From assembly GCA_965223705.1 (NCBI GenBank), contig OZ245015.1, forward strand, positions 2,720,001 to 2,784,000: a DNA stretch of 64,000 nucleotides. Direction: 5' to 3'. Shown here piece after piece: positions 1-64,000 of the stretch. The position numbers were made by a program, and so were the translations under genes. Position 1 is the stretch's first letter; each line of letters starts with the position of its first letter. This DNA is from Myxococcota bacterium. Its GTDB lineage: Bacteria; Myxococcota_A; UBA9160; UBA6930. The notes beneath the pieces were generated by a model. It did not search any database and had not been told where the DNA came from. It worked only from the letters and a program-made list of their open reading frames with translations.

Positions 1-415
<415 letters not shown>

Positions 416-713
416 TCAACCGCACTCCTCAGGATGGGCTCCGATTTGCCGATGAATTGCCCGTGACCGTGGCGCCGTTCCTACAAAACCGACCCCCGTG
501 GGGGATTCCGGCAACCTCGAATGTCCACGCGGTGTCGGACCCCTCGATCACTCCCCTCGACCCGAAAGCAAAGCGCTTGATGACCAGTGTGGGAGCGATC
601 ACTAAACCCCTGGAATTGCAACGGATTTGCCCTGGAGCGATGCGCGGTGAGCGATATACTCCCAGGTCGGTTCCCCCGAAACCTGCGACGTCCTCCTGGC
701 ATCCCGGAGAATC

Positions 714-1646
714 ATGAGCCGAGCGGCTATCTGGACGATCAACCTCGGCCTTTTCGTGCTGTGTTGCTTCCTGGCGGCCCGCATCGCCATCGATGTGACC
801 ACGGGCTTCTTGCCAGGCGATGGCGAGGCACAGCCCGAGGCCGCGGTACAAGCGGCTGCGCCCGGAAAGAAGACCTGGCAGCAACGGCAGGTGATCCTCA
901 CCCGAAACCTGTTCAACGCCAAAGGGTTGGCGCCGGCACAACCATCGCCCGAGGATCTCGAAGAGTCCTACGCGAAGACGAAGCTTCCACTGCGACTGCT
1001 GGGCACCGTGGCGTCGAGCCAACAGGAGCTCGCTTGGGCAGCGGTTGAGGACACGGAGCGGCGAGAACATCTCGTGGTCCGATTGAAGGACAAGCTGAAA
1101 GGCCGCGCCGAAGTCATCCGGATCGATCCCCGGCGCATCGTCCTGCTGAATGCCGGCCGCAAAGAAGAGCTCAATCTCGATGCCGAGGACACCGGCAACC
1201 GACGGCGAGGCCAACGCGCCTCGGCGCGGCGATCGCCTCGCCGCCAGGCCCGTCCCCGCGCAGCTCGCCCCCCGAGCGGGGGAAATACCCAACAAAATGG
1301 GCAGCCGTTCTCCAGCCCCTTCGACCAGATTCGGGGTTCCAACGGTGCGTCGATTCAGGACATCGTGAACAATCCCGCCGCTCTCTTGTCTCAGGCGCGC
1401 ATTGTGCCGAAGTATGAGAACGGCGAAATGGTCGGTATGGAGCTATCCGGGATTAAGCCGGGCAGCGTCTTCGAAGCGATGGGTATTCAAGAGGGCGACA
1501 CCATCCGAGAATTGAACGGTATCTCTGTGGCGGATCAGGAAGGCAGCAGCCAGGCACTCGCCGAGCTGTCGTCATCGAAATCCATCACGGTCACCGTAAC
1601 GGGCGTCGACGGCTCGACGCGTCAGCTTCAGCATGAGATTCGCTAG
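714..1646 (+). CDS. gspC: Type II secretion protein GspC (TM, HR domain, C-terminal PDZ)
   Basis: N-terminal TM; RNLFN and TKLPLRLLGTV HR motifs; PDZ-like IKPGSVFEAMGIQEGDTIRELNG; first gene of the gsp operon. Confidence 0.9.
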   Translation: MSRAAIWTINLGLFVLCCFLAARIAIDVTTGFLPGDGEAQPEAAVQAAAPGKKTWQQRQVILTRNLFNAKGLAPAQPSPEDLEESYAKTKLPLRLLGTVASSQQELAWAAVEDTERREHLVVRLKDKLKGRAEVIRIDPRRIVLLNAGRKEELNLDAEDTGNRRRGQRASARRSPRRQARPRAARPPSGGNTQQNGQPFSSPFDQIRGSNGASIQDIVNNPAALLSQARIVPKYENGEMVGMELSGIKPGSVFEAMGIQEGDTIRELNGISVADQEGSSQALAELSSSKSITVTVTGVDGSTRQLQHEIR

Positions 1647-1659
1647 GGCGGGGGGCAAC

Positions 1660-4200
1660 GTGAGAGGTCGGGTTTTCTTGCAGAGTTGGGTGTGCGTTCT
1701 CCTCGCGCTCGCTCTGCCCTTGTCGAGCGCGGCACAACAACGCGGAGCGCAGGAACTCGAGGTCGAGGACGGCATGGTCCAGCTCGACTTCAACGATGTC
1801 GAGCTCACGGTGGTGATCGACACCATCTCGAAGCTCACCGGAACGAACTTCATCTACGACGATCGGGTCCGAGGCCGCGTCACAATCGTCTCGCCGTCGA
1901 AGATTTCGACGGAGCAGGCGTACGCCGTCTTCGAGTCCGTCCTCCAGGTGAAGGGATTTACGACGGTCAAAGGCCCCGGTGGCGTGGTCAAGGTGATCCC
2001 GATTCGCGAGGCGAAAGAGAGCAACATCGAGACCGTCGAAGGACGCCGCCGGCCGCCCAACAGCGACCGCTTCATCACGCGCTTGATCCCGCTCAAGAAC
2101 ATCGATGCCGAAGCGATCGCGGCGACCTTGAACGGTCTCGTCTCGAAAGACGCTTCGATGGTGGCCTACGGCCCGACCAACACGATCATCCTGACGGATT
2201 CGGCGTCGAACATCCGCCGGATTCTGACGATTCTCGAATCCATCGACGTCGAGACGTTCAAGGAAGAGCTCACCGTCATCAAAGTGCGGCACGCGGACGC
2301 CGCGAGCCTGGCAACACAGCTGCAAGAGATTTTCGGCGCCGACGTCAGCGCGGCGAACGCACGACCGCAACCTGTGCGACGTCCCCGGGGCGCGAGGAAC
2401 GGCGCCGCCGGGGCAGCCGCCGTCGTCCAGCCCGGAATGGCGGATACGATCCAGAAGGGCCGCGTTCGCGTCATCACCGACGACCGCACGAACTCTCTCA
2501 TCGTGCTCGCCTCGCGGCAGCGCTTGGCCGAGCTTCGCGAAGTCATCGCGCGACTCGATGTCCCGGTAACCGGCGGCGGGCGGATCCACGTTTACTACCT
2601 GCGGCACGCCGACGCGGAAGAGCTCGCTGAAACGCTGAACGCGCTGATCTCCGGCCAACCGGCGACCCCCAGTGGGGGCGGCGGCGGCGCGGGGGGCGGC
2701 GCTCCGGTCAACCAAGCGGCGCTGCGAGCGGCGATCACCGAACTTTCCGAAGGCGTTACGGTCACCGCCGACCCGCCGACAAACTCCCTGGTCATCCAGG
2801 CGAGCCAAGAGGGGTTCTCGACCCTCTCTCAGGTCGTCGCCCAACTCGACATCGCGCGTCCCCAGGTCCTGGTCGAAGCGCTCATCATGGAAGTCGACGT
2901 CTCCGACGGCGAAGACCTCGGCTTCAGCGGGATCGGACGGATCGTGCGCGGCGACTCCGACTATTCCGTCGGGTCTGTCACCGACGCCGTTACGCCGGGG
3001 CTGTTGAGCGGCGGTTTGAGTGGCAACCTCGCCGGAAACATCGATAACGGTTTTCTGAACAACCTCCTCGCCTCGGCGACGCGCGACACGACCCGGCGCG
3101 ACGCGGATGGAAACATCATCGGCAGCGGTTCTATCGTCCAGGGCATGATTCGCGCCGCGGCGACCGACAACCGGACGAACGTGCTGTCCGCCCCGCACGT
3201 CCTGACTTCTGACAACGAAGAGGCGGAGATCCGCGTCGGCGCCGAGATCCCGATCGTGACGGGCCGCATTCAATCGGCCCAAGGAAACGACACCGGTTTG
3301 TCGACGTCTCAGAACATCGAGCGACAGGACATCGGTGTCACACTCCGGGTGACGCCTCAGATCAGCGAAGGCGAAAGCGTGCGCCTCGAGATCTTCCAGG
3401 AAATCACCGACGTGAACCAGGCCTTGTCGGCAGTCACGGGGAATCCCGAAGAAGTCGGCGTGTCCCTCTCGAAACGAAATGTCGAAAACACCGTCGTGGT
3501 GGGCGACGCGGAGACCGTTGTCATCGGCGGCCTCATCAGCGACGACTACACGGACAACGTCAACAAGATCCCGTGGCTCGGCGACATACCAGTCCTCGGC
3601 TGGGCCTTCAAAACGACGAACCGCGAGCTGACCAAGGTCAACTTGCTGATCTTCTTGACGCCCCACATCGTGCGAAATCCCGGTGACCTCGCGGGCCAGT
3701 CCATTCGCAAGCGCGAAGAGTTCTGGGAGCGTTCGAGCCAGTCCCTGAACCTGTCCGACGCGGAGCGCACGGCTCGCGATCACCGACGCGCGGCGGCGAA
3801 GGCTGCCGGTATCGATCTCGCCGCCGACGAGAACGAGAACCCGGTCATCGATCGACTGGAGAGTCATGCCAAGCGCTACCCGGTCTCGCGCATGAACGAG
3901 CTCCGGAAGACGGACGACGAGGAGGATACGACCCAGAACGGAGAGCCCCTCCCCGGCTACACCGTTTTGGCCGCGGTCTTCCAAGACGAGCGAGCCGCCT
4001 CGGAACTCATGACGGAACTCGTGGACGCGGGCTACGACGGACAGTTAGTGTCGAGTGAATCGAACGGCGTCGTCCTCATGCAAGTCCGCCTCGGACCCTA
4101 CGAACACCTCGAGCAGGCGGAAGAAGTATCGAGCACGGTGCGGGACGCGTTCGGGGTGAGCCCGACCGTGGTGGTGGAACGACCGGAGCGAGATGGCTGA
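1660..4200 (+). CDS. gspD: Type II secretion secretin GspD with C-terminal SPOR-like domain
   Basis: Signal peptide after GTG 1660; N0 LDFNDVEL...GTNFIYDDRVRGRVTIVSP; LDIARPQVLVEALIMEV; KIPWLGDIPVLGWAFK secretin signature; tail YTVLAAVFQDERAA...QVRLGPY is SPOR-like. Confidence 0.95.
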   Translation: MRGRVFLQSWVCVLLALALPLSSAAQQRGAQELEVEDGMVQLDFNDVELTVVIDTISKLTGTNFIYDDRVRGRVTIVSPSKISTEQAYAVFESVLQVKGFTTVKGPGGVVKVIPIREAKESNIETVEGRRRPPNSDRFITRLIPLKNIDAEAIAATLNGLVSKDASMVAYGPTNTIILTDSASNIRRILTILESIDVETFKEELTVIKVRHADAASLATQLQEIFGADVSAANARPQPVRRPRGARNGAAGAAAVVQPGMADTIQKGRVRVITDDRTNSLIVLASRQRLAELREVIARLDVPVTGGGRIHVYYLRHADAEELAETLNALISGQPATPSGGGGGAGGGAPVNQAALRAAITELSEGVTVTADPPTNSLVIQASQEGFSTLSQVVAQLDIARPQVLVEALIMEVDVSDGEDLGFSGIGRIVRGDSDYSVGSVTDAVTPGLLSGGLSGNLAGNIDNGFLNNLLASATRDTTRRDADGNIIGSGSIVQGMIRAAATDNRTNVLSAPHVLTSDNEEAEIRVGAEIPIVTGRIQSAQGNDTGLSTSQNIERQDIGVTLRVTPQISEGESVRLEIFQEITDVNQALSAVTGNPEEVGVSLSKRNVENTVVVGDAETVVIGGLISDDYTDNVNKIPWLGDIPVLGWAFKTTNRELTKVNLLIFLTPHIVRNPGDLAGQSIRKREEFWERSSQSLNLSDAERTARDHRRAAAKAAGIDLAADENENPVIDRLESHAKRYPVSRMNELRKTDDEEDTTQNGEPLPGYTVLAAVFQDERAASELMTELVDAGYDGQLVSSESNGVVLMQVRLGPYEHLEQAEEVSSTVRDAFGVSPTVVVERPERDG

Positions 4201-5929
4201 GCTTCAGGGCACAGAGCACTTTGGACTGCGCGAGACCCTTCTGCGCTGCACCCGACTCTCCCTCGAGCAACTCGAGGAAGCGGTCAAGAAGAAGTCCGAG
4301 ACGCAGTCGAGACTCGTGGACGCGGTCGTCGACCTCGGCTTCCTCAATGAGGAAGAGATTCTCGAAGCTCTAGGTCAGCAGCTCGGCCTCGAGGTCTTCC
4401 CTCAGCTCGAGCCGTCGACCATCGACACCCAGCTCGTGGCGCAGGTCCCCATCGGCTTCGCGAAAACCGCCGGCGTAGTCCCGCTCCGACGCGAAGGCGA
4501 CTCGACGGTTCGTATCGTCGTTTCCGACCCGTTCGACACGGCGACCCTCGACGACCTGCGGCTCCTGTTCGACGGAGCCGATATCGAGACCGGTCTCGCC
4601 ACCCGTCGCTCGATTCTGTCGGTCATCAACCAGGTCTACGACCGAGGCGGCGACTCGATCACGGACATCGTCGAAGACGTGTCCGAAGACTTCAGCTCGG
4701 TCGCGAGCGAGATCATTGCCGAACCCCAGGACCTCCTCGATTCGGATGACGACGCGCCGATCATCCGGTTGGTCGATTCTCTGCTGCAGCAAGCCGTCAA
4801 AGATCGTGCGAGCGATATCCACATCGAACCCTTCGAGAGCGAGATCCGCGTCCGGTTCCGCGTCGACGACATCCTCTACGAACCGGTCGACGCACTGCCG
4901 AAGGTCCTCCTTCCGAGTGTCGTATCGCGCATCAAGATCCTCGGCGGGCTCGACATCGCCGAGAAGCGCCTACCCCAGGACGGCCGAATCCGCTTGAAGA
5001 TCGCCGGGCGCGACTACGACGTCCGCCTCTCGACGGTCCCGGTGGCTCACGGCGAGCGCCTCGTGATGCGGCTCCTTCCGCGAACGACGGAGATGTTGTC
5101 TCTCGAGAAGCTCGGTTACAGCGACGAGCAGCGTACGCTGTGGGAGCGGCTCATTGCGAGACCGAATGGCATCGTGCTGGTTACCGGACCCACGGGTAGC
5201 GGTAAGACGACCAGTCTCTACGCCGCTCTCTCGCGCATCAACCGAACCGATCGCAACATCATCACCATCGACGACCCGGTCGAGATTCAGCTCCCGGGCG
5301 TCGGCCAGATCGAAGTGAACCCGAAGATCGGACTCACCTTCGCCGGGGCGCTCCGCTCCGTCCTGCGTCAAGACCCGAACGTGGTCCTCGTCGGCGAGAT
5401 TCGCGACCTGGAAACCGCCGAAATCGCGATCCAGGCCTCGCTGACCGGTCACTTGGTGTTCTCGACGCTTCACACCAACGACGCCCCCTCGGCGATCACG
5501 CGGCTCGTCGACATGGGCGTCGAGTCCTATCTGGTCGGTTCATCGCTCGTCGCCGTCGTCGCGCAGCGCCTCGTCCGGCAGCTATGCGAGGAGTGCAAAG
5601 AGCCCTACGCGCCGACAGCCGAGGAGCTCGCAGAAATCGGCGTCCGGGCGAAGACGCAAATTACGACGTACCGAGCGACGAGTTGTGCCACGTGTCACCG
5701 AACGGGTTACCGCGGCCGAATCGGCATCTACGAGATGATGCTCGTCGATGACGGGATCCGGTCGCTCATCACACAAAACGTCGATGCGAAGACGATCAAG
5801 CGCAAAGCGGTGGAAAACGGCATGAAGACCTTGCGAGCGGATGGGGCCCGCAAAGTCATCGAAGGCGTCACATCCATCGAGGAAGTGCTTCGAGCGACGG
5901 AAGAAGAAGGCGTCGTCGCCCAGATCTAG
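4193..5929 (+). CDS. gspE: Type II secretion ATPase GspE
   Basis: ASDIHIEP, LDIAEKRLPQDGRI, Walker A GPTGSGKTT, LRQDPNVVLVGEIRD, tetracysteine motif, GYRGRIGIYE. Confidence 0.97.
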   Translation: MAELQGTEHFGLRETLLRCTRLSLEQLEEAVKKKSETQSRLVDAVVDLGFLNEEEILEALGQQLGLEVFPQLEPSTIDTQLVAQVPIGFAKTAGVVPLRREGDSTVRIVVSDPFDTATLDDLRLLFDGADIETGLATRRSILSVINQVYDRGGDSITDIVEDVSEDFSSVASEIIAEPQDLLDSDDDAPIIRLVDSLLQQAVKDRASDIHIEPFESEIRVRFRVDDILYEPVDALPKVLLPSVVSRIKILGGLDIAEKRLPQDGRIRLKIAGRDYDVRLSTVPVAHGERLVMRLLPRTTEMLSLEKLGYSDEQRTLWERLIARPNGIVLVTGPTGSGKTTSLYAALSRINRTDRNIITIDDPVEIQLPGVGQIEVNPKIGLTFAGALRSVLRQDPNVVLVGEIRDLETAEIAIQASLTGHLVFSTLHTNDAPSAITRLVDMGVESYLVGSSLVAVVAQRLVRQLCEECKEPYAPTAEELAEIGVRAKTQITTYRATSCATCHRTGYRGRIGIYEMMLVDDGIRSLITQNVDAKTIKRKAVENGMKTLRADGARKVIEGVTSIEEVLRATEEEGVVAQI

Positions 5930-5991
5930 GGCAAAGGGCGACGGCTTGGGGCGTTGTGCCCTCCCGGTTTACGGTTGTGAGAACGTGAGCA

Positions 5992-7215
5992 GTGCCGGTC
6001 TACGCGTATAAAGGTGTATCGAGTTCAGGGCGGGCCCTAAAGGCCTTCGTCGACGCCGAAACGCTCCGCGCCGCGCGCGCAAAGCTGCGTCGCGAGGGCG
6101 TCTTTCTCACCGAGATCGTCGAAACCGACGCAACACAGCAGCAAAAGGCGCGAGGTCGATCTGTCAGCTTTGGGGGACTGACTCGGGTCTCGGTCATGGA
6201 CACGGCGCTTGCGACCCGCCAGCTCGCGACGCTGGTCTCCGCGGGCATTCCTCTGGTCGAAGCCCTGCGCGCCCTCACGGAGCAGGTGGAGAGCGCGAAG
6301 CTCAAAGGGATCATCGGCCGCGTCCGCGACCGCGTAAACGAGGGTACGTCGCTCGCCGATGCCCTCGCACCCGAACAGCCGTTCAACGATCTGTACGTCA
6401 GCATGGTCCGGGCCGGAGAAGCCGGCGGCGCGCTCGATCAGGTGCTCCTGCGCTTGGCGGAATACCTCGAAGGGCAGGTGCGCCTCCAGAACCGGGTGAT
6501 GTCGATCATCATCTACCCGCTCGTCATGCTCGGCTTCGCGGTCTGCGTCGTCGCCGCGCTGGTCACGTTCGTACTCCCTCAGATCACGACGCTCCTCGAG
6601 AGCCTCGATCAAGAGCTCCCCGTCTACACCCGCGCCATCATGGGCCTCTCGGACTTCGCGCGGACGTACTGGTGGGCCGTCCTCGTCGCCTTGATCGGAC
6701 TGTTCGTTCTGCTTCGCGGCATCATCCGGACCGAGCGGGGTCGCGAAGGCTTCGATGCTCTGAAGCTCAAGCTGCCCGTCCTCGGCAAGGTGACGCGCAT
6801 CCTCGCGATCGCCCGTTTCTCGCGCACTCTGTCGACGCTTCTCGCCGGTGGCATACCCATCGTCAAATCCCTCGACATCGCGAAATTCGTCGCGAACAAC
6901 GCCGTCATCGGGGCGGCGATCGACCACGCCAAGACGAGCATCACCGAAGGCTCCTCACTCGCGTCTCCTCTCCGCAGAAGCGGTGAGTTTCCGCCGTTGG
7001 TGGTGCACATGATCGACGTCGGAGAACGCAGCGGCGAACTCGAATCCATGCTCGCGCGTGTCGCTGAAACCTACGACGAGCAAGTGGAAAACTCCGTCAC
7101 GCGGATGACGTCCCTGCTCGAACCCCTTCTCATTCTCCTCATGGTGGGTGTCGTGCTGGCGATCATCTTCGCCGTGCTCTCTCCCATGCTCCAACTCACA
7201 GGATCGATTCAATGA
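5992..7215 (+). CDS. gspF: Type II secretion inner-membrane platform protein GspF
   Basis: TRQLATLVSAGIPL, MVRAGEAGGALD, MIDVGERSGELESML, three TM segments. Confidence 0.95.
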   Translation: MPVYAYKGVSSSGRALKAFVDAETLRAARAKLRREGVFLTEIVETDATQQQKARGRSVSFGGLTRVSVMDTALATRQLATLVSAGIPLVEALRALTEQVESAKLKGIIGRVRDRVNEGTSLADALAPEQPFNDLYVSMVRAGEAGGALDQVLLRLAEYLEGQVRLQNRVMSIIIYPLVMLGFAVCVVAALVTFVLPQITTLLESLDQELPVYTRAIMGLSDFARTYWWAVLVALIGLFVLLRGIIRTERGREGFDALKLKLPVLGKVTRILAIARFSRTLSTLLAGGIPIVKSLDIAKFVANNAVIGAAIDHAKTSITEGSSLASPLRRSGEFPPLVVHMIDVGERSGELESMLARVAETYDEQVENSVTRMTSLLEPLLILLMVGVVLAIIFAVLSPMLQLTGSIQ

Positions 7216-7760
7216 AGGTCAATTCGAAACGACGACAAACCGTCCACGGCACCGCCGCGAAACGACGACAAACCGTCCACGGCACCGCCGCGAAACGACG
7301 ACAAACCGTCCACGACCGCGCCGCGGGCTTCACGCTGATCGAGATCATGGCCGTGGTGCTCATCATGGGGCTCCTCGCCGCGTTGGTCGGAACCCAGGTC
7401 GCAGGCCAAATCGGAAAAGCGCGCGGCCAGACCGCGAAGGCGCAGATCAAGAAGATCGAGTCCGCGGTGGAGTTCTTCCAGATGGACAACGGCTTCTTCC
7501 CGACGTCGGAACAAGGTCTCGATGCGCTGGTCGCCAAGCCGACGGTCGGCCGCGAACCGCGTAACTACCCGGCGGGCGGTTACCTCCAAGGCGGCGCGGT
7601 TCCGCGAGACCCGTGGGACAACCCGTATCAATACGAATACCCGGGCACGATGAACAGTGGCTCCTACGACATCTGGAGCCTCGGGGCCGACGGCCAGCCG
7701 GGCGGCGAAGGCAACGACGCCGACATCGGCAATTGGTCGAGCGACGCCGAGAATGCTTGA
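7212..7760 (+). CDS. gspG: Major pseudopilin GspG with repeat-extended leader
   Basis: G|FTLIEIMAVV prepilin motif; FPTSEQGLDALV; PRDPWDNPYQY; SLGADGQPGGEGNDADIGNW. Confidence 0.96.
   Translation: MKVNSKRRQTVHGTAAKRRQTVHGTAAKRRQTVHDRAAGFTLIEIMAVVLIMGLLAALVGTQVAGQIGKARGQTAKAQIKKIESAVEFFQMDNGFFPTSEQGLDALVAKPTVGREPRNYPAGGYLQGGAVPRDPWDNPYQYEYPGTMNSGSYDIWSLGADGQPGGEGNDADIGNWSSDAENA
7225..7314 (+). repeat. 33-bp in-frame tandem repeat (2 full copies + 24-bp partial) in the gspG leader
   Basis: cgaaacgacgacaaaccgtccacggcaccgccg at 7225-7257 and 7258-7290, partial at 7291-7314; encodes KRRQTVHGTAA. Confidence 0.97.
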
Positions 7761-7800
7761 TGCGGCGTAGCGCCCCCGCCTCCCCGACCGAGAACCCTTG

Positions 7801-8367
7801 ATGCACCGCGGGCGATCCGCGGTCGGCTTTACGCTCATCGAGCTTCTGGCCGTGGTCATGATCATCGGGCTGCTCGCGAGTATCGCACTTCCGAATTTTG
7901 CCGTGCGCGGGGGACGGCTTTTGGACAACCAGGCCCGGGAGCTTTCAGCGACTCTCGAGTTCGCGCGGCAGCGCGCCGTCATGACGGGAATTCCGCACCG
8001 TCTGCTGATCGATCTCGAAGCCCACGCCTACCGGCTCGAATGGTTCACAACCGCCGAACGGGCCGGAGAAGAGGAACCGGCCGCTGAATCCGCGGTGCTA
8101 CGGATGAGCCCGCCGATCGAGGAAGAGCCTCGCTATCGCCGGCTCGCCGGCTCTCTGGGAAGGGAGCGACTGCTTCCTGAGTCGGTCTACTTCCACGGGA
8201 TCGAAACCAGCGGCGGGTACACCCAATCCGGCGAGCTCGAGCTCGTCTTCGGACGGGATGGAACCGCAGATCCGATGCTCATTGCCTTGGTGACCGACGA
8301 CGGGCGGAGCCTGGGCCTCGAAGTCGCGCCCTTGGCCGAGCGGGTCAAGCGAGTCGATCTCGAATGA
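7801..8367 (+). CDS. gspH: Minor pseudopilin GspH
   Basis: GFTLIELLAVV N-methylation motif; LEFARQRAVMTG GspH/FimT-like; position after gspG. Confidence 0.8.
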   Translation: MHRGRSAVGFTLIELLAVVMIIGLLASIALPNFAVRGGRLLDNQARELSATLEFARQRAVMTGIPHRLLIDLEAHAYRLEWFTTAERAGEEEPAAESAVLRMSPPIEEEPRYRRLAGSLGRERLLPESVYFHGIETSGGYTQSGELELVFGRDGTADPMLIALVTDDGRSLGLEVAPLAERVKRVDLE

Positions 8368-8939
8368 TCGCGCGAACGGACGAATCGGGCATGACACTGC
8401 TCGAAGTGATGGTGGCCGTCGCCGTGCTTGCCCTTCTCTATACGGCGCTGGCCGAGTTGTCGTTTCAAGGTCTCCGGATGGAGGGTGACGCCGGCCGGCG
8501 CTTTCAAGCATCGCTCTTGGCCGACGCGAAATTGACCGAACTCGAGAACACGTTCCGTTCGGGCAGCGCTCCGGATCTCGGACGGGACGTCGAGGAAGCC
8601 GATCTTTTCGTGATCGAGACGGAAGTCGATGCGTTCGACGCGAGTTTCCTCGGGCCCGCACTGATGGAACGTGCGCGACAAGATCCGCGCGATGCGCCGC
8701 CGGCGCGCGAATTGCTCATCATTCCGCGCGGCCGCGGGGCCCCATATCTCTACAACGTTCGCGTCGCGGTGCGTTGGGACGAAGCCGGCTCCGAGCGAGA
8801 AGTGATCCGCACGACCATCGGATTCGACGCCGCGCGCGCGCGCGAGCTACTGCCGGAGGCGCAGTCGGGTGGCGGGGATTCCGACAGCGTGGAGGACGCG
8901 ATCGACGACGTCCTCGACGCTGCGGGGACCTCACCGTGA
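8364..8939 (+). CDS. gspI: Minor pseudopilin GspI
   Basis: GMTLLEVMVAVAVL prepilin motif; LYNVRVAVRW; operon order. Confidence 0.75.
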   Translation: MIARTDESGMTLLEVMVAVAVLALLYTALAELSFQGLRMEGDAGRRFQASLLADAKLTELENTFRSGSAPDLGRDVEEADLFVIETEVDAFDASFLGPALMERARQDPRDAPPARELLIIPRGRGAPYLYNVRVAVRWDEAGSEREVIRTTIGFDAARARELLPEAQSGGGDSDSVEDAIDDVLDAAGTSP

Positions 8940-9853
8940 GCGCGCACCTCGAGACCCGAAGGAGCCGGGGCTTCACGCTGATCGAAATGATGGCGGTGGT
9001 CTTTTTCACGCTGGTCGTCATCACTGCCGCGGTGAGTTTTTTCATCGATCTGACGCGCGCCCAGGAAGCCGCCGTCGAAAGGACGAGGCTGGCGCGGCGG
9101 GCCGACGCCCTGCTCACCCGTGTCGCGCGCGATATTTCGACGGCGACCCTGTTGGTTCGCGAGGAGGGAACGGACCCACTCGAACATCCCTGGGTGTTCG
9201 TCGCGGAGCGGCACCTGCCCGTGGCGGGAGCCGACCGCGTCCGCTTCGTCCGACGAGGGCGCGAGCGGCGCGGCGCAGAAGAACACGAGTCGGACCTCGA
9301 GACCGTGGCGTACACGCTCGAGGGGAACGGTTTCGACGAGGGCTACGAACTCTACCGCTGGAGCTCGTCTCAGCTCCCGGAATCCCTCGATAAATCCTTC
9401 CCCGATCCCTCCGACGAAGGCGTCCTCCTCGTCGCGTCGGGCATCGCAGATTTCGGTCTCCGCTTTCTCTCCGCCGAAGGTGGCTGGCAAGAAGCGTGGG
9501 ACTCATCGAACCTCGGCGATTCGGACACGCTCCCCGTCGCCGCCGAGATCGCGGTGGCTTTCAACACCGACAACGAAGCCGCAGAACCGGTCCCGCTCGT
9601 CAGGCAGGTCTTCCTGCCGGTGCGACCCATCGATCTCGCCGAAGAACTCGAGGCCGCCGCCGAAGCAGAGGGCGAGGAGGACGAAGAAGAGGACGGCTGC
9701 GTGACCGTTCGCGAGTGTCTCGAGCGAGATCCGGTCGCCTTTGAGGCGGTCATGAACGACCCCCTCGCTTCGAGTCGTGTCGAAGCGCTCGGCGACCGCT
9801 GTGTCGAAGAGTTTTCGTCGATCCTCGGCGTGGATATCAGCCGGTGTCGCTAG
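8936..9853 (+). CDS. gspJ: Minor pseudopilin GspJ
   Basis: GTG 8936 overlaps the gspI stop; GFTLIEMMAVV; WQEAWDSS...LPVAAEIAV typical of GspJ. Confidence 0.8.
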   Translation: MSAHLETRRSRGFTLIEMMAVVFFTLVVITAAVSFFIDLTRAQEAAVERTRLARRADALLTRVARDISTATLLVREEGTDPLEHPWVFVAERHLPVAGADRVRFVRRGRERRGAEEHESDLETVAYTLEGNGFDEGYELYRWSSSQLPESLDKSFPDPSDEGVLLVASGIADFGLRFLSAEGGWQEAWDSSNLGDSDTLPVAAEIAVAFNTDNEAAEPVPLVRQVFLPVRPIDLAEELEAAAEAEGEEDEEEDGCVTVRECLERDPVAFEAVMNDPLASSRVEALGDRCVEEFSSILGVDISRCR

Positions 9854-10860
9854 CACGCAAACATCAGCGGGGATTCGTCCTGGTCGCCGTCATCTTCTTC
9901 GCGGTGTTGCTGTTCAGTTCGGTCGCCGCGTTCATGCGACGGTCGACGGTCGATGCGGCGATCGTCCGGAATCGAGACGCGGCCGCCCGCGCCGAAGCAC
10001 TGGCTCGCGGCGGCGTTCAGCTCGCGAGCGCGCTGATCTTGCAGGATCGGATCGACGAGGCGGAGCGACTGTCTGCAGAGACGCATTTTGACGCTTGGGC
10101 GGCGGTCAACGAGAACCCGCTCTTCACGGACGACGGCGGTGAGCTGCGGCTCGAAATTCAGGACTCCGGCGCGCGGCTCAACATCAACGCCCTGGTCGAT
10201 GCCGAAGGCTCTGCGGCTTCGAACGCCGAAGCGTTCCTCGTGCACTTTTTCGAGAAAGTGATCGATGAGATGCCGGGAAGGCCGGAAGAAAAGCTCTACG
10301 ACCCCGACGAACTGGCGCGCAACCTGCTCGACTGGATGGATCGCGACGACGCCCGATCCCGCGGCGGCCTGGAGGACGCGTACTACCAGGAGCAGGATCC
10401 CCGCTATCGCGCGGCGAATCGTCCCCTCTTGTCCATTCAAGAGATCGGTCTCGTCGAAGGCTTCGATCGAAAGCTCGCCGATGCTCTCGAACCCTATCTC
10501 ACGGTCTACCCTTTGGCGGGAAGCTCCGGTATCAACCCCAATACAGCGCCCCCCTGGGTTCTTGCCGCGCTCTATTTTGGTAGCGGCAGCGACTTCCGAC
10601 TCGCTTCTCGCAAGAAAGTGCGGGGAATCCTCCGCGGTCGAGAGGGAGGCGAAATGTTCTGTGCCAGTGCTGAGGACGCGGCCTGCACGTGGTTCGACGA
10701 CGTCATCGGCGGACAGGTCTACCCCGAACCGAGCTTTTCAAGTGATCTGTTCCTGGTCCGCTCCGAAGCGATCTACGGCGATGTACGCCGAAGAATCGAC
10801 GTAGTTCTGGATCGAGGCGGCGACGAACCCCCGCGCGTTCGCTCCTGGCAGGTCCAGTAG
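9844..10860 (+). CDS. gspK: Minor pseudopilin GspK
   Basis: RGFVLVAV lacking E5 as in GspK; IQDSGARLNINAL; LLDWMDRD; INPNTAPPWVLAAL. Confidence 0.88.
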   Translation: MSLARKHQRGFVLVAVIFFAVLLFSSVAAFMRRSTVDAAIVRNRDAAARAEALARGGVQLASALILQDRIDEAERLSAETHFDAWAAVNENPLFTDDGGELRLEIQDSGARLNINALVDAEGSAASNAEAFLVHFFEKVIDEMPGRPEEKLYDPDELARNLLDWMDRDDARSRGGLEDAYYQEQDPRYRAANRPLLSIQEIGLVEGFDRKLADALEPYLTVYPLAGSSGINPNTAPPWVLAALYFGSGSDFRLASRKKVRGILRGREGGEMFCASAEDAACTWFDDVIGGQVYPEPSFSSDLFLVRSEAIYGDVRRRIDVVLDRGGDEPPRVRSWQVQ

Positions 10861-10883
10861 GACGAGAGAAAGGACGGCCCACG

Positions 10884-12440
10884 ATGGCCAAGCGCATTCT
10901 GGGACTCGACATCGGCAGCCACTCCGTGAAGGCCGTGGAGTTCCGCCAAACGCTCCGCGATGTGGAAGTCGTGCAGCTCCGACAGCTGCCGATCTTCGAT
11001 CCGGCGCCTTCCCTGGGCGGAGAGCTTCGCGAGTTCCTCCAAGCCCACGACCTGCCGACGGACAACGTCGTCGTGAGCCTCTCAGGCGATCGCATTTCGA
11101 CACGGCGGCTCTCCTTCCCGTTCCGAGACCGCAAGAAGATCGGCCCCGCAGTTCCCTTCGAGGTCGAGTCACAGGTCCCGTTCGATCTGGGCGACTTCTT
11201 CGTCGACTGGGAGATGGTCGGCGAGAGCAAAGCCGGTTCGGACGTCGTGGCCACCCTGGCGCCGCGCAGCGAAGTCTCGCTGTTGATCGAGACGCTTCAC
11301 GACGCGGGACTCTCCCCGAAAGTCGTCGAGGCCGAGGGACTCGTTCTCTCCAACTTGACGCAGCTGTTCGACTTGGGTGGCACGCGCATTCTCGTCGATA
11401 TCGGTCATCGCAAGACGACGCTTTGCCTGTGTTGGGACGGTCGAGCCGTCGCGGCGCGCACCGTACCCATCGCCGGGCGCGCGATCACCCAGGCGATCGC
11501 CGCGGAACGCGGGTTGGGAGAGGTCGAAGCCGAGCGCATCAAGATGGAGCAAGGCATCTTGGCGGGCGCCTCGGCCTCGCGCGCCGCGCTCGAAGTGGTC
11601 GACCGGCTCGCCCGAGAGCTGGTTCGGACGTTGGGCTCCCTCGAGACCGTGCTCGGCGAAGACGGCAATCAACCGCTGCAAGAAATCACCTTGGTCGGCG
11701 GCTCGGCCCACCTCCATCGGCTCGACGAATACTTGGCGACGCGGACGAACCTTCCGGTCAGGAAGTTGGCCCTCCCGCCTGCGGAAACGAACGCGGCCCT
11801 GGTCGCGGCGGGAGATCCGCAGCTCTTCGCGCCGGCCTTGGCTCTCGCCGTGCGCGGGTCGAGCCAAGCCAAGACCCGAATGAACTTCCGCCAGGACGAC
11901 TTGGCCGTTCGCGTCGATCTGCGCGCAGTGGGCCGGGAGTTTCGTTTGACGGCGGCCCTCGGGATCGTCGCCGCACTTCTCGCGTTGCTCGGAATTGGAG
12001 CCGATGCCTACCTGAGCAACCGCCGCGCCGCCGAGGTGGAGCAACGCGCCCTGGCTCTCTACCGCGAGGTCCAGCCCAACGGATCGCCCCCGAGAAACCT
12101 CCTTCGCGCCATGCAGGAAGCCGTGCAGAAACAACAGGACCGCGCGGATACGCTGGGCGTCTACCGAGGAAACCTGTCGGCACTCGACGTTCTGAACGAA
12201 GTCTCCGCCCGCTTGCCCAAGAACTTGAACTTCGTATTCGAAGAATTCAGCGTCGATCGCCAGGTCGTTCAGATCAAGGGGCACTCCCCCTCCGCCGGCG
12301 ACGTCGACCGGCTTCGGGGTGAGCTCGCGAAATTCCCGCCGTTCGCGGAAATCACACTAGGCGAGATCAATAGTGATCCGCGTCGCGGAGGCCAGAACTT
12401 CCGCGTCCGAATCAGTATGGCAGCCGAGGGGTCGTCATGA
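10884..12440 (+). CDS. gspL: GspL (PilM-like actin-fold cytoplasmic domain + TM + PilN-like periplasmic domain)
   Basis: LGLDIGSHSVKAVE, LVDIGHRKTT, LVGGSAHL actin-like motifs; single TM; position between K and M. Confidence 0.82.
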   Translation: MAKRILGLDIGSHSVKAVEFRQTLRDVEVVQLRQLPIFDPAPSLGGELREFLQAHDLPTDNVVVSLSGDRISTRRLSFPFRDRKKIGPAVPFEVESQVPFDLGDFFVDWEMVGESKAGSDVVATLAPRSEVSLLIETLHDAGLSPKVVEAEGLVLSNLTQLFDLGGTRILVDIGHRKTTLCLCWDGRAVAARTVPIAGRAITQAIAAERGLGEVEAERIKMEQGILAGASASRAALEVVDRLARELVRTLGSLETVLGEDGNQPLQEITLVGGSAHLHRLDEYLATRTNLPVRKLALPPAETNAALVAAGDPQLFAPALALAVRGSSQAKTRMNFRQDDLAVRVDLRAVGREFRLTAALGIVAALLALLGIGADAYLSNRRAAEVEQRALALYREVQPNGSPPRNLLRAMQEAVQKQQDRADTLGVYRGNLSALDVLNEVSARLPKNLNFVFEEFSVDRQVVQIKGHSPSAGDVDRLRGELAKFPPFAEITLGEINSDPRRGGQNFRVRISMAAEGSS

Positions 12441-12465
12441 GGCGCCAGGCTATGGAGGGCCCATC

Positions 12466-13014
12466 GTGAAGCAACTGTGGGCAAGGCTCCGCGACAGCGT
12501 GCAAAGCCTCAATCGCCGGGAGCGCCTGCTCGTTTTTGGCGCCGGCGCTGTTCTCGGCGCGTTCCTTCTTGTCGTGCTGGTCGTGAATCCGCTGGTCGAG
12601 TCGGCCCGCCGTGCGGAAGCGCGAGCCGAGACGGCCGCAGCGCAACACGAGGGCATCCAGAGGCTCCGACGACAATACGATCAGCTGCAGGGCCGACTCG
12701 CCCTCGTGGAAGCGCGGATCGCCCAGGGCGGCCAAGGCGAGCTTTTTACGACGCTCGAGCGGTTGGCAAGGCAGAGTTCGGTCACCGTCGACTCGATGGA
12801 ACCGCGCACGTCCTCCCCGAACGAGGACTTCCGCGAGACGAAGGTTCAGGTCGGCGTCAAGAAAGTCACGCTGGGACAGCTCGTCAACTATCTGCACCGC
12901 ATCGAGGCGGAGCCACAACTCCTCTCGATCAAGAGCCTGCGGATCCGAGTCCGATCGGACACCCCTGAGTTCCTCGAAGCCAACTTCACTGTCTCGTCTT
13001 TCGAGAAGATCTAG
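12466..13014 (+). CDS. gspM: Type II secretion protein GspM
   Basis: GTG 12466 with GGAGG RBS; LNRRERLLV + TM; VTLGQLVNYLHRIE. Confidence 0.8.
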   Translation: MKQLWARLRDSVQSLNRRERLLVFGAGAVLGAFLLVVLVVNPLVESARRAEARAETAAAQHEGIQRLRRQYDQLQGRLALVEARIAQGGQGELFTTLERLARQSSVTVDSMEPRTSSPNEDFRETKVQVGVKKVTLGQLVNYLHRIEAEPQLLSIKSLRIRVRSDTPEFLEANFTVSSFEKI

Positions 13015-13022
13015 GAGCCGTG

Positions 13023-13880
13023 ATGCGTTCCTTGCGTTTCGTGTGGCGTTTCTGCTTGGGCCTGGGACTGTTCGTCGCGTTCTGCGCGTTCTTGTTCCCC
13101 TACGATCGCGTTCGCCCGTCGCTGACACGAGAGCTCACAAACGCCGTGGGTATGCCGGTCGAAATCGAGAGGGTGAGCGGCGGCTTCCGCGGCCTGTCCC
13201 CCGCCCTGCGGGTCGACAACGTGACGATCGGCGAGCTGCCCCAGCCGATCCTGCGCGCGACGACCGTCTGGATCGTCCCCTCTCCGCAACCTTCCTGGCT
13301 CCGCGGCACACCGAGGTTTGCGCTCTACGGCGACGCGGACCCCGGCCGACTCGAGGGCGTCCTCACCCTCGAAAGCGAGCCGACGTTCCGCGGTCGTATC
13401 GAGGACCTCCCGCTCGCAGAAGGTGTGCTCGCTCGTGCTGCGCCCGACGCGCCGGCTCTCCTTCGGGACGCCACCGGTGTCCTCACGGCGGACTTCGATC
13501 TGCAGCGGGGTGGCGACGCTGCGGACGCGCGCTGGACGGGTACCACGCGCTTCGAGATGCGCGACGGGCGCCTTCCGGTACCGGACTATCCGGTCTGGGT
13601 CCCGTTCTCGGAGCTCTCGGGATCGCTTTCCCGCGGCATCCGCGGCGGCGCGACGCTTGAAGATCTCGCATTCCGCGGGCCGGGGCTCGAAGCCTCTGGC
13701 CGCGGCGAACTCGCTCCGGGAATCGCCCCGCTCCGCGCTCCGATGAGCGGCGAGCTCGATCTTCGCGTCCAGGAGGCCGGACTCGCCTCGGTCATGCAGT
13801 CGCTCGGCGTGGAAGTCGACGACAGCGGCCGCGCGCTCGTCCGATTCTCCGGGAGCCTCGCCCAGCCCGTCTGGCGGTAG
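13023..13880 (+). CDS. gspN: Type II secretion protein GspN
   Basis: N-terminal TM ending FLFPYDRV; C-terminal VRFSGSLAQPVW; last gene of the operon. Confidence 0.75.
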   Translation: MRSLRFVWRFCLGLGLFVAFCAFLFPYDRVRPSLTRELTNAVGMPVEIERVSGGFRGLSPALRVDNVTIGELPQPILRATTVWIVPSPQPSWLRGTPRFALYGDADPGRLEGVLTLESEPTFRGRIEDLPLAEGVLARAAPDAPALLRDATGVLTADFDLQRGGDAADARWTGTTRFEMRDGRLPVPDYPVWVPFSELSGSLSRGIRGGATLEDLAFRGPGLEASGRGELAPGIAPLRAPMSGELDLRVQEAGLASVMQSLGVEVDDSGRALVRFSGSLAQPVWR

Positions 13881-13917
13881 GCGCCGCAAGGAACGCGGAA
13901 GAGGTCGGATCTGGAAA

Positions 13918-13941
13918 GGATATTCGGATATCCTAATATCC
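13918..13941. promoter_or_regulatory. Palindromic operator, candidate SahR-type site
   Basis: GGATATTCGGATATCCTAATATCC, 24-bp inverted repeat with one mismatched pair, 7 bp before the ArsR-methyltransferase ATG. Confidence 0.7.
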
Positions 13942-13948
13942 GGATTCA

Positions 13949-14899
13949 ATGTCCGACCTCGCCCTTCAGCGCGTTTTCAAGACGCTTGCCGACACCACCC
14001 GACTCCGTCTCCTCGCAGCCCTGTCCGAGGGCGAGTTGGCGGTCCAGGAACTCACCGACGCCCTCGACGTGCCCCAGCCTCGGGTCTCCCGCCACCTCGG
14101 CATCTTGCGCGACGCCGGCTGGGTCCGAGATCGGCGCGAGGGGAGCTTCGTCTTCTACCACTTCACCCTGCCCCAAGCCGCCGCACCCGTCTGGACGGCA
14201 GCTCGCCAAGCACTCGACGCCGACCCACTGACCGAGCGCGATCGCGCCGGGGTCGCCCGCGTAGTGGCCGCGCGCAGCCAGAGGAGCCGTTCGTTTTTCG
14301 ACAGCGTCGGTCCGGAATGGGACGCACTTCGCAAAGTGTTGAACGACGATCTCCTCCGCTCGCGTGCTCTGACGCGGCTCGTTCGAAGTGACATGCGCGT
14401 GGTGGACGTCGGTACCGGTACCGGTGTGTTGGCCGCGGAGCTCGCGAGCCTGGGTCTCGACGTCGTCGCGGTGGATCACTCGCGTCGCATGCTCGAAGCC
14501 GCGCGAGGAAAGCTTTCCCCCGAGTTGTTGTCCCGTATCGAACTACGGCACGGAGAAGCGAACGAGCTGCCTCTAGCGGACGCGGAAGTCGGCGCCGCGT
14601 TCGCTCACATGGTGCTCCAATACCTCCCGAGCCCCGAAGCCGCGCTTCGCGAAATGGCTCGCGTTACGGCGCCCGGCGGAAGCGTCGTCGTCGTCGACTT
14701 CGAGAGTCACGAGCGCGAATGGATGCGCGACGAACTCGGGGTCCTATGGCTCGGTTTCTCGACGGACCACCTGCGCACCTGGCTGTCCGATGCGGGATTG
14801 ACCGACCTGCAAATCGAAACGGCCCCACCGAGCGGAGCGGACCGAAACCTGCCCCAGACGATCATCGCATCGGCGCGCGTCCCCGGAGCCACACCGTGA
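13949..14899 (+). CDS. ArsR HTH-SAM methyltransferase fusion regulator (SahR-like)
   Basis: [13 protein letters not shown]...[47 protein letters not shown]; directly upstream of metH. Confidence 0.9.
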
Positions 14900-17800
14900 G
14901 TCCCGACCTTTCTGCATTGGAGAAGATTCTCGCCGATCGCGTCGTGCTGCTGGACGGTGCGATGGGAACCATGCTGCAACAGCGAGACCTGTCCGAAGAG
15001 GCGTTCCGCGGAGCGACCTTCGAACGACACGACAAGGATCTCCGCGGCAACCACGACGTCTTGAACCTGACACAGCCGGCCGTCGTGGCGGAAGTTCACC
15101 GCGCGTTCCTCGGCGCAGGTTGCGACATCATCGAGACGAACACGTTCAACGCTAACGCGATCTCTCAAGCGGACTACGGACTCGAGTCCTCCGTGCGCGC
15201 CATCAATTTAGCGGCTGCGGAAATCGCTCGTTCCGCAGCCGCGGCGGCCATGGCGGAGGATCCCAGTCGGCCTCGCTTCGTCGCCGGCGCCATCGGGCCG
15301 ACAAACAAGACCCTGTCCCTCTCGCCCGATGTGGAAGACCCGGCTTTCCGCAGTATTCGGTTCGACGAATTGCGCGACACCTACCGAGAGCAGATCGAGG
15401 CGCTCGCCGAAGGAGGCGTCGATCTCCTTCTCATCGAAACGGTGTTCGACACGCTGAACGCGAAAGCCGCGCTGGTCGCCGCCGGCGATGCTTTCGACGC
15501 AACCGGCCGAAACGTACCCATCATGCTGTCGGTGACGATTACCGACGCTTCCGGGCGCACGCTCTCCGGTCAGACCATCGATGCGTTCTGGTCTTCCGTC
15601 GCTCACGCCGATCTTTTTTCGGTGGGGATCAATTGCGCGCTGGGCGCCGAGGCCATGCGTCCCTACGTGGCCGAACTCGCGGCACTGGCGCCGACCTGGC
15701 TCTCTTGTGTGCCGAACGCCGGATTGCCCAACCCGTTGTCGCCGACGGGCTACGACGAAGAGCCTGAGACCACCGGCCGCCTACTCGGTGAGATGGCGGA
15801 GTCGGGCTTGGTCAATATTGTCGGCGGCTGTTGCGGAACCACGCCGGACCACCTGGCGGCGATTCGACGGGCGGTTGCGGAGCACGCGCCGCGGAGGCGC
15901 CCGGAACCCAACGAGGACGTAACCGCGTGGAGCGGCCTCGAGCGCTTGGTGCTCCGCGACGACAGCAACTTCACCATGATCGGTGAGCGCACGAACGTCA
16001 CAGGCTCGCGACGTTTTGCGAGGCTCATCCGCAACGACGACTACGAAGCTGCGCTCTCCGTGGCACTCGACCAGGTGCGCGGCGGCGCCAACGTCCTCGA
16101 TGTCAACATGGACGAAGGCATGCTCGACGGGCCGAGCGTGATGACCCGCTTCTTGCAGCTCGTGGCGTCGGAGCCCGAGATCGCGCGGATTCCGATCATG
16201 GTCGACAGCTCCGACTGGCGGGTCCTCGAAGCGGGTATGCGCGTGGTCCAGGGCAAGGGCATCGTGAACTCGTTGAGCCTGAAGGAAGGCGAAGCGGACT
16301 TTCTCGAGAAGGCCCGCACCGTGCGGCGCTTCGGTTTCGGGGTCGTCGTCATGGCCTTCGACGAGGAGGGACAGGCCGAGACAACGGACCGCAAAGTCGC
16401 CATCTGTTCCCGAGCCTATCGCCTCCTCGTGGAGGAGGTCGGCTTCTCGCCTGGCGACATCGTGTTCGATCCGAACATTCTCGCGATCGGAACGGGAATC
16501 GAAGCGCACAACGCGTTCGCCACGGCGTTTATCGATGCGATCCCCCGAATCAAAGAAGCGTGCCCCGGCGCTCGCGTAAGCGGCGGTGTCAGCAATCTCT
16601 CGTTCTCGTTTCGCGGCAACGATGTCGTACGCGAGGCCATTCACTCGGCGTTTCTCTACCACGCAATACGCGCCGGTCTCGATATGGGCATCGTGAACGC
16701 CGGCCAGCTCGCGGTGTACGAGGACATCGATCGGGACTTGCTCACCCACGTCGAAGACCTGATCTTCAACCGCCGCCCGGATGCGACCGAACGTCTCGTC
16801 CGATTGGCCGAGGAGAAAAAGGGCACCGGGACCCGGCGCGTCGAGGACACCGCCTGGCGAGACGCTTCGGTCGAAGAGCGGCTCCGCCATGCACTGATAC
16901 ACGGGGTGACGGACTGGATCGAGGCCGACAGCGAAGAAGCCCGTCAAAAGCTCGGCGCGCCGCTCGCCGTCATCGAGGGACCCCTGATGGACGGCATGTC
17001 CGTCGTCGGTGATCTGTTCGGCGAAGGCAAGATGTTCCTGCCCCAAGTCGTGAAGAGCGCCCGAGCCATGAAGAAGGCCGTCGCGTACCTGGAGCCCTAC
17101 ATGGAGCGAGCCCGCGAGGAATCCCGCAAGCAGGGCAAGGTCGTGATGGCGACGGTCAAAGGCGACGTCCACGACATCGGGAAGAACATCGTCGCGGTGG
17201 TGCTTCGCTGCAACAATTACGAAGTCTTGGACCTGGGCGTCATGGTTCCCGCAGACCGCATCCTCGATGTCGCCGAAAGCGAGGAGTGCGATGTCGTGGG
17301 ACTGTCCGGGTTGATCACGCCGTCCCTCGACGAGATGGCCCACGTCGCGCGCGAGATGAAGCGGCGCGAAATGGATCTCCCGCTCTTGATCGGCGGCGCC
17401 ACGACGAGCCGCCAACACACCGCGGTCAAGATCGCTCCCGAATACCCGGGGCCGGTGGTCCATGTGCTCGACGCGTCGCGCGCCGTCGGGGTCGTCTCCG
17501 GTTACCTCGATCCGGACCAAAAGGAGGTGCTCGCGCAAAAGAACCGCGAGAACCAACAGCTTCTACGAGAAGTGCATCTCGAGAAACAAGGTCACGAAGT
17601 GAGGCCCTATCGGCGTGCGGTCGAAGAACGGCTCCGGCTTCGCTTCGATACCGAGACGGTGGCCGCGCCGGATTTCTTCGGGACCCGCGAAGTCGCGCCC
17701 GACATCGCAACGCTGCGGGCCTACATCGATTGGACCTTCTTCTTCTCGGCTTGGGACCTGCGCGGCAAGTACCCGCGAATCCTGTCCCACCCGGCGCACG

Positions 17801-18552
17801 GCGCCGCCGCGCGCGAGCTCTTCGACCACGCCCAGGAGTTGCTCGATGAAATCGAGCGGGACGCCTCGCTGACCGCGCAGGGGATTTACGGCTTCTGGCG
17901 GGCGCTTAGCGACGGCGACGACATCGTCTTGCTCGACGAATCCGGCACGGAGTTCGAACGCTTTCCGATGCTGCGCCAACAGCGCGGAAAAGATGACCGC
18001 CCAACGCGTTGTCTCGCCGACTACGTCGCGCCGAGTGACGCCGGACTCGTCGATTCCATCGGGGCTTTTGCAGTGACGGCGGGGATCGGGTGCGAAGAGC
18101 TCGTCGCGCGCTATGAGCGCGATCTCGACGACTACCGCGCCATCATGGTCAAGGCCCTGGCGGACCGGCTGGCCGAAGCCTTCGCCGAGTACATGCACTG
18201 GCTGGCGCGACGTTCTTGGGGCTTCGGGGAAACCGAAGACCTCTCACCCGAAGAGCTCATCGCCGAGCGCTATCGCGGTATTCGGCCGGCCATGGGCTAC
18301 CCGGCCTGCCCGGATCACACCGAGAAGGAGCGCCTGTTCCGACTCCTCGATGCGGAGGCCTTGTCGCTCTCTTTGACCGAGAGCTACGCCGTGATGCCCG
18401 CCGCGAGCGTTTGCGGTCTCTATTTCGCTCATCCCGAAGCGAAGTACTTCAATGTCGGCCGGATCGGCACAGATCAGCTGACTGCGTACGCCCGCCGCAA
18501 GCGGATCTCACGAGGCGAAGCCGAGCGCTGGCTCGCTCCGAATCTCGGGTAA
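14896..18552 (+). CDS. metH: B12-dependent methionine synthase
   Basis: [28 protein letters not shown]12 motif [11 protein letters not shown]...[30 protein letters not shown] 14896 overlaps the upstream stop. Confidence 0.98.
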
Positions 18553-18564
18553 TCCGTAGGGACG

Positions 18565-19259
18565 ATGGATCAGCCGCTCCGAGGGGTTCTGTTCGACGCG
18601 GTGGGCACCCTGATCGAGCTTCGCGAGCCCGTCGGCGAGACCTATCGCCGCTTCGCTGTCGATGCGGGCGTCGACCTCTCCGCCGCGCGCATCGAAGAGG
18701 CCTTCGGCCGGGTGTTCGCCGCCGCACCTCCGATGGCGTTCCCGGGGACGACCCCGGAAGAAGCCGCCGAGCTCGAACGCGACTGGTGGCGCACACGGGT
18801 GCGCGAGACGTTTCGAGCGGCGGATCAGATGCAGCGTTTCGAGGCCTTTGAAGCCTTTTTCGACGCGCTCTGGCGTCATTTCTCTCGCGCGGACTCCTGG
18901 CGCGTTCGCACAGGCGCCCGCCCACTCTTGCGCGAGCTCAAGACGATCGGCTTTCGTCTGGCTCTTGTCTCTAATTTCGATCACCGACTTCGCGAGCTGC
19001 TCGGCGGGCTCGACCTCGCGGACCCCTTCGAGGCCGTCGTTCTCCCGGCGGACTGCGGCTTCGCGAAACCGTCACCGGAGATTTTTCTCGTCGCTTGCGA
19101 GCGGATCGGCTGCGCCCCGGACGACTGTACATACGTGGGAGACCACCCCGACGAGGACATTGCCGGTGCGAATTCCGCCGGACTCCGGGCGATCGACGTC
19201 GGCACATTGGCTACTTTGCAGGAACTCACGCATCGCCTCGACGCCCCACAGGAGCCGGC

Positions 19260-19263
<4 letters not shown>
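18565..19263 (+). CDS. HAD-IA hydrolase (REG-2-like)
   Basis: FDAVGTL, VSNFD, KPSPEIF, YVGDHPDEDIAGA. Confidence 0.9.
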
Positions 19264-20731
<1,468 letters not shown>

Positions 20732-20735
<4 letters not shown>

Positions 20736-22081
20736 GCGAAGACCTCGTCAAACGAGTTCTCGAGCGGTGCACCGAGTCCGGGGCCGCGCAGGCGGACGTG
20801 GTTCTCGTTCACTCCGAGGCCACCGAAGTCCGTGTGCGCGACCGCGAGATCGATTTCGTCAAACAGTCCCGCGAGCGTATCCTCGGTATCCGCGCGCTCG
20901 TCAAGGGCGACGACGGCCTCCGCACGGCGGTGACATCGACGAGCGACCTCACCGAAGGCGTCGCCCTCTCCTTGGCGAGCGACACCGTGGAAATCGCTTC
21001 CGCGACGGCCGCGGACCCCTTCGCGGGAATCCCCGCCGAAGGGTTCGCCACGGACCTTCCCGACTTGGCGCTCCACGATCCCGCCGACCGAAACGTGGGC
21101 GTCGATCAGCTCATCGAGGCGGCGAGAGAGGCCGAAGCCGCAGCCCGCGCCGAAGATGCGCGTATCGAGAACTCCGAAGGTTCAGAGGCGAGCCAGGAGC
21201 TCGTCACGGTGACCTACGGCAACTCGGAAGGCTTCGTCGCGAGCTACGACGCCGCCGCTCACGGCCTCTTCTCCATGCCGATCGCCGCGGCGAACGGCGA
21301 GATGCAAACCGACTATTGGAGCACGGCCGCACGCAGCCGAAGCGCTCTCGAAACGCCGGGCGAAGTCGGAGCGAAAGCGGCGCGCCGGGCCGCGCGCCGC
21401 CTCGGCTCGCAGCGGGTGCGGACGTGCGAAGTGCCCGTCGTTTTCGACGCCGCGAACGCCCGCAGCCTCGTCTCGCACTTGACGAGCTGCATCACCGGTG
21501 GAGCGATCTACCGCAAGACTTCGTTTCTCGCCGACGCGCTCGGCGAGCAGGTAGCGAGCCCCTTGGTGACCATCACGGATGACGGTCGCCGACTCGCTGG
21601 ACTCGGCAGCAAGCCGTTCGACGGAGAAGGTCAAGCGACGCGGAAGACTTGCGTCATCTCGGGTGGACAACTCGAAAACTTCCTCCTCGACAGCTACGCG
21701 GGCCGGAAACTCGGGCGACCCTCTACCGGAAGCGCCGCGCGCAGCCCGGGCGGCCGCCCCGGCGCCTCGGCAACCAACATTTGGCTCGAGCCGGGCGAAC
21801 AAAGCCTCGAAGAAATCATCGCCGAAACCCCGCGCGGCTTGTACCTCACCTATCTCTTCGGTCACGGGTTCAATCCGACCACCGGTGACCTATCGCGTGG
21901 GGCCGCCGGAGTCTGGATCGAGAACGGCGAGCTGACCCACCCGGTGGAGGAAATCACGATCGCCGGCAACCTCCGCGATATGCTTCTCGGGATCGATGCC
22001 GTCGGGGACGACGTGCTGTGGCAGAGTTCGGTCGCTGCGCCTTCGCTGCGCATCTCGAACATGACAATCGCTGGAGAATAA
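20732..22081 (+). CDS. pmbA: TldE/PmbA family protein
   Basis: PFDGEG, GFNPTTGDLSRGAAGVWIENGE, EITIAGNL; no HExxH; follows tldD. Confidence 0.93.
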
Positions 22082-22083
22082 GG

Positions 22084-22959
22084 ATGGCGGAAAAGCCCGA
22101 AACGATGTTGGGGATGGAGTTGCCGGACGTCGACGTCTGGTCGGATCGGGTGACTGTCGCACTGGGACAGAACCCCGGCGTCTTCACGGGTCCCGGGACC
22201 AACACGTACCTCGTCGGAACAGGGCCCGAGAAAATTCTGCTCGACACGGGCGAGGGACGAGAGAGCTACCTCCCCGTCCTCCAGGCGGCCATGGAGCGTG
22301 CCGGGTGCACCGGACTCCAGGAAATCGTCCTCACCCACGGTCACGGAGATCACTTGGGCGGGGTTTCGGGCATCCGGGAGCGTTTCGGACCGCTCCGCGT
22401 ATCGAAACTACCCTACGGTCCGTTCGACGCTGGACGCGACCTCGACGCGGTCGCCCTCTCGGACGGCGACTGCGTTCGAACCGACGGAGCCACCCTTCGC
22501 GCCGTGCACACACCGGGCCATGCGCCGGATCACTTGTGCTTCGTTCTCGAGGAAGAGGGATCCCTTTTCTCCGGTGACAACGTGTTGGGTGTCGGTACGA
22601 CCGTCATCCCGATGGGAACCGGCGACCTCTCTCAGTACATGGATTCCCTCGCGCGACTTCTCGAGCTCGCACCGACGCGCATCTACCCGGCGCACGGCCC
22701 TGCAATCGAGCGGGGGGAAGAGAAGATCCGCGAATACATCGCCCATCGCGAAGCGCGCGAAGAGCAGGTGTATGACGCGTTGGCGGACGCACCGAGGACT
22801 CCGATGGAGATCGTTCGCGAGGTTTACGCCGCGTACCCGGAAAAGCTCTATCCGGCGGCGGCGCAGTCCGTAACACAGCATCTGCAGAAGCTCGAAGCCG
22901 ACGGCCGCGTCACACATCGGGGTGACGATCTCACGAACGCGTCCTGGGCGCGCCGTTGA
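22084..22959 (+). CDS. Metallo-beta-lactamase fold hydrolase (LACTB2-like)
   Basis: NPGVFTGPGTNTYLVG, THGHGDHLGG, HTPGHAPDH, FSGDNVLG, YPAHGP. Confidence 0.9.
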   Translation: MAEKPETMLGMELPDVDVWSDRVTVALGQNPGVFTGPGTNTYLVGTGPEKILLDTGEGRESYLPVLQAAMERAGCTGLQEIVLTHGHGDHLGGVSGIRERFGPLRVSKLPYGPFDAGRDLDAVALSDGDCVRTDGATLRAVHTPGHAPDHLCFVLEEEGSLFSGDNVLGVGTTVIPMGTGDLSQYMDSLARLLELAPTRIYPAHGPAIERGEEKIREYIAHREAREEQVYDALADAPRTPMEIVREVYAAYPEKLYPAAAQSVTQHLQKLEADGRVTHRGDDLTNASWARR

Positions 22960-24203
22960 ACCGAGACGAGTTCTTCCGCGAGGCCCGCCGTGACGTGAGC
23001 GGCCCGCTCCACGGCCTGCGGGTCGTCGAACTCGGCACGACGTGGGCCGGCCCTCTGTGCGGCTGCTTGTTGGCGGATATGGGCGCCGACGTGATCAAGG
23101 TCGAGCATCCACGCGGCGACGTCGCGCGCACCGCTCCGCCATTTCTACCGGGCACCGATCCCGAGCTCTCGTTCATGCAGGTCACGCTCAACCGCAACAA
23201 GCGAAGCCTCGCGCTCGATGTCGGCCGGAGCCGGGGGCGGGAGGTGTTTCTGCGGCTCGCTGCGACGGCCGACGTCGTCATCGAAAATCTCCGTCCCGGC
23301 ACCGTCGATCGTTGGGGGATCGGCTACAACGCCCTTCGTGCGATGCGACATGACCTCGTCATGGTTTCCATCAGCGGCTACGGGCAGTTCGGCAGCCACG
23401 CACAGCGCCCGGGCTACGACCCGATCGCTCAGGCCGAAAGCGGTTTTCTGTCCCTGAACGGCTCTCCCGACGGCAGCCCCACCAAGGCGCCGACTTTCAT
23501 CGGAGACGATATGGCGGGTTTGCATGCCGCCATAGCAACCCTCGCCGCCCTCCGGCACCGCGATGTAACCGGTGAGGGGCAACACGTCGACGTCTCCCTC
23601 GTCGACGCCATGCTGTTCCAAAACCCGTTCCTCACGCTGGGCGCGATGGGCGCTGAGCTCCCTCGCCTCGGGAACGAGTTCCGACTCGCGGCTCCCGCCA
23701 ATGTCTTTCGTTGTCGCGACGGGGACATGATCTCGGGTGTGCTGGTCGACGCGCATTGGCGCGCGCTCGCGGGCGTGATCGGCCATCCCGACTACGGAAC
23801 CGATCCGCGCTTCGCCACGAACGCGGCGCGCCTCGAAAGGCGCGAAGAAGTCAACGCGCTCGTGGCCGCCTGGGCCGGTGCCCTCGACGCGTCAGACGCT
23901 GTGGCCCAGCTCGTCGCCGCGGGGATCCCGGCGGCGGTCGTCAAAACCTACAACGAAGCCGCTCAGGGCGACGTGGCCCGCGAGCGCGACATGTTGCAGC
24001 GCGTTCCCGTCGAAGGGAACGCGGACGTTCCCGTGCAGGGCCCGGTGCCGAAGTTCTCGCGAACCCCCGTCTCCGTTCGCTCGGGTGCGCCAGCGCTCGG
24101 TGCGGCGACCGATGAAATTCTGCGGGAGCTCGGGTTCGAGGAGGACGAGCGAGCGAGCCTCGGGACCGAAGGCATCACACGGCTTTCCGATCCGACGGAC
24201 TAA
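22956..24203 (+). CDS. Family III CoA-transferase (CaiB/BaiF)
   Basis: GPLHGLRVVELG, LADMGADVIKVE, NRNKRSLALD, RPGYDPIAQAESG. Confidence 0.93.
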   Translation: MNRDEFFREARRDVSGPLHGLRVVELGTTWAGPLCGCLLADMGADVIKVEHPRGDVARTAPPFLPGTDPELSFMQVTLNRNKRSLALDVGRSRGREVFLRLAATADVVIENLRPGTVDRWGIGYNALRAMRHDLVMVSISGYGQFGSHAQRPGYDPIAQAESGFLSLNGSPDGSPTKAPTFIGDDMAGLHAAIATLAALRHRDVTGEGQHVDVSLVDAMLFQNPFLTLGAMGAELPRLGNEFRLAAPANVFRCRDGDMISGVLVDAHWRALAGVIGHPDYGTDPRFATNAARLERREEVNALVAAWAGALDASDAVAQLVAAGIPAAVVKTYNEAAQGDVARERDMLQRVPVEGNADVPVQGPVPKFSRTPVSVRSGAPALGAATDEILRELGFEEDERASLGTEGITRLSDPTD

Positions 24204-24207
24204 GGCG

Positions 24208-24540
24208 CTACTGAATCCGCGTGCGGCGATCGAAACCCTCATCGTACGCGTGGAAGTACGCGAGCTCTTCTTCGGGCCAGCGCCAACAGTAGTAGCCGGC
24301 GCCGCTGTCGAAATCGACGAGCCAAGGGCCTTTTACCTCGACGCCGAGCGCTTCCATTTCGCGCGCCCAACGGTCGAGAACCGAAGCGACTTCGGCATCC
24401 GACCCGGAAGAAGCCGCGATCTCGTCCGTTCGCGAGACGGCGCGCTCGGTGCGGCGCCGGATCTCGGGCAGGAAGCCGCGTGCCGACTCAAGCGTCCAAC
24501 TTCGCTTCGTCATCGCTGTTCGCTGCCGCTCCTCAGTCAT
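24208..24540 (-). CDS. DUF2203-like small protein
   Basis: WTLESARGFLP...GVEVKGPWLVDF...YYCWRWPEEELAYFHAYDEGFDRR; start uncertain. Confidence 0.75.
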   Translation of the reverse strand: MTEERQRTAMTKRSWTLESARGFLPEIRRRTERAVSRTDEIAASSGSDAEVASVLDRWAREMEALGVEVKGPWLVDFDSGAGYYCWRWPEEELAYFHAYDEGFDRRTRIQ

Positions 24541-25474
24541 CCTCATCGGTGGAGAGCTTGATCAAGGAGCGCACGACGAAGCTCTCCTTCGCTCCGCCGA
24601 TCAGCTCCCGCAAATCCTCGTAGAGCGCGGGATCGTTGACGAGAAGCCCCATCGATCCCGTCCCGGTGTCGATCTTCTCGAGAATGCTCCCCAGGCGCTG
24701 ACTCGCGACGCGCGCTTCGGTCAGGAAGTCCTGCTTGTCTTTCGGGTCGTAGATCAAGCTATGGAGCAGCCCGTCGCCTCGCGCGACCTCCTCGAGAATC
24801 CCTTCGAAGGTCGCGAGCGATCGCTCGATGCTCTCCACTCCGCTGCCCTCGTAGCTGTCGTAGATCAAGCTGTGCAACAAGCCCTCGCCGGTTCGCACTT
24901 CCTCGATAATGGTATGGATGCCGGCCAAGCTCTCGACAATTCGCGCGGTTCCCATCTGACTCTGAAACTGATCGATGGCTTCGTTCACGTTCTCGGCGAG
25001 CCGAGCGATGTTGTCGATGGCCTGGGTGCCGCGCTCGGCGGCTTGAGTCAGGTCCAAGGGGTTCTGCGTCGCGATTTCGGAACCGTTCGTCAGCGGTCGT
25101 CCCAGCGGCGTCCCCATGGAGACCTCGACGTACTTGTCACCGAGCAGGCCGATCGTTCCGATACTCGCACGGGAGTCGCTGCGGATCCTCTCTTGAACAC
25201 TGCGATCAATGTCGAGCTCGACACGAATCGGGGGAAGATTCCCTTCGAGCGGCGCGAAACTAACGTCCTCGACGGTCCCGACATCACGCCCGGCCAACCG
25301 GACAGGAGCTCCCCCGGTCAATCCCTGCACGTTTTCAAAGTACGCCGTCAATCGGTAGCGCGGTCGAAACAGCCCCTGCTCGGACGAGAACGTGAGGAGA
25401 ATCGCGGCCAAGAGGAACAAGCTGAGCAACACAAAAGCGCCGACGATGAGACTCAAGCGGCGACTGCTATCCAT
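24533..25474 (-). CDS. mlaD: MlaD/MCE-domain protein with helical repeats
   Basis: TM then FENVQGLTGGAPVRLAGRDVGTV, IGTIGLLGDKYVEV; repeated GxGLLHSLIYD. Confidence 0.9.
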   Translation of the reverse strand: MDSSRRLSLIVGAFVLLSLFLLAAILLTFSSEQGLFRPRYRLTAYFENVQGLTGGAPVRLAGRDVGTVEDVSFAPLEGNLPPIRVELDIDRSVQERIRSDSRASIGTIGLLGDKYVEVSMGTPLGRPLTNGSEIATQNPLDLTQAAERGTQAIDNIARLAENVNEAIDQFQSQMGTARIVESLAGIHTIIEEVRTGEGLLHSLIYDSYEGSGVESIERSLATFEGILEEVARGDGLLHSLIYDPKDKQDFLTEARVASQRLGSILEKIDTGTGSMGLLVNDPALYEDLRELIGGAKESFVVRSLIKLSTDEDD

Positions 25475-26255
25475 GAGCGTCTCCTTCTCTTCCTTTCCCG
25501 ACGGACGCCGGCGGCGTCGGATCCTGTGAGCCCTCGATGAATGCCCGCAGTTCGGGGTGTTCGGTGTTCTTCACTTCGGCGGGCGTTCCCTCCGAAACGA
25601 TTTCTCCCAATCGAAGCAGTGCAATGCGATCCGAGATGGCGAAACAGAGCTCCATGTCGTGCGTGACCACGACGGAAGTCACGCCCAACTCGCGTTGGAG
25701 CGAACGAATGAGCTCACCAATACGCCGCGAATTCGCCGGATCGAGTCCCGTGGTGGGTTCGTCGTACAGAATGATTTTCGGTTGCAGCGCGATCGCCCTC
25801 GCCACCCCAACGCGTTTCCGCATGCCCCCGGACAACTCGGCCGGCATCATCGGCGCGATCCCTTCGAGCCCGACCCCCTGCAAGCATTGTTCAACCCGCT
25901 GCTCGAGATCCGTGCGCGAAAGGGAGAGGTGCTCGCGCAAGGGGTACGCGATGTTCTCGAAGACCGTGAGCGAATCGAACAATGCGGCACTTTGAAAGAC
26001 CATGCCGATCTCTTTGCGAATCTCGACGAACTCGCGCTCTGCAAGGCTACTGACCTCTCGACCGAACAGTCGCACCGTCCCACGATCGGGCCGAAGAAGC
26101 CCGATGATGTGACGCAAGCAGACCGATTTCCCCGACCCCGAACCTCCGAGAATCGTATAGGTCTCCCCCGCCGAAACGCGCAAGGAGACGCCTTGAAGAA
26201 CAGGTCGGCCTCCAAACCCTTTGTGTAGATCCTCGATTTCGATCGCGGGTTCCAT
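25467..26255 (-). CDS. mlaF: MlaF-type ABC ATPase
   Basis: ATG 26255 MEPAIEIEDL; GGSGSGKS; ELSGGMRKRVGVARA; LYDEPTTGLDP. Confidence 0.93.
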   Translation of the reverse strand: MEPAIEIEDLHKGFGGRPVLQGVSLRVSAGETYTILGGSGSGKSVCLRHIIGLLRPDRGTVRLFGREVSSLAEREFVEIRKEIGMVFQSAALFDSLTVFENIAYPLREHLSLSRTDLEQRVEQCLQGVGLEGIAPMMPAELSGGMRKRVGVARAIALQPKIILYDEPTTGLDPANSRRIGELIRSLQRELGVTSVVVTHDMELCFAISDRIALLRLGEIVSEGTPAEVKNTEHPELRAFIEGSQDPTPPASVGKGREGDAHG

Positions 26256-27094
26256 CAATCGCTTCCCCGGAACCAGTCGAGAATGGCTTCTCCGGGAATC
26301 GCGAGAAACAGTTGTGTCAGGAAGAAATCCGAGATGAGGACCGCGATCGAAGCGATCACCACAGTCCGGGTCGTCGCTGCCCCGACGCCCTGGGTGCCCC
26401 CGGTCGTCCGGAGCCCGACGAAGCAAGCGATCATGGCGATGAGCCAACCGAAGACGATCGTCTTACCGACCCCGGAGAAGAAGTCGGCGAGGGTCACGGT
26501 GGTGAGCACCGTCTGCATATAGAAGAAGAAGCTGATCGAATACTGCGACTTCGCAATGAGCCCGCCCCCGAGTACGCCGAGCGCAATCGCGAAAAACGTG
26601 AGCAGCGGGAGGGCGATCGTCGTGGCGATGACGCGGGGAACGACGAGCTTCTGAACCGGATCCGCGCCCATCGCCCGAATCGCGTCGACTTGTTCCGTGA
26701 CGACCATGGAACCGATTTCCGACGTGATCCCAGCGCCGACGCGCCCGCCGACCATCAGCGCGGCGAGCACCGGCCCGAGCTCGCGGACGATCGCCAGTCC
26801 GACGATGCTTCCGACGTAGGGTTTCGCGCCGAAGCGAGACAAGGCGAACGCCGTCTGCAACGCGAGAACCATTCCCGTAAAGAACGTCGTTACCGCCACC
26901 AGCGGGAAGGATCGGACCCCGATCGCCTCCGCTTGCTCGAGAAGCGCGCGAAACGGGAAGCGCCGCCGCAAGCACGAAGTCGCCGTACCCACGGCGAGGC
27001 GGCTGAAGTCGCCGAGTTCTTCCACGACACGCAGGCAGGCCGCGCCGAAGCGCGCCAGGCCGGAGAGCGGGATGGGCGGCGTCGGTGTCGTCAC
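26255..27094 (-). CDS. mlaE: MlaE-type ABC permease
   Basis: RELGPVLAALMVGGRVGAGITSEIGSMVVTEQVDAIRAMG; GVGAATTRTVV; probable GTG start 27094. Confidence 0.93.
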   Translation of the reverse strand: MTTPTPPIPLSGLARFGAACLRVVEELGDFSRLAVGTATSCLRRRFPFRALLEQAEAIGVRSFPLVAVTTFFTGMVLALQTAFALSRFGAKPYVGSIVGLAIVRELGPVLAALMVGGRVGAGITSEIGSMVVTEQVDAIRAMGADPVQKLVVPRVIATTIALPLLTFFAIALGVLGGGLIAKSQYSISFFFYMQTVLTTVTLADFFSGVGKTIVFGWLIAMIACFVGLRTTGGTQGVGAATTRTVVIASIAVLISDFFLTQLFLAIPGEAILDWFRGSD

Positions 27095-27687
27095 GGCGCG
27101 GCGGACCGAGAGCTCGGTGGCGGCACGAACGTCCCCATCCACTCGTCGAACGTGGCCTCGGCGGCGTCATCGGGACGAGGAGTCACCAAGACGAAATCCC
27201 AATCGCATCCGGCCTGGCGACGACTCACGCTGACGAGGTGGGCCGTCTTACCCCGATCGGTGACGCGCGCGCGCTGGCGCCAACCACCGTCGGGAACCGC
27301 TTCGGGACCCTCGGAGAGGAGTTCTGCCTCGTCCAATCCGCCGAGTAGACGCCGCGCGAGCAAATTCCCCGAGACGGGTCGCCGACCACAGCGCCAGAGA
27401 AGACTCAGCGTGCGGCCGCGCGTCGCCGTAAAGGTGACGGCGCGCTTTTGGCGTGGTTGCTGGGTCCACGACCCCCCTGCGCTCTTGGGGATACCGATGC
27501 TGAATCCGACCTCGCGGTGTGTGACCCGCCCGCCGGCGGTCGCCAAATCGGGCTTCGCGCAACCCAGCGCGATCAGGAGGCTCGCTGTCCCCAACAACGG
27601 CAGTACGCGAACCGCTCTAGCCCGTTCTGTAACCACGACGCAGACCCTACCGGATCGTACCGGTCTCGCGATCGCGCCGGCACACAC
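27091..27687 (-). CDS. Hypothetical lipoprotein upstream of mlaE (true start probably internal)
   Basis: Lipobox-like LLIALGC; stop overlaps the mlaE GTG. Confidence 0.55.
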   Translation of the reverse strand: MCAGAIARPVRSGRVCVVVTERARAVRVLPLLGTASLLIALGCAKPDLATAGGRVTHREVGFSIGIPKSAGGSWTQQPRQKRAVTFTATRGRTLSLLWRCGRRPVSGNLLARRLLGGLDEAELLSEGPEAVPDGGWRQRARVTDRGKTAHLVSVSRRQAGCDWDFVLVTPRPDDAAEATFDEWMGTFVPPPSSRSAAP

Positions 27688-27728
27688 GACCGCTTGACGG
27701 ACGCGTTGCGCGGCGGTACCCCGGTGCC

Positions 27729-28334
27729 GTGGAGAGCAGCAACCCGCGCATCGTCCTCGCCAGTGCTTCGCCCCGGCGTCGGGACCTGCTCCGAGGCGCG
27801 GGACTCAATTTTGAGATCGAAGCCGCGAATATCGACGAAGCGCAGTTCCCCGACGAGGACGTCGAAGCGCTGGTTTCGCGCTTGGCGCGACAAAAAGCAG
27901 AGGCCGTGGCCTCGCGCTACCGAGATCAAGACGTCCTCGTGATCGGGGCGGATACCGTGGTCGCGCTGGACTCCGGCGTGATCGGAAAACCGGAAGACGA
28001 CGAGCACGCGATGGAAATCCTGACGTCACTGGTCGGTCGCGTCCATCGCGTGGTGACCGGCGTCGCGATCCTCGAGGTCGGCGGACTGCGCCCCCTCGAA
28101 CGCACCGTCACAAGCCGCGTCGAAATGCGCGATGCGACCGGTGACGAGCTTCGCGCGTACATCGAAACCGGTGAGTCGCGCGACAAGGCCGGCGCCTACG
28201 CCATCCAAGGCCAGGGCGGCGCACTCGTGACACGCGTCGCGGGTAGCGAGAGCAACGTGATCGGCTTGCCGCTCGATGAAACCCTCGCCCTGCTCCGCGA
28301 GGCGGGGGCGTTTCGTTCGCTGGCGAGCGCGTGA
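27729..28334 (+). CDS. maf: Maf family nucleoside triphosphate pyrophosphatase
   Basis: LASASPRRRDLL, IGADTVV, DKAGAYAIQG, SNVIGLP. Confidence 0.95.
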   Translation: MESSNPRIVLASASPRRRDLLRGAGLNFEIEAANIDEAQFPDEDVEALVSRLARQKAEAVASRYRDQDVLVIGADTVVALDSGVIGKPEDDEHAMEILTSLVGRVHRVVTGVAILEVGGLRPLERTVTSRVEMRDATGDELRAYIETGESRDKAGAYAIQGQGGALVTRVAGSESNVIGLPLDETLALLREAGAFRSLASA

Positions 28335-29032
28335 GCGGCTATGCCCGCGTCGCTGCGCGCGTCACCGAAGCCGCCCGACGGGCGGCGCGCCCGCCGGAAG
28401 AGATCCGTATCGTAGGCGCCGCGAAAGCGCAGTCCGTCGAAACCGTTGTGGCGGCGGTTCGCGCGGGGCTTCGAGAGATCGGCCACAACTACGCGCAGGA
28501 AGCCCGCGAAAAAGTCCCCCTCGTAAACGAGCGGGTCGAGGCTTTGGGGCTGCCGCCTCCGGTCTGGCACTTCCTCGGCGGTCTCCAAACCAACAAGGCG
28601 CGCACCATCCTCCCGTGGTGCACATGTGTGCAGTCCGTGGACCGCCCCTCCCTCGCGCGAGAGCTCAACCGTCGGGCGGGGGCAGCCGGCCGCTCTCTCG
28701 ACGTGCTGGTTCAGGTCGACGTCAGTGGCGAAGCTTCGAAAGGTGGGGTCGCTCCCGAAGAACTCGGCGCGTTGCTGGCCGAACGCGAGGCTTGGCCCCA
28801 CCTCCGCTTTATCGGGCTGATGGCCATCCCCGAGCCCACCGCGGATACCGACGCGATGCGGCCGGCGTTCCGCGCGTTGCGCGACTTGCGAGATCGGTAC
28901 AGGGCGTCTGAAGAGGATCTACGTCACCTTTCGATGGGCATGTCGGCGGACTACGAAACGGCGATCAGCGAGGGCGCTACCATCGTGCGGATCGGCACCG
29001 CTATTTTCGGTCCTCGGAGGAATTCCGCGTGA
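28331..29032 (+). CDS. yggS: YggS PLP homeostasis protein
   Basis: NYAQE, WHFLGGLQTNK, LSMGMSADYETAISEGATIVRIGTAIFG. Confidence 0.94.
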   Translation: MSGYARVAARVTEAARRAARPPEEIRIVGAAKAQSVETVVAAVRAGLREIGHNYAQEAREKVPLVNERVEALGLPPPVWHFLGGLQTNKARTILPWCTCVQSVDRPSLARELNRRAGAAGRSLDVLVQVDVSGEASKGGVAPEELGALLAEREAWPHLRFIGLMAIPEPTADTDAMRPAFRALRDLRDRYRASEEDLRHLSMGMSADYETAISEGATIVRIGTAIFGPRRNSA

Positions 29033-29835
29033 CGCTCGAGTCGGCAGACATCGGCATCATCGGTTCGGGCGCGATGGGGAGCGCCTTGGCCCAGGGACTT
29101 CTCGATGCAGGGGTCGCGAAAGACCGCGTCCGGATGAGCGATGTCGATGCCGAGCGACTCGCCGATGCGTCAGCGCGCCTCGGTGTCGAAAGCGCCCCAT
29201 CCAACGCGGCGCTGGTGGAAATGAGTGACGTCGTCGTCCTCGCGGTGAAGCCCGGGGATGTCGCAGCGGTTCTCGAGAACGCCGCGAGCGCATCGCCGCT
29301 CTGGATTTCCATCGCGGCTGGCGTGCCCATCGCGGCTCTGCTCCGTCCGCTACCGGACGGGGCGCGGGCGGTTCGCGCAATGCCCAACACCCCCGCCCTG
29401 GTCGGACGGGGAGCGACCGCGTTCGTCGCGAGCGAGGGCGCCTCCGAAGCCGACCGCGCCCTTGCAAACGCCATCTTCGCCGCGGTGGGCGAGGTGTGGG
29501 AAGCGGCTTCCGAGTCGCAGCTCGACGCGGTGACCGGACTCTCGGGAAGCGGGCCGGCCTACGTGTTCGTCCTGCTCGAAGCCTTGGCCGATGCCGGCGT
29601 CCGCCAGGGCTTGCCCCGTCAGGCCGCTCAGCTCCTGGCCACCCAGACGGTCTTGGGAGCGGCAGAGCTGGCGCTCAAAACGGGCGGCTCGCCAGCCGCG
29701 CTGAAGGATCAAGTGACTTCCCCGGGGGGCACCACGATTGCCGGGCTCGCGGCACTCGAGGCCGGCGGCTTGCGCGCGGCCATCCACGAAGCGGTGGCGG
29801 CCGCTACCGCCCGCTCGCAAGAACTGGGAAAGTAA
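29029..29835 (+). CDS. proC: Pyrroline-5-carboxylate reductase
   Basis: IGSGAMG, RAMPNTP, TGLSGSGPAY, VTSPGGTTIAG. Confidence 0.96.
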   Translation: MTLESADIGIIGSGAMGSALAQGLLDAGVAKDRVRMSDVDAERLADASARLGVESAPSNAALVEMSDVVVLAVKPGDVAAVLENAASASPLWISIAAGVPIAALLRPLPDGARAVRAMPNTPALVGRGATAFVASEGASEADRALANAIFAAVGEVWEAASESQLDAVTGLSGSGPAYVFVLLEALADAGVRQGLPRQAAQLLATQTVLGAAELALKTGGSPAALKDQVTSPGGTTIAGLAALEAGGLRAAIHEAVAAATARSQELGK

Positions 29836-29862
29836 GGGCGAGAACAAGGATCGGGGGAACGC

Positions 29863-30357
29863 GTGCGGCTGACGGCGCTCGATATTCAGAATCACAAGTT
29901 CTCATCCCGCTTGCGAGGCGTGGATCGGGGTGAAGTCGAAACCTTCCTCCGCCTGATCGCCGAGGATTTCGAAGCGTTGACGCGCGAGTGCGATGCTGCG
30001 CGCGAGACGATCCGCACACTGACGCAGCGGGTGGACGACCTGTCGGCCTCCGAGCGAAAGCTCCAAGAGACCCTCGTGACCGCTCAGGATCTCGCCGATG
30101 ACCTGAAACGCACCGCGATGAAGGAGGCGGAGATCTTGATCTCCGAGTCCGAGCTGAAAGCGGAGAAGATCGTCGAGTCCGCGCAGCGTCAAGCCGGAAA
30201 GATCGCCGAGGACATCCGCGAGATGCGGCTCCTCCGCGGGCGCCTTCGAGGCGCTTTGCGGTCGACGATCGAAGCCCATCTGACGATGCTCGACGGGCTC
30301 AGCGACGAAGCCGAAGACCACAGCGACATCCTCGCTGGAAGCGCGAAATCGGGTTAG
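29863..30357 (+). CDS. DivIVA domain protein
   Basis: LTALDIQNHKFSSRLRGVDRGEVETFL followed by coiled coil. Confidence 0.9.
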   Translation: MRLTALDIQNHKFSSRLRGVDRGEVETFLRLIAEDFEALTRECDAARETIRTLTQRVDDLSASERKLQETLVTAQDLADDLKRTAMKEAEILISESELKAEKIVESAQRQAGKIAEDIREMRLLRGRLRGALRSTIEAHLTMLDGLSDEAEDHSDILAGSAKSG

Positions 30358-30371
30358 ATTCCCCCGCCGCC

Positions 30372-30695
30372 ATGCCTGTTTACGAATACCGATGTGATGC
30401 CTGTGAGCAGGAATTCGAGCGAGAACAACGCATCAGCGACGATCCGCTCAAGACCTGCCCGTTGTGCAAGTCGCGCCGCGTGAAGCGCCTGATCTCCAGG
30501 ACCTCGTTCGTCCTGAAGGGCGGCGGTTGGTACTCGGATCTGTATTCGAGCCAGAGCGGGAGCAAGGATTCCGCCGACGCCGACAGTGGCTCGGACGCTT
30601 CCGACACGAAGTCCGAATCGCCCAAGGCGGACACGAAACCGAAGAAAGAGACGAAAAAGAAATCCGCAAAGAAGAGCAAAAAGGCGGCCAGCTAA
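30372..30695 (+). CDS. FmdB-family zinc-ribbon protein with Ser/Lys-rich tail
   Basis: MPVYEYRCDAC...TCPLC...FVLKGGGWYSDLY. Confidence 0.9.
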   Translation: MPVYEYRCDACEQEFEREQRISDDPLKTCPLCKSRRVKRLISRTSFVLKGGGWYSDLYSSQSGSKDSADADSGSDASDTKSESPKADTKPKKETKKKSAKKSKKAAS

Positions 30696-30723
30696 CCGCA
30701 TCGCTCCCTGCCGGAGGCCCCCC

Positions 30724-31590
30724 TTGAACGAACAGCGGATAGAAACGGTCGTCGTCGACGGACTCGCCCTCGCCCAAGAAATCCGCGGAGAGCTCTCGCA
30801 AGCCATCGAAGCGCATCTCCACGCCGGGCGTCGAGCGCCCTGCCTCGCCGTGGTCCTCGTTGGCGACGATCCGGCGAGCGCGTCCTACATCAAGGGGAAG
30901 CGACGCGCGTGCAAGCGCATCGGGATGGACTCCGTCGAGCACACCCTGCCCGCGACGACGGACGAAGCGACGCTCCTCGCACTCATCGACGAGCTGAACA
31001 ACGACCCCGGTGTCGACGGGATCCTGGTGCAGCTTCCACTCCCCGAAAGCATCCGCCCCGCGGAAATCGCGGCGGCGGTCGATCCCGGCAAGGACGTCGA
31101 CGGGTTGCATCCGATGAACAACGGGCGGCTCATGGCGGGCCAACCGGGGCTCTTCGCGTGCACCCCGCTCGGGGTCATGGAAATTCTGCGACGCCACGAG
31201 GTTCCCCTGGAAGGCGCGTCGGCCGTCGTCATCGGCCGCAGCATGATCGTGGGGAAGCCGGTCTCGCTCATGCTTCAAGCGCAGAACGCGACGGTAACCA
31301 TGTGTCATTCGCGCACGCGAGATCTCGCGGCCTTGTGCCGAGAAGCCGACATCGTGATCGCCGCCGTCGGCGTCCCGCGGATGGTCAAGGCGGATTGGAT
31401 TCGCCCCGGCGCCGTCGTAATCGACGTCGGCGTGAGTGAAGTCGACGGCGCGCTGGTGGGCGATGTCGACTTCGAGGCGGCCCAGGGTATCGCTTCGCTC
31501 ATCACGCCCCACCGCCGCGGCGTAGGCCCGATGACGATCACCATGCTGCTCGTCAATACGCTCCGGGCCTACGAAACGCGCAACGCGTGA
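30724..31590 (+). CDS. folD: Methylenetetrahydrofolate dehydrogenase/cyclohydrolase
   Basis: LVGDDPASASY, GILVQLPLP, KDVDGLHP, GRSMIVGKP, GVGPMT; start approximate. Confidence 0.95.
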   Translation: MNEQRIETVVVDGLALAQEIRGELSQAIEAHLHAGRRAPCLAVVLVGDDPASASYIKGKRRACKRIGMDSVEHTLPATTDEATLLALIDELNNDPGVDGILVQLPLPESIRPAEIAAAVDPGKDVDGLHPMNNGRLMAGQPGLFACTPLGVMEILRRHEVPLEGASAVVIGRSMIVGKPVSLMLQAQNATVTMCHSRTRDLAALCREADIVIAAVGVPRMVKADWIRPGAVVIDVGVSEVDGALVGDVDFEAAQGIASLITPHRRGVGPMTITMLLVNTLRAYETRNA

Positions 31591-32669
31591 GCGCGCTGCG
31601 CGAGACGCCCTTAAACGCTGCTCACCGCGCCCTCGGCGGCCGCATGGTTCCCTTCGCCGGGTTCTCCATGCCCGTCCAGTACAGCGGCATCGTCGAAGAA
31701 CATCGGGCCGTCCGCGAGCGGGCCGGGTTGTTCGACGTATCGCACATGGGGCAGATCCATCTGCGCGGGCCCGGCGCGGCCGCGCTGGCGGAGCGCTTGC
31801 TGACCTGCCGCGTCGATACGCTGCGCAGCGGACGGGTCCGCTACGGATGCCTGTGCGCGCAGGACGGCGGCGTCATCGACGACGTGACGATCTACCGCGA
31901 AGCCGACGAAGAGTTCTTCCTGTGCGTGAACGCGGCCAACATCGAGAAAGACCTCGGGTGGATCCTGAGACACGCCGGCGACGTCGAAGTCGAGGATCGA
32001 AGCGAAACGACCTGCCTTTTGGCGCTGCAGGGTCCGCGATCTCCAGACATCCTCCGCAACGCCGGCTTCCCGGATGCTTCGGACCTGCGGCGCTTTCGCT
32101 TTGCGTACGCCGAAATCGCCGGCGCGTCGTTCCTCGTCTCTCGAACGGGCTACACCGGAGCCGATGGCTACGAGATCTACGGCCCGGCGAAAGAGGCTCC
32201 GCCTCTTTGGGAAGCGCTCCTCGAAGCCGGCCGTGCCTACGAGGCCTTGCCCGCCGGCCTGGGCGCTCGCGACACGCTCCGCCTCGAGGCGGCCTTCCCG
32301 CTCTATGGACATGAGCTCGACGCCACCACGACGCCCATCGACGCGGGACTCGATCGATTTGTGAAGCGGGATCGCGGCGGCTTCATCGGCGCGGACGCCA
32401 TCGCGGCGCGAGCCGCGTCACCCGGGCAGCGCCGGCTCACCGGGTTCACCCTGCTCGAGCGCGGCGTCGCCCGCGCCGACTGTGAAATCATAGCCGGCGG
32501 AGAACGAGTCGGACGCGTCACTTCGGGCGGGCATTCTCCGACGCTTAAGCAATCGATCGGCCTCGGCTACGTTCCGCAGAACCTCGCCGCTCCGGAAAAC
32601 GAAATCGAGGTGCGCGTGCGGGACCGAACACTCCGCGCACGGACTTGTGAAACTCCGTTTGTTGGTTAA
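31587..32669 (+). CDS. gcvT: Glycine cleavage T protein
   Basis: [28 protein letters not shown]. Confidence 0.96.
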
Positions 32670-32683
32670 ACCAGGATAAACGT

Positions 32684-33088
32684 ATGAACTCAACACCCGA
32701 TCTGCCCCCCGAACTTCGCTACTCGACGGAAGACGAATGGGCGCGTCGCAGCGGCAACCGCGTCGTCATCGGCATCACCGACTTCGCCCAGGATCAACTC
32801 GGCGACATCGTCTACGTCGAGCTGCCCGAAGTCGGGCGGAACCTCGAGGCCGGAGAACCCTTCGGCGTGATCGAATCCGTGAAAGCCGTCTCCGATCTTT
32901 TCGCTCCGGTTTCCGGGGAGGTCGTCGAGGTGAATGGAGATCTCGCGAACCAACCCGAAGTGATCAATGAAGATTGCTATGGGGAGGGGTGGATGCTGGC
33001 CATCGAGCTTTCCGACCCCGAAACCTTCGACAAGCTGCTCGACGCAGACGGGTACCGAAGCAACGTGGCTGAACGCGAGAACGCCTGA
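32684..33088 (+). CDS. gcvH: Glycine cleavage H protein
   Basis: [19 protein letters not shown]; lipoyl-Lys motif [13 protein letters not shown]. Confidence 0.96.
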
Positions 33089-33094
33089 AAAGCC

Positions 33095-34426
33095 GTGCGC
33101 TACATCCCTCACACGGATTCCGAGATCCGCCAGATGCTCGAGGCTATCGGTGCAGCCTCGATTTCCGAGCTGTTCGAGGGCGTCCCCGACAGCCTGCGGC
33201 TCGATCGACCGCTCGATCTCCCCGAAGCGGCGAGCGAAATCGAAATCGAGCGCGAGCTCCGCGCACTCGGTGCACTGAACGAAGCGATCGATCCCCGCAA
33301 GCGGTTTCTCGGAGCCGGCGTGTACCCGCATTTCATCCCGAGCGTCGTCGATGCGATGGCTTCTCGGTCCGAGTTCTACACGGCCTACACGCCCTACCAG
33401 CCCGAGCTCTCCCAAGGCACGCTCCAGGTCATCTTCGAGTGGCAGACGATGATCGCAGAGCTCTGCGGCAGTGACGTCGCCAATGCTTCCATGTACGACG
33501 GCGCGAGCGCAGCGGCGGAAGCAGCACTCATGGCGATGAGAATCACGCGCCGCAGTCGCGTGCTGGTGAGCGCAGAGCTTCACCCTCACTACCGTCAGGT
33601 GCTCGACACCTACCTGGAAGGCCTCGATGCATCGGTCGAAACGCTACCGAGCCGAGCTGGTCAGACAGCACTTCCGGGCGATCTCGGCGACGAACCGGCC
33701 TGCGTGTTGGTCCAGCACCCGAACTTCGTCGGCTGCGCGGAAGATCTCGCCTCCTGGGCCGACTTGGCCCACCGAGACGGCGCCCTCCTCGTCGCCGTCG
33801 TGAGCGAGGCGCTGTCACTCGCGTTCTTCCGCTCGCCGGGAGATCACGGTGCAGACATCGTCTGCGGCGAAGCGCAGAGTTTCGGGGTGCCGATGTCGTT
33901 CGGCGGACCACATCTCGGATTTCTCGCGGCGCGAGAGAAATTCGTACGGCAGCTACCGGGTCGGCTCGCCGGCGAAACCGTCGATGCGCGGGGCAACCGC
34001 GGGTATGTCCTCACCTTGGCGACGCGTGAACAGCACATCCGGCGCGAGCGGGCGACCTCGAACATCTGCACGAATCAGGGGCTGTGCCTGCTGATGGCGA
34101 CGGTCTACCTCGCGCTTCAGGGACGCGAGGGCCTGCGGGAGTTGGCCCTGCGTAACTACCGACACGCGCGCTACGCACGGGATCGCGTCGCCGAGATGCC
34201 CGGGGCGGAGCTCCTGTTCGAAGCGCCGGGTTTCAACGAGTTCGCGGTCCGCGTTCCCGGCTCCGTCGACGCCGTGCAAGCGCGCGCGCGCGACGCGGGC
34301 ATCCTTCCCGGCCTCGATTTGCGGCCCTACCGAGAAGAGCTCGGTGAAGCCCTGCTCTGCTGCTTCACCGAACTCACGGATCGCGCGGCCATCGACCGGT
34401 GGGCGACCGTGGTCGGGCAGTCATGA
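33095..34426 (+). CDS. gcvPA: Glycine dehydrogenase subunit 1
   Basis: MRYIPHT, YTPYQPELSQG, ANASMYDG, REQHIRRERATSNICTNQ. Confidence 0.96.
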   Translation: MRYIPHTDSEIRQMLEAIGAASISELFEGVPDSLRLDRPLDLPEAASEIEIERELRALGALNEAIDPRKRFLGAGVYPHFIPSVVDAMASRSEFYTAYTPYQPELSQGTLQVIFEWQTMIAELCGSDVANASMYDGASAAAEAALMAMRITRRSRVLVSAELHPHYRQVLDTYLEGLDASVETLPSRAGQTALPGDLGDEPACVLVQHPNFVGCAEDLASWADLAHRDGALLVAVVSEALSLAFFRSPGDHGADIVCGEAQSFGVPMSFGGPHLGFLAAREKFVRQLPGRLAGETVDARGNRGYVLTLATREQHIRRERATSNICTNQGLCLLMATVYLALQGREGLRELALRNYRHARYARDRVAEMPGAELLFEAPGFNEFAVRVPGSVDAVQARARDAGILPGLDLRPYREELGEALLCCFTELTDRAAIDRWATVVGQS

Positions 34427-35925
34427 GTCGAGAACGCATCGATCGCGTCGGCAACGCCGCACGCGGGATCGGGTACGAGGAGCCGCTTCTCTTCGAACGC
34501 AGTCGATCCGGACGCTCGGCCGCAGCCCTGCCGCCGCTCGACGTTCCCGCTTACGCGCCGACCGATGAGTTCGGCCCCGAAGAGCTCGCGGGGGCGCTCG
34601 ACGGTCTCCCGGAGCTTTCGGAAGTGGACGTCGTGCGTCACTTTACGCGTCTCTCGACGTGGAATGCCGCAGTCGACCTCGGGCTCTACCCGCTCGGGTC
34701 GTGCACGATGAAGTACAACCCGAAGATCAACGAGAAACTCGCGCGACTCCCCGAGTTCTCGGAGGGCCACCCGCTACAACCCGAGGCGCACTCGCGCGGT
34801 TTTCTTCGGTTGTGTTGCGCGCTGGAAGAACTCCTCTGCGAAATCAGCGGCCTCGACGCGGTATCGCTCCAGCCCGCCGCAGGCGCGCAAGGCGAACTCG
34901 CCGGGATCATGATGATCCGCGCGTACCACGAAGCGCGCGGCGATTCACGCCACACGATTCTCGTTCCGGACTCGGCTCACGGAACCAACCCGGCAAGCGC
35001 TGCCTTGAACGGATACCGAGTCGTCTCCGTGCCCTCAGGTGCCGACGGGATCCTCCATCCGGACGCGGTCGCGAAAATCATGAGCCCGGACGTCGCGGGT
35101 CTGATGATCACCAACCCGAACACCCTCGGTCTGTTCGAGCGTCACATCGGCGATATCACCGAAGTCGTGCACCAGGGCGGCGGGCTCGTCTACGGTGACG
35201 GCGCGAACTTGAATGCCCTCCTCGGAATCGGCCGCCCGGGCGACATGGGCATCGACGTCATGCACTTCAACCTGCACAAGACCTTCTCGACTCCCCACGG
35301 CGGCGGCGGCCCCGGGGCGGGACCCGTCGGTGTCACCCGAGCGCTCGAACCGTTCCTGCCGACGCCGCGGATCACCCGCGGCCCCGACGGCGAACCGCGT
35401 CTCGATCGCGATCGCCCCCGAGCGATCGGTCGACTACACGGTTACTTCGGCAACGCCGGCATGTTCGTGCGCGCCTACGCCTACATCCGAACCCTGGGCC
35501 CGGACGGTCTGCGACGCTGCGCGGAAATGGCCGTCCTCAACGCGAACTACTTGCTGGCGCGTCTCGGAAAGACGTTCCACGTCCCCTACGACGGCCCGGT
35601 GATGCACGAGTGCGTTTTTTCGGACAAGTCGCTCACGCCCACCGGCGTCTCCACCTTGGACATCGCGAAACGGCTCATCGACTACGGGTACCATCCGCCG
35701 ACCATCTATTTCCCCCTCATCGTAAGCGGGGCCTTGATGATCGAACCCACCGAAAGCGAGAGCCTGGAAGGGCTCGATCGCTTCGTCGAAGCGTTGCTCG
35801 CGATCGCTGAAGAAGCCGCGGAAGATCCGGAACTTCTCCGGCAAGCGCCGCACCACACGCGGCTTGCCCGTCTCGATGAGACCCGCGCAGCTCGGCAGCC
35901 GGTACTGCGGCATCGGGCGCGCTAG
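34423..35925 (+). CDS. gcvPB: Glycine dehydrogenase subunit 2
   Basis: YPLGSCTMKYNPK, SAHGTNPASA, PLP Lys in NLHKTFSTPHGGGGPG. Confidence 0.96.
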   Translation: MSRERIDRVGNAARGIGYEEPLLFERSRSGRSAAALPPLDVPAYAPTDEFGPEELAGALDGLPELSEVDVVRHFTRLSTWNAAVDLGLYPLGSCTMKYNPKINEKLARLPEFSEGHPLQPEAHSRGFLRLCCALEELLCEISGLDAVSLQPAAGAQGELAGIMMIRAYHEARGDSRHTILVPDSAHGTNPASAALNGYRVVSVPSGADGILHPDAVAKIMSPDVAGLMITNPNTLGLFERHIGDITEVVHQGGGLVYGDGANLNALLGIGRPGDMGIDVMHFNLHKTFSTPHGGGGPGAGPVGVTRALEPFLPTPRITRGPDGEPRLDRDRPRAIGRLHGYFGNAGMFVRAYAYIRTLGPDGLRRCAEMAVLNANYLLARLGKTFHVPYDGPVMHECVFSDKSLTPTGVSTLDIAKRLIDYGYHPPTIYFPLIVSGALMIEPTESESLEGLDRFVEALLAIAEEAAEDPELLRQAPHHTRLARLDETRAARQPVLRHRAR

Positions 35926-36011
35926 GAAGCTTTGCGCGCGAGACCGAGGTCGGGCCTTGGCAGCGCCCAGCCCATTCGCGGCACCGCTCCGGGTTACTCT
36001 GCAGAAACTCT

Positions 36012-36884
36012 CTAGGACTCGAGGCGCTCTCTCGCGATCTCGGCCCAGTGACCGGTCGGTCGCAAGCTCAGGTAGGCGCGCCAGCGTCGGCGGGCGCTGC
36101 GCCACAGCTCGAGCTTTTCGTAGAGAAGCGCGAGATTCAAATGAGCGTCGGCAAATAGCGGGTCGATTGCCGTGGCGCGCCGGTAGTGGCGCAACGCCGC
36201 CTCGTCTCGCCCGTCTTCCTCGTACAAATTCGCGACGTTGAAATGCGCCTCGAGATGCTCGGGTTCCGCTTGGATGGCAGCGAGATAATGCTGCTTCGCC
36301 GCCTCGCGTTCCCCGGTGTTGAAAAACAGCGTACCGAGGTTGCAGTACGCGTCGGCGAACTCCGGATCGAGCTCGATCGCCCTGCGGTAGGCCCGCGCGG
36401 CGGCTTCGAGATCGCAATCGGCGCGGCAGCCCTCCTCAAAGGCCAAACGGGCGCGTTCCTCCGGACTCTCCCGCTCGATGGTTCGGCGAAGACTCGCCAC
36501 GGAGGGAGTTCCCTGTTGCCAGTCGAGGCACAGTTGCCCCGCATTGTCGATCGAGACTCCGTCGACCTGCAAAATCGCGTCGTCCGAATCCGCCCGGAGT
36601 GCCGCCGACGGATTGGGCAGGTGAGGCAACTGCCGCTTCGCCCAACGGATCCGCTCACGGATTCTCTGCAGCGGCACACCTCGGCGACGAAGCGCCACGA
36701 TCTTCCGCAAGCCGGCGAGATCCGCGAAACCGAGTCGCAGTGGAGTGATAGGTGACGTCGGCCGCGGTAGCAGATCGCGCTGGGACCAGTAGCGCAGACG
36801 GGCTGGCGAGAGACCGAGAATGCGCGCCGCCTCGCCGATACTGTACGCGCCGGCACGGGCATTCACTTCGTGATGTTCTCGCAT
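36012..36884 (-). CDS. MerR-type HTH + tetratricopeptide repeat protein
   Basis: YSIGEAARILGLSPARLRYW; TPRs ADAYCNLG, EAHFNVA, ADAHLNLA; start approximate. Confidence 0.85.
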   Translation of the reverse strand: MREHHEVNARAGAYSIGEAARILGLSPARLRYWSQRDLLPRPTSPITPLRLGFADLAGLRKIVALRRRGVPLQRIRERIRWAKRQLPHLPNPSAALRADSDDAILQVDGVSIDNAGQLCLDWQQGTPSVASLRRTIERESPEERARLAFEEGCRADCDLEAAARAYRRAIELDPEFADAYCNLGTLFFNTGEREAAKQHYLAAIQAEPEHLEAHFNVANLYEEDGRDEAALRHYRRATAIDPLFADAHLNLALLYEKLELWRSARRRWRAYLSLRPTGHWAEIARERLES

Positions 36885-37184
36885 ATCGTTTGCGCCCCCC
36901 AACGTCAAACGCGTTGCGATTGTAACCACTTCCTCACCCAATGGGACGCACAATCGATGTTTCTCGTCGACCGTTACCCGTCCGGCGCGAGAACCGTGTT
37001 GCGCGATGGTCGCCGACCATGAAAGATGTTTGTCGCGCGGATTCGCGCGCAGCAACTGAGGAAGCGCTCTTCGTGGCATTCGTACGAGTCCGAAAATCCC
37101 TTAGGATCGGCACAGTTTTGGAACTATCCCCGCAGTGGGTTCGCAAGCACCGTGAACCCCTCCGGCGCGCTCGGTAACGCGGTC

Positions 37185-38192
37185 GTGTCGAGCGACATCC
37201 GCCGCGGGTTCGTCGAGGCCGTCGGACGAACTCCGCTCATTCGACTGCGCAAGATCTCCGAGCGAACCGGTTGCGAGGTGCTCGGAAAAGCCGAGTTCCT
37301 GAACCCCGGCGGCTCCATCAAGGACCGTGCTGCGCGTCAGATCGTGCTCGACGCGGAAGCGCGCGGGGAACTCTCGCCCGGCGGAGTGATCGTCGAAGGT
37401 ACCGGTGGGAACACGGGTATCGGGCTCGCCTTGGTCGCTCGCGCACGGGGCTACCGGAGTGTCATCGTCATTCCGGAAAACCAGAGCCAGGAAAAGAAGG
37501 ACCTCTTGACCCTCTGCGGCGCCGAGCTTCACCTCGCGCCGGTCGTGCCGTACCGCGAGCCGGGAAACTACGTGCGCACCGCCGAGCGACTCGCAGAGGA
37601 GCTTCGAGCGCGTGAGCCGGGCGGCGTTCTCTACGCGAATCAGTGGGACAACCCCTCGAATCGCGAGGCGCACGAAAGGGGCACCGGACCCGAAATCTGG
37701 GAGCAATCGGGCGAGCGCGTCGACGGCTTTGTCTGCGCCATCGGAACCGGCGGAACGATTTCCGGCATCGGGGCTGCACTGCGAGCCCGCAACCCTTCCG
37801 TCGTTGTCGCGCTTTCGGATCCCGGCGGCTCGGCGATGGGCAACTACTTCGAGCATGGTGAACTCCGTGCCGAGGGCAGCTCGATCACCGAGGGCATCGG
37901 TCAGGGTCGCATGATCGGGAACGTCGAAAGTGCCGCGGTCGATCGCGTGTTCCGCATCTCCGATGCCGAAGCCCTCGAGCGGCTGTTTGAACTCCTTGCG
38001 GAAGAAGGTCTCTGCTTGGGCGGGTCGAGTGGAATCAACGTGGCCGGCGCCGAGCGGTTGGCGCGGGAGCTCGGTCCGGGGCACACCGTCGTCACGGTGC
38101 TTTGCGACCACGGGCAGCGCTATCAATCGAAGCTCTACAACCCGACGTTCCTGCGCGAAAACGGGCTACCGCGACCGAGCTGGCTCGAATGA
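37185..38192 (+). CDS. Cysteine synthase / cystathionine beta-synthase family PLP enzyme
   Basis: VGRTPLIRL, KAEFLNPGGSIKDR, GGNTGIGL, GTGGT, SSITEGIG; start approximate. Confidence 0.92.
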   Translation: MSSDIRRGFVEAVGRTPLIRLRKISERTGCEVLGKAEFLNPGGSIKDRAARQIVLDAEARGELSPGGVIVEGTGGNTGIGLALVARARGYRSVIVIPENQSQEKKDLLTLCGAELHLAPVVPYREPGNYVRTAERLAEELRAREPGGVLYANQWDNPSNREAHERGTGPEIWEQSGERVDGFVCAIGTGGTISGIGAALRARNPSVVVALSDPGGSAMGNYFEHGELRAEGSSITEGIGQGRMIGNVESAAVDRVFRISDAEALERLFELLAEEGLCLGGSSGINVAGAERLARELGPGHTVVTVLCDHGQRYQSKLYNPTFLRENGLPRPSWLE

Positions 38193-39337
38193 CCCGCCGC
38201 TTCGAGACCCGCGCGATCCACGCCGGACAAGAACCCGACCCGGCGACCGGCGCGACGATCACGCCGGTCTATCAGACCACGACCTTTACCCAGACCTCGC
38301 TCGGTGAAAGCCGGGGCTACGAGTACGCTCGCGGTGCAAACCCGACACGCACCGCTCTCGAGGCAGCGCTCGCTTCGCTCGAAGGCGGGTCGTTCGCGCT
38401 CGCTTACGCCTCGGGCATGGCAGCCATCGCCGGCGTGGTGCAGACGCTTTCGGAAGGTGACGAACTCGTGGTGGCCGACGACCTCTACGGCGGGAGCTAC
38501 CGACTGTTTCGGGAAGTCCTGCCTCGTTCGGGGATCACGCCGCGTTTCGTCGACGCGCGGGTCGTCGACAACGTCGCGGAAGCGCTGTCTGATCGCACGC
38601 GGATGTTGTGGCTCGAAAGTCCTACGAACCCCATGCTGCGCGTGCTCGACATCGCCGCGTGCGCCGAACTCGCCCGGAAGCGCGGCATCCGGACGGTGGT
38701 CGACAACACCTTCGCCACACCTTTTCTCCAGCGCCCCCTCGAACTCGGCGCCGACATCGTCGTGCATTCGACGACGAAGTACATCGGCGGCCACTCGGAC
38801 GTCGTCGGCGGTGCCGTCGTCGGCAAGGACGAGGTCCTCGGCGAGCAATTCGCGCGCCTGCGCAGCACGACCGGCGGTGTGCCGGGCCCCTGGGATGCGT
38901 GGCTGACGCTGCGAGGTCTCAAGACACTCGCGGTCCGCATGCGGCAACACGAGGAGAACGCGGCCGCGGTGGCGGCTTTTGCACGGGCCCACCCGAAAGT
39001 CGCGAAGACCCACTACCCCGGCCTTTCGGACCACCCGGGCCACGAGCTCGCACGCCGTCAGATGGACGGCTTCGGCGGCATGGTGACCCTCGAGCTCGCG
39101 GGCGGCGCCAACGCCGCGCGAGCCCTCTGCGAGGGAACCCGGGTGTTCAGCTTGGCCGAGAGCTTGGGCGGCATCGAATCGCTCATCGGCTACCCGTGGC
39201 TGATGAGCCACGCGTCGTTCAGCGAAGCGATGCGCCTCGACAAGGGAATCACCGAAGCCACGGTCCGCCTCTCGATCGGCCTCGAACACCGCGACGATTT
39301 GTGCGCGGATCTCGACCAGGCCCTGGCCGGCGTCTAG
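38189..39337 (+). CDS. Cystathionine gamma-synthase/gamma-lyase family
   Basis: [51 protein letters not shown] overlap with the upstream gene. Confidence 0.93.
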
Positions 39338-40722
39338 GTCGGCCGCGTCATGCGGCGGGGCACGACCCAGCGATCGAAGTCTTCGGGGCTCACACTCCCG
39401 CGGGCGAGCGCCGCTTCGCGGAGGGTCGTCCCGTCGCGCTCCGCCTGCTTCGCGATGTTGGCGGCTTCGTCGTAACCGATGTGCGGTGATAGAGCGGTCA
39501 CCAGCATGAGCGACGCCTCGACCCCGGCGGCGAGGCGGTCTTTCCGCGCCTCGAGTCCGCGGACACAGTGCTCATCGAAGCTCCTGACGGCGTCGGACAG
39601 CAAGCGCAAGGATTCGAGGACAGCGTGTGCGATCACGGGCTTGCATACGTTGAGCTCGAAATTGCCCTGGCTTGCCGCAACGCTGACCGTCGTTTCGTTC
39701 CCGAGGACGCGCAACGCCACCATGATCAGCGCCTCGGCTTGCGTGGGATTCACCTTGCCCGGCATGATCGACGAGCCGGGCTCGTTTTCGGGGATCCGGA
39801 TCTCCGCCAATCCCGCCCGCGGACCGGAAGCGAGCCAGCGAACATCGTTGGCCACCTTGATCAGCGAGCCGGCGAGGACCGCCAGCGCCCCTGACAACGC
39901 TGCGCACGCTTCGTGACCGGCAAGGGCCGCGAACGTATTGTCCGCCGGCTCGAAAGGGAGTCCGGTCTCTTCGGCCAACGCGCGTACGACGTCCTCTCGA
40001 AAGCGGGGGTGGGCATTGATCCCGGTCCCGACGGCCGTGCCTCCGATGGCCAGTTGCAGAAGCATCGGCTCACAGGCTCGGACAGCGTCCCGGGCGAGGC
40101 GCAACTGGGCCGCCCAACCGCTGATTTCCTGTCCGAGCGTGAGAGGCGTTGCGTCCTGGAGGTGGGTACGCCCGATTTTCACGTCGTCCCGAAAGGCTTC
40201 GGCCTTCGCTTCGAGCGTTGCGATCAGGCCGCTGAGCGCGGGTCCCAGAGATTCGCGCCAGGCGAACATTGCGGCCAGGTGCATCGCCGTGGGAAACGTG
40301 TCGTTCGTCGACTGACCGCGATTCACGTGATCATTGGGATGGACGGGCGACCGAGCACCGCGCTCGCTCCCGGCCAACTCGTTCGCGCGGTTGGCAATCA
40401 CTTCGTTCACGTTGGTGTGGGTCTGCGTACCCGAGCCCGTCTGCCAGACCCGCAGCGGAAAATGCGCATCCAGCGCGCCGTCGCGAACTTCCGCCGAAGC
40501 GATGGCGATCGGAGAAGCGAGCGTGCCGGGGAGCTCGCCGAGCGCGGCGTTCACCTCCGCAGCGCTTTTCTTGAGCTGTCCGTAGGCTCGGAGGAACTCG
40601 CGGGGGAACCGATCCTCTCCGATCGCGAAGAAGTCGAGGCTGCGTTTCGTCCCCGCGCCCCAGTAGACGTCTTCGGGAACAGAGACCTCGCCCATGCTGT
40701 CGCGCTCGGTGCGATTCGCCAC
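39334..40722 (-). CDS. fumC: Class II fumarate hydratase
   Basis: [42 protein letters not shown]. Confidence 0.96.
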
Positions 40723-40792
40723 CAGGCGAGTCTAACGCCGTACCTCCGGCGGAAAATTGGCGAAACTAGAACGAAAGTCCGGATGCTCTATA

Positions 40793-40811
40793 AATAACAA
40801 TGACTGTCATC
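40793..40811. promoter_or_regulatory. Candidate Fur/Per-type box in the divergent fumC-fur spacer
   Basis: AT-rich AATAACAATGACTGTCATC resembles AATGATAATnATTATCATT; imperfect 7-1-7 dyad. Confidence 0.4.
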
Positions 40812-40851
40812 ATTTGCGAAGTGTCGGACGGGTGCGATAACCGATAGGGCG

Positions 40852-41277
40852 ATGGAGATGAACAGCGAACTGAGTGATGAACTCGCCGGGCGGGGGCTGC
40901 GGGCCACCCGTCAGCGGATGGCCGTCCTCGCGACACTGCGATCGGCGGCCAATCATCCGACCGCGGGAGAAATCCACCGGCTCCTGCTGCCCGACCAGCC
41001 GAACCTCAGTCTGAAAACCGTGTATCAGACACTCGAGTCGCTGTTGGCGGTGGGTCTCGCCGATTGCGTCACCGACGGTGGCGAGCCCTACCGCTACGAA
41101 GCGAAAAGCGCCCCGCACTACCACGGCCGCTGCCGCGTCTGCGGCACGCTGTTCGACCTCCCCGCACGCCTCGACTCCCGAATTCGAGGCGAGACGCCGA
41201 TCCCGGAAGGATTCGAAGTCGAGCGCATCCACGTGACGTTGGTCGGCCGTTGCCCGCGCTGCCGGGACGACTTCTAG
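40852..41277 (+). CDS. Fur-family regulator (PerR/FurA-like)
   Basis: RATRQRMAVL, HPTAGEIH, SLKTVYQTL, HYHGRCRVCG, GRCPRC. Confidence 0.92.
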   Translation: MEMNSELSDELAGRGLRATRQRMAVLATLRSAANHPTAGEIHRLLLPDQPNLSLKTVYQTLESLLAVGLADCVTDGGEPYRYEAKSAPHYHGRCRVCGTLFDLPARLDSRIRGETPIPEGFEVERIHVTLVGRCPRCRDDF

Positions 41278-41394
41278 CGGCGCTTCGGGGTACCGGTGCG
41301 ACTTCTACAGGAATCGCGCGACCGCGGCCGCGGATGTGGCAGACTGAAGGGCCAGCGACGGTTTCGACCTTCGCAAGTGCCTGATTCCATTATT

Positions 41395-41493
41395 GGAAGT
41401 GCTTCCTAGGCTGGTGCCGGGCCCGGACTTCAAATCCGGTGGAGCCTGTGGCGACACGGGCTCGGGGGGTTCGATTCCCCTGCGCTTCCGCCA
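41395..41493 (+). tRNA. selC: tRNA-Sec (anticodon UCA)
   Basis: 8-bp acceptor GGAAGTGC/GCGCTTCC, anticodon arm CCGGA-CTTCAAA-TCCGG, long variable arm, GGTTCGATTCC T-loop, G discriminator + CCA. Confidence 0.95.
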
Positions 41494-41519
41494 GCTCACG
41501 AAGGAGCCACGCCCCTCCG

Positions 41520-41996
41520 ATGCCCGAGACACGCTGGCGCACCGCTGCGACAAGCGCCCTGATCATCGGCGTCGTCGGCTTGCAGTTGCAGGCCTTCGTT
41601 CCGGTCCGGTTCGGTATCGCCTTGGGAACCTGGGCCTGGCCCATCATCGACTATCCGATGTATGGCGGCGCCGTCGAGCCCGGGCCCGTCGAAGCCGCGC
41701 GACAGACCATTCGGGTCCGAACCGCAAGCGGTGAGACCCACACCTTGACGAAACGCCACCGAAGGTTGGTCGGAGCCGCGGGTGGCGGCATGTTCGGCGA
41801 GCGGTTCAGCGTTCCCATGCTTCGCGGCGAGGAGCCCGCCGCTCGCGAGCTCATCCGACGGCTGAACCGCCACCGGGACAACGACCCCTACGTCTCCGCA
41901 AGCACTGTTTTCGAGCGTTACGTGTTCGACTCGAAGGGGTTGCGAAAAACCGAGACCGAAGAACATCGGTTCGAGCTGGAGGCCCGCGGCCCGTGA
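41520..41996 (+). CDS. Hypothetical membrane-anchored protein (partner of HTTM protein)
   Basis: AAGGAG RBS, N-terminal hydrophobic segment, WAWPIIDYPMY motif; stop overlaps the next start. Confidence 0.7.
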   Translation: MPETRWRTAATSALIIGVVGLQLQAFVPVRFGIALGTWAWPIIDYPMYGGAVEPGPVEAARQTIRVRTASGETHTLTKRHRRLVGAAGGGMFGERFSVPMLRGEEPAARELIRRLNRHRDNDPYVSASTVFERYVFDSKGLRKTETEEHRFELEARGP

Positions 41997-42946
41997 TGCG
42001 CGTGCGGGATCTCTTCGCAGGCTGGCAGCAGATCTGGTTCCCGGAAACGACCGCCGCCCGACTCGCTGCCTGCAGAATCTTCCTCTTCCTGTTCCAGCTG
42101 TGGATTCTCCTCTACTGGCGGGCGGGCCTGGTTCTACATCTCAATCTCGTCCGCTACGAGGATTCCTTCACCACCCCCCGGGCGCTGACGAGTCTGGCGG
42201 CGGCCCTTTTTTCCGAGGAGGCTGTGCGGACGGAAGGCGTCATGACGGCGGTGTACGTCGTGACGCTCCTCGCGGCCGCAGCGGCCGCGGTCGGGTTCTT
42301 CAGCCGATCCAGCGCGCTGATCTCGGCCTCGGGCCACGCCTTCCTCGTCTCCCACTACTACTCCTACGGCGAGCTGCACCACCCGGAAGCTGTCTTCGCG
42401 ATCTGCCTGTTCTTCTTCGCCGCGAGCGACTGCGGTCGCTGCTACTCGGTGGATTCTTGGCTCGCCCGACGTCGCGGACGACCCGACACGGAGTTCGGCC
42501 CGAACGCGAACACCCGGTTCGCCCACTGGCCGCTCCTGCTCACCCAAGTGCTCCTCGGCCTGACGTATTTGGACGCCGGCTTGTCGAAGGTCTACGGCAA
42601 CGGGCTCGCGTGGCTGAACGGCTCAACCCTTCAGCACTACATCCTGCGCGACGCCCTGTCCCATGGCGCACCGCTCGGCGTCTGGATGGGTCAACACGGA
42701 TGGCTCGTGATCCTCGCGAGCTACGGGACACTGCTGTTCGAAATCACCTTCATCCTCGCGGTGGCGACCCGCCGGCTGCTGCCGCTTTACGCGATCTCCG
42801 GCTTGGTATTCCACGCGACCATCTTCCTCACGATGCGAGCGGATTTCTTCGAAACGATGGCGCTCTACTGCGTGTTCTCCGAACACATTCGCCCGCTGTT
42901 CCGGAGGCTTGGCGCGCACTTGAGCGCTTCGCGCCAACTCGCGTAA
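41993..42946 (+). CDS. HTTM-like / vitamin K-dependent carboxylase-like polytopic membrane protein
   Basis: LAACRIFL, YSVDSWL, TYLDAGLSK...WLNGSTL, GLVFHATIFLTM; several TMs. Confidence 0.75.
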   Translation: MMRVRDLFAGWQQIWFPETTAARLAACRIFLFLFQLWILLYWRAGLVLHLNLVRYEDSFTTPRALTSLAAALFSEEAVRTEGVMTAVYVVTLLAAAAAAVGFFSRSSALISASGHAFLVSHYYSYGELHHPEAVFAICLFFFAASDCGRCYSVDSWLARRRGRPDTEFGPNANTRFAHWPLLLTQVLLGLTYLDAGLSKVYGNGLAWLNGSTLQHYILRDALSHGAPLGVWMGQHGWLVILASYGTLLFEITFILAVATRRLLPLYAISGLVFHATIFLTMRADFFETMALYCVFSEHIRPLFRRLGAHLSASRQLA

Positions 42947-42947
42947 C

Positions 42948-43319
42948 ATGGCATCGATGCCGAAGGCACTGCACACGGCTCTGTGTCTGTTGCTGGCCAC
43001 CGCCTGGCTCTCCCACGGCAGTGCGATCGCGGCTCACGGGCACGCCGTCGTTTCCGTTCCGACCGGATCGGCTGCGTTCGATGTGTCGGACGGACCGCGT
43101 GTGCCGGAGCACGGCTCCGACGAGATCGCCCCGCCCTGCGCGGTCTGCGCGCAGCATGCGAGCAGTGGCGGCCCGCAAGTACGCGAAGCGAGTATCGACT
43201 TCGAGCACCCCCCGGAGCGCCTGGCCTTCGGCTCCGAACGAAGCGATCTGGCCTTCGAAACCGTCCTCGGGGACGCCCTAAGCCCGAGACCACCGCCTCT
43301 TCTCGCAGCACACGTCTAG
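42948..43319 (+). CDS. DUF2946/CruR-like leader ORF (signal peptide, CxxC, C-terminal RPPP)
   Basis: Hydrophobic N-terminus, His residues, PCAVC, SPRPPP 10 codons before the stop; 58 bp before a TonB receptor. Confidence 0.7.
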   Translation: MASMPKALHTALCLLLATAWLSHGSAIAAHGHAVVSVPTGSAAFDVSDGPRVPEHGSDEIAPPCAVCAQHASSGGPQVREASIDFEHPPERLAFGSERSDLAFETVLGDALSPRPPPLLAAHV

Positions 43320-43377
43320 ATCCGAAGCGACTCTTTGCTGTTTCGAGGCGTCCGCGCCTCCGAGAAAGGCCTTTTCC

Positions 43378-45318
43378 ATGCGCACCCTGCCGCGATGCCT
43401 TGTAGGCATCACATTTTTGTGTTCCTCCGCCGCGCTCGGCGACGAAAATCCTCCCGCGGAGGACATCCCGATCGAAATCACGGTTCCGACGATCTGGGGC
43501 CAGGACGTGAAGCCGTTCGAGGGTGTTGCCGGTCGGAACGTCGTCACCGGCGACACCCTCGACCGCTCGGTTCGACCCACCCTCGGCGAAAGTCTCGAGC
43601 GAGAAGCGGGCGTCCACGCGACGTCCTACAGCCCGGGCTCGAGTCGTCCCGTCATTCGAGGCTATGACGGACCGCGCGTCCGCGTCCTTCAAAACGGCGT
43701 CGGAACTCTCGATGCGTCGACGACCAGCCCCGACCACGCCGTGGCCGTCGAACCGCTGCTGGCGGATCGCATCGAAGTACTGCGGGGCGGAGGCGCGCTC
43801 CGCTACGGCACCTCGGCGATCGGTGGCGTCGTCAACATCCGCGACGGTCGAATTCCTTCGGATATCCCAAACGGCGGGACCTCCTTTGCCTTCCGATCCG
43901 GCTACGGAAGCAACGCCGACGAACGAAACGTCGCCGGCGGCTTGCGACTCGGCGCCGGCCATTTCGCGGTCCACGCCGAGGGGTTCCTGCGCGAGACGCA
44001 CGACCTCCACCTCTCGGGCGACGCCATCGAGAACACGGATGTCGAGGACAACCGCGGCGGTTCTATCGGAGGCTCGTTCATCTGGGAAAACGGGCACGTC
44101 GGTGCGTCGTTCAGCGGTATCGAAAGCAACTACGGGCTCGGCGGCGACGAGGACATTCGAATCGATCTCGACCAAGAGCGCTTCGACGTGGCCGGTGAGC
44201 TGCGCGGCGATTTCGGCCTGTTTCAATCCGTGAACTTCAGCGGGGCCTTCGGCGACTATGAGCACACCGAACTCGAAGGGGCCGACGTGGGCACGGTCTT
44301 CGAGAACAGAGAATTCGAGGGCCGGGTCGAGTTGCGCCATCGCCACATCGGAAATCTCGAAGGCGTGTGGGGCGTGCAGTGGAACGAGCGAGAGTTCGAA
44401 GCGATCGGCGAAGAGGCGTTCGTTCCGAAGACCGATACGCGCCAATGGGCCCTCTTCGCAGTGGAGCAATACGCCCTCGGACGCCATTTCGCCCTCGAAG
44501 CGAGCGGGCGATTCGAATACACCGACCACGACCCGGAGAGCGAAGGAAGTCAATCTTTCTCGACCCTGAGCGCGTTGGTGGGAGCGTCTTACCGCCCGCT
44601 GCCGGGCTACGTATTCGGAATCAACCTCGGCCGCACCGAGCGTACGCCTTCCGTCGAGGAGCTGTTCTCAAACGGCCCGCATCTGGCGACCAGCGGCTTC
44701 GAGATCGGCGACGCGAGCCTCGACCCCGAAGTCGGCTGGTCGATCGACGTGTCGGCCAAGAAGGACGCCGGGCGATTGCGCGGTGCGCTCAACCTGTTCT
44801 ACACGCGCTTTGACGACTTCATCTTCCAGGAACTCACAGGGGACATCGAGGACGAGCTCCCAGTGAGGCGGTACGTCCAGCGCGACGCGAACATCTACGG
44901 CGCCGAACTCGAGCTGCTCCTTGAAGCGTTCCAGACGAGGTATGTGCTGGGCCTCCTCGACTTCCACTGGGACTACGTCCGTGCGGGCGAACGCGGCGGC
45001 GGATCGTTGCCGCGCATCGCTCCGATGCGGGTGCGGATCGGTGCGGAAGCGCGCAATCCCTGGGTCGAAGGGCGCGTCGAGTTTGTCCATGTATTCGCCC
45101 AGGACCGGACCGCAGCGCTCGAAACCCGAACCACCGACTACAGCTTGATCAATGCGAGCTTGACGTTTCGGCCTGTCCCGCACCGCCACGATCTGCGAAT
45201 CATCTTGCAGGGGCGGAATCTGAGCGATCAGCGGGCGCGCAATCACATCTCGTTCTTGAAGGACGAGATTCCCCTGCCGGGGAGGGACATTCGCGTACTG
45301 GTCGCGTTCGATTACTGA
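43378..45318 (+). CDS. TonB-dependent receptor, ZnuD-like metal uptake family
   Basis: SRPVIRGYDGPRVRVLQNG, SPDHAVAVEP, RIEVLRGGGALRYGTSAIGGVVN, DYEHTELEG, EELFSNGPHLAT, aromatic C-terminus. Confidence 0.93.
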   Translation: MRTLPRCLVGITFLCSSAALGDENPPAEDIPIEITVPTIWGQDVKPFEGVAGRNVVTGDTLDRSVRPTLGESLEREAGVHATSYSPGSSRPVIRGYDGPRVRVLQNGVGTLDASTTSPDHAVAVEPLLADRIEVLRGGGALRYGTSAIGGVVNIRDGRIPSDIPNGGTSFAFRSGYGSNADERNVAGGLRLGAGHFAVHAEGFLRETHDLHLSGDAIENTDVEDNRGGSIGGSFIWENGHVGASFSGIESNYGLGGDEDIRIDLDQERFDVAGELRGDFGLFQSVNFSGAFGDYEHTELEGADVGTVFENREFEGRVELRHRHIGNLEGVWGVQWNEREFEAIGEEAFVPKTDTRQWALFAVEQYALGRHFALEASGRFEYTDHDPESEGSQSFSTLSALVGASYRPLPGYVFGINLGRTERTPSVEELFSNGPHLATSGFEIGDASLDPEVGWSIDVSAKKDAGRLRGALNLFYTRFDDFIFQELTGDIEDELPVRRYVQRDANIYGAELELLLEAFQTRYVLGLLDFHWDYVRAGERGGGSLPRIAPMRVRIGAEARNPWVEGRVEFVHVFAQDRTAALETRTTDYSLINASLTFRPVPHRHDLRIILQGRNLSDQRARNHISFLKDEIPLPGRDIRVLVAFDY

Positions 45319-45327
45319 GGCGGCGCG

Positions 45328-45510
45328 CTACCAGTCGCCCGATTCGGGCGGTTGGTAGTCCGCGACCTCATCGTGTGCTTCCTCGGTCAGCCAGGAGGCC
45401 GCGAAGCGCTTGAGGACCTGATAGGCGAGCCACAGGCGCTCGTCTACATCGGGCTCGAGAAGCGCTTCCGCCGCGGCGGTCGCTTCCTCCGACAGTGCGA
45501 GCTTACCCAT
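45328..45510 (-). CDS. Small acidic hypothetical protein (60 aa)
   Basis: Protein-like composition; follows the 77-aa ORF after 15 bp; converges on the TBDT stop. Confidence 0.45.
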   Translation of the reverse strand: MGKLALSEEATAAAEALLEPDVDERLWLAYQVLKRFAASWLTEEAHDEVADYQPPESGDW

Positions 45511-45525
45511 GGAGCGCGAGGGGCC

Positions 45526-45759
45526 TTACGACGCCTCGCCGATCCGATCGCAAACGTCCTGACCGCTCTTCGAGAGCCAGGACGCCTTGTGACGTCCGAT
45601 CAGAGACAGGGCCGCCAGCAGACCTTGATGGCCTAGGCCTTCGAGGATGCTCACGAAATGATCTTGGGCCGCGCGCAGCATGTGCTGAGCTTCGTCGATC
45701 TTGCGATGGGCTTCGCTCAGGAGTTGCTGGTCTTCTTGAATCTTCTCTTGGGTCGCCAT
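45526..45759 (-). CDS. Small helical hypothetical protein (77 aa)
   Basis: ATG 45759 MATQEKIQEDQQLLSEAHRKIDEAQHML..., coiled-coil-like. Confidence 0.5.
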   Translation of the reverse strand: MATQEKIQEDQQLLSEAHRKIDEAQHMLRAAQDHFVSILEGLGHQGLLAALSLIGRHKASWLSKSGQDVCDRIGEAS

Positions 45760-45871
45760 GACTGTCTCGTCGGCCGACTCGCACCCAAACTTTTGCACGG
45801 AGTTCAGCGCTCGACGAACCGGCAGACTTTTATCGGGGAGCGGCAATTTTCGGCCTGGGCGGGACACGCCG

Positions 45872-45970
45872 GCCTGCATCGCGGGCCCTCCGCCAGCGCG
45901 GTTCGGGTTTGCGGGTCCGGAGCCGCGCAGCTCAGGGGGTTGAGCGCCCGGGAGCCTCCGCGATGCAGGC
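45872..45970. ncRNA. Candidate structured RNA / inverted-repeat element
   Basis: Perfect 13-bp inverted repeat gcctgcatcgcgg (45872-45884) / ccgcgatgcaggc (45958-45970) enclosing two further hairpins. Confidence 0.4.
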
Positions 45971-46056
45971 GCAGCCTGTTGCGCGGGAGTGAGCCAAACA
46001 TCGACCGGGAGGGTCAATCCTTGCCGCCCGGAACGGGAGTTCCCAATCCATCCACA

Positions 46057-46734
46057 TCAGCCGAACCCGTCGAGAGCTCCCGGAACCGCGTGGGAAGAGA
46101 AGAAGACCCAAAGCGTCTCTTTGAAAATCTCCTCCTCGGAGAGGCCTTCCTGCTGGCACCAGCGCAACCGGAAGGGATGCACCAGCGCGAAGAACGTGCG
46201 CACGATGGCGCGGGTGGAAGGCTCGGGCTTGCAATGCCCTTGTTCCTTGCAACGGTTCACGATCCAGCCGGTGAAGCGGAGCACGTCCTCGTTCCGAACG
46301 GCGTCCTGCAGGTACTCGGGAACGTCCTCCGGGAAGCAAACCTGGACGGCGAGCCGACCGTAGCGGCGGACCTGTGCGAAGCCTCGCTCCGCCCACCGCA
46401 CCATCATCTCCCGACCGTCTTCGAGCTTCTGGATCTTCTGGGCGTCTTCGTACACTTCGAGCGCCATCTGCTCGACGACTTCCCGGACGAGGGCGTCGCG
46501 CCCCGGATAGTGCCGGTAGAACGTCGAATTGCCGATGCCAGCAGCTTCGGTGAAGTCCCGTAGATCTGCGTCCCAGCCTTTGTCGGCGAGCACGTCGATC
46601 GCGCAGTCGCGGATGCGTAGTCGGGTCAGCTCCGCCCGGGTGGACCCCGGGTTCGTCTTGCGCAACGCGGCGTTTTCGCGCTCGAGTTCTTCGATCCGCT
46701 GCTCGAGTTCCCGTCGGTTGGGGCGGGTCACCAT
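46057..46734 (-). CDS. TetR/AcrR-family regulator with N-terminal coiled coil
   Basis: TRLRIRDCAIDVLADKGW...EAAGIGNSTFYRHYPGRDALV HTH. Confidence 0.88.
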   Translation of the reverse strand: MVTRPNRRELEQRIEELERENAALRKTNPGSTRAELTRLRIRDCAIDVLADKGWDADLRDFTEAAGIGNSTFYRHYPGRDALVREVVEQMALEVYEDAQKIQKLEDGREMMVRWAERGFAQVRRYGRLAVQVCFPEDVPEYLQDAVRNEDVLRFTGWIVNRCKEQGHCKPEPSTRAIVRTFFALVHPFRLRWCQQEGLSEEEIFKETLWVFFSSHAVPGALDGFG

Positions 46735-46806
46735 GTATTGTTGCCTCAGTCCGGGTTCCACCCGCCGATTCTGCGCGACGGGCCGCCGGAATGGAAGCCC
46801 GTCGGG

Positions 46807-47973
46807 TCAGTAGGATTTCGGGAGGCCCAGGACCCGCTCGGCCAGGTAACAAAGAATGAGCTGCGGGCTGACCGGCGCCAAGCGGTGGATCAACACTTCG
46901 CGGAGATAGCGCTCCACGTGATGCTCCTTGGCGTAGCCCATCCCCCCATGGGTCATCACGGCATTGGTGCACGTTTCAAACGCCGCTTCTGCGGCGAGGT
47001 ATTTCGCGGCGTTCGCTTCGGCGCCGCACTCCTCGCCGAGGTCGTAAAGCCCCGCCGCCTTCATCACCATCAAGTTCGCCGCTTCGAGCGCTGCCCAGTT
47101 CGCGGCCAACGGATGCTGAATGCTTTGGTTTTGCCCGATCGGGCGATCGAACACGACCCGCTCGCGGGCGTAGTTTGTCGCCCTCTTGAGGGCGACCCTC
47201 CCGAGCCCGACGAGGCCGGCCGCGATCAAGATGCGCTCGGCGTTGAGCCCGGACAAGAGGTAGCGAAAACCGCGGCCCTCCTCGCCGATGCGGTGTTCGA
47301 CGGGGATCGGCAACCCCTCGATAAACAGCTCATTGGAGTCGACTGCGTTCCGACCCATCTTCTCGATCTTCCGCACGTCGACGTACTCGCGATCGAGATC
47401 GGTATAGAAGAGCGACAGGCCGTCGATCGGTCGCTCCGTTTCTTCGATGGGTGTGGTCCGCGCGATCAGGAGAATCTTGTTCGCGACCTGGGCCGTCGAG
47501 ATCCAGACCTTCTCTCCGTGGACGATGTAGTGGTCGCCGTCGCGAACGGCGCGCGTTTTCAGGCGCGTCGTGTCGTGGCCCGTGTTCGCTTCCGTGACGC
47601 CGAAGCACGCGATGTCGTCTCGGCGGATGATGCGCGGCAGCCACGCTTTCTTTTGTTCTTCGCTCCCGTGATGGACGATCGGCGATACGCCGAAGATGCC
47701 GATGGCGACGGCGGAGACGCCACTGTTCGCCGCGCCCGATTCCGAAATCGCTTGAACCACCAGCGCCGCTTCCGTCGTACCGAGGCCGCTGCCGCCGTAA
47801 GCCTCGGGGATCGCGGTTCCAATCCAACCGCCGTCGGCGAGGGCACGGCAGAGCTCTTCTGGGAAACGCCCATCGGCATCGCGATCGAGCCAGTACTGAT
47901 CATCGAAGCGAGAGCACAATTGGAGCACGCTCTCCCGAATCTGCTGGTGTTCTTCGCTGAGCCAGAGGTTCAC
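46807..47973 (-). CDS. Acyl-CoA dehydrogenase
   Basis: GTG 47973 NLWLSEEHQQIRE; IPEAYGGSG; FGVTEANTGHD; YARERVVFDRPIGQNQ; THGGMGYAKE. Confidence 0.95.
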   Translation of the reverse strand: MNLWLSEEHQQIRESVLQLCSRFDDQYWLDRDADGRFPEELCRALADGGWIGTAIPEAYGGSGLGTTEAALVVQAISESGAANSGVSAVAIGIFGVSPIVHHGSEEQKKAWLPRIIRRDDIACFGVTEANTGHDTTRLKTRAVRDGDHYIVHGEKVWISTAQVANKILLIARTTPIEETERPIDGLSLFYTDLDREYVDVRKIEKMGRNAVDSNELFIEGLPIPVEHRIGEEGRGFRYLLSGLNAERILIAAGLVGLGRVALKRATNYARERVVFDRPIGQNQSIQHPLAANWAALEAANLMVMKAAGLYDLGEECGAEANAAKYLAAEAAFETCTNAVMTHGGMGYAKEHHVERYLREVLIHRLAPVSPQLILCYLAERVLGLPKSY

Positions 47974-48117
47974 GGGCGCTCCTTCCCTCGATGAAGCCTC
48001 GCGCGATCGCGGCGAGGGCAACCGTGAGAATCTTGGGTTCTCGCTTCGAATACAAGGCCTCTTGTGGTCCAATTGCCCAATGTCAGCCGGCGACGCGTTG
48101 TTTTTCGAGCCGATCCG

Positions 48118-49173
48118 TTGAGCTTTCAGGTCACCGTCGAGCCGCTGGGCGAGATCCTCGAGGTCGAAGAAGGCCAGACCATCCTCGACGCCGCCTTGCG
48201 GGCGGGCGTCGCCCTCCCCTACGCGTGCAACCACGGCCTCTGCGGCACATGCAAGGTCGACGTCCTCGAAGGCGAGGTCGAGCACGGCGAGGCTTCGGCT
48301 TTCGCGTTGATGGACGTCGAGCGCGACGAGGGGAAGTGCCTCACCTGTTGCGCCCGGCCCCGAAGCGACCTCGTGATCGAGGCCGATGTCGAAGAGGAGC
48401 CCGACGCGCAACGGCATCCGGTGGCGGACCACCGGGCAACCGTCGTCGAGATCAGCGATCTGACCCCGACCGTGAAACGCGTACGGCTCGAAACGGAACG
48501 CCCCTTGGCGTTCCAGGCGGGGCAGTACATCAACCTGAGGGTGCCGGGGGACGAGGTACCGCGCGCCTTCTCCCTGGCCAACGCCCCGGGCGAGGCGCAG
48601 CTCGAGCTGCAAGTGAGGCTGGTTCCCGGCGGCAAGGGCACGACCTGGATTCACGAAGAGCTCGCCGCCGATACCTCGGTCTCCTTCACGGGCCCCTTGG
48701 GCCGATTCTTCGTGCGCCGAAGCCTCCCCGGAAAGCGACTGTTTCTCGCCGGTGGGTCTGGGTTGTCGAGCCCGAAGTCGATGATTCTGGCGCTCCTGGC
48801 CGCGGGGGAGTCCGCGCCGATCGAGTTGATCCACGGGGTGAGAACGAGGGAGGAACTCTACGACGACGAGCTGTTCCACGACCTCGCCGCGGACCATGAG
48901 CACTTTACCTACACCCCCGCGATCTCCGACACGGCAGGCGACGGCTTCGCGGGTGCGCGGGGGATGGTCCACGAGGTCGCGGACGAGCGCTTCGGTGGTC
49001 GCTTTGAGGACATGGTGGCGTACCTCTGCGGTCCCCCGCCGATGATCGATGCCTGCTTGACGACCCTGATGCGGGGGCGGTTGTTCGAGGAAAGAATCTT
49101 CACCGAGTCTTTTTTCACCGCCGCCGACGCCGAGCGTCCGCCTAAGCGGAGTGCGCTCTTCAAGAAGTTCTGA
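48118..49173 (+). CDS. dmpP: Phenol hydroxylase reductase (P5; 2Fe-2S/FAD/NADH)
   Basis: LPYACNHGLCGTCK...CC, FQAGQYINL, RAFSLAN, AGGSGLSSPKSMI, YLCGPPPMIDAC, C-terminal RSALFKKF; probable TTG start. Confidence 0.92.
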   Translation: MSFQVTVEPLGEILEVEEGQTILDAALRAGVALPYACNHGLCGTCKVDVLEGEVEHGEASAFALMDVERDEGKCLTCCARPRSDLVIEADVEEEPDAQRHPVADHRATVVEISDLTPTVKRVRLETERPLAFQAGQYINLRVPGDEVPRAFSLANAPGEAQLELQVRLVPGGKGTTWIHEELAADTSVSFTGPLGRFFVRRSLPGKRLFLAGGSGLSSPKSMILALLAAGESAPIELIHGVRTREELYDDELFHDLAADHEHFTYTPAISDTAGDGFAGARGMVHEVADERFGGRFEDMVAYLCGPPPMIDACLTTLMRGRLFEERIFTESFFTAADAERPPKRSALFKKF

Positions 49174-49179
49174 CCGATA

Positions 49180-49195
49180 TTGATCATTTGAGCAC
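49180..49195. promoter_or_regulatory. XylR/DmpR-type upstream activating sequence
   Basis: TTGATCATTTGAGCAC, 13/16 match to the TTGATCAATTGATCAA dyad. Confidence 0.6.
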
Positions 49196-49231
49196 ATGAA
49201 ACCGACGAAACAACTGGAGCGTCGCCCGCGG

Positions 49232-49248
49232 TCGGAACGCAGCTTGCA
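49232..49248 (+). promoter_or_regulatory. Sigma-54 (-24/-12) promoter for dmpKLMNO-catA
   Basis: TCGGAACGCAGCTTGCA: GG (49234-35)-N10-GC (49246-47) with TTGCA. Confidence 0.7.
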
Positions 49249-49285
49249 CAGCAGATGCTGGGTCGACCTACTCTTCGGGAGAGCG

Positions 49286-49525
49286 ATGGGGCAAACTTCG
49301 GGGGTGCCGGCTGTGTCCCAGCGGGGAAGACATTCAGAACCGACCGAACGCCGCTACGTCCGGGTGACCGGAGAGCGCCGGGGCTTCGTCGAGTTCGAAT
49401 TTTCGGTGGGAGACCCCAGCGTGGCGCTCGAGATGATCCTTCCCGCCGAAGCCTTCCGGGAGTTCTGTCGGGAAAACCGGGTGCGGTTCCTACGGGAGAG
49501 ACGAGACGATGTCGATCGAGATTAA
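49286..49525 (+). CDS. dmpK: Phenol hydroxylase assembly subunit (P0)
   Basis: RYVRVTGERRGFVEFEFSVGDPSVALEMILPAEAFREFC; ATG 49286 with GGGAGAG RBS downstream of the promoter. Confidence 0.88.
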   Translation: MGQTSGVPAVSQRGRHSEPTERRYVRVTGERRGFVEFEFSVGDPSVALEMILPAEAFREFCRENRVRFLRERRDDVDRD

Positions 49526-50510
49526 GACGGCGACCACGGAGCCGCTCCGCACGACCTTTGATCATTTACGGGATCGGCTCGGCGAGGGGAAGACCCCGAG
49601 CCGCTATCAGGAAGCCGTCTTCGACCTTCAGGCGACGCTCAACTTCCACTACCGCCCGACTTGGGCGCCGGATTCGGCGCTGTACGATCCGGGGCTCACC
49701 GCGATCCGGATGGATGATTGGGATCAGCTCACCGACCCGCGCCAGTACTACTACGCGACCTACGTGATGGCCCGGGGGCGTCAACAGGACTCGCAAGACA
49801 AGAACTTCAGCCTCGTCGAGGACAAGAAACTCTTGGCGGGGCTCGACGCCGACGGGCGAGAGCGCTTGACGGAACTCACCGTCCCCCTCCGACACGCCGA
49901 ATGGGGCGCCAACCAGGTGAACGTCTACATCGCAGGCTACGGCTCGGGCGCGGCGATGACATCGGCCGCCACCTTCCAGGCCTTCGATCGTTTGGGGAAC
50001 GCGCAGTACCTTTCTCGCCTGGGGCTTCTGCTGGGAGACGGAGCCCCCGACGCGCTCGGTGCCGCCAAGAGCGCTTGGCTTGCGGCCCCCCACTGGCAAC
50101 CCTTGCGTCGGCTCCTCGAGGATCTCCTCGTCGAGAAAGACTGGTTCGAGGCCCACCTCGTGCAGAACTTCCTGCTCGACGGCTTGCTGCACCCCACGAT
50201 CTTCGAAGACTTTTCGGATGCCCTGGCACCCCGGGGCGGCCTCGCCTTTCCGCTGCTCACCGAATTCACCGTGGCTTGGTTCTCCGAGTCGGTGCGTTGG
50301 ACGGACGCCGTCCTGAAGCGAGCGGCGGCGGAGAGCGAGGACAACGCTCGGCAGTTCACCAGCTGGGCTGCGAACTGGACCCCTCGGATACGCGAGGCGG
50401 TAGCCCCGTTGGCGGAGCTGGCGCTGGGAGAAGCCGGCGAGGCCTGCCTCGAGGAGAACTTGGGCGCCCTGAAGAAGCGGGCCGAGAAATGTGGGATCGA
50501 GGTTTCGTGA
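49509..50510 (+). CDS. dmpL: Phenol hydroxylase beta subunit (P1)
   Basis: MSIEIKT...SRYQEA...NFHYRPTWAP...DPRQYYYATYV. Confidence 0.93.
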   Translation: MSIEIKTATTEPLRTTFDHLRDRLGEGKTPSRYQEAVFDLQATLNFHYRPTWAPDSALYDPGLTAIRMDDWDQLTDPRQYYYATYVMARGRQQDSQDKNFSLVEDKKLLAGLDADGRERLTELTVPLRHAEWGANQVNVYIAGYGSGAAMTSAATFQAFDRLGNAQYLSRLGLLLGDGAPDALGAAKSAWLAAPHWQPLRRLLEDLLVEKDWFEAHLVQNFLLDGLLHPTIFEDFSDALAPRGGLAFPLLTEFTVAWFSESVRWTDAVLKRAAAESEDNARQFTSWAANWTPRIREAVAPLAELALGEAGEACLEENLGALKKRAEKCGIEVS

Positions 50511-50785
50511 TGGCGGACAAGGTCTTCATTGCGCTTCAGAACACCGACGACGCGAGGCCGTTGGTCGAGGCGATCCTCGAGGACAACCCGAGTGCCGAAC
50601 TCAGCGAGCTTCCGGCGATGCTGAAGATCGACGCCCCGGGCCGCCTCGTCGTGCGACGGGACACCGTCAGCGAGAAGAGCGGACGCGATTTCGACCTGCA
50701 GGAGATTCACCTGAATTTGATCTCGCTCTCGGGAAACATCGATGAGAGCGACGACGAGTTCGTATTGGCCTGGCACACGGAGTAA
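50510..50785 (+). CDS. dmpM: Phenol hydroxylase activator (P2, MmoB/DmpM)
   Basis: MADKVFIALQNTDDARPLVEAILEDNP...NLISLSGNIDESDDEFVLAW. Confidence 0.93.
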   Translation: MADKVFIALQNTDDARPLVEAILEDNPSAELSELPAMLKIDAPGRLVVRRDTVSEKSGRDFDLQEIHLNLISLSGNIDESDDEFVLAWHTE

Positions 50786-50787
50786 CG

Positions 50788-52314
50788 ATGGCAACCAAGC
50801 GGCTTCCCCTTCGCGAGAAATATCAGCACCTGACCCGCGGGCTCGACTGGGAGACGACCTACCGCTCGATGGACGAGGTCTTCCCGTACGACACCTACGA
50901 GGGGATCAAGATCAAAGATTGGGATCGCTGGGAGGACCCCTTCCGTCTGACGGTGGACGCCTACTGGAAGTACCAGGCCGAGAAGGAACGCAAGCTCTAC
51001 GCCATCCTCGACGCTTTCTCACAGAACAACGGCCACCTGAACCTTTCGGACGCCCGCTACCTCTCCGCGGTGAAGCTGTGGATCCAGGGGATCACCCCCC
51101 TCGAGTACGGCGCGCATCGAGGCTTCGCCCGCATGGGGCGCGCGTTCCGCGGCGCCGGAGCGCGCGTCGCGTGTCAGATGCAGTCGATCGACGAGCTGCG
51201 CCACGCCCAAACCCAGCTCCACGCCTTCAGCCACTACAACAAGTACTTCAACGGCATGCACCAATGGGTGCACATGCGCGACCGCGCCTGGTACCTCTCG
51301 ATTCCGAAGTCTTTCTTCGAAGACGCGATGACGGCGGGACCCTTCGAGTTCGTCACCTCGATCTCGTTCGCCTTCGAGTACGTCCTGACGAACCTCCTCT
51401 TCATGCCCTTTGTGTCCGGCGCCGCCCACAACGGTGACATGGCCACCACGACCTTCGGGTTCTCGGCGCAGTCCGACGAATCCCGCCACATGACCCTCGG
51501 CCTCGAGGTCGTGAAGTTCATGCTCGAGCAGCACGAAGACAACGTGCCCATCGTCCAGGGCTACCTCGACAAGTGGTTCTGGCGCGGGTACCGCCTCCTG
51601 GTCCTCGTGGGGACCATGATGGACTACATGCTGCCGAAGAAAGTGATGTCCTGGCAGGAGGCCTGGGAGATCTACTGGGAGGAGAACGGAATCGCCCTCT
51701 TCCACGACTTGGGCCGCTACGGGATCGAGCTTCCGAAGCACCATGAGGTTGCGACGAAGGAAAAAGGCCGCGTGACCCATGAAGCGTGGGCGACGCTCTA
51801 TTCCTTCCGCAACGCCACGGGCTTCCACAGCTGGATTCCGGAGACCCATGAGCTCGACTGGATGTCCGAGAAGTACGGGAGCCTCTTCGACGAGCTCTAC
51901 CGACCGCGGCTCGAGCACTGGCGCGGGCTCGAAGAAGCTGGCACTCCCTTCTTTGGTAACGTGCTGCCCCTGGTCTGCCAGACTTGTCAGATCCCCGATT
52001 TCTTTACCGAGCCCGACGACCCGCGCAAGCCGTGCGTGCGCGAAACGCAGTACCGCGGCATGCACTTCACGTTCTGCTCCGACGGCTGCAAAGACATCTT
52101 CGAGAACGAGCCTGAGAAATACGTCCAGGCCTACATTCCGCCCCAACAGATCTACCAGGGCAACTGCGGCGGGGCGAAGGACATCGCCGAATACGCGAAG
52201 TGGCTGGCGCTCGAGATGGGTGTCGACACCGGCGGATTCGAGGGCTCGCCGGATGCCGAAAACTGGAAGCGCTGGCGCGGCGGCGAAGCTTCTGGCGAAG
52301 GCGCGGCGGCGTAG
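50788..52314 (+). CDS. dmpN: Phenol hydroxylase alpha subunit (P3, di-iron, YHS)
   Basis: WEDPFRLT, QSIDELRH, QSDESRH, CQTCQIP, FCSDGCKDIF. Confidence 0.96.
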   Translation: MATKRLPLREKYQHLTRGLDWETTYRSMDEVFPYDTYEGIKIKDWDRWEDPFRLTVDAYWKYQAEKERKLYAILDAFSQNNGHLNLSDARYLSAVKLWIQGITPLEYGAHRGFARMGRAFRGAGARVACQMQSIDELRHAQTQLHAFSHYNKYFNGMHQWVHMRDRAWYLSIPKSFFEDAMTAGPFEFVTSISFAFEYVLTNLLFMPFVSGAAHNGDMATTTFGFSAQSDESRHMTLGLEVVKFMLEQHEDNVPIVQGYLDKWFWRGYRLLVLVGTMMDYMLPKKVMSWQEAWEIYWEENGIALFHDLGRYGIELPKHHEVATKEKGRVTHEAWATLYSFRNATGFHSWIPETHELDWMSEKYGSLFDELYRPRLEHWRGLEEAGTPFFGNVLPLVCQTCQIPDFFTEPDDPRKPCVRETQYRGMHFTFCSDGCKDIFENEPEKYVQAYIPPQQIYQGNCGGAKDIAEYAKWLALEMGVDTGGFEGSPDAENWKRWRGGEASGEGAAA

Positions 52315-52324
52315 GCGCGGAGCG

Positions 52325-52687
52325 ATGGCGGTCAAGCACCTCGGCGATTCGTACGATTTCCCGCCGGCGAACGCCGTCGAGAACTACGGCGGCGCCATCA
52401 ATCTCTACTTCGTCTGGGAGGACCACCTCCTCTTCACCTGCCCGATGGCGGTCCCCGTGCCTCCGGACATGCCCTTCCGCATCTTTGTGTCAGATGTCAT
52501 GAAGCTCTGTTACGCGGCGCATCCGGATTTTGAGAAGATCGACTGGGCCGCCGTAGAATGGACTCACGAAGGGCAGGACTGGAAACCGGATTTCGACGCT
52601 ACCCTTGTCGAGAACGGTTTGCACCATATGTCCTACTTTAAGTTCCGCACCCCGGGCCTCGAGGGCCTGGACGATCGAAAGATCTGA
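52325..52687 (+). CDS. dmpO: Phenol hydroxylase gamma subunit (P4)
   Basis: WEDHLLF...PPDMPF...HPDFEKIDW...FRTPGLEG. Confidence 0.9.
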   Translation: MAVKHLGDSYDFPPANAVENYGGAINLYFVWEDHLLFTCPMAVPVPPDMPFRIFVSDVMKLCYAAHPDFEKIDWAAVEWTHEGQDWKPDFDATLVENGLHHMSYFKFRTPGLEGLDDRKI

Positions 52688-52698
52688 GAGGAGAGACC

Positions 52699-53442
52699 AT
52701 GGCCGAATCACGCGCAGCGGCGATCACCCGCGACCTCATCAAGGCGTTCAACGACATTGTCGCCAAACACAACATCACCCATGCGGAGTATCGCGCGGGG
52801 ATCGATTTCATCGGCGAAGCGGTCGCCAAGGGCGAGCAATCGTTGCTCCCCGACGCGTTCCTCGAGGCCGACGTCGTCGCTCACGATGCTCTGGCACAGC
52901 AGGGAACGTTCAGCCAGGTGCTCGGGCCCTACTACCTGCCGGATGCTCCCTGGCTCGAGAACGGCCAACTTGCGAGTGCGGATGAGCCCGGCGACCGCCT
53001 GGTGTTGCACGGCATCGTGCGGGGTACCGACGGGAAGCCGCTCGAGAATGCGGTTCTCGATTTCTGGCAGTGCGACGCGAAGGGCGCCTACTCGAACTTC
53101 AACCCCGGCACGAAGGACGGCAATCTGCGCGGTCGGATGAAGAGCAACAAGGACGGCAGCTACGAACTCCATACGGTGGTTCCCGCCGCCTACACGATCC
53201 CGCATGAAGGTCCGACGGGCAGGCTCCTGAATGAGCTGGGACGGCACCCCTGGCGCCCGGCCCACATCCACCTGCTCGCCTCTCACGATGGCTTCCGGCC
53301 GCTCACGACGCAGATCTACTTCGAGGGCGATCAGTACCTCGATTCGGACGCGGTGGGAGCAGCTCGGCCGGAGCTTTCCATCGCGCTCAAAGGCGGCGGA
53401 GACAAGACGGCCGAGTTCGATATCGAGCTCGAAGCCGCGTGA
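52699..53442 (+). CDS. catA: Intradiol catechol/chlorocatechol 1,2-dioxygenase
   Basis: LGPYYLPDAP, DFWQCDAKGAYS, YTIPHEGPTG, WRPAHIH, LTTQIYF; compact 247 aa. Confidence 0.9.
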   Translation: MAESRAAAITRDLIKAFNDIVAKHNITHAEYRAGIDFIGEAVAKGEQSLLPDAFLEADVVAHDALAQQGTFSQVLGPYYLPDAPWLENGQLASADEPGDRLVLHGIVRGTDGKPLENAVLDFWQCDAKGAYSNFNPGTKDGNLRGRMKSNKDGSYELHTVVPAAYTIPHEGPTGRLLNELGRHPWRPAHIHLLASHDGFRPLTTQIYFEGDQYLDSDAVGAARPELSIALKGGGDKTAEFDIELEAA

Positions 53443-53449
53443 AACCCAC

Positions 53450-53482
53450 ACACGACGGCGTCCCTGAACGGCGCCGTCGTGT
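53450..53482. terminator. Hairpin between convergent catA and rdhA
   Basis: acacgacggcg / cgccgtcgtgt perfect 11-bp stem; no strong U tract. Confidence 0.55.
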
Positions 53483-53490
53483 ATCGCCCC

Positions 53491-55689
53491 CTAGCCTCGG
53501 CCCGCTCGCTCTCGGTAGGCCGCCATCCCGAGCTTCCGATCCGGAGGCGTCGGCGGATCGTCGGGCTTCGGCTGAAGCTCCGGGGGATAGCACGCGAGCT
53601 TCTGATCCGTCGGTTGTTCGCGGAAGTTGAGCTGCCGCGCGTTTACCCGCTGCGCGGGGACGAGATTGCCCTCTTCGTCGGAGTCGATATCCCACCACCA
53701 CTTCTTCACGGGGTTGATCCGGCCGTTCCCGACCTTGTCATCGAGCTTCGCGATCCACTCGCGTGTGAAGGGCAGCTTCATCGCCGACCACAAGAACGGA
53801 CGCTCCGGGAGGATGCCCTCGAGGTTAAACGGGCAGGTCTTCATGCAGCGGCCGCACATCGATCCCGAAGAGTTCGTGATCCGGTAACGCGCACACTTTT
53901 CGACATCGGGTTTCCAGATCTCATACCCGTTGAACATGATCTTGTCGCCGAAGGGAATCGCCGAGGTCGGGCATTCCCGCGCGCACTTGTTGCAGCGATT
54001 GCAGAAATCCTGCAGTCCGAAATCGATCGGCATGTCGGGCGCGAGCGGCATGTCCGTCGTAATGATCCCGGACTTGAAGCGAGGACCGACAAAGGGGTTC
54101 AGCACGAGTTCACCGATCCGGGCGAGCTCGCCCAGACCCGCGAGCAGAATGAGCGGGATGTGCAGAACGTCCTGATCGATCACGCTGTGGCCCCGAGCCG
54201 AGAAGCCCAGCCGGCGCAGTTGATCCGCGACGACGCCGCCCACGAGCTGAGCCCGCATGTAGGCGCGCATGCTTTGCGCGCCGGAGATCCAGTCGTCGCC
54301 GCTGCCGCCCTCCATCGTTTCGTAGCCCTGATCGACCAGGATGGCGATGCCATACTTGTGGTAGGGCTTGATCTCCGAACCGTCGGTGTCGTGGGAATAC
54401 CACGCGTAGTCGGGCACCTCACAAATCCCGACCATATCAGCGCCCATATAGTGGAGGGCCGCCTTCACCATCTTCGCGTTCTTCACCGGATCGTCGTAGC
54501 CGGGCGCGATCTCGTGCGCCTCTTTCCCGTACTGAAGCGGCACCATGCCGCCGAGCACCGGGATCATCGCGTGCCCAAACGGCGATTTGGTGATCATTCG
54601 AAAGTTGTCGAGCTCGTGCTTCGCCTTGTCGCCGAGATCTCCGATCGCCGCGCGCAAGAACATGTCCGCACGCTTCGGATTGCGTTTCACCTGCTCGGGC
54701 TCGATGTGCGTGGTGGGCTTCTCGACCCGGTCGACCTTCTCCATCGGGTAAAGGCCCATGTGAAACGGTCGGTCGCGGAAGAGCCGGCCTTGATAACCGG
54801 CCCGCGCGCCCCCGTAGCCGAGCCACCAACCGGGACCGTGCGCCTTCCATCGTTCCGCAACGTCGCGTCGCGCGAGGGCTCCGTCTGGCTCGAGGGCGAG
54901 GGTTGTGGTCACGGCGACGACGCCGAAACCCGCGCCGAGATACGGGCTCACCACGTCGCCAGCGTCGCCCAGCTCCCCGAGTCCGGAGGCCAGTAGGAGA
55001 GCCTCGAGATCGACCTCTGTCGCGGTGCCCGTATGCAACGTCGCGTCGTAACCGAGAAAGCGCAGGTAGTTGGAGACGACGGCCCCCACCTCGGCTGCTC
55101 GGAGCGCTGCGCGCTGCGCTTGGGTTCCGACGATCCAGGGACCGCCGGGCTCGTCCGGATCGGGACGGCGCGTGTACTCCGCGAGGATGACGAGTGACGA
55201 GACGTGCGACGAGAGATCATCGGTGGCCTGCTGCTCTCGCGCCCACGCACCCCGACCCTCACGGACACTCGCTTCGGCCATCACGTTCTCGGCAGAGCCC
55301 GCCGCATATTCCTGCGACACAGCCAGGGCGAGCGACTCGTTCACAATCGGATCGGCGAGGATGGCTCGTGACGGAAGCCCGCAGACACCGGCCATGCTGG
55401 CGTCGAGGTAGTAGCAAGCCGCCTTCAGGTGGGCAGCGCGTTCTCCTGGGTCCTCGGGAATGGGACCGGTTTTCGGCGCCACCGGGCCGCGACGCATCCG
55501 GTCCATGATGTCGATGTAGGTACGCATCGAGTTGGCGAGTGCTGCCGGGTTCTCCGGGTCCTCGATGGAGAGTGCCGGGCGCCGCTTCTCAATTCGCGAG
55601 GCGCCTCCGTCGTCCGGGAGGCGGGCCAGGCGTTCGAGCGGATACGGACCGAGATGGACCGGACGTTTTCGATGAGAGAACATGCGCAT
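53491..55689 (-). CDS. rdhA: Catabolic (NpRdhA/BhbA-type) B12-dependent reductive dehalogenase
   Basis: MRMFSHRKRPVHLGPYPLERLAR start; duplicated B12-domain architecture; SGAQSMRAY; GELVLNPFVGPRFKS; FCNRCNKCARECP and CARYR...CGRCMKTCP Fe-S motifs; KKWWWD; no Tat signal. Confidence 0.92.
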   Translation of the reverse strand: MRMFSHRKRPVHLGPYPLERLARLPDDGGASRIEKRRPALSIEDPENPAALANSMRTYIDIMDRMRRGPVAPKTGPIPEDPGERAAHLKAACYYLDASMAGVCGLPSRAILADPIVNESLALAVSQEYAAGSAENVMAEASVREGRGAWAREQQATDDLSSHVSSLVILAEYTRRPDPDEPGGPWIVGTQAQRAALRAAEVGAVVSNYLRFLGYDATLHTGTATEVDLEALLLASGLGELGDAGDVVSPYLGAGFGVVAVTTTLALEPDGALARRDVAERWKAHGPGWWLGYGGARAGYQGRLFRDRPFHMGLYPMEKVDRVEKPTTHIEPEQVKRNPKRADMFLRAAIGDLGDKAKHELDNFRMITKSPFGHAMIPVLGGMVPLQYGKEAHEIAPGYDDPVKNAKMVKAALHYMGADMVGICEVPDYAWYSHDTDGSEIKPYHKYGIAILVDQGYETMEGGSGDDWISGAQSMRAYMRAQLVGGVVADQLRRLGFSARGHSVIDQDVLHIPLILLAGLGELARIGELVLNPFVGPRFKSGIITTDMPLAPDMPIDFGLQDFCNRCNKCARECPTSAIPFGDKIMFNGYEIWKPDVEKCARYRITNSSGSMCGRCMKTCPFNLEGILPERPFLWSAMKLPFTREWIAKLDDKVGNGRINPVKKWWWDIDSDEEGNLVPAQRVNARQLNFREQPTDQKLACYPPELQPKPDDPPTPPDRKLGMAAYRERAGRG

Positions 55690-55699
55690 GAGCGAAAAC

Positions 55700-58174
<2,475 letters not shown>

Positions 58175-58178
<4 letters not shown>

Positions 58179-58522
58179 CCTCGGGCTTCCTCCTGGGTGG
58201 TCGATGGGCAAGTCCGTTGGCAACGGGCAAAGGAACGGTCGCACGCCATGGTGTCGTGGCCCCTCGAACGGCAGCGCGTTCGGATTCGCGTGCACGACGC
58301 CTCGCAGGAGTCCCCCGACGCGCAGGATTCGAGGCACGCTCGGAGCTCCTCGACGCAGATCCCGCCGGAGTCGCGCGTACATCCGCGAAAAACCGTCTGG
58401 CAGCGCGGTTCGCAAGTCGATCGACCGGATGATGAACCACCGGGCGCCGGTGCGCAGCCGAGGGCGACCAGGACGCACAGGACGCCGCGACCGAAAAGAC
58501 GGTACCCGCCCCGCGCACTCAC
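58175..58522 (-). CDS. Small cysteine-rich lipoprotein (115 aa, 12 Cys after the lipobox)
   Basis: GTG overlaps the pcaF TGA and its TGA overlaps the CMD ATG; lipobox LVALGC; two CX3CX6C-Xn-CX6CX3C modules. Confidence 0.75.
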
Positions 58523-59724
58523 ACCGCTTCGAGGGCTATGGCTATGCCCTGGCCGACGCCGATGCACATCGTCGCCAGCGCGAGCTTTTCTCCCCGCTCC
58601 TTGAGCTCGAGCGCCGCGGTCCCGACGATGCGCGCGCCGGTCATTCCGAGCGGGTGTCCCAAGGCGATGGCGCCACCGTTCGGATTGACGTGCTCGGCGT
58701 CGTCCGGGAGGCCGAGCTCGCGCAACACCGCAAGGCCCTGACTCGCGAACGCCTCGTTGAGCTCGATCACGGAGAAATCCGAGGGCTTTAAAGACAGCCG
58801 CTCGCAGAGCTTTTGCGTCGCCGGCGACGGCCCGATGCCCATGACGCGCGGAGGGACACCCGCCGCCGCGCCGCCCAACACCCGCGCGATGGGCGTGAGC
58901 CCGTGCTTCGCGGCGCCGGCCTCTGACGCCACCACCAACGCCGCCGCGCCGTCGTTCACGCCCGAGGCATTTCCCGCGGTGACAGTGCCCGGTTGTCGGA
59001 AAGGCGTCGGCAGCTTCGCCAGCTGTTCGGCCGTCGTGTTCGGTCGCGGGTGCTCGTCGCTGTCCACCACACGCGGCTCTCCTTTTCTGACCGGAACCGT
59101 TACGGGGGTGATCTCCAAGGCGAGTCGGCCCGAGCCCGCGGCGCGTCCCGCCTTGTGTTGAGAACGAAGGGCGAACGCGTCTTGGTCGGCGCGGGAGACG
59201 GCAAAATCTTCGGCGACGTTTTCCCCCGTCTCGGGCATCGAGTCGACCCCGTACTGCTTTTTGAGCACCGGGTTGATAAAGCGCCAACCGATAGTGGTGT
59301 CGTAGATCTCGGGATTTCTCGCGAAGGCCGTCTCGGCCTTGGGCATCACAAAGGGAGCGCGTGACATGCTCTCGACTCCCCCGGCCACGGCGAACTCCGC
59401 TTCGCCGGCGCGAATCGCCCGCGCGGCGGTCAGCAGCGCATCCATCCCGGATCCGCACAACCGGTTGATCGTTCCGCCGGGAATATTCTCCGGTAGTCCG
59501 GCCAACAGCAGTGCCATGCGCGCGACGTTTCGATTGTCTTCCCCCGCCTGATTCGCGCAGCCGTAGAGCACGTCGTCGAGAGCTTCCCAGTCGACGCCCG
59601 GATTGCGCTCGAGCAGTGCGCGCAGCGGGATCGCGGCGAGGTCATCCGTACGCACCGAAGACAGCACACCACCAAAACGGCCAATGGGGGTGCGGATGTA
59701 GTCGCAAATGAAGGCTTCCGGCAT
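58519..59724 (-). CDS. pcaF: 3-oxoadipyl-CoA thiolase
   Basis: GCANQAGEDNRNVARMA, NRLCGSG, YDTTIGWRFINP, GGAIALGHPLG, TMCIGVGQG. Confidence 0.93.
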   Translation of the reverse strand: MPEAFICDYIRTPIGRFGGVLSSVRTDDLAAIPLRALLERNPGVDWEALDDVLYGCANQAGEDNRNVARMALLLAGLPENIPGGTINRLCGSGMDALLTAARAIRAGEAEFAVAGGVESMSRAPFVMPKAETAFARNPEIYDTTIGWRFINPVLKKQYGVDSMPETGENVAEDFAVSRADQDAFALRSQHKAGRAAGSGRLALEITPVTVPVRKGEPRVVDSDEHPRPNTTAEQLAKLPTPFRQPGTVTAGNASGVNDGAAALVVASEAGAAKHGLTPIARVLGGAAAGVPPRVMGIGPSPATQKLCERLSLKPSDFSVIELNEAFASQGLAVLRELGLPDDAEHVNPNGGAIALGHPLGMTGARIVGTAALELKERGEKLALATMCIGVGQGIAIALEAV

Positions 59725-59740
59725 GGCATTCTCCAGAGGG

Positions 59741-60502
59741 CTAGCGAGACGCTTCGCTCCGCGCGTGGAGCTCGCGAAGAACTCCGAGTTCCTCGGGGCT
59801 CGCCGGCGGCGTCTCGGCGAGATCGCTTGCGAAGCGAACGTCCCAACCGACGGTTTCGGTGACCGCCTCGCGCGTCACGCCGGGGTGAAGCGAGGTCACG
59901 CAGAATTCCTTGGTCTCCGGATCGGGCTCCCAGAGCGCCAGGTCCGTGATGAGGCGCGTCGGGCCGGCCGTGGTCAGGCCGTGTTCTCGGCGGTCTCGTC
60001 CACCGCGGCCGTGTCCCATCGACGTGACGAAGTCGATTTCGCGCACGAAGCCTCGGGTCGACTGCTTCATCGTGATGAAGATCTCATGGCAACACGAAGC
60101 GATCTCGGGAGCACCGCCGCCGCCGGGAAGACGCACGCTCGGGCTCGCATAGGGACCGACAACGGTCGTGTTGATATTGCCAAAGCGGTCGAGCTGCGCC
60201 GCCCCGAGAAAGCCCACGGTCACGTGCCCGCCCTGCAACCAGTAGCGAAACATCTCGGGGACCGAGACCGTCGTCAGAGCCGTGTCACACAGCTCCCCGT
60301 CGCCGATCGAAAGCGGCAGAACGCGGGGCTCGGTCCCGATGGTTCCGCTTTCGTAGATCAGGGTGATTCCCGGCGCGTGCGTCAACCGCGCGAGATTGCA
60401 CGCCGCTGACGGCGCGCCGATGCCGACGAAGCAGACATCGTCGGATGAAAGCGCCCGCGCGGCGGCGATGGTCATCATTTCGTTCGGCGTCGCGTCGCTC
60501 AC
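59741..60502 (-). CDS. pcaJ: 3-oxoadipate CoA-transferase subunit B (CatJ/GctB type)
   Basis: EMMTIAAARAL, FVGIGAPS, LIYESG, LPLSIGDGEL, RLPGGGGAPEIA. Confidence 0.88.
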   Translation of the reverse strand: MSDATPNEMMTIAAARALSSDDVCFVGIGAPSAACNLARLTHAPGITLIYESGTIGTEPRVLPLSIGDGELCDTALTTVSVPEMFRYWLQGGHVTVGFLGAAQLDRFGNINTTVVGPYASPSVRLPGGGGAPEIASCCHEIFITMKQSTRGFVREIDFVTSMGHGRGGRDRREHGLTTAGPTRLITDLALWEPDPETKEFCVTSLHPGVTREAVTETVGWDVRFASDLAETPPASPEELGVLRELHARSEASR

Positions 60503-61350
60503 GAGCGAAGTCCGCGCACGCGTTCTGCGAAGACCTCGGGCCCGACCTCCAGAACATGCTCTTCCATGTACCGGCGGAACGCGTCCCGGTCGGAAGCCAC
60601 CTTGTCCCACGCGACGTAGGCCGCGTTGTCGCGGTCGTAATAGCCCCGCGCGTAGGACGGGTGGGCACCGCCGGGTACGCAAACGATCGCGCCGACACAA
60701 AACCGGGGCAGCACGCACGCGTTCGGATGCAGTTCATCGAACTCCTCGACGATTTCCTCCACGGTCACGACGTTGCGTTTTGCCGCGAGCACCGTCTGCT
60801 TCTGCACACCGAGGATGCCTTCGAGCAACACGTCGCCGCGGCGGTTCGCTTTCTGCGCGTGGATCACGCCAACATCTGGATTGATCGCCGGGATCGCCGC
60901 AAGCGATTCCCCGGTGAACGGACAGGTCACGTCCCGAATCGTCGGCGTCACCGCGCGCAGACCCGCTCCCACGTAGCCCCGAAAGACGGCGAAGGGCAGT
61001 TTCGCCGCTCCGGCTTCGTACGCGTTGGCCATCGCCGCGTGAGAGTGCTCCTCGATTTCGAGGGCAACCGGCCACTCCTTTTCAACCGCGTCTCGCAACC
61101 GCCGCAGGAGCCCGACGCCGGGATTCCCCGCGTACGAGAAGATCAGCTTCCGGGCGCAACCCGTGCCGATCATCTGGTCGTAGATGAGGTCCGGCGTCAT
61201 GCGAACCAACGTGAGATCGCGCCGCCCTTGACGGATGGTCTCGTGCGCAGCCGCGTGAGGAATGAGGTGCGTGAAGCCCTCGAAGGCCACGCAATCTCCA
61301 TCGCGGATGTTCTCGGCAATGGCCTCGGCGAGCGACTGAAAAACCGCCAT
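60499..61350 (-). CDS. pcaI: 3-oxoadipate CoA-transferase subunit A (CatI/GctA type)
   Basis: EGFTHLIPHAAAHE, RMTPDLIYDQMIG, GNPGVG, GAHPSYARGYYDRDN. Confidence 0.9.
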   Translation of the reverse strand: MAVFQSLAEAIAENIRDGDCVAFEGFTHLIPHAAAHETIRQGRRDLTLVRMTPDLIYDQMIGTGCARKLIFSYAGNPGVGLLRRLRDAVEKEWPVALEIEEHSHAAMANAYEAGAAKLPFAVFRGYVGAGLRAVTPTIRDVTCPFTGESLAAIPAINPDVGVIHAQKANRRGDVLLEGILGVQKQTVLAAKRNVVTVEEIVEEFDELHPNACVLPRFCVGAIVCVPGGAHPSYARGYYDRDNAAYVAWDKVASDRDAFRRYMEEHVLEVGPEVFAERVRGLRS

Positions 61351-61392
61351 GCGCCCGAGTATAGGCGCGCCCCCGGATCGTCAGTAGCGCGC

Positions 61393-62286
61393 TCAGCCGA
61401 GCGGCTTCAGGCCGGCGTCCTCCGCACATACGCGACCTAAGCCCGCCCAGTCGAACTCGTGATAACCGCGCGCCAAGGCTGTCAGGAACTGGTCGCGGAC
61501 CAAGCTTCCGAGCGGCATCGGCACAGTGTTGGCTTCGGCAGCGGAGAGCGCGAGCTTCACGTCCTTGAGACCGAGCGGAAGCTTGAAGCCCGCGGGCTCG
61601 TAGGTGTCTCTGGCCACCATCCCGCCGTACGTCTTGTAGACCGGTGCCGGGAAGATGGTGCTGGTCAAGATCTCGAGAAACGCTTCCGGGTCGATCCCGT
61701 AGGTTCGGGTCAACGCGAACGCCTCGCCCAAGCTCTCGCAAAGCGCGGCGAGCATGAAGTTCCCCCCGATCTTGACGATGTTCGCTGCGACCGGGTCCTC
61801 CCCTACGACGAAGTGGCGTTGACCGACCGCCGCAAACGCCGGTTCGCAGGCGGCGATCGCGGTGGGCGACCCCGCCGCGACGACGAAGAGTTGCCCCGCG
61901 GCTGCGGCGGGTGGCCTTCCGAAGACCGGAGCCGAAACATAACCCTGGCCAGCCTTCCCGTGAGCGTCCGCCAACTGGCGTCCCATATCGACACTGATCG
62001 TGGCCATGCAAGCGTGGACGGCGCCGGTCTCGAGCCCCGCCAACACTCCGCGATCGCCGAAGGTCACCGCCTCGGTCGCAGCATCGTCGGCGAGGATGCT
62101 CAAGACAGCCTCCGCTCCGCGACACGCGTCGGCGGGCGTTTCGACCGCGACGGCGCCGTCGTCGACGAGCGCCTCAGCGCGACTTCGGGTGCGGTTGTAC
62201 ACGCGCACCGCGTGACCCGCCGAGAGCAGGTTCCGCACCATGCCCTCCCCCATCGCGCCGACTCCTACGAAACCGAATTGACCCAT
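61393..62286 (-). CDS. NAD(P)-dependent beta-hydroxyacid dehydrogenase family protein
   Basis: GFVGVGAMG, YNRTRSRA, SAPVFGRP, VKIGGNF, GLKDVKLAL. Confidence 0.9.
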   Translation of the reverse strand: MGQFGFVGVGAMGEGMVRNLLSAGHAVRVYNRTRSRAEALVDDGAVAVETPADACRGAEAVLSILADDAATEAVTFGDRGVLAGLETGAVHACMATISVDMGRQLADAHGKAGQGYVSAPVFGRPPAAAAGQLFVVAAGSPTAIAACEPAFAAVGQRHFVVGEDPVAANIVKIGGNFMLAALCESLGEAFALTRTYGIDPEAFLEILTSTIFPAPVYKTYGGMVARDTYEPAGFKLPLGLKDVKLALSAAEANTVPMPLGSLVRDQFLTALARGYHEFDWAGLGRVCAEDAGLKPLG

Positions 62287-62359
62287 GCGAATTGACCTCC
62301 CGGGTAGTCCGGAGCACCCTACCACGCGACTTGAGCGACGCGTTCCCCGAGTCGGTTGG

Positions 62360-62722
62360 CTAGCCCAGAACGAGATGGAGCTTGAGCGCCAGCCCGAGGT
62401 CACCCGACAAGTGAATCCGGCGTTCGAGGAGGGCTCGCGGCGCGGCCAGGCGACCGGCATTCAAGTCGCGCCAGTCACGCACCGACACCCGAACGCGGAG
62501 GTCCGGATTCGCGAGCTTGCCGTTCGTCCCCCGCGCGGCACCGTTCTCGAGAATCACCCCGAACACTCCGCCGCCTTCTCCGACCAGCGTAAATTCGATC
62601 CCCGCCGGTTTTTTCGGAAGCCGCCCGCGCCGGTCCGGATCCGCCGCGACCCGTTCGGGCACCCAGCGACAGAAGAAATCCTCGGGTTCGATGTCCTCGG
62701 GCGGTTTCGCGCGATCGTCCAC
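62360..62722 (-). CDS. SCP2 sterol-binding domain protein
   Basis: FTLVGEGGGVF...PDLRVRV...RIHLSGDLGLALKL; probable GTG start. Confidence 0.8.
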   Translation of the reverse strand: MDDRAKPPEDIEPEDFFCRWVPERVAADPDRRGRLPKKPAGIEFTLVGEGGGVFGVILENGAARGTNGKLANPDLRVRVSVRDWRDLNAGRLAAPRALLERRIHLSGDLGLALKLHLVLG

Positions 62723-62726
62723 CGGA

Positions 62727-64000
62727 CTATCGAATCGCCGCCAGCGCTCGACCGGTTGCGGAGCGTTTGCTGCGGGCGATCTTCGCGGGCGCGCCCTTCG
62801 CGACGACGCGCCCGCCATCGGGACCGCCGACGGGACCCATGTCGATCACCCAATCGGCTTGGGCGATGACTTCCAAATTGTGCTCGACGACGACGACGCT
62901 CGCGCCGCCGTCGAGGAGCTCGTCGAGACAGCGAATCAGTTGCTGCACTTCGACGGCGTGCAGACCGGTCGTCGGCTCGTCGAGGACATAGAGCGCTCCG
63001 GGTTGTCCGTCGGCGAGCGCGGTCGCAAGTCGCAAGCGCTGGAGCTCCCCTCCGGAGAGCGTGGTCAGCGGCTGTGAGAGGCGGAGATACCCGAGACCGA
63101 CGCGGGAAAACGGCTCGAGCCGCGAAACGATTCTCGCGTCGGCTGCGAAGTGCTCCGCCGCTTCGTCGACGGACAGATCGAGCAAGTCGACCACGCTCTT
63201 TCCACCGAGGCGCACCAAGCCCGCCTCGGGCCCGTAGCGCGTCCCTCCGCAGTGCTCGCACGGAACGCGCACGTCCTCGAGAAACTGCATGTCGACGACG
63301 AGCTCGCCGGTCCCTTCGCAATGCTCGCAGCGGCCGCCGGGTCGATTGAACGAGAACCAACCTGGACCGAAGCCACGGACGCGCGCTTCGTGGGTCGCGG
63401 CGAGCTGCTTGCGGATCCCGTCGAAGGCCTTCGACACCGTCGCGGGGTTCGAGCGGCGTGACTTTCCGGGGGGCGTGGGCTCGACGAGAACGACGTCGTC
63501 TACTTGATCTCGCCCCTCGATCCCGCGGCAAGCGCCGCGCTCGGGATCCCGTGTGAGCTCGCCCACCAACACACTGCGGACGAGCGTCGACTTCCCCGCG
63601 CCGGACACACCGCTTACGACGACCAGCTGCCCGAGTGGGATTTCGACGTCGAGATCTTTCAAGTTGTGTTCGCTGGCTCCCAAGATCTTGAGCGAGCCGG
63701 TCGCTGCGCGACGCTTCCGTTCGCGCCACACGAGTTCACCGCGGAGCACTTGTCCGGTGGGCGAGTCCGCGAGTGCGGTGATTTCTTCGACCGGTCCCTG
63801 CCCGATCAAACGGCCACCGAGATGGCCGGCACCCGGTCCGATCTCGATGACGTGATCCGCGGCGGCGATGATCTCCGGCGCGTGCTCGACGACCACCACC
63901 GTGTTGCCCTGGTCGCGGATGTCGCACAGCACCGCGAGGAGCGCAGCGACGTCGGACGCGTGGAGTCCCACCGAGGGTTCGTCCAACACGTAGAGCGCGG
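62727..64000 (-). CDS. uvrA: UvrA-family excinuclease subunit, 3' part
   Basis: YVLDEPSVGLH, GPGAGHLGG, GASEHNLK, GVSGAGKST, FSFNRPGGRCEHCEG, LSGGELQRL, LDEPTTGLH. Confidence 0.93.
   Translation of the reverse strand, partial: ALYVLDEPSVGLHASDVAALLAVLCDIRDQGNTVVVVEHAPEIIAAADHVIEIGPGAGHLGGRLIGQGPVEEITALADSPTGQVLRGELVWRERKRRAATGSLKILGASEHNLKDLDVEIPLGQLVVVSGVSGAGKSTLVRSVLVGELTRDPERGACRGIEGRDQVDDVVLVEPTPPGKSRRSNPATVSKAFDGIRKQLAATHEARVRGFGPGWFSFNRPGGRCEHCEGTGELVVDMQFLEDVRVPCEHCGGTRYGPEAGLVRLGGKSVVDLLDLSVDEAAEHFAADARIVSRLEPFSRVGLGYLRLSQPLTTLSGGELQRLRLATALADGQPGALYVLDEPTTGLHAVEVQQLIRCLDELLDGGASVVVVEHNLEVIAQADWVIDMGPVGGPDGGRVVAKGAPAKIARSKRSATGRALAAIR

Follow-up and report, generated by a model that had tools for sequence, protein, structure and literature searches.

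Whether a bacterium of the Myxococcota can strip halogens from phenols and carry the products through ring opening is the question raised by a convergent gene cluster in a 64,000-nt stretch of its chromosome (hereafter the window). An earlier note had proposed that this cluster encodes aerobic mineralisation of halogenated phenols and aminophenols. The case bears on what stand-alone catabolic dehalogenases act on in the cell and where they draw their electrons from. Here we lean towards reading the locus as a lineage-specific, upper-pathway halophenol module that is built from known enzyme families and would end in ring-opened acids.

An intact convergent locus

All 14 named catabolic genes, together with a lipoprotein-like open reading frame (ORF), are intact across positions 48118–61350; their identities, catalytic residues and physical linkage are clear. 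As the earlier note had described, a plus-strand unit (dmpP, K, L, M, N, O and an intradiol dioxygenase gene; 48118–53442) meets a minus-strand unit (pcaI, pcaJ, pcaF, the lipoprotein-like ORF, CMD, amnB, amnA and rdhA; 53491–61350) at a hairpin (53450–53482). The hairpin has 13 pairs and a z of −3.0, and occurs once in the genome. It lacks a U tract and is not among the predicted terminator-like sites; 10 of 101 convergent gaps of 20–120 nt have a stem as long. The overlapping or roughly 25-bp spacing claimed for the minus-strand genes is borne out by gaps of −4 to +23 nt; this is weak evidence taken alone, because 55% of the 2727 same-strand pairs in the whole genome lie 25 nt or less apart. 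Runs of at least eight genes so spaced number only six in the genome, by automatic gene calls. The chromosome is apparently closed (its GC skew closes), and short-read contigs from separate runs of one study, possibly of the source sample, span 45000–55554, 51621–57298 and 53432–61282. Every junction is thus bridged, and the cluster is not an assembly chimera.

The phenol hydroxylase is encoded by six plus-strand genes. dmpP (48118–49173), which stands first, as it also does in genome G100, encodes the 2Fe-2S, FAD and NAD reductase (Pfam Fer2, FAD_binding_6 and NAD_binding_1; 57% identical to Variovorax DmpP). For dmpK (PF06099; 49286–49525), the open frame begins at 49196, the Pfam model aligns with residues 50–99 of the long form and bases resembling a ribosome site precede 49286, so that translation probably starts at 49286. 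Between dmpP and this start lie 112 nt that contain promoter-like elements. The genes dmpL (beta subunit, 49509–50510; PF02332, 50% to Variovorax DmpL), dmpM (effector, 50507–50785; PF02406), dmpN (diiron alpha subunit, 50788–52314; PF02332 plus YHS) and dmpO (gamma subunit, 52316–52687; PF04663) follow; DmpN has two DExRH motifs and is 67% identical to its Variovorax counterpart and 89% to that of G100.

Upstream of dmpK lie a predicted DmpR/XylR-type activator site (49180–49195, plus strand) matching 13 of 16 positions of what we take to be the consensus, for which a literature search gave no result, and a predicted sigma-54-type promoter (GG-N10-GC; 49233–49248, plus strand) matching 10 of 12 positions of the presumed consensus. 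The chromosome holds 20 activator-type sites that score as well, counting both strands, and a sigma-54-type match of this quality has a chance of about 1.3% per 450 nt. Activator-type sites precede dmpK in control loci that carry dmpR, as do sigma-54-type sites in most of them; the distance from activator site to promoter is 37 nt here against roughly 60–100 nt in the controls. An RpoN-box gene is present in the genome, and no DmpR-family activator was found there: DmpR queries align with other activators in the central domain alone, and the only candidate is a 335-aa sensor-like protein at 1.96 Mb that lacks the activator loop motif. The dmpK promoter may therefore be silent.

A reductive dehalogenase that recurs with phenol catabolism

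The gene rdhA (53491–55689, minus strand) encodes a 732-aa stand-alone catabolic reductive dehalogenase of the NpRdhA type (TIGR02486, 210 bits against a cut-off of 160; PDB 4RAS, E 1e-181). The family model aligns to both halves of the protein, which corresponds to a duplicated N-terminal cobalamin-core domain. Its first 60 residues lack an RRxF (TAT) motif and no RdhB gene adjoins it, the adjacent genes being amnA and the dioxygenase gene. Two Fe-S motifs lie at 563 and 599, and S473, Y477, K539 and R603 match S422, Y426, K488 and R552 of NpRdhA, which have catalytic roles there (PMC7565698). Membership of the self-sufficient group (BhbA, JtRdhA) was rejected: there is no fused C-terminal reductase, and the alignment to BhbA covers residues 1–723 only. 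By homology, RdhA is assigned to a large uncharacterised subclade of more than 100 members without the fused reductase; 114 of its 120 nearest homologues have at most 800 aa, and Pseudomaricurvus alkylphenolicus has a homologue at 63% identity.

Two pocket substitutions bear on the substrate. A419 of NpRdhA is Gly here, as in 109 of the 120 nearest homologues, which would let a second halogen fit. In one of the binding modes of NpRdhA, K307 forms a salt bridge with the carboxylate of a benzoate (PMC7565698); the residue is Leu here and in 92 of the 120. Both changes would fit uncarboxylated phenols. The enzyme might instead act on halogenated hydroxybenzoates, as BhbA does, or on larger brominated natural products, its adjacency to dmp being incidental. 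Characterised relatives do take 3,5-dibromo-4-hydroxybenzoate (PMC7565698, PMC10463259) and the genome has many other oxygenases, but neither PobA nor a protocatechuate dioxygenase was found in it, the pocket is unlike that of BhbA and dmp genes accompany the subclade; we regard these other substrates as very unlikely.

This association shows in the gammaproteobacterial family of G227, in which DmpN occurs in 21 of 23 carriers of the rdhA subclade against 8 of 103 other genomes. Of 19 fetched regions, 18 have dmp meta-pathway genes in the 20 kb upstream of rdhA, and 15 have an intradiol dioxygenase gene downstream of it (hydroxyquinol-like by motif in both that were translated). The hydroxylase itself is 153 kb to 2.1 Mb away from rdhA in 13 of 15 same-contig cases. 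These genomes are kin and mostly share one inherited locus, so they amount to few independent arrangements, not 21. In G227 and G264 the whole hydroxylase is within 21 kb of rdhA, and in G264 dmp, rdhA and amnBA all lie within 28 kb; dmp also sits beside amnBA in G260, L117 and L118. The closest RdhA and CatA homologues are labelled Myxococcales, and one 6280-nt contig of a Myxococcales-labelled record encodes both an RdhA (NNL85168, 85%) and a catechol dioxygenase (NNL85169). Against the module, no hydroxylase subunit or amnAB was found within 10 kb of rdhA at 80 GTDB loci, mostly of the self-sufficient type, nor rdhA at 17 metagenomic amnA loci, many of them short. The pairing of RdhA with phenol catabolism recurs in unrelated bacteria, which supports the dehalogenate, hydroxylate and cleave logic first proposed. 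The synteny expected for the modules holds in part: the rdhA–dmp linkage recurs, once with amnBA, and the full combination is not conserved, its gene order being found nowhere else.

Ring cleavage and the missing middle of the pathway

The intradiol dioxygenase (52699–53442, plus strand) belongs to an uncharacterised short clade, whose sampled members group together with support of 0.999. Its earlier naming as CatA does not stand: it falls below the NCBIfam cut-offs of the catechol and chlorocatechol 1,2-dioxygenase equivalogs (235 < 359, 206 < 404 and 162 < 392 bits). A hydroxyquinol 1,2-dioxygenase was also rejected, catechol and chlorocatechol chains being closer (E 1e-51) than hydroxyquinol chains (1e-42 or weaker); the protein lies outside the branch with the hydroxyquinol-type G080 protein and has only the VLGP and DAV features in common with that type. 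The Fe ligands Y131, Y165, H189 and H191, and R186, are kept in all 61 clade members.

On the minus strand, amnA (55700–56518; 52% to CnbCa) and amnB (56515–57399; 79% to CnbCb; PDB 3VSG, E 8e-166) encode the alpha and catalytic beta subunits of a 2-aminophenol 1,6-dioxygenase, both of the LigB fold. H14, H63, Y130, H196 and E252 of AmnB match CnbCb positions and are presumably the metal and catalytic residues. Also complete is the PcaIJF set of the catechol ortho pathway: pcaF (58519–59724), a 3-oxoadipyl-CoA thiolase gene (TIGR02430, 676 > 597 bits; 78% to Chelatococcus PcaF); pcaJ (59741–60502), for a CoA transferase beta subunit of the alphaproteobacterial pca type (79% to a Chelatococcus pca-operon CoA transferase); and pcaI (60499–61350), for the alpha subunit (72% to the same operon).

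The steps from ring cleavage to PcaIJF, and those after AmnAB, were not found in the genome, which leaves the claim of mineralisation unsupported. For muconate cycloisomerase, TIGR02534 has no match in the genome, PF13378 matches only enolase, and a custom profile that detected four of four control loci matched none of 36,616 ORFs. PcaB reaches 184 bits at best against 356, and the fungal-type lactonase PF10282 is absent from the genome. No maleylacetate reductase was found there, the sole candidate being 28–34% identical to four reductases that are 40–57% identical to each other. For muconolactone isomerase, two unlinked MIase-domain genes score 45–48 bits, and for the enol-lactone hydrolase a partial PcaD query has a best match of 35%. 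Nor was an AmnC–H or DmpC–H lower pathway found in the genome: the best semialdehyde dehydrogenase (485 < 693 bits) sits in an hpa cluster, matches to DmpE/H (27–31%), DmpG (27–30%) and RidA (30–35%) are low, and DmpF and the tautomerase have none. The AmnAB product cyclises to picolinate without AmnC (PMC3790839, PMC10470539). With known downstream steps missing, products would by known chemistry stop at (halo)muconates and picolinates.

The hole itself might be filled if the intradiol product reached 3-oxoadipate by an unrecognised route that needs neither CatB nor maleylacetate reductase. Candidates are an amidohydrolase, PanE-like and hydratase trio flanking the dioxygenase in same-genus genomes, and the CMD protein (57423–58178, minus strand), a two-domain member of the carboxymuconolactone decarboxylase family (PF02627 twice) that scores below the PcaC cut-off. 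A CMD orthologue occurs in 2 of 225 class genomes, each time near a dioxygenase of this clade; G099 has dienelactone hydrolase, dioxygenase and CMD in that order. Indirectly, three CMD and dioxygenase clusters, one of them G099, share a longest contig of exactly equal size (about 0.3 expected). The best cycloisomerase score in the four other genomes that carry the dioxygenase clade is 98 bits, under the cut-off of 335 (genomes 75–91% complete), and the intact pcaIJF would otherwise be purposeless. Yet known chemistry offers no such step, the dioxygenase of G100, G001 and G002 comes with no CMD orthologue, and this PcaI is in none of those four other genomes, which makes a complete pathway of this kind unlikely. 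We consider equally unlikely the broader proposal that this locus opens an aerobic route for natural bromophenols which is widespread yet undescribed, and in which the RdhA subclade and phenol hydroxylases, with electrons possibly from DmpP, would precede a dioxygenase clade and CMD that yield 3-oxoadipate without cycloisomerase or maleylacetate reductase.

A slightly stronger contender, though still doubtful, is a patchwork of separately acquired aromatic modules that lie side by side, some possibly decaying, without forming one pathway here. It would explain dmp without its activator and with an activator site unusually near the promoter, amnAB without a lower pathway and pcaIJF without a feeder. 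The modules differ in their nearest relatives and in their spread across the 225 class genomes (amnB 1, pcaI 1, CMD 2, dmpN 2, rdhA 4 and catA-like 6), amnB and pcaI being present only in this one. In both same-genus genomes the dioxygenase gene has a different locus, and the neighbours of that site are still present at 4.49 Mb in G000. The string is further interrupted by the lipoprotein-like ORF (58175–58522, minus strand), which has a lipobox-like LALGC, a repeated six-Cys pattern and four helices in a single-sequence model; it has no family match, only Atlas leads scoring at most 0.85, and is probably unrelated to catabolism. Against a patchwork, the catabolic frames are all intact with codon use typical of the host, the rdhA–dmp–amnBA triad was assembled independently in G264, and rdhA–catA adjacency recurs.

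In the upper-pathway module that we favour, a cytoplasmic, oxygen-tolerant B12 RdhA would remove halogen ortho to the phenolic OH, for example from 2,6-di- or 2,4,6-tribromophenol. No cobalamin synthase CobS was found in the genome, and gene calling gave no small ferredoxin-like gene within 60–70 kb of the locus; RdhA would rely on cobamide that is scavenged and on a redox partner whose gene lies elsewhere. Reconstitution of NpRdhA with its own neighbouring redox genes failed (PMC10463259). The Dmp hydroxylase would convert phenol or 4-halophenol to catechol, the new-clade dioxygenase would open it, and AmnAB would open (halo)aminophenols in parallel. PcaIJF would be a separately acquired terminal module, the source of its 3-oxoadipate being unexplained, and the outcome would be transformation or detoxification, or a supply to partner organisms, short of proven mineralisation.

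Comparison with characterised systems

The enzyme families are known, and the locus arranges them in a new variant. That phenol-catabolic genes accompany an RdhA subclade of more than 100 members in two distant lineages points to a concrete substrate class, and a closed chromosome with intact pcaIJF and no cycloisomerase presents a defined pathway hole, to be explained either by detoxification that supports no growth or by a new enzyme.

Like NpRdhA of Nitratireductor pacificus pht-3B (PDB 4RAS, 6ZXU; PMC7565698), RdhA is stand-alone and predicted to be cytoplasmic, with the duplicated N-terminal domain, both Fe-S motifs and the Ser/Tyr/Lys/Arg set; its pocket differs by A419G, K307L, N452V and P311R, the last in an ambiguous local alignment. 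NpRdhA adjoins a ferredoxin reductase and two ferredoxins (PMC10463259), whereas RdhA adjoins phenol hydroxylase and ring-cleavage genes. The bhb cluster on pBHB of Comamonas sp. 7D-2 has the same aerobic logic and a dehalogenase 46% identical to RdhA, but BhbA is reductase-fused and feeds PobA and LigAB, and BhbB, full-length PobA and LigA were not found in this genome. Dmp systems with DmpR on Variovorax and Acinetobacter plasmids have the same six subunits (43–67% identical) and promoter elements before dmpK; here dmpP comes first, and dmpR, dmpQ, a catechol 2,3-dioxygenase orthologue and dmpF are lacking. The cnb/amn clusters of Comamonas CNB-1 (pCNB) and Burkholderia LB400 (PMC3790839) have in common with the locus the ring-opening AmnAB pair, whereas the locus lacks their dehydrogenase, deaminase, decarboxylase and hydratase, for which the genome offers no convincing orthologues either. 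With the catABC–pcaDIJF and clcABDE ortho pathways the locus has in common an intradiol dioxygenase and PcaIJF; in place of their CatB or ClcB and maleylacetate reductase it has no counterpart, and its dioxygenase forms a clade of its own, about 44% or less identical to plasmid-borne relatives and with a mixed pocket.

Layout and integrity of the convergent cluster

The gene set that the earlier note assigned to two convergent units is all present and intact. The + strand unit comprises dmpP, K, L, M, N and O and an intradiol dioxygenase gene, and the - strand string comprises pcaI, pcaJ, pcaF, a small lipoprotein gene, a gene for a two-domain CMD protein, amnB, amnA and rdhA, separated by gaps of -4 to +23 nt. 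Such close spacing is usual in the genome carrying the cluster (G000), where 55% of 2,727 same-strand pairs lie at most 25 nt apart, but the automatic gene calls give only six runs of at least eight genes spaced in this way. Hydroxyacid dehydrogenase, SCP2 and UvrA-like genes (window 61393-62722 and L096 727-3459) lead on the same strand into pcaI, the gaps being 42, 73 and 4 nt, and the - strand unit may therefore begin upstream of pcaI. The hairpin proposed where the units converge is real (13 pairs, z -3.0); it occurs once in the genome and has no U tract, and a stem as long is also found in 10 of 101 comparable convergent gaps of the genome.

Every cluster junction is spanned by contigs from separate short-read runs, all of one study; the sequencing runs listed as carrying the sequence included no RNA run. 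In run X3, one contig shows an apparent inversion (51363/53541); both of its ends lie at GATC, and it was dismissed as a library artefact. The lipoprotein-like ORF (window 58175-58522) has atypical codon use and a predicted, repeated six-cysteine helical motif, and one X3 contig carries a one-base insertion within it, at 58430.

G000 measures 4.56 Mb in two contigs and is 95% complete. For the large contig, C1, cumulative GC skew comes back to roughly zero, as it would for a whole chromosome. A 2.6-kb stretch of the second contig (17 kb) matches C1 at 99.8%, and several other stretches do so at 75-79%, the C1 counterparts lying near 3.39 and 3.65-3.68 Mb; this contig is possibly a mobile element or a strain variant. 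The 23S rRNA gene (L106 5154-9146; C1 ~1193154-1197146) runs about 1 kb beyond the model length and contains a group I intron match (L106 7889-8120). A selenocysteine tRNA gene lies 6.6 kb upstream of the cluster (window 41395-41489), where composition gives no sign of an island; a genomic island at this tRNA was rejected, as the catabolic genes match the host in GC, GC3 and hexamer score.

The dehalogenase and its genomic neighbours

RdhA clears TIGR02486 and matches the characterised catabolic dehalogenase NpRdhA at E 1e-181; its N-terminal domain is duplicated, both Fe-S motifs are present and the TAT motif is absent. According to one study (PMC7565698), S422, Y426, K488 and R552 of NpRdhA serve hydroxyl binding and proton transfer, A419 lines the second-halogen pocket and K307 binds carboxylate in one binding mode. 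The first four are kept in the cluster RdhA (S473, Y477, K539 and R603), whereas A419 is replaced by Gly and K307 by Leu, as in 109 and 92, respectively, of its 120 nearest homologues. At 800 aa or shorter, 114 of these homologues lack the fused reductase, and FastTree versions of the RdhA tree place the query inside a stand-alone subclade, where its sister is the 85% relative. Truncated RdhAs need redox partners, and reconstitution with the neighbours of NpRdhA failed (PMC10463259). No small ferredoxin-like gene occurs among the gene calls near the cluster, the sole reductase encoded within it is DmpP, and a predicted RdhA-DmpP complex scored zero, which gives no verdict and is evidence neither way. 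CobS was not found in G000 and a B12-dependent MetH gene sits in the window; the host presumably scavenges its cobamide.

Conservation of the complete gene order did not hold up, as this order was found in no other genome or locus compared. At the thresholds used, none of 60 close relatives has rdhA, amnB, dmpN or pcaI, and among 225 genomes of the class, G000 included, amnB and pcaI each occur in one, CMD and dmpN each in two and rdhA in four. No rdhA was found at 17 metagenomic amnA loci. Hydroxylase subunits and amnAB were likewise absent within 10 kb of rdhA at all 80 GTDB loci, a sample skewed to self-sufficient RdhAs; the same test overlooked a hydroxylase 17-21 kb away in the gammaproteobacterial genome G227 and, at locus L008, dmpF, G and H, which were absent from the query set. 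The first impression that rdhA has no link to phenol genes was thus discarded as the product of sample bias, short reach and missing queries.

One of the nearest GTDB RdhA homologues comes from G227, in which dmpR-KLMNOPQ, a catechol 2,3-dioxygenase gene and dmpCEFGH lead on the same strand into rdhA. Within its family, 23 of 126 genomes hold the RdhA subclade (at least 62%), and DmpN is found in 21 of these 23 carriers versus 8 of the 103 others; these genomes are kin, so that the counts are not independent and the P value is given no weight. The rdhA flanks were taken from 19 carriers, the remaining four being G227 itself and three whose contigs are short. In these flanks, dmp meta-pathway genes lie up to 20 kb upstream of rdhA in 18 and an intradiol dioxygenase gene downstream in 15, most regions having one inherited layout in common. 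The hydroxylase is more than 150 kb from rdhA in 13 of the 15 cases on the same contig. Many genomes of this family encode an additional short RdhA paralogue (47-52%); in one genome there are five matches. One carrier, G264, departs from the inherited layout with an arrangement spanning 28 kb, with rdhA between dmpK and dmpR and amnBA at the end of the dmp string; amnBA next to dmp is further seen in genome G260 and loci L117 and L118. Closer to the host, a 6,280-nt contig labelled Myxococcales carries, under consecutive accessions, the 85% RdhA relative NNL85168 and NNL85169, a catechol dioxygenase in the protein cluster of an 81% homologue. G100, another genome of the class, has dmpP-K-L-M-N, the same unusual order as G000, adjoining the dioxygenase gene.

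Regulation of the hydroxylase genes

The stretch from dmpP to the probable start of dmpK (49286) contains a DmpR/XylR-type site (49180-49195, + strand) and a sigma-54-type site (49233-49248, + strand). Against what we take to be the consensus sequences, such sites have chances of ~0.1% and ~1.3%, respectively, per 450 nt, and in most of the control loci that carry dmpR, a comparable pair likewise lies upstream of dmpK. G000 encodes RpoN and 16 enhancer-binding-like proteins, none of which has an aromatic sensor domain. Retention of the promoter-like pair together with the lack of an aromatic-sensing activator indicates that the hydroxylase genes derive from a DmpR-controlled operon whose activator was lost or changed. 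Elsewhere on C1, positions 1958719-1959726 encode a protein of 335 aa whose sensor region is DmpR-like but which lacks the activator loop motif. There are three more soluble diiron monooxygenase clusters (C1 ~1844000-1850000, 3283800-3287700 and 3298300-3302900), one with a MimD-like effector and its own GroEL; their alpha subunits are just 26-29% identical to DmpN.

Ring cleavage and the gap ahead of PcaIJF

The earlier note envisaged dehalogenation, hydroxylation and ring cleavage leading to mineralisation. The front half is plausible and draws comparative support from dmp and amnBA genes near rdhA elsewhere, but the end point is unsupported in G000, where the steps required were not found. 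For muconate cycloisomerase, TIGR02534 and six reference queries found nothing, PF13378 matched enolase only, and a profile run unfiltered gave no match among 36,616 ORFs and was positive on four control loci. Neither PcaB nor a fungal-type lactonase was found in the genome. The only iron alcohol dehydrogenase (4.458 Mb) was rejected as a maleylacetate reductase, being 28-34% identical to reductases that are 40-57% identical to one another. For the step after AmnAB, the best semialdehyde dehydrogenase falls below the cut-off and belongs to an hpa cluster; DmpE, G and H have matches at 27-31% only, and DmpF none. Over the 60 kb that follow the window, no missing pathway gene was recognised other than an MIase-domain gene, which is unlinked, and a nitroreductase gene. 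Unless it is oxidised, the product of AmnAB cyclises to picolinic acid (PMC3790839 and PMC10470539), and catechol oxidation inhibits the enzyme (PMC10470539); AmnAB is therefore ill suited to stand in for catechol 2,3-dioxygenase. Environmental contigs commonly carry amnBA without an adjoining semialdehyde dehydrogenase gene (L116, L119-L125, L131 and L133), so the orphan state in G000 is not unique.

The intradiol dioxygenase falls below every family cut-off and belongs to a clade comprising some 60 short proteins of environmental origin. At positions that we take to set specificity, it has L49, D52 and A53, as in 4-chlorocatechol dioxygenase, and V74, L75 and V219, as in hydroxyquinol enzymes. 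Dioxygenase-like proteins occur in 6 of the 225 class genomes, five of them within this clade, and none of the four other genomes carrying the clade has a true CatB. In both same-genus genomes (46% GC), genes for a hydratase, a PanE-like reductase and an amidohydrolase precede the dioxygenase gene, and G000 keeps these three at C1:4487310-4490138 (4.49 Mb), 59-80% identical to the same-genus copies. The amidohydrolase of the same-genus genomes is none of the known lactonising enzymes, and PtmU3 is its closest relative of solved structure. Within the class, CMD orthologues are confined to G000 and G099; in the latter, CMD faces the dioxygenase gene, which is preceded by a dienelactone hydrolase gene. 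The CMD and dioxygenase protein clusters occur on same-sized contigs three times, versus 0.3 expected. The CatB-free carriers and this association form the basis for proposing a novel route.

Judged by sequence, all enzymes of the cluster belong to known families, and the logic of dehalogenating and then oxidising is already known from the bhb system, whose BhbA is self-sufficient. No description of a stand-alone RdhA linked with a multicomponent phenol hydroxylase and AmnAB was found in searches of an open-access library, nor in passages of PMC6922536, PMC12219181 and PMC13101508. What appears to be new is the association of a stand-alone RdhA subclade with multicomponent phenol hydroxylases and AmnAB; new, too, is a defined pathway gap ahead of PcaIJF.
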